From the NCBI RefSeq assembly GCF_030028105.1, contig NC_092383.1, forward strand, positions 98,355,604-98,419,603: 64,000 bases of DNA, in the 5' to 3' direction. Source of the stretch: Mobula birostris. Lineage: Eukaryota. This document shows, in pieces, positions 1-64,000 of the stretch (positions are counted from its first letter, which is position 1; each line of letters opens with the position of its first letter). Both the position numbers and the translations under genes were made by a program. The notes beneath the pieces are model-generated. The model had not been told where the DNA came from. It saw only the letters and a list, made by a program, of their open reading frames with translations, and did not search any database.

Positions 1-482
1 GATTGATTCCTGGGATGGCAGGACTTTCATATGAAGAAAGACTGGATGAACTGGGCTTGTACTCGTTGGAATTTAGAAGATTGAGGGGGGATCTGATTGA
101 AACGTATAAGATCCTAAAGGGATTGGACAGGCTAGATGCAGGAAGATTGTTCCTGATGTTGGAAAGTCCAGAACGAGGGGCCACAGTTTGAGGATAGAGG
201 GGAAGCCTTTTAGGACCGAGATTAGGAAAAACTTCTTCACACAGAGAGTGGTGAATCTGTGGAATTCTCTGCCACAGGAAACAGTTGAGGCCAGTTCATT
301 GGCTATATTTAAGAGGGAGTTAGATATGGCCCTTGTGGCTACGGGGGTCAGGGGGTATGGAGGGAAGGCTGGGGCGGGGTTCTGAGTTGGATGATCAGCC
401 ATGATCATAATAAATGGCGGTGCAGGCTCGAAGGGCCGAATGGCCTACTCCTGCACCTATTTTCTATGTTTCTATGTTTCTA
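1..482 (+). mobile_element. CR1 LINE 3' fragment
   Basis: [38 protein letters not shown]; (TTTCTATG)n tail; near-identical copy at 59927-60405. Confidence 0.92.
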
Positions 483-489
483 AACTTCC

Positions 490-815
490 CACCTTTCACC
501 CATAACCCACGACTTCCTGTTGTAGTCCCATCCAACCTCAGTGGAAAAAGTCTGCTTGCATTTACCAGATCTATACCCGTTATAATTTTGTAAAGCTTTA
601 TCAAATCTTTCACAATCTTCTACATTCTAAAGAATACAGTCCTAACCTATTCAAAGTTTTCTTATAACTCAGTTCCTCCAAACTCAGCCACATCCTTGTA
701 AATTTTTGTCTGCACTCTTTCATCCTTGTTTACATATTTCCTGTAGGCAGGTAACCAAAACTGTACACAATACTCCAAATTAGTCCTCACCAATAAATTC
801 TGCAACTTCAACAAT
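490..815 (-). mobile_element. Degenerate CR1 LINE fragment
   Basis: Reverse-strand LEYCVQFW-like and LGLYSL-like sequence; similar to 7900-8105. Confidence 0.7.
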
Positions 816-1047
816 ATGTTCTGGGTTTTAATTATTTTTGTTTGAAGAAAGCAGGATGCTGGTGACAGTATCAGCTAAACCTAACTGCTGTAAGTGTAGC
901 TGAACTTCAGCAGCATGGAGCAGAGCTTGGGGGAGGTGTTAAGTTCAAACCCACCGCTTCCTCCTTCTGCAGAAATTTGTTGAAATCACCATGAGTCAGT
1001 GAGGCTGGCACTCTCCAGCAGCTCGACTGTGTAGACAGCCCTCAGGG

Positions 1048-1120
1048 ATGAAGGTTCGTGAGCAAGGCTATGGGATGAGGACTTGCTGTGGTGATCTCCT
1101 GGTCTGGCTACTTTCTGCAG
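1048..1120 (+). CDS. SLAM-like receptor leader exon (MKVREQGYGMRTCCGDLLVWLLSA; alternative start at 1075)
   Basis: Hydrophobic stretch ending in CAG|GTAAGA, phase 1; joins exon 2 to give LLVWLLSAACLA, a signal-peptide-like sequence. Confidence 0.7.
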
Positions 1121-1374
1121 GTAAGATTCCACCATTGATCTCCTCCTGCTGCCGTGATCAAGGAGGCCAGCTCAGTGTTGTCCTTCAGTCTGTTAGGAGG
1201 AATAGGTGTAGAGACAATCGCCATGATATTCCATCTCCTGCAACCCTCCTTTCACTTTCTTGCCCTCTCCGTCTCCATCCATCTCCCTCACTCTGTCTCT
1301 CCAACTTTCAACACTTTTTGCCTGCTGCTTCCCTTTCTTCACTCTACTTCTGATCCTTCTTCTTACTCTTTATC

Positions 1375-1407
<33 letters not shown>

Positions 1408-4400
1408 GCTCTCCTTTTGTCTGTCTCTCTCACAGCCACTGGTGATCTTTGTCCCTTTACTTCCAACTCATTTTTTACTTTTCTTTAATGCTATATTAAT
1501 CTTTCTCTGTCTCTCTCTCCAATATCTCTCAATCTAATTTCCATTTTAGGTCATCAATTATGTTCAAGTTAATAATCTCAAGAATTTGTGAAACTGCTTT
1601 TTCAGCATACAACTTCCTGCCACAGATATCTAAAGATCAGGCCAATACTCACTGTGCTGGGCTCCCCTCCCTTCCCCATTCCACCCCCCCAACATAATCA
1701 CTGTGCTGGGCTCCCTTCCTGTTCCCCATTCCCTCCCCCCAGATACTCACTGTGCTGGGCTCCCTTCCTGTCCCCCATTGCCCCCCACCCACCCCCACAT
1801 ACTCACTGTGCTGGGCTCCCTTCCTGTCCCCCATTGCCCCCCCCCACCCCCACATACTCACTGTGCTGGGCTCCCTTCCTGTCCCTCCTCCCCACATACT
1901 CACTGTGCTGGGCTCCCTTCCTGTCCCCCCCTCCCCACATACTCACTGTGCTGGGCTCCCTTCCTGTCCCCCCTCCCCACATACTCACTGTGCTAGGCTC
2001 CCTTCCCTTCCCCATTCCCCCCCTCCACATACTCACTGTGCTGGGCTCCCTTCCTGTCCCCCCCCCCACATACTCACTGTGCTGGGATCCCTTCCTGTCC
2101 CTCCTCCCCACATACTCACTATGCTGGGCTCCCTTCCTGTCCCCCCCACCACCACATACTCACTGTGCTGGGCTCCCTTCCTGTCCTCCCCACCACATAC
2201 TCACTGTGCTGGGCTCCCTTCCTGTCCCCCCGCCACATACTCACTGTGCTGGGCTCCCTTCCCTTCCCCATTCCCCCCCTCCACATACTCACTGTGCTGG
2301 GCTCCCTTCCTGTCCCCCCCACCACATACTCACTGTGCTGGGCTCCCTTCCCTTCCTCATTCCCCCCCTCCACATACTCACTGTTCTGGGCTCCCTTCCC
2401 TTCCCCATTCCCCCCCTCCACATACTCACTGTGCTGGGCTCCCTTCCTGTCCCCCCACCACATACTCACTGTGCTGGGCTCCCTTCCTGTCCCCCCTCCC
2501 CACATACTCACTGTGCTGGGCTCCCTTCCTGTCCCCCCACTACATACTCACTGTGCTGGGCTCCCTTCCTGTCCCCCCTCCCCACATACTCACTGTGCTG
2601 GGCTCCCTTCCCTTCCCCATTCCCTCCCCCCACATACTCACTGTGCTGGGCTCCCTTCCTGTCCCCCCACCCCCACATACTCACTGTGCTGGGCTCCCTT
2701 CCCTTCCCCATTCCCCCCCTCCACATACTCACTGTGCTGGGCTCCCTTCCTGTCCTCCCCACCACCACATACTCACTGTGCTGGGCTCCCTTCCTGTTCC
2801 CCCCCCACATACTCACTGTGCTGGGCTCCCTTCCTGTCCCCCCCCACATACTCACTGTGCTGGGCTCCCTTCCCTTCCCCATTCCCCCCCTCCACATACT
2901 CACTGTGCTGGGCTCCCTTCCTGTCCCCCCACCACATACTCACTGTGCTGGGCTCCCTTCCTGTTCCCCCCTCCCCACATACTCACTGTGCTGGGCACCC
3001 TTCCCTTCCCCATCCCCCCCCCACATACTCACTGTGCTGGGCTCCCTTCCTGCCCCCCCCCCCACATACTCACTGTGCTGGGCTCCCTACCCTTCCCCAT
3101 TCCCTCCCCCCACATACTCACTGTGCTGGGCTCCCTTCCTGTCTCCCCTCCCCACATACTCACTGTGCTGGGCTCCCTTCCCTTCCCCATTCCCTCCCCC
3201 CACATACTCACTGTGCTGGGCTCCCTTCCCTTCCCCATTCCCGGGAGCGGGAGATAGAGGTTGAAGACCAGGGAAACTGGAACGGAGATTCGTGTGGAAA
3301 ACAGGGAGAGGCGGGTGAAGAGATGGAGGAGGAGGAAGGCAGAAGCGGAGGGAGAAGAGTACAGCCATTGAGAAGGAAAACGGAGAGATGATGGAGAGTA
3401 GCAACAGTGTGCTCAATGAGATGGGTAAAAGAGCGATGGAAACAGATCAAAGGGCAGTGACATTCACAAAGAGGGGGCTGCAGGAGAAAGGAGAAGAGAG
3501 AAAGGAAGGGTAGGAGAGAGAGAAGAAGTAAAATCAGCCGTCATCGGAGTGCATGGCAGAGCAGGCACGAGGGGCCAAATGGCCTTCTGCTCCTGTTTCA
3601 TGGGTGGAGTCAGAAGGGAGAACAGATGGAGAAACAATGAAAGGTGAGAATATGTTGAGGAAGGAAGGAGAGTGAATGAAAAGAGAACTCGTTTGAGGGC
3701 AGGGAAGGGGCAGTGAGCAGGAGGGGAGAGGTCAGAGGTTGGAAGGTGTGAAGGGGCAGTGAGCAGGAAGGGAGAGGTCAGAGGTTGAGGGGTGTGAAGA
3801 GGCAGTGAGCAGGAGGGGAGAGGTCAGAGGTTGAGGGGTGTGAAGGGGCAGTGAGCAGGAGGGGAGAGGTCAGAGGTTGAGGGCAGGGAAGGGGCAGTGA
3901 GCAGGAGGGGAGAGGTCAGAGGTTGAGAGGTGTGAAGGAGCAGTGAGCAGGAGGGGAGAGGTCAGAGGTTGAGAGGTGTGAAGGAGCAGTGAGCAGGAAG
4001 GGAGAGGTCAGAGGTTGAGGGGTGTGAAGAGGCAGTGAGCAGGAGGGGAGAGGTCAGAGGTTGAGGGCAGGGAAGGGGCAGTGAGCAGGAGGGGAGAGGT
4101 CAGAGGTTGAGGGGTGTGAAGGGGCAGTGAGCAGGAGGGGAGAAGTCAGAGATTGAGGGGTGGGAAAGATCATTAGGCCATAAGATATAGGAGCAGAATT
4201 AGACCATTTGGCAGATTGAGTCTGCTCTGCCATTTCATCATGGCTGATCCAATATTCTTCACATCCTCAATCTCCTGCCTTCTCCCAATATCCCCTCAGA
4301 ACAGACTAATGAAGAAACTAACAACCTCTTCCTTAAATATACCCAATAACCAGGCCTCCACAGACACCTGTGGGAATAAATTTCACACATTCACTACTCT

Positions 4401-7400
4401 CTAGCTAAAAAAAAAACCTGCTCCTTATATCCATCCGAAATAGATGTCCCTCTGTTCTGAAGCTGTGCCCTCTGGTCCTGGATGCCCACTGTAGGAAGCG
4501 TCCTCTCCTCATCCACTCTGTCAAGGCTCATCAGTATTAGATAGGTTTCAATGAGGTCACCCCACATTCTTCTGAATTCCAATGAGTAGAGGCCCAGAAC
4601 CATCAAACACTTTTCATAGGAAAAGGAGAGATAATAAAGAACAGAGTGAAAATTAGAAGAGAGAGGGAAAGAAGGGGGCTAAGATGGGAGGGAGGGGCTT
4701 TTGTTTGGGGAAGGGAGGGAGGAGGTGTGTGTGGGGAGAGTGATAGAGAGCTCCATGCCCATAACTTGCCTGTCCTCTTCCAGCTTGCCTTGCCTTGGAT
4801 GTGAAGACTCCAGATTACCCAGTCAACGCCAGCCTGCACCACCAGACCTGGTTACCTGTGCAGGTGGAGCCCCTGCCACAGGGAGCCGAGGTCAGCTGGA
4901 GTTTCCAGAGTAATGCTTCCTCAACTCTGATCGCTCGCTATGAAACAGACACGAAGAAGGTGAAGTATTTTGTTGGCAAGCAGCTTGGGCAACGTTTCAT
5001 GATGCTGGACAATTTCACCCTCTGGATAAATAGTGTGAAGTGGGAGGATGCAGGAACTTACATTGTGACAGTCTTCACACCCAAGGAATGGAAAGCAGAC
5101 ACTTCCCTCCGAGTGTACGGTCAGTCTCTTCATCCCCCTCAGCTCCTCTCCACATTGCTCCGACTTTGGAGATAGGACAGTGGTATTGATGGGTGTGTGC
5201 TTGATGCCAGTCCCTCCCTTCTCCTTCACCAGAAACAGGAACAGGGGTGACCACTCGGCCCCTTCAGACCCCTGCCTGTTTGCCACCCCCCTCCCACAGA
5301 CCATCCCCTGGTACTCATTCACATAGCGAGAGGATGAAGTGCCCCCTTTCTGGGAAGTTCCACAGATTCATGGGAAGAACTTCCTCCTCACCCTTGTCAG
5401 AATCAAGTGGCTCCGTATTTTTAAAATGTTGTTTTAAATTATTGAGATATACCATGGAATAGGCCCTTCCAGCCCTTTGAGCCATGTTGCCCAGAAGTCC
5501 CACGATTTAACCGAAACCTAATGACGGGACAATTTACAATGACCAATTAACCTATCAACTGGTGTGTCTTTGGGCTGTGGAGCACCCGAAGGAAACTGAA
5601 GCGGTCACAAGGAGAATGTACAAAGTGCATACAGGCAGCAGCGGGAATTGAACCTGGGTCGTTGGTACTGTAAAACGTTGTGTTAACCACTACACTGCTG
5701 TGGCACCCCAAATCTCCACTCCCAGCTCCGCTACCATTTCCGAGCCGAGGGAATTTCCTCTCAGCATCTCCCTGCTCCAGCTCCCTCAGCATCTGCAGAA
5801 GTTAAAGTTAAAGATTAGTTTTATTTCTCACGTGTACATTGAAACATCGAAACAAGCAGTGAAATGTGTCATTTGTGTCAATGACTGAGGATGAGCTTGG
5901 GGCCGCCAGCAAGTGTTGCCATGCTTTCCGGTGCCCACACAAGATGCCCACAGTTTACTAACCCGAATTTGTTCATCTTTGGACTGTGGGAGGAAACCCA
6001 CGCAGTCATGGGGAGGATGTACAGTCTCCTTACAGACAGCGCTGGAATGGAAACCCAATCGGCGATCACCGCATTTCAAAGTGCAGCCACTACATCGCTG
6101 TGCCATCCAGAAACTGGCTTTCTATTCAAGCCTAATCTCGTCCCCGCAGCCCCCCGCCCTCCTTAGCGTCTCAAGGGGTGGTCCAGATCACCCTTGTCTA
6201 CCCCGCCCCCAATACCGGGGGCCCCTCCTTAGACAAGGAGAGCAGCACTGCGCAAGCACTCCAGGTGAGATCCCCCCAACACCCTGTCGACTGGCACAGA
6301 CCCCCCCCCCCCCCCGTGATGAACACCAGCCGGCTACTGTCCATGAGAAAGACTTGCAGTCACCACCCACGTGCTGACCTCCTGTGTTCTGTGTATGAGG
6401 CCGCCACACCCACTGTCTCCACTTACACGGCCTCCTGTGTCGCCATCCTCAGCACACCACGGGTCTCACCTTTCCCAAATTGCACGTCATGGGTCACGTC
6501 TTACATCCCGAATTGTCCTGGCAACTTAATAGCCACGGAAACGGGACCTTTCTGCTGATCCACACAGCTCCCATTGGCCACATCTGGGTCGTACTTTGCT
6601 CTACTTTAGATTGATCTGCTTTTCTATTGACTGCAGTCCCAGTCTGCCTGTCGCTGAGACAATTGAGAAGCAGGCTGTCACCAGCACTTCTCTCTCCAGA
6701 TGCACTCTCGCAATCGAGAATAACCTATTTGTTCCAGCTGTGTAAGTTAGCACGTCCTCGATGCCGACACTCAGACAATGCCCACATCGAAGCTGTGTTC
6801 CGATCGGGTCAGTGACCTTATTGAAACAGATAATCGGCCTGACAGCGGCTCAGGGTGGATGTCCTTCTTGGAGAGGGTGACATAGAACATTCCAGATGGA
6901 GATAAGTTGAAGGTTCAAAGGTTCATTTCATTGTCAAAGTATGAATGTGCAATAGAACTCCGATACTTATCTTCTCCAGGGAGCCAGGAAATATAGAAAG
7001 ACCATAAGATCTTGAATGCAAAGACATCGACTCTCCCCACCCCAACACACAAAAAAAAAGAAAAAGGAACAAAACTTGCAAACACCGAAACCCCCCTCCC
7101 CTCCCTGACAGAGAATGAAAACAGCGACAATAGCGTCAAATCCCCGACTCACTCCTCGTTAGAAAAAACAGTGACAACAACATAAATCTCCAACCCCCTC
7201 TACATCAGAAAAAAAACAGACCACCCCCTCCCCCCACAACGCACAACACCCCCAGCGCCCAGTGGAAATCGCTCCCCACCGCAGCAACAAAGTGGTGGCT
7301 GGTCAAACGGAGGGATCCCTACCAGAGAGACGGGAGCCTGCTTTGGTTGTGACCCCGAGTCAGGATGGTATCGAACCTGCTGATTCTCCTCACTTTCCAC

Positions 7401-10400
7401 CCGCAGAGCCGGTGTCCAACGTCACCGTGGAGGTGCTAAACATCACCTCTGGCCAGTCCTGCAACGTGACCCTCCGATGTTCTGCCGCAGCCGGAAACAA
7501 GCTGAGTTTCGGCTGGAGCCCCAGGAACGGTGCAGCCCTGGGGCAGATTTCAGACCGCGGCGCCGACCTCTCGCTGTCACTCGCCTCCTCTGACACAGTT
7601 GACTACGCCTGCACGGTCTGGAATCCCGTCAGCCAGGCGACTGCCCACTTCTCCAGCGAACATGCCTGTCAGCAGGAAGGTAAGTGTGGACAGGAACAGG
7701 GGACTAGAGTGACAGAGTCACAGACAAGTACAGCACAACAACAGGCCCTTCGGCCCATCTATGTGCTGCTGAGCCATTTAACCTGCGTACTCCCATCAAC
7801 CTGCACCTGGACCAGAGCCCTTCCATCCAGCTACCTATCCAAATTTACCCTAAACGTTGCAATCCAGCTGGCAGCTCGTTCCACATTGAGTGAAGAAGTT
7901 TCTCCTCATGTTCTCCTTAAACTTTTCACCTTTCACCCTTGACCCATGAGCTCCAGTTGTAATCCCACCCAACCTCAGTGTGAAAAACCTGCTTTCATTA
8001 CCCATCTATACCCGTTATAATTTTGTATACCTCTATCAAATCTCCTCTCAATCTTCTACGTTCTAAGGAATAAAGTCCAAACTTATTCAATCTTTCCCAA
8101 TAACTGAGGGAAAGGTTAGGAGCAGGCATGCAGGCAGTGATCAGTATGGAGATATGACCCACAGCAGCACGGCCAGTGGTAAGGGTGCTTTGTAATGTAC
8201 AGCACTGAAATAGACCCTTCAGCCCATCTCATTCATGCTGACTGTGTGTCTTTCTACGCTACTCCTATACACCCCATACCGTATGCCCTAGTAAATCTGT
8301 GCTACACTCTCTGTTGCTGCCTCGTGCTCCCTATTGTGTGGTAAACGGAACTGTATACAATATGCTAACTCATCTTTTGCATAGCTGCAACATCTCAAAT
8401 CTTATTCACAGTGCCTCATCCAACATACACAAGAAAACCAAATACTCTTCCATTTTGTGTCCACACTTACTCGTTGGCAATCAGTGATGAGCGCTGTGCC
8501 GCAACGGTTGGTGCCTGTGCCCACAACTGTTCATGATATACATTAACGATATGGAACAAGGGACCCAGTGCAGTGTATCTAAATTGAGTGGAAAAGCAAA
8601 TTGTGCAGAGGATATGGAGAGACTGCAGAGAGGTCTTGAGGGGGCTTGTGTATGAATCGCAAAAGGTTGGTTTGCAGGTGTGGTAGTCTGTCAAGAAAGA
8701 GAAGGCAGAGGGAATGTTGGCATTCATTGCTAGAGGGATTGAATTTAAGAGCCAACTTAACTATACAGGGTACTGGTGAGGTCACATCTGGAGTACTGTG
8801 TGCAGCTCTGGTCTCCCTACTTGAAGAAGGATATACTGGCTTTGGAGGTGGCGCAGAGGAGGTTCACCAGGTTGATTCCAGAGATGAGGGGGTTTGACAA
8901 TGAGGAGAGATTGACTCAGGACTGGGCTTGCTGAAATTCAGAAGGATGAGAGGAGATCTTATAGAAACATAAAATCATGAAAGGGATAGATAAGATAAAG
9001 GGAGGAAAGTTGTTTCCACTGATAGGTGAGACTAGAACTAGGGGACATAGCCTCAAGATTTAGGATAGTAGATTTAGGATGGAGATGAAGAGGAACTGCT
9101 TTTCCCAGAGAGTGGTGAATCTGTAAAATTCTCTCCCCAGTGAAGCAGTGGAGGCTACTTCAGTAAATATATTTAAGACAAGGTTGGATAGATGTTTGCA
9201 TAGTAGGGGAATTAAGGGTTATGGGAAAAGGCAGGTAGGTGGAGATGAGTCCATGGCCAGATTAGCCATGATCTTATTGAATGGTGGAGTAGGTTCGATG
9301 GGCCAAATGGCCTACTCCTGCTCTTATTTCTTATGTTCTTATATGTTCTTTCAGGGAGCTCTGGACTCCTAGATCCCTCTCTACATCAATGCTCTTTAGT
9401 ATCCTGCCATTTACTCTACACGTCGTGGACCAGGAACAATCCCTTCAGCCTGCCATGTCTGCTATGACCATGATGTTTGTCTAAACTAATCCCACCTGCC
9501 ATCATAGTCTATAATTCAGGGATAGTGAACATTTTTGAGAGCATGTGTCCAAATAGGGGATAATCTTCTGAAGATTTCTCTCATATACCGTGGTAATTTT
9601 GAGTACAGATTTTTATTGAATAATGAACAATTTACTTACTGTCTGTTCTGCCGCTGGCATTTAGGGCGGCAATGAAGGTCCTCCATCTCTGCCGGTGCTC
9701 AGGGCTTCCTTCATCACGTCAGTAGCTTCACTACCGTCAATCACACAAGTCCCGGGTGGAGACTCAGGAATACAGTCCCACACAGATGTAGAAGGATTCT
9801 TCATTGCTGTTTCCGTAACAGTTTTGTTTAACCAGTCAGGGTTGTTAGCCCTGAGCTGAACCTCTGAACCTGGAGGACCGGTGGACCACTCTTAGTCTGG
9901 CCTCTAACCTTTCACCTGTTTGGCATGGGTGACCTTGCCAAGAGCTAAATGATAAAGCCTTGACTCTCCAGGTCATTGAGGCAAGCAAGCCTCCAAACCC
10001 TACAAGGTTGTGATCCCTCTTGGAGGATTTATGAATTAGTAACAATAATTATAGACTTTTAAAATAAAAAGCATGTCCTGTTGTTTATTTATGTGCATTC
10101 ATTGTGTTAATATTAATAAGAGTATAACAGAATGAGTGAAATAAATGAAACATTTTAGAAAACCAGTTCAAAATTTACTAAAATTAAACTTTCAAGAAGG
10201 CAATTGAAAAATACCATAATTTCTAAATAGTATCGTTACTGAACCTCATATACATTCCGAGGCCGCTGTTGGTCGGGGTCAACCATTGATGTTGTGTCCT
10301 AGGTACGCGAGCCTAGACAGTACGATATGGAGAGCGAGCTGTTACCACGTAGCAAGCTCCCCTTCTCCATGCATCTGATGAACCCAAAGGAATGGCAGCG

Positions 10401-13400
10401 ACTGATACAGTTTGGTTCCAGCAATGTCACAGGGAGTTGACAGTCAGCATTGAACTCAAAGTTGGACTGTCAAAGGGACTGCAGCTCTGGATTTTTCCCT
10501 CAGGATTTACTCCTGAAGTCTTCACCATGAGTGGGCATTGCCATGAGGGATCGGAGTTCTGAGATCACTTTTCTTTCTCGTAGATGAGGTGCCAACCATG
10601 GGTGACGAGCCCCATTTACCCGAAGCGACTGGCTTTAAGGCGTCACTAACCTGCTCTAGCCCCTTCTTTTGTTAGTAGAAATGGCTCTCCTGGGCTTAGT
10701 AGTTAAACCACATATGAAGGCTGGGAGCTGGACTTGCTTGTCAGAGACTATTTGAGAGGCACATCATTGAGATCATTTGATGGGTAGTGGGAGCTTGTCC
10801 CCATTACCACCCCCGGCTATAACAACCTTAAGGAACCACCATATACAGTATTACATAAGAAATGTAAATGTAAATCATAAACTTTGGTACATATTCATGA
10901 GAGATGAAGGAAAAGAAAGACACTTTACTCTCAGTGAGACTGCACTAATGATGACAAACAGTTTATATCCATGTGCATTCAGTTCTTTTGAGAGCTGTGC
11001 AGGTAGTACTGTATTTATCAGGAAGTCTTCTCCTGTACTTAGACTCCACCACGTTCATTTCTTTCTTTCCTAGTGTATCTGATATACTGAACAAACTGAA
11101 AAGAGTTTACAGCACAGTTTACAAGTATTTCACCAAGAAACTTAAAGAAAATAGTTTTTCTAAGAGAAGTGAAATGTATTTCAAAAAATAAATATTCACT
11201 GAGAAACTGAACTACTATACACGCAGCCATTGTTGTTATTATCATTGAATATCCAGTGTTCACTCGCAAATAATATAAGCAGGGGGTGATGTCATTGGCC
11301 CATTCATTTGTTATCCAAATCCTGACATGTACAGCAGGTCTGCAAGACTTTCAAAATGTGTCATCCAACATCACGTGCTCTTGCAACCATCTAGATGGCA
11401 GCAACCCAGATAGAGACAACTTCTAAACAAACGTCTCACTGCTCTTGGGTTGAAAATAATCATTCACTGCTTCATTTGGCAGTAAAGGTAATGTTTATGC
11501 ATCAATTTATTATGGGTGGGTAGCACTGCATGCCATGTGCCAACAAAATTTTTGCATGGAAACACTTACCATAACTTCACCAGCCTCGTACCTGTATCCT
11601 AAGCCCATTGGTGCGCCTATCCAAATGCTTCAGATGTTGTCCCTATGCGCTTTGACCACCGCCCCGGCAGTCTGTTCCATGTAATGCTACCTTGAATTCT
11701 TTACAGCTGCACGGACCACCCATTGCTCTGAGGAGGAAATTTTTACACAGACTGAAAACTGCACATCACTTTAAATATTTTTCTTTTGTATATGCATACT
11801 ATCAATATTTAGAGTGAAAACTGAAAATCACATACTTTTGGTTTTATTAATTGGAGTATAATGAAATACAGTACAACAAAGGAAATCTTTCACATTTTAT
11901 GAACTTTTTCTGTCTTTATTACAAATCCATTGTCCATAAGCACTGTCCAGATTAATTTTGCATCCAGATGAAAGATATGTCTTAATCCTCATTAGATCCT
12001 CCAAGTGTTCCACTTCTAGTCTGTTTCCGGATTTATATTTAATTGAATTCATAAGACTGAATCTATATTTACAATCAGCACTAGAAACTTGAAATGTTCC
12101 AACAATGACAACAAGAATTGATCGTTCTTCAAATTCTTCATTTCTACGCATGTAGTTCAACATAGTGAACATTTTAATTAATTAAATCAGCCTTAACTTT
12201 CTCAGAAACAACACATTCGAAATCACAATATTGCTGAAATATTTTTGAGGCAACACTTTCATTGTATATAAAAAGAAAATTCCAGCTGTGTGGTAACAAA
12301 GGCTATGTGCATGGTGGTACTTCAGTTACTGCATAGCCGCCCACCCGCACAACTTAGATGGAATATTGTTTCAAGCAACTACCATCCTTACTGTGATAAA
12401 CTTGCCTCACAGATCTCCTTTAACTGTTTTCCCCTCTCACTTTAAAAATCTGTGCCCTCCAGGGCTTGACATTTTCATTGTAACATAATTTGACTTCCTG
12501 CAATACATTACCTCATACCTGACTGGATTAAATTGTAGCTGCCACTGCTCTGCCCAACCTGCCAGTTGTACATCCAACTTTATCCTTAGGTAACCATTGT
12601 CGCTGTCTATGGTCTACCAATTTTTGTGCCATCCGAAAACTTACTTCTGAGACTGCTCCCACATTCTGAACCAAGTTCCTTATCTACATATTACAGCCAG
12701 TGTAGTGGCTAATGCGATGCTGTACAGCTCGGGGCACTTTGGAATTTGGAATTCAATTCTGGTGCTGTTCTGTAAGGAGTCTCTGTAAGTCCTTCCTGTG
12801 GCATGAGTGTGTTCTCTCTGGGTGTTCCAGTTTCATCAAAGACGCGCTGGGCAGGTGAATTGGTCATTGTAACTTATCCCATGGTTATGTTAGGGTTAAT
12901 TGGGGGTTGTGGGGTTGCTGGGGTGGTGAGGTTCGAGGAGTCAGAAAGGCCTACTCTACACTGTTATGCTAAATAAACAAGGGTCCCAGTGCCCATCTCC
13001 TAAATACAGAAATTGTTATAGACTTCCGGGACAACCCTATTGATCCGCAGATACTGAAACCTGGAACAGGATTTTATGATGTTGGACAAAGTCATAAGGT
13101 CAGGCACCGTCTATGGAGGGAAATGGTTAGTTGATGTTTCAGGTCAAGACCCTTCACCTCGACTCCGCTGCTGAGTCCCCCCCCAGTGCTTTGTGGGACG
13201 TGAGATACCTGACACGATTAGTCAGGGCATAGAGTAGAAGAGGCCAGGTTTTGATTTGACTCTTACAGAAGATCGGTTAGGCCACCCCTGGAGTTCTGCA
13301 CACAGTTATGGTCACCACACTGGAGAGGTTGCAGAGAAGTTTCACCAGGATGTTGATTAGATCCAATCATTTCCATTCTGAGGAGAGACTGGGCTTATTA

Positions 13401-15377
13401 TGCCTGCAGCAGAGGAGACTGACTGGTGACCTGATAGTGATATACCGAATCATGACGGACATACAGAGTGGATAGTGAAACACTTTCCCCATGACAGGTT
13501 TCCAGAATCCGAGTGCAAAGGTTAAAGGTGAGGAGCGTGAGTGTTCTTGTTGACACAACTCTCACAACATTTAATATGAGCACTTGAATCACCCAGGTAT
13601 GAGATAAGCGTTCATCAATTGGCTTTGACTGGAAGGATTAGCATGAACATGATAGGCCTTTTTCTGTGCAATATAATTCGTGATGTCTGTTCACGTGCAA
13701 TAAAAGTAAAATACCAGGACTGGGGTTTAGACACAGAGCAAAGCTCCCTCCATACCGCCTATCACCATGGACAGATATAGTCATTGTATTCCTGGGTTAG
13801 ACCAACGAGGGAGCACATCTCTTTGTCAGCCTTGTCCAGGAACTTGTCTCCTGTTGATGTCTCAGATGTTCTTCATTTTCTGTTCTCTAGCCTCCAGGAT
13901 TCCCATGGCCTTGATCGCAATATCGTGCCTCATCTGTGTGATTCTCTGCATAATTGTCATCTATATATACTGCAGAAAATGCAAGAGTGTTTCCCTTACA
14001 GGTATGATGTACCCTTTGTCACAAACGATGTGTGTCCTACTTCATGTAACACTCTCTCAGTGCTCCCAACCAGCCCCCTGAAATTCCTTTCAGAAATGTG
14101 CTCCCAAGGGACCGCTTCCATTCTTTCACCGCTTTCTGAATCCCCACAGACCTTACCAACCTACACTGACAGCCTCTGGTTCTCCCCACGAACGGAACGT
14201 CCCCACTACATCCCACCCCTTACTCAGGTTAAAAACTCCACCGGAGTGCCCCCTCATCTCTCTTAATCACAGGTGACACCGCTTTTTCCCAAGATACAAC
14301 CTGGGTGCCCGTAGGCTCCGTCATTCCCTCCTTTCCCGCTCTATCCCTCTTCTCCACGGCCTCGCTGCCTGGTGGGGTGACTTCCAGTGATGTCAGAGTC
14401 CACTTTTGATAACGACTGTTTCTCAACCCCTTTTCAACTCATTTCCTCTCAGGAAAAAATGGCCTCCCTATTCCTGCTCCCAAGATGGACCGTGTTCACT
14501 TTAACTGCGTATGGGTAGCCCTGTGCTGGCACCAATGTGATGCAGAAGCCAGAACTGCAAGGTTGCTCCTGGCGTGGTTTATCCTGACGGGAGATGAAGC
14601 AGATTGGCACTGTCCTCCTTGGAGTTTAAAAGAACTAGAAGTATTCTCCCTGAAAAGTCCATACTCCTTACAGAATGGTGTTTTCCCTGGCTGGGCATCC
14701 AAACCAGGGGGCACAGTCTCAAAATGTTCTGGGGTCAGTAACTGGTATACCACTGGGCAAACATCAAGTTTCAGATTCTGCCCCGATCGCAGTTGTTCAC
14801 ATTCTCAGACCACAATCTGTTCTTTTGCTGACAATTCTCATTACAGACAGGAGTCAGGGGAGTAGACATGATGGATCAAGTGCCCTCAATGACTACGTGA
14901 GTCTTACCATATAATTTCATAAACTGTGGAGGGGTGGAGGGGACAAAGAGGATTTTGGAGATGTGGTGGGATCTACAGAAATAGGGATGTAGGAGCCAGG
15001 GGGCGTGAGAGATGCGAAAAGGCATTGTGGGGTGGGGAGATGTAATGTTAGAGTTCGATGAACCTTGGGCAGTAAGGTTGGGAACAGGATGACTGTTAGC
15101 TGGGACGGGATCTGGTAATGAGCCATGAGGGAGAGAGAATCAGACTGAGTATGAGAAGATGGACGATAATGGTGCATTTGGGCTGGGATCAGAGATCACG
15201 TGGTGAAGGTGCTGCAGATGGGGGGGGGGCAACACAGCAGACAAGCTGGGGTTCACAGCGAGCAGTTGGTGAGGGTTACAGCAGTACCAGCAATAGAGTA
15301 TGCATCTTCATTCACAGGAGAACATTGGCCAGGAGGAGATCGCAACAGTCTACACCACCATTCAGAAAATTTCATGA
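1048..15377 (+). CDS. CD2/SLAM-family (SLAMF-like) type I membrane receptor, about 300 aa; model join(1048-1120,4784-5119,7407-7679,13891-14001,14847-14896,15318-15377)
   Basis: All junctions are GT-AG and phase-compatible (1,1,1,1,0); 903 nt open frame. Signal peptide + V domain without the canonical disulfide + C2 domain with Cx5C...YxC...NPVS...C + TM + tail with TVYTTI ITSM. A specific mammalian orthologue cannot be assigned. Extra tail exons near 14273 or 14453 are possible. Confidence 0.85.
1377..1405. repeat. (CT)n microsatellite within a pyrimidine-rich tract
   Basis: ctctctct run. Confidence 0.9.
1645..3241. repeat. C-rich minisatellite, about 36 units of 40-55 bp
   Basis: Nearly invariant core CACATACTCACTGTGCTGGGCTCCCTTCC followed by one of two variable poly-C tails. 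Confidence 0.97.
3693..4165. repeat. 46-bp purine-rich minisatellite, about 10 copies
   Basis: GAGGGGTGTGAAGGGGCAGTGAGCAGGAGGGGAGAGGTCAGAGGTT. Confidence 0.95.
4170..4606 (-). mobile_element. CR1 LINE 3' fragment
   Basis: [19 protein letters not shown] on the minus strand plus CR1-type 3' UTR. Confidence 0.85.
4784..5119 (+). CDS. SLAM-like receptor Ig V-type domain exon
   Basis: Acceptor tcctcttccag, donor G|GTCAGT; EVSW, TLWINSVKWEDAGTYIVTV, LRVY; no B/F-strand Cys, a CD2-family hallmark. Confidence 0.88.
5440..6105 (-). mobile_element. Two tRNA-derived V-SINE-like elements (about 5440-5706 and 5812-6105)
   Basis: Reverse-strand A/B-box-like GTAGTGGTTA...GGTTCAATTCCC and V-domain-like GTGGGTTTCCTCCCACAGTCCAAAGA. 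Confidence 0.65.
7407..7679 (+). CDS. SLAM-like receptor Ig C2 domain exon
   Basis: Acceptor ccacccgcag, donor G|GTAAGT; EPVSNVTV...SCNVTLRCS...FGW...YACTVWNPVS...HAC. Confidence 0.9.
7720..8110 (-). mobile_element. CR1 LINE 3' fragment
   Basis: Reverse-strand CR1 3' UTR (gggccgaagggcctgt) and degenerate ORF2 C-terminus. Confidence 0.7.
8570..9350 (+). mobile_element. CR1 LINE 3' fragment
   Basis: [17 protein letters not shown] motifs; (TCTTATGT)n tail. Confidence 0.88.
11890..12370 (-). mobile_element. Degenerate hAT transposase C-terminal dimerisation-domain remnant in an AT-rich tract
   Basis: GTFQVSSADCKYRFSLMNSIKYKSGNRLEVEHLEDLMRIK resembles the hAT pattern P.SSA.CER.FS.M..IK...RNRL...L..LM.I. 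Confidence 0.65.
12697..12978 (+). mobile_element. V-SINE-like SINE
   Basis: Degenerate tRNA-like head, V-domain, aataaa tail; related copy at 57970-58246. Confidence 0.6.
13891..14001 (+). CDS. SLAM-like receptor transmembrane exon
   Basis: Acceptor ttttctgttctctag, donor G|GTATGA; ASRIPMALIAISCLICVILCIIVIYIYCRKCKSVSLT (hydrophobic helix plus basic stop-transfer). Confidence 0.85.
14847..14896 (+). CDS. SLAM-like receptor cytoplasmic exon (DRSQGSRHDGSSALNDY)
   Basis: Acceptor ttctcattacag, strong donor TAC|GTGAGT; phase 1 in and phase 0 out links the TM exon to the ITSM exon. Confidence 0.65.
15318..15377 (+). CDS. SLAM-like receptor terminal exon with ITSM (ENIGQEEIATVYTTIQKIS*)
   Basis: Acceptor tcttcattcacag; TVYTTI matches TxYxxI/V; stop TGA at 15375-15377. 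Confidence 0.8.
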   Translation, partial: ENIGQEEIATVYTTIQKIS

Positions 15378-18300
15378 GCATTTTCTGGTCTCCTCAGAGC
15401 ATATTCCGCCCTCTCCAAACAACTCTGGACAGCTCCTCAGCTTATTCCCTTCCCACACCCCACGGCCAACCTGACACCTGCATCAGTGACCAGGATCCAT
15501 CACCCAAATCACTCCTGAGGGAGAAGAGCAACTGCAATTCCCACATCACCTCTGTAAGAACAAAGGGAAGGAACAAACTGGCCCACCCTGCATCGGGGCT
15601 GAAAATACTTTGCTTCTAAGCTGCCATGCCATTGATTCAGCATGGTGCATGGGGAACCGATCAAGCATCTGCTTTGTCCTGAATGGTGCTAATCTTCAAA
15701 AAGTTGTTGGACAATGCAGACAAGTGGAGAGTATTCTATCATACTTGGAAATAGGGGAAAGGCCTTGGGTATCAGGAGGTGAGACACTCCCCACAGGATC
15801 CCCAGCTCTCATTGATAAGCATATGGACTGAAGCTTTCCTGATGTCCTGTATTTTCATCCCTGCTGAGCCATCTGTCAATAACACAAACCCTGGAGACAT
15901 TCCCAGTCAGCATATGCAGGCTTTCCCTAAATAAATTTGAGAATCATGGTAAACCTCTAAACTGGAAAAGATCTGTAGACAAAGTCATCTTAGTGGGAAT
16001 ATGATGTATGGTTGCCATTTTTTTCTTGTGATCTGGATGTCATTGGCTGAGAAGGTGATGAGCTGCCTTCCTGGCCCACTGCAGTCTTTCTGGTGACGCA
16101 GCTTTCAGTGCTATAGTTGAGAGTGTTTCAGGAAGTAGATCCAGTGTTGATCAAGGACCCATGCCAGGATGGTGAGGAGTATGAACAGAAACCCACAAGT
16201 GCTGCTGCACCCCTGTTCTTGCTACCCTTGTCCTCGGAAGTAAAGTTGAGATTAATCTGGGCAAGTAACTACACTGCTTTTGGTAAGATGATGCATTTGG
16301 CAAGCAGTGAGACAGAATATACAGATGGTGGTGTGGGGTGGGAAGGAGTGTGTGAGGGTGGCTGGGGGAGAACCAGCATGAGTGGAAATCAAGAGTGGGA
16401 CGTGAGTGAGGAAGGCAGTGAAGGAGAGGGAATAAGTGGGAGAGTAAAGTTGGGTGAGGAAAAGAGGCATGTAAAGATAAGGGAGTGCCCAGAAGAGGGC
16501 AAGAGAGAGCAACAAAATCTGGTGGAAGATTTTGTTGAGCAGCATCTGGGAAGTAACTGTAACGTTTCAGGTTAAAATCTGATGCAGGATCTCGATCCAA
16601 AAGTCATTTCAATCCCCCCACCTGATGCTGTTTGACCTGTAGAATTCCTCCAGTGGATTGCTTGCTGCACAGGTTCTGACATCCGCAGTCTCATGTCTCC
16701 GGAAATGAGGGAGGCAGTGTGCTGCTGCCATCACTCCCACTATCTCCACGTCCCCTGGTCTCATGGGGTTTACATCCCTGGATCCATTCAACATCAGCCA
16801 GCGTCCCTTCCACCTCCCTCTTCTATATGTTAACAAAACTCATCCTCACTCCCTTCTCCAACTGGCCCAAATCAGCCAGCCCCCTTCAATGTGTTCCCTG
16901 CTCCAGCCAGGAAATGCCCCAGCTCCTCCAGTGCTAGCCCGGGGCTGGAGCACCCTATCTAGGGCACCCCCTTTAGCATACCCTGCCTGTCCTTAAGTCC
17001 CGCCAGCATGAGATGGAAGACTGGGGCTGAGGCTCGCCCCGGAGGGGAGTCCGAGCTCAGGACACCTTCTGCAGCTTTTCTCACTGCTTCGAGTAGCATC
17101 CACTATTTCCCTGTCCAATCTCCCAGTATATTTGCGGTCTGCTTATGGGCCTTCTCGCTACTTACAGGGCCATTAGACTTTCCAAAGGATGTTGAAGTCA
17201 TTGCAAGCATTACGCAAGAGTGTGAGCTGCAGAAAGACTGTCAAATACTTTACCTAATATGGTATTCAAGAGAGCCATCACCCCCACTACTCACTCAGTA
17301 TTGTGGGCAGCTCGCTAGACACACCAAGCTGTTTATTCAGAAATAAGCAACGAGGGCAGGCCACAGAGAAGTTCCTGGGGGCGGGGTTACGTTGACCGAC
17401 TGCACAGACAAGTCCCAGTATACCAGGTTAGTACAAGCACAGAGGCAATGTGAAGCTCCCCAAAGAGAGGCAAAGAGAAAGAGTGAGCACATGTGACAAG
17501 GTGCAGGTGGAAGATGAAACGAGACACCCCATCAAGGGGAAACAGCCTTTCCACACCCACCTTGTCAAGCTTTGTAAGAGGTTTCAATGTGTCAGTGAGA
17601 TCATCTCTCGTTCTTGTAAATTCTAGACAGGACCGTCCCAGTCTGCTTCATCTCTCCTCATGATAGCCCCCCTCCCTCCCCCCCACCACAGAATCAATCT
17701 GGGGAACCTTTGCTGTGCTCCCTCTAAAACACAAAGATCTTTTCTGAGCTGAGGAACCCAGACCTGTAAACAATTTTCCAGTCTTGGTCTCCCTAGGGCC
17801 CCGAAAAATTTGAAAAAAACCCTCAAATCATGTTTGAGTAAAAGGCAACATATCATCTCCCCCCGTCAGGTGAGTAGTCTTCAACGATACCCAGGTTCCC
17901 CTCATCACCAACACTCCAGCCCCTTTCCAACCTGCCATCAGAGTCTTGTTCTGTCTAAATATTTGAGTGCCTATCACCTTTGGTAATCGAACATTGTGGA
18001 GCATTCTAAAGGTGCATATCTAGGTAAACAGCACCCACTGCCTCCTCCCCGGTGAAATGCAGGAGGCTAAATTAAGACATGGCCTCCATCTTCAATGTCC
18101 CTGCTGCTCTTTCCAGTAATTCCTTGAGGCGCTGTTGCTGGTGGCTGGAATTCTGGGTGGTTCTCCAATCTTTCCCGAGATACGGTGCTATCCTTCAGAT
18201 ACTCAATGGGAAGCCATTCAACCGCACCGCCTGTTAGGAACAGGTCACAGTTCCGATGCTGATCACACAGAAACGGCCTGTCAGCCTTGAGGTACTTACA

Positions 18301-18682
18301 GAATACAAGGCCACCTAGACACTCTCAAGCCTCATGGGACAGCAGGAGGCAATTCAGCCCCTCTAAAACCAATTACAAAGTAGCAAGTGGCCATTCAGCC
18401 TGCAACAAGGGGACAGGGGAGCTCAGAGACAGAGAGAAAGCCTACAAGGAATCAAGAAACAAATTCTCAGTCTAGAGTGGGTCTGATTAATTGATGAATT
18501 CCCTTCACACTGATAGTGCAACCTCAGATGTGCAACTCACCCAGCCCTAACAGGTCACCTGTGGGTCCAAATAGTCTACATTACCCCTTTTCAATTCACT
18601 TCCATTTTTAAAAGTTTACACTTAAATTGGAGATTAATTCTGAACAAAAATGAGTCACAAGCGATCTGTATTGTATTGACAG

Positions 18683-19020
18683 GTGTGGAGGGAGCTGCAC
18701 TTTGTGTCTGACCCGTGCCCTGAGACTGTGTGATGGGACAGCGTGGAGGGAGCTTCACTCTGTGTCTGACCCACGCCCTGGGAGTGTGATGGGACAGTGT
18801 AGAGGGAGCATCACTCCGCGTCTGAACCCAGGAGTGTGTGATGGGACGGTGTAGAGGGAGTTTCACTCTGTGTCTGACCCGTGCCCTGAGACTGTGTGAT
18901 GTGACAGCGTGGAGGGAGCTTCACTCTGTGTCTGACCCACGCCCTGGGAGTGTGTGACGGGACAGTGTAGAGGGAGCTATACCGTATCTGATCTGTGTCC
19001 CAGCAACGTGTGTGATGGAC
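18683..19020. repeat. About 55-bp minisatellite, about 6 copies
   Basis: GAGGGAGCTTCACTCTGTGTCTGACCC...GTGTGATGGGACAG; related degenerate units at 28865-29140. Confidence 0.88.
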
Positions 19021-19612
19021 AGAGGCTGTTATTCCTTCTTCTGCCCTTTGCCTATACAGAGCACAAGGAGAACGGAAGAGATTTTCACAAGGCAGAACAG
19101 TTCACAGCTCTGATTATTTCCTTAATACCACAATCAAGTTGAGCAAGTGACCACAATGCGGCGAGCATGTGAGGGTGGAGGGAGCCAGACTCTCAGCTGA
19201 GCAGTACATGTCCGTTCTCATGTGCCAGTTTGCCTTCAGTGTTCACTGCCATGGCAGGATGGCCGCCTTCTCCCGCCATTCAGAGCTCACTGCTCCTCTC
19301 TCCGTACAGCACTCCAAACTCATCTCAGATGGGAGCCACTGAGCAATCAGGCTGCACGTCCCTGGGGTACGGCAGAGTGAAGGGCTGGGAGGGTGGGTGA
19401 TAGACCAAGAACTGGGAGCCCAAGGAGTTGGGGTGGGCAGGAGAACTGGAGAAAGAATGAGGAGGGCTGTGGTGGTGGCGGGGAGGGGAGGAGAAGTGAA
19501 AGAGTAAGTGGTTGATAGAGAGAGTGGAAGGGGGAGGAATGAGACTTCTGAATCCCTCCCCACCCTCCCTCAGCTGGTGTGGTGGGGGACAGCTGCCCTT
19601 TGCCCTGCACCC

Positions 19613-19989
19613 TCAGGGCCCGTGCTGCAGCATGAGATTGCGCAGCAGCCGCTGCCGACCCGCTGTGTAGTCATCTTCGTCCACATTGACCAGGAGCTTG
19701 ATGGCCTCGTGGCCCACGGCCTGCTTGAGCGAGTCAGTGATAAAGACGCCCTTCAAGGCTTCTAGCAGTGAGCCATTGATGTAGTCCCTCCAGAAGGCAT
19801 CCAGGTATGTAAGCTCGGAGAACTTGATGTCACAAATGATGGAGCCTAGGTCCCGGGACTTGAGGATGGTGTTGGCCTGTGCAAACCGCTCAAACTGGCG
19901 CTCCAGCCGCCCAGGCTTGTTGGAGAACACATTGCCCTCCAGCGCCGTCTGGTGCTGACAGTACTCGGCCCTCACACGCAGACGGATGT
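19613..19989 (-). CDS. DEDD: DEDD last coding exon
   Basis: Acceptor tttttctactcag; [13 protein letters not shown]...[11 protein letters not shown]. Confidence 0.97.
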
Positions 19990-22900
19990 CTGAGTAGAAA
20001 AAGCACAGGATGAATGCAGGGGGCAGAAAGGGGGATGAAGGGGAGGGGAGGCAGAGGGCAGATTACATGGAGAAGGGTGGGGTTGAGGTAGCAAAGAGGG
20101 TCCATGGGAAAATTTGGCTGTGTGGAATTAGAATTGACTCGCTCACAGAAGGCATAGCACGTACTAAAATCAATACACAATATTGAAAGGACAGGCAGGT
20201 CAGCAGATGGGGTGGCATGGCTCTATTGGCTTAAAAAAATCATATCTTTAGAAAAAGGAGACATAGGATTGAAAGATGTAGAATCCTTGTGAGTAGAGTT
20301 AAGAAACTGCAAAGGTAAAAAGACCCTGACACAAGTCAAAAGAGGAAGAGGCCATTTGGCCCACAATATTGTGCTGAACCAGCTAGAAAGCAAATCAAAA
20401 ACACCCAGATACTAATCCCTAATCACTAGAAGTTCGAGAATGTCAAGGGGCAGGAGTGAGTGTGGTTGATATTACTATGGAGAAGGTGCTCGGGAAGCTG
20501 AAAGGTCTGAGGTAGATAAGTCACCTGGACCAGATGGATTACAGCCCAGGGTTCTGACCGAGGTAGATCAAGAGACTGTGGAAGCATTAGTAGCAATCTT
20601 TCAAGAACTGCGAGATTCTGGAAAAGTTCTAGAGGATCGGAAAATTGCAAGTGTCACTTCACTCTTTAAGGGAGGGAGGCAAAAGAAAGGAAATTACAGG
20701 CTAGTTAACCTGACTTGGTGGTTGGGAAGATGCTGGAGTCTGACAGGAGGCAAAGGGTGGGGCTAGAGGGGGTATGTTTCTGGCTGCCTGCCAGTCACTA
20801 GATCTTTTCCACAGAGGTGTTGGGACTGTTTCTTTTCATGTTACTTGGCAATGATCTGGATGATGAAACTGATAGCTTTGTGGCCAATTTGTGGACAATT
20901 CAAAGATAAGTGGAGGGGCAGGTAGTATTGAGGAACCAGGGAGACTGCAGAAGGACCCAAGCAGACTGGGAGAATGAGCAAAGTAGCAGCAGATGGAATA
21001 TCGTGGAGGAAGGTGTACTGTCACGCACTTTGGTAGAAGGATTAAAGGTAAAGGCCATTTTCTAACTGGGGAGAAAATTCAAAAATCACAGGTACAATGG
21101 GACTTAGGAGTCTTTGTGCAGGTTTCACTAAAGGTCACCTTGCAGGTGAGTTGGTGGCAAGGAAGTCAAATGCAATGTTAGCTTTCATTTGCAGAGGACT
21201 AGAATACAAAAGCAAGGACATACAGTGGCATGCAAAAGTTCGGACACCCCGGTCAAAATTTCTGTTACTGTGAATAGCTAAACGAGTAAAAGATGCACTG
21301 TTTCCAAAAGGCATAAAGTTAAAGATGACACATTTCTTTAATATTTTAAGAAAATTTTTATTTCCATCTTTTACAGTTTCAAAATAACAAAAAAGGAAAA
21401 TGGCTGGAAGCAAAAGTTTGGGCACCCGGCATAGCAGTACTTAGTAACACCCGTTTGGCAAGTATCACAGCTTGTAAACGCTTTTTGTAGCCAGCTAAGA
21501 GGCCAAAAAGTTCAAAGGAACATCTACACAAGCCTGATGCATTCTGGAAATAAGTCCTGTGGACTGATGAAGTTAAAATAGAACTTTTTGGCCACAATGA
21601 GCAAAGGTATGTTTGGAGAAAAAAGGGTGCAGAATTTCATGAAAAGAATCCCTCTCCAACTGTTAAACACGGGGGTGGATCGATCATACTTTGGGCTTGT
21701 GTTGCACCCAGTGGCACAGGGAACACTTACTGGTAGAGGGAAGAATGAATTCTATTAAATACCAGCAAATTCTGGAAGCAAACATCACACTGTCTGTAAA
21801 AAAGCCAAAAGTGAAAAGAGGATGGCTTCTACAACAGGATAATGATCCTAAATACACCTCAAAATCCACAGTGGACTACCTCAAGAGGTGCAAGCTGAAA
21901 GTTTTGCCATGGCCCTTACAGTCCCCTGACCTAAACATCATCGAGAATCTGTGGATGGACCTCAAAAGAGCAGTGCATGCAAGACGACCCAAGAATCTCT
22001 CAGAACTAGAAGCCTTTTGCAAGGAAAAATGGGTGAAAATCCCCGAAACAAGAATTGAAAGATTCTTAGCTGGCTTCAAAAAGCGTTTACAAGCTGCGCT
22101 ACTTGCCAAAGGGGGTGTTACTATGTACTGCCATGCAGGGTGCCCAAACTTTTGCTTTAGGCCATTTCCCTTTTCTGTTATTTTGAAACTGTAAAAGATG
22201 GAAATAAAGAAGTTTTCTTGCTTAAAATATTAAAGAAATGTGTCATCTTTAATTTATGCCTTTTAGAAATCAGTTCATCTTTTACTCACCTAGCTATTCA
22301 CAGTAACAGGAATTTTGACCAGCGGTGCCCAAACGTTTGCATGCCACTGTACATGCTGAGGCTTAACAAGGCATTGGTCAGCATGCGCTTGGAGTATTGT
22401 GAGCAGTTTTGGCCCCCTTATCTAAGAAAAGATGTGCTGGCAATGTAGATGGTCCAGAGCAGGTTCACAAGAATGATTCTGGGAAAGAAATAATTAAAAT
22501 ATGAGGAGTGTTTGATGGCTCTGGGCCTGTACTCAGTGGAGTTTAGAACAATGGGTGAAATGCATCAAATATTGAAAGGTCTAGATAGAGTGGATATGGG
22601 GAGAATAATTCCTATTCGAGTGCCTCTAGGATCAGAGGGCACAGCATCAGAACACAAGAACATCCCTCAAGAACAGAGATGAGGACGAATTTGTTCAGCC
22701 AGAGTGTAGTGAATCATTGGAATTCATTGCCACAAGTGGCTGGAGATAAGTCACTGGGTACATTTAAAGCAGAGGTTGATATGTTCACGATTAGTCAGGG
22801 TGTCAAAGGTTACGAGGAGTTGTCAGGAGAATTGGGTTGAGAGGGATAATAAATCAGCATGATGGAAAGGCCCAGTAGACTCAATGGACTGCATCTGAGA

Positions 22901-25900
22901 GGGAGAGGCACAAGACACGATCATCAGTATCTGAGTGGAATAAAGGAAACTACAGGGCCGTGAAAGAGGACCTTGCCCAGGTGGTTTGGAGGTGGTTACT
23001 GGCAGGCATGACGGCAGAGAAGAGGTGGCTGAAGTTTCTGCGAATAGTTCACAAAAAGCAGGACCTATTATGTCCCATAGAAGCAGCTGTTGTCAAATGC
23101 AGGACTAGGCAACTGCGGCTGACAAGGGAAGTTAACAACAGCAAACAAGCCAAGGAAAGGGCAAGGTAGTAAAAGTGAGTGGGAAGTTAGATGACTGGGA
23201 TGCTTTTAAAATCCAACAAAAGGCAACAAAAAAAAGCTACAAGAGAAATGGTGAAATATGAGGGCAAACTAGCCAATAATATAAAGCAGGATACTAATTT
23301 TTTTTTTTTTTTTTTACACAGTTTTTTTTATATAAAGAGTATAAGGGAGTTGAGAGTTGATATTGGACCACTAGAAAATGATGCTGCTGAGGTAGTAATG
23401 GGGGACAAAGAAATGGCAGATGAACTTAATAGGTACTTTGCATCTGTCTTCACACTAGCAGTATGTTAGAGGTCCGTGAGTATCAGGGAGCAGGAGTGAG
23501 TGCCATTGCTCTTCCAAAGGAAAAAGTGTTAGGCAAATGCAAAGGTCTTAAGGTGGATAAGACACCTGGACAGATGGACTGCATCCCAGAGTCCTGAGAG
23601 AGGCTGCTGAAGAGGTAACAGGTGCATTGGTCATGAACCTTCAAGAATAACTTGCATGGTCTCGGATGACTGGAAGATTGCAAATGTCACTCCACTCTTT
23701 AAGGGAGGAAGGCAAAAGAAATTATAGGCCAGTTAGCTGAGCCTCAGTGGTTGGGAAAGTGTTGGAGTCTATTATTATGGGTGAGTTTTTGGGGTGCTTG
23801 GAGACTAATGATAAATCAAAGTCAGCATGCTTTCTGTGAAGGGAAGTCTCACCTGACAAATCTGTTAGCTCTTTGGGGAAGTAACAAGCAAGATGGACAA
23901 AGGAGAGGCAGTGAATGCCATTGACTTAGATTTTCAGAAAGCATTTGATAAGGTGCCACACATGAAGCTGCTTAACAAGACAAAATCCCATGGTGTTACT
24001 GGCATGGATAGTGGAATGGCTGACAGACAGGAGGTAGCCAAGTGGGAATAAAGGGGGCCCTTTTCTGGTTGGCTGCTAGTGACTAGTGGTGTTCCTCAGG
24101 GGTCAGCATTGGAACCACTACTTTTCACATTGCTTGTCAATGATTCAGATAATGGAATTGATGGCTTTGTGGCAATTGCAGTAGGACTTAGACAAATTGG
24201 AAGAATGGGCAAAATAGTGACAGAAGGATTACAGTGTTGGGAAATATATGATAATACATTTCAGTAAAAGGAATAATATTTGTGACTATTACATAAATGG
24301 GGAGAAAATTCAAACAGAGGTGCAGAGAGCCTTGGGAGTCATCGTGCAAGACCCCCAGATGGCTAATTTACAGGCTGAGTCTGTGATAAAGAAGGCAATT
24401 ACAATGTTGGTATTTATTTCAAGTGGAATAGAATATAAAAGCAAGAAGATAATGCTGAGCCTTTATAAGATACCAGTCAGGCTGCACTTGGAGTATTGTC
24501 AACAGTTTTGGACCCCAATTTCCAGAAAGGATGTGTTGTCATTGGAGAGAGTCCAAAGGAGGCTCATGAGGATGATTCCAGAAATTAAGGGGGTTAACAC
24601 ATGAGGAGCATTTGGTAGTTTTGGGCCTGTACACACTGAAATTTAGAAAATGCTGTGGGGGGTGGGGGCTGGAAATCTCTATGAAACCTACTGAATATTG
24701 AAAGGACTAGATAGGGTAGATGTGGAGAGGATGTTTCCTATGGTTGGGGTATCCACAACTAGAGGGCACAGCCTCAAAATTGAGGGGTGACTTTTCAGAA
24801 CAGAAGAAAGCAGGAATTTTTTTTTAGCCAGACAGTAGTGAATCTGTCGAATGCTCTGCCACACAGTGGAGGCCAAGTCCGTAGGTACATTTTAAGCGGA
24901 AGTTGATAGTTTCCGGACCGGTCAGGGTATCAAAGGATATGGCGAGAAAGGATATGGTGCATGGGTTGACTGAGATCCGGGATCAGCCATGATGGAATGC
25001 AGCAGACTCGATGGACTGAATGGCCCAATTCTGCTCCTATATCTTGTGATCCAAAAGGCAGTGTATTCTGTCTGGAGGTTGGTGAGTAGTGGCGTTCTGC
25101 AGGCAGCTCTTTTGGGACCTCTTTTTTGTGAAGTTTACAATTGACTTTGATGAAGAAGCCGTGGGGTTGGTTAGTTTGCATGTAAACAAACGATGCTGGT
25201 GTTGTGGATAGTGGTAACATATACAAAATGATGGAGAAACTCAGGTCAGGCAGCATCTGAGAGTAATAAACAGTGTATATTTTAAGCCAAGACCCTTCAT
25301 CAGGACTACAAAGGAAGGGAAAGAAGCCCAAATGAGAGTGTGGGAGGAGTGCAACGCAGCAGGTGACAGGTGGATCTTGGTCCAGGTCATAAGGGCGAGG
25401 CAGAGTAAGAGAAGGAATGACGTGGCTACCGAATGAGAGAACACTGGGGTGGGCAGTAAAAGAGAACACAGAACATAGAAATCTACAGCACATTACAGGC
25501 CCTTCGGCCCACAATGTTGTGCCGACCATGTAACCAACTATAGAAACTGCCTAGAATTTCCCTAGCCCATAGCCCTCTATTTTTCTAAGCTCCATGTACC
25601 TATCTAAGAGGCTCTTAAAAGACCCTATTGTATCTGATTCCACCACCGCTGCTGACAGTGCATTCCACACACCCACTACTCTGTGTGGAAAAATTTACCC
25701 TTGACATCCCCTTGGTACTCATTTCCAAGCACCCTAAAACTATGCTCCCTTGTGTTAGCCATTTCAGCCCTGGGAAAAAGCCTCTGGCTATCCACACGAT
25801 CAACACCTGTCATCATCCTATACACCTCTATCAGGTCACCTCTCATCCTCAACTGCTCCAGGAGAAAAAGCTAAGTACACTCAACCTATTCTCATAAGGT

Positions 25901-28900
25901 ACACCCTCCAATCCAGGCAATACCCTTGTAAATCTCCTCTGCACTCTGTAGTATCCACATCCTTCCTGTAGTGAGGTGAGAGGGAAATGATTACCGGAAT
26001 CAGGTTGGAGACTACCAAGACGTCCTGAGTTTGGCCTCATCAGGTTTTAGTGTGGGAATGGGAAGTGGAACTAAAATGGGTGGCCACCAGCAGATTCCAG
26101 CTGTTGCAATGGACAGAGCAAATATGCTCAATAAAGTTGCCCACTCCCCCAAACTCCATCAGGACTCAATAATGCAACACCAGATGCAATAAATGACATT
26201 GACAAGACTCAGAAGTGAAATGTCGCTTCACCTGAAGGACTGCTTGGGGCTCTGAATGGTGGTGAGGGAGGAGGTGAAGGGGCAGGTGTAGCACTTGTCC
26301 CACTTGCAGTGATAGTGCCAGGAGGGAGATCAGTGGTAAGGTACGAGTGAGCAAGGGAGAGAGTGATCCCTGCAGAAATGAGGGGCAGGGGAAAGATGTG
26401 CCTAGTGGTGGGATCCTTCGGAGATTGTGGAGAACGTTGTGAGGCCAGCACCAATGGTAGAGGAAGGGGATTCCCATTCTCTGAAGGAGGACATCTCATA
26501 TCTAGGAATGGAAAGCCTCATCCTGGGAACAAGTCCGGCAGAGGTGGAGAAACGGTGAGAAGGGAACAGCATTTTTATAAGAGACAGTGCAGGAAGAGGT
26601 ATACTCAGGGTACATAGCTCTGAGAGTCAGTGGGTTTGTAAAAGACGGTCGTAGATAGTCTGTCTCCAGAGATCAAGAAAGGGGAGAGAGGTATCAGAGA
26701 TAGACCAAGTAAATTTGAAGGCAGCGTAGAGACAAAGTTGATGAAATTGATGAGTTCAGTATGGGGGCATGAAGCAGCAACAATACTACTACTACGTCGA
26801 CTCAGGCCTAGCGAGCCAGCGTCGGGCACGATGATGGACTCTCCACTTCTCCCTCTCCCTCATCAGTGTGTTCAGTTCATCTACATTAGCTGCACCGCTG
26901 TCTTCTAGGAGCTGTTGACCATAGTCTTGGGAGGGCACCCAGGGTTCATACAGCAACAATACAGTCATCAAAGTAGCGCAGAAAGAGTTGTGGAGAATTA
27001 CTACTGTAGGCTTGAGACACATAGCCGATGAAAAATCAGGCATATCTGGGGGCCTACGAGAGTAGTCATGGCTGCACCTTGGGTTTGGAGGAAGTTGGAG
27101 GAGCCGAAAGAGACATCGTTGAGAATTAAGTATCAGTTCCAACAGATGGAGGAGTGTGATGGTGGAGGGGAAATGGTTGAGTCTGTTGTCAAGAAAGCAG
27201 GGGGGAGCCTGAGGCCTTCCTGATAAGGGATAGAAGCGTACAGGGACTGGACGTCCATGGTGAGAATTCCCAATTTTATTCTGGCTTCCTTCCCCTTCTT
27301 TTGCAGTCCTGATGAAAGTCACTTGTATTTCCCTCCATAGACACTGCCTGACCTACCGAGTTCTACCAGCACTTAGTGTGGAACTGCTCATGACTTCCAG
27401 CATGTCTCAACTGTGGATAGTGTAAAAGGCTGTAGGTTACAACAGGATATAGACAGAATGCAGAGTTGGGTGGAGAAATAGCAGATGATTACAATTCGGA
27501 AAAGTGTGAAGCGAACTTGAAGGTGGAATACAAGGTTGTTAGCAGTGTGAAGGAATGGGCTCCTTCGAAGTTGCCACACAAATTGACAGGGTTATGGCGA
27601 CCAATGGTGTGTGGGCCGAGAGATAATGCTGCAGTTCCACAAAACTGGTTACACCAGAGTATTGTATTGATTGCTGGCTTGAGGGTGCAGAGGAGATATA
27701 CCAAGATGCTGCTCGGATTAGAGAGCATGTCTTATGAGGATGGAGGCAGGAAACATGTTCCCAATGTTGGGGGAGTCCAGAACCAGAGGCCACAGTTTAA
27801 GAATAAGGCGTAGACAACTTAGAATGGAGTTGAGGAAGAACTTTTTCACACAGAGGGTTGTGGTTCTGTGGAATGCTCTGCCTCAGAAGGCAGTGGAGGC
27901 CAATTCTCTGGATTCTTTCAAAAAAAGAGTTAGATAGAGCTCTTAGAGATAGCGGAATGAAGGGATATGGGGATAAAGCAGGAACTGGGTACTGATTGTG
28001 GATGATCAGCCATGATCACAGTGAATGGCGGTGCTGGCTCAAAGGGCCGAATGGCCTACTCCTGCACCTATTGTCTATTGATAGGCTCAGCTGGCTAGGG
28101 CTTCTTTGTGGAGCAATGGAAGATAAGAGGGGAAATGACAGAGGTGTGTAAGATTGTGGAAAGCATAAGAGTAAACAGCCAGCACTTATTTCTTCAGGAC
28201 AGCAATGGTCGTACCAGAGGATATTGGTAGATGTCAGAGGCAGGTTTTATACAGAATGGTGGGTGGCTGGAATACACTGCTGGGGATGGTGGTTGTGGCT
28301 GACAGAAGAGGGGCATTTAATACATTAAAATGGAGAGTTATAGGCCATGCGGGAGGCAAGGGTTAGATTTATTGTGGAGTATGTTAACATAGGCTGGCAC
28401 AACACTGTGGGTACCGTGCTGTGTTCTGCACAGGGCTCGTAGGGGTGGGGGTGTAACAGTAAGCGGACAGTGATCCTGGGAGGTGAGGGTCAAAGGAGAG
28501 AAGGGCCAGGTGAAGGAGTGATAACACTGGGAAGGAGACACGAGTTGGTGAGAAGTACTGTGGCCAGTGGAAATGTGGGAGGCTGTCCCACTGGTGGGGG
28601 GGGGGGGGGGGAGAGAATTCATTTGCTGGGCTCCTGAGCACCACTGAGAGCGATGGCAGAGGGAGGTGATCAGGGGTGCCACAGGGAAACTAACAAAAGA
28701 ACTCACCGCAGGTTTGCTTCTCCTTGCTGTCCAGCACAGCAATCTTCTGCTTTCCCCGCCGGCCCCCCACAGCACGGCCACGGTGCACTCTCTGTCGTAG
28801 GGGGTGAGGAGCCACGGGGGCACAACACAGTAAACGGCCTAAAGGGAAAATAAGGAGAGAATGGAGATGGAGCTTCACTGTGTCTGACCGGTGTCCTGGG

Positions 28901-31900
28901 AGCACGCAACGGGACAGTGCTGGGGGGGTGTGTGTGACGGGACGGTGTGGGAGAAGCTTCACTGTGTCTGACCGGGGTCCTGGGAGCACGCAACGGGACG
29001 GTGCCGGGGGGGGGGGGGGGGGGTAGTGTGCGACGGGACGGTGCCGGGGGTGGGGGGGCGGGGGTAGTGTGCGACGAGACGGTGCCAGGGGGGAGCGTGC
29101 GATGGGATGGTGCCGGGGGGAGCTTCACTGTGTCTGGCCCATACCCTTGGAGTGTACCTGTCCTGTGCTTCTTCCCACCTGGTTTGTTGTGCTCTGTCGC
29201 TCCCTCAGCAGCCAGGCTTCGGGGTACAAGATAGGTGACAGAACTCTGCTCCAGATACTTGTCCACAGGATCCGGCGACACTGGAAGGAGGGACAGGAGG
29301 GGAGGTGAGCTGAGCTGCCACGTCTTCCCTTGTTGCCCAACATCTCCCTCCCACCTCCTTCTGCTCCTCAGTCACCATCTGTCAGAGAACCCACACCTGT
29401 TGCTCACTGCAGAGCTCTAACATCGGCACGAATTGTAATCCCTGCGTCTCACCCTGAGCCTGCTGGTATGTGGTTTCAGGCTTTTATATCTCTGCCCGAA
29501 GGGAGAGGGGAGAAGGGAAACTGTCCAGATTGGTTATGGTCGTTGCTTACACTGGTTGCAAGTACATATGATAAGCAGGCTCTTCGGCCCACTGCGTCCG
29601 TTCTGACCACCCACTTACACAAACCGCACCCCGTCCTGGCCGGCAGTCATCCAGCCTCTTTCCACCTGCATGGCTTCCAGTTGCTGCATCAGCACCTGAG
29701 AACCCTGCTCGCCACTGAACAACCAGTCTCAGGAATGTACCGATGTCACATCAGCTGTCACTCAAGCTCGGCGTGCCAGCTTCCACAACTGAGCACTCGT
29801 CCTGAATGTGGGCTTGCCCAGAAGATGGGAAGCATCCCATGGGTGAATTGGTCATTGTAAATTGTCCCGTGATCATTGCTGGGCGGCGTGACTCAAACGG
29901 CTGGAAGCCCATATTCCGCGCTACATCTCAATAAAATTAAAATCCCCACATGGCAGAGGATGCATGACGTGAGAAACTGCCCCAGTTCCTTAAACTCACC
30001 CAACAGCTGCAGAGAAAACAGGTGTACCGATAGCAACTTCACCCACTGGGAAGGAAGAGTCTGGATCAGCAGGTGTTTATTGAGACACGACTTCCACTCA
30101 GTTTGAACTTACCAAGGCCGTTTCTCACTCTGAGGGCCCTAATTAATGAGCCAGGCCAGGTGGGGAAAACGTCAAGAGAAAATTTCCAGCTAACAGGCGA
30201 TCATAGCATTGCAAGGATTAGAGTACAGCTACTGACGAGGTGTAGGGGGTGGAGGGCTCTGGACAGAGGCCGTACTGATGTCCTTTGACGTCTGGCAGCC
30301 ACACGCTACCTCACAGGGTGGACGGACATCACTGCACCCCATCCATCTAAATCTCTTACATCTGCCTCCAAGTGGCATATGGCTTCAGCTGGTGGGTGAA
30401 CCGACATGAGGGGGTGGTGTTGACATGGCATCACTGGGCGAAGGACCTCAACGTCACTGGCCAGGGCGAATGAGCTCGCTAAGAACTACAACGGCCATGT
30501 GTTTGAGACCAGGGCAAGCCACCGAGCTGGAGGATATTGGTTGTGGTGCAGCCTGGAGAGCAGTGAGCACCACCAGGACTCACTAGCCCGAGACATGCGA
30601 AGCACCCCTGCAACCCGTAGGGCGTTGCAGGATCTGAACCGAACTGAACAGACAAGGCATAGACCTCTCCAACGGTAAAAATCAGTGGATTGGAGCACCA
30701 GTTTCAAGGGTGGGGGAACAGACTGGATCCAGGTGAAATGGAACTGCAGCTTCACAAGAAGAACTGCAATTAAATAAAGGTGGTTTTTAGAGGTTTCAAC
30801 ACTTCCCCAGCATGAGAATTGTTTGCAAGTTAAAGTCAGAGCTGTCTGGACAGACCAGAGATGCACAGGAACAGGCCCTTCAGCCCACAGTGAGGTGCTG
30901 AACCAGATAAATTAGGACAGGTAAAATGGCAACCTAAACTAATCCCTCTGCTGACCCAATGTCCATATCCTTCCATCTCCTCACGTTCACGTGCCTGACT
31001 AAAGTCTCCAATTTATGTGCCTCTACCACCACACTAGGCAGCACATTCCAGTCATCCACCACTGAGTGAAAACCTTACCCCTCCCACACCCTCTGGTAAT
31101 CGACATTTCAACCCTGGGAAGCAGATACACTCTGTCCATTCTACCTTTGCCTCTCAGTCTTATATTCCTCAATCAGATCTCCCCTCAACTCCAAAGAAAA
31201 CAACGCAAGTTTGTCCAGCCTCTAGTGGTAGAACCGTCCTCTAATCCAGAGGCACCCCTTCCTCTTCTGCACCCTCTCCTAAGCCTCGACATCCTTCCTG
31301 TAATGGGGTGCCCAGAACTGTTTGCAATTCTCCAGACATGGCCTTACCAGAGTTTTTCTTAAAAGTTGCAACTTAACACCCTGACTTCTGAACTCAATGC
31401 CTCACCTAATAAAGGCAAGTGTTCCACATGTCTCATTATCCCCAGAAAGAGAGCAGATATAGAAAATGGCCGATTGTGGAAAGCTCAGGCGATACAGGAG
31501 ACCGAATCATGAGACCAGGCACGAAAAGGACCCCACATATCCTCACAGGCACGTGATTCAGAAGAGACAGCGCTGTGGGGGAGCGCAAGGTCGTGCTGCT
31601 GCCACACGCCCCCAGCAGACCGGGTTCCACACCTGTCTTGGTCTTGTCCGTGTGCACTTTGCACGTCTCCCTTGTGAGCACGTGGGTTTCCCTGGGTTCT
31701 CCAGTTTCCTCCCACAGGCTGGCTGCAGTAAATTTATCATTCAATTCCCTGGTGTTCACAGAAGTAACGAGCAGTTGAGAATCTGTAATGTGCAGAAATT
31801 GCAGGGGCCTAGCAGAGATACTTAAATTATCCTTGGCAACAGGTGAAGTGCCAGAGGATTGAAGGATAGCTAATATTCACTGATTAATAAAGGCCCTAAA

Positions 31901-34900
31901 ATTAATCCAGGAATTATAGGCTGGTGAGTCCGAAATCAGTGGAGGGCAAGTAATTGGAAGGTCTTCTAAGGGGCCGGATATACTGTATGAGTATTTGGAT
32001 AGACAGGGACTGATCAGGCATAGTCAGCATGGCAGTGTGTATGGTGGGTCATGTCAAACTAATCCTATTCAGTTTTTCCAGGAAGGCATTTGACAAGGTG
32101 CCACACGGTAGGCTTATTCAGAAAGTCCTGACCCGGGGGGCCGTACCCTCCAAATATCCAGACCTGCCTCTCGGTTTTTTTGCACTACCTTACTTTCCAT
32201 TTTTCTATTTTCTATTTATGATTTATAATTTAAATTTTTAATATTTAATATTTATAATCCAGGGAGTGGGAAGCGCAGAATCAAATATCGCTGTGACAAT
32301 TGTACATTCTAGTATCAATTGTTTGGCGACAATAAAGTATAACGTATAAAGTAAAGAAGGCATGGGATCCAGGGAAGTTTGGCCAGGTAGATTCAGAATT
32401 GGCTTGCCTGCAGAAGGCAGAGGGTGGTGGTGGAGGGAGTACATTCAGATTGGAGGATTGTGACTAGTGTTGTCCCACAAGGATCTGTTCTGGGACCTAT
32501 ACTTTTCGTGATTTTTATTAACGACCTGGATGTGGGGTAGAAAGGTGGGTTGGCAAGTTTGCAGACGACACAAAGGTTGGTGGTGTTGTAGATAGTGTAG
32601 GGGATTGTCAAAGATTGCAGAGAGACATTGTCAGGTTGCAGAAGTGGGCTGAGAAGTGGCAGATGGAGTTCAACCCGGAGAAGTGTGAGGTGGTTCATTT
32701 TGGAAGGACAAACTCCAAGGCAGAGTGCAAAGTAAATGGCAGGATACTTGGTAGTGTGGAGGAGCAGAGGGATCTGGGGGTACATGTCCACAGATCCCTG
32801 AAAGTTGCCTCACAGGTAGATAGGGTAGTTAAGAAAGCTTATGGGGTGTTAGCTTTCATAAGTCGAGGGATAGAGTTTAAGAGTTGCGATGTAATGATGC
32901 AGCTCTATAAAACTCTGGTTAGGCCACACTTGGAGTACTGTGTCCAGTTCTGGTCACCTCGCTATAAGAAGGATGTGGAAGCATTGAAAAGGGTACAGAG
33001 GAGCTTTACCAGGATGTTGCCTGGTTTAGAGAGTATGGATTATGATCAGTGATTAAGGGAGCAAGGGCTTTACTCTTTGGAGAGGAGGATGAGAGGAGAC
33101 ATGATAGAGGTATACAAGATATTCAGAGGAATAGATGGACAGCCAGCACCTCTTCCCCAGGGCACCACTGCTCAATACAAGAGGACATGGCTTTAAGGTA
33201 CAGGGTGGGAAGTTCAAGGGAGATATTAGAGGAAGGTGTTTTTTATTTATTTTTTTTTTTTTACTCAGAGTGGTTGGTGCGTGGAATGCACTGCCTGAGT
33301 CAGTGGTGGAGGCAGATACACTAGTGAAATTTAAGAGACTACTAGACAGGTATATGGAGGAATTTAAGGTGGGGGTTATATGGGAGGCAGGGTTTGAGGG
33401 TCGGCACAACATTGTGGGCCGAAGGGCCTGTACTGTGCTGCACTATTCTATGTTCTATGTTACCAGGAAAGTTGATGAAGGCAAGGCAGTGGATGTTGTC
33501 TTCATGGACTTTAGCAAGGCATTTGACAAGGTCCCACATGGGAGGCTGGTTAAGGTTCGTTTGCTCAGCATTCAGGGTGAGGTAGCAAATTGGACTAGAT
33601 GTTGACTTTGTGGGAGAAGCCAGAGAGTGGTAGTAGATGTTTACCTCTCTGACTGGAGGGCTGTGACTAGTGGTGTGCCACAGGGATTGGCGTTGGGTCC
33701 GTTGTTGTTTGGCATCTGTATCAATGATTTGGATGATAATATGGTTAACTGGATCAGCAAATTTGTAAATGACACCAAAATTGAGGGTGTAGTGGACAGT
33801 GAGGAAGGCTATCATGATTTGCAGTGGGATCTGTACCAGCTGGAAAATGGCAGATGGAATTTAACGCAGGCAAGTATGAGGAGTTGCACCTTGACAATAC
33901 CATCTAGGGTCAGTCTTACACGGTTGAGCACTGAGGAGAGCAGCAGAACAAACAGAACAAACGGACCTGGGAATACATGTCCATAGTTCATTAAACGTGG
34001 TGTCACAGGTAGAAAAGGAACTCAGCAGGCCAGGTAGCATCTATGGAAAAGAGTACAGTCAATGTTTTGGGCCAAGACCCTTCATTAGGACTGTACTGAT
34101 GAAGGGTCTTGGCCCGAATCATCAGCTGCCAGTGCAAGTGGTGCATGTGAGCTCGACTTCAGTGTTTGGGAGTAATTTGGATAGGTACATGGATGTTAGG
34201 GGAATGGTCCTGGTGCAGGTCGATGGGAGTAGGCAGTTTAAATGTTTTGGCAGACTAGATGGGCTGAAGGGCCTGTTCCTGTGCTCTATTTTTCTATGAC
34301 TATTAAGTCAGGGAGTGGTTTGACATTTGGCTTGAGCCCATAGGCTTCACGGTCTCTATGACAGCACAGTATGAGACTGTGCAGGACCGTGAGGAAAGGA
34401 GGGGTTGTGCCGGGCTATGGCAGAAACAGGGGTGCATGGTGTCCAATTCTCACAAAGCCCCAATGAGATAACTATATCAGCTCATTACATAACTCTTTAA
34501 GACAGTAACTGTGGGATGCTGCCTCTCAGCCTGAGGGCACAGGCGGCGGCTTTGTCTAGTGCTCCCTCCCCAAAGCAGCTGCTTACCAGTCTTGCGCCTC
34601 TTGAGTGTGACGTAGGGCAGCAGGTCGTGCCGGGTGATGATGCGCAGGAGCTGCAGCACGTGCTGGAAGTTGGTCTCGTCGCAGCGCCCCTGCCGCTCCA
34701 GGGCGAGGAAGAAGTCGCGGCCGCTCCGGATCAGTCCCCGCTCGTAGTCGGCGATGACGTCCACAAAGAGGAAGGAGAGCACCCGCACGTCCCGGTGGGT
34801 GAGCTGGGCCCCCACGATCTGGAACATGCGGTGCAATGAGTGGAGCCCGTGCTGCTGGATCAGCTGGTCTTCAGGCCACTGCTGGCCACTCCGCTTCCCT

Positions 34901-34911
34901 TTGGCTGCCAT
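19613..34911 (-). CDS. DEDD: Death effector domain-containing protein DEDD, about 311 aa; complement join(34587-34911,29179-29280,28707-28838,19613-19989)
   Basis: [33 protein letters not shown]...[16 protein letters not shown]; DKYLE; KEKQTC|[11 protein letters not shown]...[43 protein letters not shown]; all introns phase 1, GT-AG; 936 nt. Confidence 0.96.
20430..25050 (+). mobile_element. Two tandem degenerate CR1 LINE ORF2 bodies; the first is interrupted by a Tc1 element
   Basis: [36 protein letters not shown] motifs with many stops and frameshifts. Confidence 0.88.
21223..22349 (+). mobile_element. Tc1-family (DD34E) transposon derivative, non-autonomous
   Basis: TA duplications at 21221-22 and 22350-51; CAGTGGCATGCAAA termini; about 280-bp inverted arms; WTDE...QQDNDPK-...-SPDLNIIE with 34-residue D-E spacing; N-terminus missing. 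Confidence 0.93.
25470..25980 (-). mobile_element. CR1 LINE 3' fragment
   Basis: [23 protein letters not shown]; same subfamily as 63350-63830. Confidence 0.88.
26000..27390 (-). mobile_element. Penelope-like retroelement remnant (RT and GIY-YIG region) with a nested RTE-like 3' fragment at about 26785-26950
   Basis: [25 protein letters not shown] motifs; nested piece [25 protein letters not shown] with a (TAG)n tail. Confidence 0.7.
27410..28430 (+). mobile_element. Nested CR1 3' fragments (younger copy about 27745-28082)
   Basis: [16 protein letters not shown]...[17 protein letters not shown]; (CTATTGT)n tail. Confidence 0.82.
28707..28838 (-). CDS. DEDD: DEDD third coding exon
   Basis: Acceptor ttttccctttag; GRLLCCAP...RGRA...DSKEKQTC; donor G|GTGAGT. 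Confidence 0.9.
29179..29280 (-). CDS. DEDD: DEDD second coding exon
   Basis: Acceptor ctccttccag; [21 protein letters not shown]; donor CAG|GTGGGA (a weaker in-frame donor at 29158 is possible). Confidence 0.85.
30860..31420 (-). mobile_element. Degenerate CR1 3' fragment
   Basis: Reverse-strand CR1 ORF2 end and 3' UTR motifs. Confidence 0.65.
31820..34280 (+). mobile_element. Nested CR1 LINE cluster (younger CR1 at about 32086-33460 inside an older CR1)
   Basis: [29 protein letters not shown], (TTCTATG)n tail at about 33446-33460, then the host resumes with [17 protein letters not shown]. Confidence 0.9.
32127..32350 (+). mobile_element. Rex1/Babar-type LINE 3' UTR fragment inserted in CR1
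   Basis: Highly similar to 36703-36925; ends in AATAAAGTAT. Confidence 0.75.
34587..34911 (-). CDS. DEDD: DEDD first coding exon (DED domain)
   Basis: ATG at 34911 (ACCATGG context), donor G|GTAAGC; 325 nt; probable acceptor ctgtcctag at 35041-35049. Confidence 0.96.
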
Positions 34912-35741
34912 GGTAGGTGAGGGGCACGTGGAGAGGGGTGCTGGGTCCTCAAAGAGAAGCAACCCTTCTCTCCACAAGTCCTGTCCTCTCTTTGAAGAGG
35001 TGGGCCTGAACCTCAGAAGAGGAGCTGCACGACTCTGCCACTAGGACAGTCAGACTCTTCTGCGTTCCATTAGCACCTGCCCCCCACCCAGCTATATGCA
35101 GAAAGTGGGCTCCCCCTTCCTCCTGCTCTGTGTGGCCTGCACAAAGTGATACTGGAGGAGATATTGAAGCCCCTGCTAACGTGGCACTGAGCCTTGCAAA
35201 GTAGCTTCTCAGAAAAAGAGGTGGGGGGAAAGAAAGAGCCAAGATTGAAGGTGTCGGGGGGAGGGGCCAGGGAGTCCTCAGTTAAAATAAAGGCTTCCAG
35301 ATCCAGGGATACTATCCTACCCTGCGCAGGAAACTGAAATTTCAGAGTTCCTGGTTATTAAAGTGGATTGACTGAAGTAAAAATCCCCTCAGAATTACAA
35401 ATAGAACTTTGCTCCTACCAAAAAAAATTTAATAAATAGGATCGATATTTTGATTTAGACTGATAGGCAGACTACTGATGGTGACTCAAGGGTCAAGGCA
35501 GACAGTCACAAAGTAAGGTCTTTGGGAAAAGAGGGACAGGTAAATAGACCCAGGGCAAAAACGAGGAAAAAGAGGCTGCCAAGGGAAGACAGCTCCAGCC
35601 AGACTTTTGAGCTGAGGATTTATAGCAAAGGCAGGGAACGGATGGAAAGAGGTGAAATGGAACCGACCAAACAATATGAAAGCCTTGTTCCAAAAAGCTG
35701 GACCAAAGGAAGGGAGGTTTCGGGGAAAGCGGCGCAGTTAC

Positions 35742-37299
35742 CTGCCCCTTTTCTCGCAGTTCAGGGTCAGGGTTCGGGATAACAACCAGCCCAAAGTTAT
35801 GTATTGGGAGGGAGCAGGAAAACGAAGAGATGCCAATAACCAACTCCAGCCGATTGGAAAGGGGTTTCTACTCAATGGACAGCCATCTTTGCTGCTTTAA
35901 CCAATGGGACGGAGGCTTGGGGAGGGGTGGAGCTTCACGCAATCACTTCTGCTGGTTGTACTGTAATTTTCCCTTTATGCTAAACGCCTCCCTCGACCGT
36001 CTGGAGCACGTCTCCTTTGCTTTCAGCGCCGTGGCTGCCGCCTCCTCTGCTTCTTCAGCGCCACCGCCATCTTCCTCGGGTATAAATTGGTAGAGCCGCG
36101 ATGCCAGCCGGGAGTTGCAGTACAGTATAATGGTCCGCCCTTAAATGTTAACGCAGGCTTCTGAAATCAAACTACAACACCCGTCAGGCTGCTGGGTACA
36201 CGGGGAAAGGATGCGAATGGAGACATTGACGTCAGAGAGAGGCTGAGCATGGAGTTTCCGCGCTGTCCACTGGGAGATGTAGTCTATGTTTTGGAAAAGC
36301 GGTAATCATCCAATTAAGGATGTGGATACCAGAACTAACAATCCCATCGTACCATTCTGCGTCCCCAAATCACATGGACAGCATTTCCTCCAGGGAGTTT
36401 TAGTCCTACAATTGGCCACTCTGGAATTTTTAACTGTTTAGGTCTACAAATCCCAAAATGCAAGTGAGACTGAGAGGATCGTCTGAGCGCGTAACGTACT
36501 TTGTGACAGAAGGAGCAACGGGAATTATTTTGTTATGGGCATGGTGCTTTACATTATCCACAAGACTGATGACAAAAATGCTACCCAGCCAACACATTTT
36601 TTGTCCCTCTTTCCTCCGGGAGAAGGCTCAGGAGCTTGAAGACTCATATGGCCAGATTTGGGAACAGCTTCTTTCCAACCGTGATAAAACTGCTGAACGG
36701 ATCCTGACCCGGATCTGGGCCGTACCCTCCAAATATCCAGACCTGCCTCTCGGGTTTTTTTTGCACTACCTTACTTTCCCTTTTCTATTTTCTATTTATG
36801 ATTTATAATTTAAATCTTTATTATATTTGCTATCGATTTGTACTCCAAGGAGCGCGAAGCGCAGAATCAAATATCGCTGTGATGATTGTACGCTCTGGTA
36901 TCAATTGTTTGGGGACAATAAAGTAATAATAAATGTATTAAAACGTATATATTTTGAGATGCAGTAATTAGACTTATTTCATTTTAAGATGATCACACTA
37001 ATAACCACCTACTGCGAAACATGCTTGAACCTATTCGCTCACGAACATAGGATCCAAATAGACCTGTTATTTCGGTGGGCGGATTGTGATCCACATTTCA
37101 CAGACTGGGTCTGGGAAGTCTGATTCCTCAACAACATGGCGCTGGCACTAGCCGCCTCCCGTTTACCTGGGTGGAGACCTGCAGCTGACCTCAACAAGAT
37201 GGGGCCCGCACCTCTCAGTTGCCGCATTGTTCCTTTTGCCCCTCAGTAATACGGACATGACGTCACGCAGCATCGGCGAACGGTGAAGGTCGCGGGGCA
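35742..37299. promoter_or_regulatory. Head-to-head DEDD/NDUFS2 promoter region, including probable DEDD non-coding exon 1
   Basis: CpG-enriched patches; YY1 CCGCCATCTT 36064-36073; ACTACA..TCCC-type ZNF143/M4 motifs at 36110, 36171, 36271, 36334, 36393, 36443; TGACGTCA at 36227 and 37258; CCAAT boxes near 35833, 35852, 35901, 36310; minus-strand donor CAG|GTAACT at 35742/35741. Confidence 0.75.
36575..36925 (+). mobile_element. Rex1/Babar-type LINE 3' end inside the DEDD/NDUFS2 intergenic region
   Basis: SGRRLRSLKTHMARFGNSFFPTVIKLLN C-terminal motif, plus 3' UTR shared with 32127-32350. Confidence 0.78.
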
Positions 37300-58581
<21,282 letters not shown>

Positions 58582-59918
58582 GTGAGTGCAAGGGCAGGGT
58601 GGTCTGTCCCTCAGGGGGCCGTCTTGATGACAGACTCATCGGCAGACTTCTACCTTGGCAAAAATATGATTTCCCAGTAGATGAATGAATTGCCCCTATT
58701 GTGTTTATTCACTCTGTGGCTCTCTGTCAGTATTTGCTCTGTCCACCCAGTGATCTCTTCCCATGATGAAACTGAGAACAGTGTGTTACAGGAGTCAGGA
58801 GTTGGGCTTGTGAATGACATGATCTGTCCAATTGACAGGGTGCAACAGGGACTTCAGTCTGCGAGAGGTCACTGACATTGGTCCTTCCAGTACATTGGAA
58901 GGGGTTTCTGGGGTAGTGTTAGTGGGATCCCTCCAGTACCTTGAGGAGCATGCAATAGATGGTCCTGGCCTCTCAGGAGAGCAGGGTTAACTGTTGCCCA
59001 GTAGATCATGTCTTGTCTATAGGGGTCTTCACCCTTTTCTATGATCTACCAAAGGCTGTGCTGGTGCTTTGAAGGTGGTGGTGGATGTCTCATTTAACAA
59101 GATGCAGCTCCCAAATTATGAGAGGCAGTCCATTTTCCAGGGTCTCACTGGACCTGCTGAACAGTGGGGACAAGATGTTGGATGTTGCTTGAGGAAGAAT
59201 ATAATACCTGAAACGTGCACTTTTCCGAGCTCTGTGATGGCAAAAGGTCACCCAGTGGACAGAGGGAATGACTGAAGGATGTTCTCCTTCACCTCTGAAG
59301 AAGCACAACATTTACACAGCTTCCTGGGAATCTGTGGCCCACAACTTATCCAAGTGTCGAGGGAATGTTTAGAGTGGGATTGAGAATCTGGAGCTGTGGA
59401 TTTGGACCATCTCAAAAACTTCCCACCTCCCATCTGTCGAAGTATTTGGGTCCCAAAGAAACCTCAGGACCCACAGAACCTGAGCTTGGAAGAACAGCCT
59501 TGATTCCCAGGGGATGACTTGTAATAAGTGGTTAATTGACCAACCAGTTAATGGCCAGCAGACTGATTCTGATCATTGTCTCACTTCTTGATCAGCTTAA
59601 TTAGAAAATAATTACTTAACAATTAACTCACTAGTTTAGCATAACAAATCTGTTTATGGTATATTTATCAGGTTAGTGAGTTGACTAAGAGTTGCTTTGG
59701 CAAAGTAATTCATTTCATAACTAGTTAATCAATTCATTAACATTGGAGCCTCTACTAAATAGCACGATTTATTAGTCTATTCTGTTAATTAAATAGTTGA
59801 TTGGGTATTACCTAATAGCTTGTGTCATTTATTGCCTGAATATGATTATAAATGATTATCTAGCCACTCTTTAATGATTTTAATCAATTCTCTAATTGAA
59901 TCCTGGGTGTTTCTGATT

Positions 59919-60405
59919 GTTCACCAGATTGATTCCTGGGATGGCAGGACTTTCATATGAAGAAAGACTGGATGAACTAGGCTTGTACTCATTGGAATTT
60001 AGAAGATTGAGGGGGGGATCTGATTGAAACGTATAAAATCCTAAAGGGATTGGACAGGCTAGATGCAGGAAGATTGTTCCTGATTTTGGGGAAGTCCAGA
60101 ACGAGGGGTCACAGTTTGAGGATAAAGGGGAAGCCTTTTAGGACTGAGATTAGGAAAAACTTCTTCACACAGAGAGTGGTGAATCTGTGGAATTCTCTGC
60201 CACAGGAAACAGCTGAGGCCAGTTCATTGGCTATATTTAAGAGGGAGTTAGATATGGCCCTTGTGGCTACAGGGATCAGGGGGTATGGAGGGAAGGCTGG
60301 TGCAGGGTTCTGAGTTGGATGATCAGCCATGATCATAATAAATGACAGTGCAGGCTCGAAGGGCCGAATGGCCTACTCCTGCACCTATTTTCTATGTTTC
60401 TATGT
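59919..60405 (+). mobile_element. CR1 LINE 3' fragment (young subfamily)
   Basis: Near-identical to 1-482. Confidence 0.92.
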
Positions 60406-63400
60406 GTCCACGATATCCTGAAGTGGGAAGGTGAACAGCCAGAGGTCGTAGTACATGTTGTTACCAATGACATAGCTAGGAAAAGGGACGAGGTCCTGAA
60501 AACAGACTACAGGGAGTTAGGAAGGAAGTTGAGAAGCAGGACCTCAAAGGTAGTGATCTGAGAATTACTGCCTGTGCCACGCGACAGTAAGTATAGGAAT
60601 AGGGTGAGGTGGAGGATAAATGTGTGGCTGAGGGATTGGAACAGGGGGCAGGGATTCAGATATCTGGATCATTGGAACCTCTTTTGGGACAGGTGTGACC
60701 AAAAAGAATGGGTTGCACTTGAATCCAAGGGGGTCCAATATCCCGGCAGAGAGCTTTGCTAAGGCTGTTGGGGAGAGTTTAAACTAGGATCGCTGGGGGG
60801 TGGGAAACCGAACTGAAGAGATGGAGAAAGGGGCAGTTGGCTCACAAATAGAGAAAGCTTGGAGACAGTACGAGAGGGAAGATAGGCAGGTGATAGAGAA
60901 GGGATACGCTCAGACCGATGGTTTGAGATGTGTTTATTTTAATGCAGGAAGTATCATGAACAAAGCAGATGAGCTTAGAGCGTGGATCAGTACTTGGAGC
61001 TATGATGTGCCCATCACAGAGACCTGGATGACTGGGGCAGGAATGGTTACTTAGATTGCCAGGCTTTAGATGTTTCAGAAAGGACAGGGAGGGAGGCAAA
61101 AGAGGTGGAGGCGTGATACTGTTGATCAGAAATAGTGTCACGGCTGCAGAAAAGGAGGAAGTCATGTATGGATTTTCTACTGACTCTCTGTGGGTGGAAG
61201 TTAGCAACAGGAAGGGGTCAATAACTCTACTGAGTTTTTTATAGACCACCCAATAGTAACAGGGACATCGAGGAGCAAATAGGGAGACAGATTCTGGAAA
61301 GGTACAATAATAACAGGGGTGTTGTGATGGGAGATTTCAATTTCCCCAATATTGATTGGCATCTCACAAGAGCAAGGGGTTTAGTTGGGGTAGAGTTTGT
61401 TAGATGTGTTCAGGAAGGTTTTCTGACAGAATATTTAGGTAAGCTTACAAGAGGAGAGGTTATACTTGATCTGGGAAATGAACCTGGTCAGGTGTCAGGT
61501 TTCTCAGTGGGAGAGCATTTTGGAGATAGTGATCACAATTCTATCTCCTTTACCATAGCATTGGAGAGGGATAGGAACAGACAAATTAGGAAACGTTTAA
61601 TTGGGGTAAGGGGAAATATGAAGCTTTCAGGCAGGAACTTGGAAGCATAAATTGGGAACAGATGTTCTCAGGGAAATATATGGCAGAAATGTGGCAAATG
61701 TTCAGGGGATATTTGTATGGCATTTTGCATAGGTACGTTGCAATGAAACAGAGAAAGGATGGTAGGGTACAGGAACTATGGTGTACAAAGGCTGTTGAAA
61801 ATCCAGTCAAGAAGAAAAGAAGAGCTTATGAAAGGTTCAAGAAACTAGGTAACGATAGAGCTCTAGAAGATTATAAGGCTAGCAGGAAGGAGCTTAAGAA
61901 AAAAATTAGGAGAGCCAGGAGGGGCCATGAGAAGGCTTGGTGAGCAGGATTAAAGAAAACCCTAAGGTATTCTACAAGTATGTGAAGAGCAAGAGAATCA
62001 GACGTGAGAGAATAGGACCAATCAAGTGTGACAGTGGAAAATTGTGTCTGGAAACACAGGAGATAGCAGAGGTACTTAATGAGTACTTTGCTTCAGTATT
62101 CACTATGGAAAAGGATCATGGCAATTATAGGGATGACTTACAGCGGACTGAAAAGCTTGAGCATATAGACATTAAGAAAGAGGATGTACTGGAGCTTTTG
62201 GAAAGCATCAAGTTGGATAAGTTTCCGGGACCAGACGAGATGTACCCCAGGCTACTGTGGGAGGCGAAGGAGGAGATTGCTGAGCCTCTGGCAATGATCT
62301 TTGCATCATCAATGGGAATGGGAGAGGTTCCGGAAGATTGGAAGGTTGCAGATGTTGTGCCCTTATTCAAGAAAGGGAGTAGAGATAGCCCAGGAAATTA
62401 TAGACCCGTGAGTCTTACTTCATTGGTTGGTAAGTTGATGGAAAAGATCCTGAGAGGCAGGATTTATGAGCACTTGGAGAGACATAATATGATTAGGAAT
62501 AGTCAACACGGCTTTGTCAAAGGCAGGTTATGCCTTTCGAGCCTGACTGAATTTTTTGAGGATGTGACTAAACACATTGGTGAAGGACATGTAGTGTATA
62601 TGGATTTCAGCAAGGCATTTGATAAGGTACCCCATGCAAAGCTTATTGAGAAAGTAAGTAGTCATGGGATCCAAGGGGACCTTGCTTTGTGGATCCAGAA
62701 TTGACTTGACCACCGAAGGCAAAGAGTGGTTGTAGACGGGTCATATTCTGCATGGAGGTAGGTGACCAGTGGTGTGCCTCAGGGATCTGTTCTGGAACCC
62801 CTGAGAAACATAGAAAACCTACAGCACAATACAGGCCCTTCAGCCCACAAAGCTGTGTCGAACATGTCCTTACCTTAGATCTACCTCGGCTTACCTATAG
62901 CCCTCTGTTTTTGTCTTCTCTTCTTGATTTTTTATAAATGAACTGGATGATGAAGTGGAAGGAGGGGTTAGTAATTTGCTGATGACACAAAGGTTGGGTG
63001 TGTTGTGGATAGTGTGGAGGGCAGTCAGAGGTTACAGCGGGACATTGGTAGGATGCAAAGCTGAGCTGAGAAGTGTCAGATGGAGTTCAAACCAGGTAAG
63101 TGTGAGGTGGTAAGATTCTTGGCAGTGTGGTGGATCAGAGGGATCTTGGGGTCCGAGTCCATAGGACACTCAAAGCTGCTGCGCAGGTTGACTGTGTGGT
63201 TAAGAAGGCATACGGTGTATTGTCCTTCGTCAACCGTGGGATTGAGTTTAAGAGCCAAGAGGTAATGTTACAGCTATATCGGACCCTGGTCAGACCCCAC
63301 TTGGAGTATTGTGCTCAGTTCTGCTCACCTCACAACAGGAAGGATGTGGAAACCATTGAAAGGTTGGAGAGGAGATTTACAAGGGTGTTGCCTGGATTGA

Positions 63401-63833
63401 GGAGCATGCCTTATGAGAATAGGTTGAGTGAACTTGGCCTTTTCTCCTTGGAGTGACGGAAGATGAGAGGTGACCGGTTAGACATGTATAAGGTGATGAG
63501 ATGTATTGGTCGTGTGGATAGTCAAGAGACTTTTTCCCAGGGCTGAAATGGCTAACAGGAGAGGGCACAGTTTTAAGGTGCTTGGAAGTAGGTACAGAGG
63601 AGATGTCAAGGGTGCGTGTTTTACGCAGAGAGTGGTGAGTGTGTGGAATGGGCTGTCAGTGACGGTAGTGGAGGCTGATACGATAAGGGTCTTTTAAGAG
63701 ACTCCCGGATAGGTACATGGAGCTCAGAAAAATAGAGGGCTATGGGTAACCCTAGGTAACTTCTAAAGTAAGAACGTGTTTGGCACAGCATTGTGGGCTG
63801 AAGGGCCTGTATTGTACTGTAGGTTTTCTATGT
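60406..63833 (+). mobile_element. Long CR1 LINE: partial ORF1 esterase domain plus disrupted ORF2 (APE endonuclease and RT) and 3' UTR
   Basis: PEVVVHVVTNDI (ORF1 SGNH-like); YFNAGSI...ITETW, GDFNFP, SDHN (APE); [39 protein letters not shown] (RT); many stops and frameshifts. Confidence 0.94.
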
Positions 63834-64000
63834 CTCCACTTAATCATTGACAGGCTGAGAACCAGCTAGTTACTGAAATAATCTGATGTTTAACAAAATA
63901 AGTATGAATTAACTCCTACTAGTTTACTTGAATTTTTGTTGTACCATTTGGTTAAGTAACTCACCTGCTGACCGTCTGATTAATGTCGCCTGTCTTTGTC

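What the first reader, a model, noticed from the sequence alone, without database searches (positions are those of the whole stretch)
1048..15377. Complete ITSM-bearing SLAM-family receptor whose signalling tail is invisible in the ORF track
Seen: six phase-compatible exons giving leader-V-C2-TM-tail. The V domain lacks the B/F cysteines, the C2 domain has four Cys with NPVS, and two tiny exons create DY|ENI across a splice junction and end in TVYTTI. Established: this architecture and TxYxxI/V define SLAM-family receptors that recruit SAP/EAT-2 or SHP phosphatases; YxN is a GRB2-SH2-type motif. Inference: a divergent, probably poorly characterised chondrichthyan SLAM receptor, implying switch-motif signalling in early jawed vertebrates.
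Basis: partly seen in the sequence, partly recalled or inferred. Interest (0 to 1): 0.7.

Follow-up and report, generated by a model that had tools for sequence, protein, structure and literature searches.

The report
Ray SLAM-type immune switch receptor
This is a real, spliced ray gene, already in the databases under an automatic name, for a SLAM-type immune-cell surface receptor whose short tail likely binds the adaptor SAP and Grb2 as its mammalian relatives do; it is an ordinary member of a known family.

Summary
Confirmed but ordinary. The six GT-AG exons give a 300-aa leader-V-C2-TM-tail protein identical to RefSeq XP_072135134.1 ('CD48 antigen-like', Mobula birostris). Assembled contigs of public runs show the tail junctions (exon 5-6 in 3 of 4 runs). 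It is best filed as CD2/SLAM: NTB-A is the best sequence and TM-score match, all four C2 cysteines align with NTB-A, and it lies beside a DEDD-like gene, NDUFS2 and FCER1G, genes that share a region with the mammalian SLAM cluster. Trees favour SLAM but do not formally reject CEACAM (AU p=0.054). It belongs to an elasmobranch lineage that keeps the ITSM in models from 9 of 12 species, usually with YxN upstream. The genome encodes a SAP-like adaptor that keeps Arg78. SAP and Grb2 binding is inferred, not shown. Exon-5 skipping (1 of 4 runs) removes both motifs, like CS1-S. In Mobula alone the two tyrosines also fit an ITAM pattern. Shark SLAMF genes have been listed in print since 2014, and this scan noted similar shark and skate SLAM receptors on other DNA.

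The parts
1048..1120 (+). Exon 1: start codon and most of the leader (second in-frame ATG at 1075; stingray models start there)
   Evidence: signal peptide inferred from hydropathy, no predictor run
4784..5119 (+). Exon 2: end of leader and V-set Ig domain without B/F cysteines
   Evidence: Pfam V-set E 2.5e-10; best PDB sequence hits SLAMF6, CD48, CD48
7407..7679 (+). Exon 3: C2-type Ig domain with C155, C161, C205, C224 and NPVS
   Evidence: all four Cys align with NTB-A 2if7 and are invariant or nearly so in alignment A1
13891..14001 (+). Exon 4: transmembrane helix (no charged residue) and basic stop-transfer stretch
   Evidence: hydropathy 3.3; helix 233-259 in model; exon 3>4 joint in 3 of 4 runs
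14847..14896 (+). Exon 5 (50 nt): tail, ending in DY (Tyr281 codon 14894-14896); skipping it shifts the frame
15318..15377 (+). Exon 6 coding part: ENI (completes YEN), ITSM, stop
15345..15362 (+). ITSM TVYTTI (Tyr293)
   Evidence: consensus TxYxxV/I/L in PMC3958483; conserved in skates and sharks
15930..15935 (+). Candidate polyadenylation signal AATAAA (use not shown; contigs run past it)
19616..35040 (-). Neighbour (context only): DEDD-like gene with DED and TRADD-like N domain exons, tail-to-tail with the receptor
   Evidence: Pfam DED 1.1e-14 and TRADD-like_N 1.3e-14; the name DEDD is recalled, not from a call

Best explanation
The gene makes a spliced 300-residue CD2/SLAM-family surface receptor that likely works like mammalian SLAM receptors: contact through its V domain would trigger phosphorylation of two tail tyrosines, which are predicted to recruit the adaptor SAP and Grb2. 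Shown: exon structure, splicing of the tail exons, V-C2-TM anatomy, conservation of both tyrosine motifs across rays, skates and sharks, and a SAP-like gene in the same genome. Inferred from mammalian SLAM biology: (1) the V domain binds itself or a SLAM paralogue on another leukocyte; (2) a Src-family kinase phosphorylates Tyr281 and Tyr293; (3) pTyr293 (TVYTTI) binds SAP, which through its conserved Arg78 would couple Fyn (role of Arg78 recalled), and without SAP binds single SH2 domains of SHIP or SHP weakly, giving the switch; (4) pTyr281 (YEN) binds Grb2, as SLAMF3 does. The tyrosines are 12 residues apart, shorter than the 23-30 reported for tandem SHP-2 engagement, so strong SHP-2 inhibition is less likely. 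Skipping exon 5 or keeping intron 4 or 5 removes the ITSM and would give non-signalling forms, as with CS1-S.
For: Identical RefSeq model; splice joints. SLAMF6 is the best PDB sequence hit, E 6.4e-10 against 2e-5 for CEACAM1. NTB-A has the highest target TM-score in the listed fold hits, 0.81 and rmsd 2.9, against 0.71-0.73 for CEACAM1. In an IQ-TREE tree of 42 V-C2 regions the gene sits in a 7-row elasmobranch clade (100/98) on the side holding human SLAMF6 and horse CD84, split from 9 CEACAM-like fish and frog rows by a 99/98 branch. Neighbours: DEDD-like, NDUFS2 just past the window, an FCER1G-like TM exon about 20 kb further, PFDN2 about 0.8 Mb away; these four share one region with CD244, LY9, SLAMF7, CD84, SLAMF6, CD48 and SLAMF1 in horse (PMC8532986 table). 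LIPE, a CEACAM-flanking marker, is on another contig. An upstream Tyr plus ITSM is present in 13 of 22 lineage proteins, YxN in 10 of those 13. A SAP-like gene at G000:C12:114.47-114.51 Mb has exons 1 and 3 matching human SAP best (E 3.9e-17, 2.4e-13) with Arg78 aligned. Grb2 binding to SLAMF3 (PMC5882332), ITSM partners and spacing (PMC3958483) and CS1-S (PMC7409338) were read as passages.
Against: No binding, phosphorylation, ligand or cell type is shown; tissues of the runs are not on record. With the A1 profile, two-domain CEACAM1 chains score as high as SLAMF6 (74.8-76.1 against 75.4 bits), and Foldseek ranks mouse CEACAM1 first by E-value. AU tests do not reject the lineage nested among CEACAM-like rows (p=0.054) or sister to them (p=0.40). 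No mammalian orthologue can be assigned. Synteny is broken: NCSTN and PEX19 lie on C4, UFC1 on C34 and the only VANGL hit on C7, so 4 of 8 markers looked at are on the same contig. 9 of 22 lineage proteins lack the ITSM.
Confidence: 0.75

Rival explanations
1. It is a CEACAM-related (or other CTX-like) adhesion receptor whose ITSM recruits SHP phosphatases rather than SAP; automatic names such as HEPACAM2-like or CD276 homolog reflect this.
For: Cys-less V domain and NPVS are shared with CEACAM1; profile scores tie with SLAMF6; AU p=0.054 and 0.40; Xenopus CEACAMs have ITSMs, YxN motifs and motifs split by phase-0 introns (PMC5112662 passages); names vary across orthologues.
Against: The extra C155/C224 pair matches NTB-A and is absent from the CEACAM1 alignment and from the CEACAM-like rows; higher TM-score to NTB-A; 99/98 branch; DEDD-NDUFS2-FCER1G neighbourhood with SLAM-like paralogues on the same contig, and LIPE elsewhere.
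Confidence: 0.07
2. It is a SLAM receptor, but in Mobula the tail works mainly as an ITAM: D-YENI-x8-YTTI is doubly phosphorylated and binds the tandem SH2 domains of Syk or ZAP-70, in competition with SAP.
For: The tail matches [DE]x0-2YxxI/Lx6-8YxxI/L in both Mobula species; only 4 of 188 proteins scanned match, the other two being CEACAM-like fish proteins.
Against: Not conserved: skates have YENT and sharks YENG, YENN or YGND with longer spacers. The acidic residue is at -1, not the -3 of the strict consensus quoted in PMC5112662. The stingray last exon could not be read.
Confidence: 0.1
3. The main products are the ITSM-less forms (exon-5 skip, intron read-through), so the receptor serves mostly as a ligand or decoy like CD48, SLAMF8 or SLAMF9.
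For: RefSeq lists ITSM-less models for four ray species (P0001, P0002, P0004, P0006); exon-5 skip joint in 1 of 4 runs; intron contigs present in all 4 runs.
Against: The exon 5>6 joint is in 3 of 4 runs; the ITSM is kept in 9 of 12 species; the alternative frame is hit by non-triplet indels in runs X5 and X9, and read-through tails differ between species, so they do not look selected.
Confidence: 0.08

Closest known systems
RefSeq XP_072135134.1 'CD48 antigen-like isoform X2' (Mobula birostris) and its orthologue models (XP_062921204.1, XP_032898509.1 'SLAM family member 6-like', XP_048476785.1, XP_067883518.1)
   Same: Identical 300-aa protein; orthologues are 35-98% identical in alignment A1 (32% for the whale-shark model) and share the tail motifs.
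   Different: Automatic names only and inconsistent (CD48, HEPACAM2, SLAMF5/6/8/9, CD276). It is not a CD48 type: it has a TM and signalling tail (CD48 lacks the C-terminal tail per PMC5882332).
Mammalian ITSM-bearing SLAM receptors: SLAMF6/NTB-A, CD84, SLAMF7/CS1
   Same: V (no disulfide) + four-Cys C2 + TM + TxYxxI/V; same fold (TM-score 0.81); linked to NDUFS2, FCER1G, PFDN2 and a DEDD-like gene; ITSM-less splice form as in CS1-S.
   Different: About 23% identity in the structural alignment with NTB-A; no one-to-one orthology; a very short tail (about 42 aa) with one ITSM instead of two or more.
SLAMF3/CD229 (Ly9)
   Same: A Grb2-type tyrosine site alongside ITSM; described as the only mammalian SLAM that binds Grb2 directly (PMC5882332 passage).
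   Different: CD229 has a duplicated ectodomain and a long tail (recalled); orthology not tested.
CEACAM1 and Xenopus/fish CEACAMs
   Same: Cys-less V domain, NPVS in C2, ITSM and YxN motifs, frameshifting skip of a small tail exon (CEACAM1-S, recalled).
   Different: Two-Cys C2 domain, different tree side, different flanking genes (LIPE/BCL3).

Membership tests
CD2/SLAM family | N-terminal V-set Ig domain without the B-F disulfide | tested here: met
   No Cys in 27-154; V-set E 2.5e-10; shared with CEACAM, so not discriminating
CD2/SLAM family | Membrane-proximal C2 domain with four cysteines (two disulfides; feature recalled) | tested here: met
   C155, C161, C205, C224 align with the four NTB-A cysteines; conserved in A1; bonding itself not measured
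CD2/SLAM family | Best sequence and structural match to CD2/SLAM ectodomains | tested here: inconclusive
   Single-sequence search and TM-score favour SLAMF6; profile bits and Foldseek E-value tie with CEACAM1
CD2/SLAM family | Phylogenetic placement with SLAM proteins | tested here: inconclusive
   On the SLAM side of a 99/98 branch; no independent root; AU p=0.054 for nesting in CEACAM-like rows
CD2/SLAM family | Linkage to the region of the mammalian SLAM cluster, with tandem paralogues | tested here: met
   DEDD-like, NDUFS2, FCER1G-like, PFDN2 on the same contig; 7 SLAM-like C2 exons at C18:96.8-98.2 Mb and another gene about 90 kb upstream. NCSTN, PEX19, UFC1 and VANGL hits are elsewhere
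ITSM-bearing SLAM receptors | Cytoplasmic TxYxxI/V/L | tested here: met
   TVYTTI in the spliced form; conserved in 9 of 12 species
ITSM-bearing SLAM receptors | SAP/EAT-2 adaptor encoded in the same genome | tested here: met
   Three-exon SAP-like SH2 region on C12 and a second SAP-family gene on C8
ITSM-bearing SLAM receptors | Phosphotyrosine-dependent binding of SAP/EAT-2 or SHP/SHIP | not testable with these tools
   Needs a pull-down or SPR
ITSM-bearing SLAM receptors | Homotypic or intra-family ligand binding; leukocyte expression | not testable with these tools
   Run tissues are not on record; needs cell assays
CEACAM family | Two-Cys constant domains and position between LIPE and BCL3 | tested here: not met
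   Four Cys in C2; LIPE on C9, gene on C18; BCL3 not searched
ITAM receptors | Conserved D/ExxYxxL/Ix6-8YxxL/I | tested here: inconclusive
   Loose pattern met in two Mobula proteins only; strict -3 acidic residue absent; not conserved in skates or sharks

The most novel reading that the evidence does not exclude
An old elasmobranch SLAM lineage, kept next to DEDD-NDUFS2-FCER1G apart from the expanded ray SLAM cluster, packs a Grb2 site and a SAP switch into 16 residues; in manta and devil rays the same two tyrosines have become an ITAM, making a three-way switch read by SAP, Grb2 or Syk/ZAP-70 and silenced by skipping a 50-nt exon.
Probability: 0.1. Interest if true: 0.55.

Novelty: new member of a known kind. 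Interest (0 to 1): 0.2.

Why it matters
As an ordinary SLAM it adds one well-supported case that the ITSM receptor, a SAP adaptor with the Fyn-coupling arginine, and the link to the FCER1G/NDUFS2 region were all present in the common ancestor of jawed vertebrates. That was already implied by genome lists. Its use is practical: a one-ITSM receptor conserved across sharks and rays and a matching ray SAP give a simple pair for the first biochemical test of switch signalling in cartilaginous fish, which my ten literature searches did not find in print. If the Mobula tail also acts as an ITAM it would show a short path from switch motif to activation motif.

Tried and rejected
Homodimer prediction of the ectodomain gave no answer (score 0.00, controls not folded, alignment not used); it is no evidence either way. 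The ESM Atlas did not hold the DEDD-like exon, so that gene's name rests on Pfam domains, neighbours and recall; a second DEDD-like gene lies on C1874. No listed run is on record as RNA; the first read-laying over 15 kb was swamped by repeats. Contig depth was not used to rank isoforms. Exon 3 of the second SAP-family gene (C8) was not found in the 40 kb fetched, so it cannot be called EAT-2. Three of seven targeted 1q23-type marker families plus VANGL fell on other contigs (the VANGL search used a stricter first look). AU tests could not tie the lineage to mammalian SLAMF5/6 (p=0.34) or to the expanded shark/ray clade (p=0.27), nor exclude either. The idea of a conserved second tail in the alternative frame, suggested for other shark SLAM genes by earlier scan notes, was rejected here because of non-triplet indels in that frame in two other organisms' runs. 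A cyprinid CD2-family paper was not held; the Xenopus SLAM paper named in earlier notes was not read. Pfam scans covered 150 ORFs of 75 aa or more from window 16-64 kb and 150 ORFs from the flanks, nearly all drawn from 290 filtered ones, so small exons of other neighbours may be missed.
Full report
Observation. Joining six exons (1048-1120, 4784-5119, 7407-7679, 13891-14001, 14847-14896, 15318-15377) gives 903 nt and a 300-aa protein; all introns are GT-AG with phases 1,1,1,1,0. The protein has a hydrophobic leader, a V-set domain (Pfam E 2.5e-10) with no Cys from 27 to 154, a C2 domain with C155, C161, C205, C224 and NPVS, six N-glycosylation sequons, a TM at about 233-253 and a tail of about 42 aa with Tyr281 (DY|ENI across the last intron) and Tyr293 (TVYTTI). 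It equals RefSeq XP_072135134.1, 'CD48 antigen-like isoform X2' of Mobula birostris, with 0 mismatches, and differs at 7 of 300 positions from the M. hypostoma model.

Splicing. On contigs of four public runs laid over 13700-15960, joints sit exactly at the predicted introns: 14896>15318 in X1, X2, X5 (3 of 4), 14001>14847 in X1, X2 (2 of 4), and the end of exon 3 appears as a loose end before exon 4 in X1, X2, X5. X5 also has a joint 14001>15318 that skips exon 5 (1 of 4). X9 shows no joint. These runs are RNA only by guess, the joint sides are 24-29 letters, intron contigs are present too, and depth cannot rank isoforms. Skipping the 50-nt exon shifts the frame to EHWPGG... and removes both motifs; this is the M. 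hypostoma X1 model. Stingray models end by reading into intron 5 or intron 4. The alternative frame carries non-triplet indels in X5 (7 nt at 15452, 1 nt at 15556) and X9 (1 nt at 15395), so I read it as loss of the motifs, not a second tail.

More than chance? In 100,000 shuffles of the 42-aa tail an ITSM appears in 3.6%, YxN in 9.1%, both in 0.35%, so conservation is the real evidence. Homologue searches and naming give a lineage of 20 proteins from 12 rays, skates and sharks (FastTree support 0.983 among 188 V-C2 regions kept from 232 proteins). With two partial shark proteins assigned by tail likeness, 13 of 22 have an upstream Tyr plus TxYxxI/V, and 10 of these 13 have YxN. Nine of the 12 species have an ITSM-bearing model. 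In the own genome the next best C2 matches are 46% and 30-37% identical (13 matches of 46 candidates), so the lineage looks single-copy here (lower-bound search) and distinct from a large expanded shark/ray clade.

Family. For SLAM: SLAMF6 is the top PDB hit of the whole protein (E 6.4e-10; CEACAM1 2e-5) and its four C2 cysteines align with the ray's. The AlphaFold2 model (mean pLDDT 77.6) matches NTB-A with target TM-score 0.81 and rmsd 2.9, above CEACAM1 (0.71-0.73), CD48/CD2 chimera (0.73) and CD2 (0.74). In an IQ-TREE tree of 42 chosen rows the lineage is 100/98 and lies with human SLAMF6 and horse CD84, across a 99/98 branch from nine two-Cys rows, three of them named CEACAM-like and two hemicentin-like. 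Against: profile scores tie CEACAM1 and SLAMF6, Foldseek E-values rank CEACAM1 first, and AU tests give p=0.054 for nesting among CEACAM-like rows and p=0.40 for a sister position. There is no independent root and no mammalian orthologue can be named.

Neighbourhood. A DED plus TRADD-like-N gene lies tail-to-tail at 19.6-35.0 kb (the name DEDD is recalled). NDUFS2 exons begin to match 0.7 kb past the window end, an FcR-gamma-like TM exon lies about 20 kb further, and PFDN2 about 0.8 Mb away. A horse table lists these four in one region with CD244, LY9, SLAMF7, CD84, SLAMF6, CD48 and SLAMF1 (PMC8532986, one table passage). Other SLAM-like exons lie about 90 kb upstream and at 96.8-98.2 Mb of the same contig. 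NCSTN and PEX19 (C4), UFC1 (C34) and the VANGL hit (C7) are elsewhere, so the block is only partly kept. LIPE, which flanks Xenopus ceacam genes (PMC5112662 passages), is on C9. Together with the cysteines this makes SLAM the best filing, at about 0.9.

Partners. An SH2 search (106 matches) and a follow-up with a SHIP-like exon (29 matches) found two short first exons whose best PDB match is human SAP (E 3.9e-17 and 2.4e-14). For the C12 gene two more exons were found; exon 3 matches SAP at E 2.4e-13 and keeps the residue aligned to Arg78 (its role in Fyn binding is recalled). For the C8 gene a likely exon 2 was found but no exon 3.

Mechanism. Most likely a SLAM-type switch. Shown: anatomy, splicing, motif conservation, presence of a SAP-like gene. 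Inferred: V-domain contact with itself or a paralogue; Src-family phosphorylation; SAP binding at pTyr293 with weak SHIP/SHP binding when SAP is absent (ITSM consensus, partners and affinities from PMC3958483 passages); Grb2 binding at pTyr281 as for SLAMF3 (PMC5882332 passages). The 12-residue spacing is shorter than the 23-30 that paper used for tandem SHP-2 binding. ITSM-less splice forms parallel CS1-S (PMC7409338 passages). A side observation: in both Mobula species the tail fits a loose ITAM pattern, found in 4 of 188 proteins, but skates and sharks do not fit and the strict acidic residue is misplaced; I give an ITAM role 0.1.

What is in print. Ten searches found no paper on this gene or a functional test of a chondrichthyan ITSM. 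SLAMF1- and SLAMF7-like elephant shark genes are listed in a supplement of PMC3964593 (two rows seen); slamf genes appear in the white shark and sawfish tables of PMC10751288 (one legend passage and supplement rows); sh2d1a-like marks a bamboo shark T-cell subset in PMC11372145 (passages). PMC4718992 passages added nothing. Earlier notes of this scan describe several shark and skate SLAM receptors on other DNA (unchecked AI notes); nothing was on record near this window.

Verdict. Observation confirmed; interpretation right on family and motifs, overstated on novelty. New member of a known kind, already annotated automatically. Interest 0.2.

Noticed in passing
window 19616-20062 and 34480-35040, minus strand: DEDD-like gene (DED and TRADD-like N domains) tail-to-tail with the receptor; a second DEDD-like gene lies at G000:C1874:355 kb.
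   Followed up: partly
G000:C18:98420307-98422000 and L096:746-991: NDUFS2 exons just past the window end (its 5' exons probably lie in the window's last part, not mapped) and an FcR-gamma-like transmembrane exon about 20 kb further.
   Followed up: partly
L084:8204-8818 and L085:1630-2040 (+): Another divergent V plus four-Cys C2 SLAM-like gene about 90 kb upstream, about 30% identical in C2; its TM and tail were not traced.
   Followed up: partly
G000:C8:19.85-19.87 Mb (L047, L065): A second SAP-family SH2 gene (exons 1 and likely 2 found); could be EAT-2 or a SAP duplicate. Exon 3 not found in 40 kb.
   Followed up: partly
G000:C18:96.8-97.2 Mb, C18:98.19 Mb, C6:189.4-189.65 Mb (L003-L012): Clusters of SLAM-like four-Cys C2 exons; rays carry a large expanded SLAM clade (76 rows in the tree), many with two ITSMs or none.
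   Followed up: partly
window 14456-14862: RefSeq isoform X1 (401 aa) takes an alternative exon inside intron 4 and runs through exon 5 in another frame; no joint for it was listed in the four runs laid.
   Followed up: partly
window 1645-3242, 3693-4166, 37494-39866, 54363-54699: Minisatellite arrays (periods about 48, 46, 37 and 38 nt); the first two lie in intron 1.
   Followed up: no
window 21667-22191, 50215-51084, 32522-33983, 48998-49423, 61234-62701; L092-L093; L098-L099: Transposon remnants: DDE_3 transposase pieces, LINE-type reverse transcriptase pieces, a broken LTR retrotransposon (PNMA-like gag, RT, RNase H, integrase) just upstream, and a Helitron remnant downstream.
   Followed up: no
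G000:C4:115.29-115.44 Mb: NCSTN and PEX19 stay together but on a different contig from DEDD-NDUFS2-FCER1G, and UFC1 is on a third: the mammalian 1q23-type block is split in this ray.
   Followed up: no
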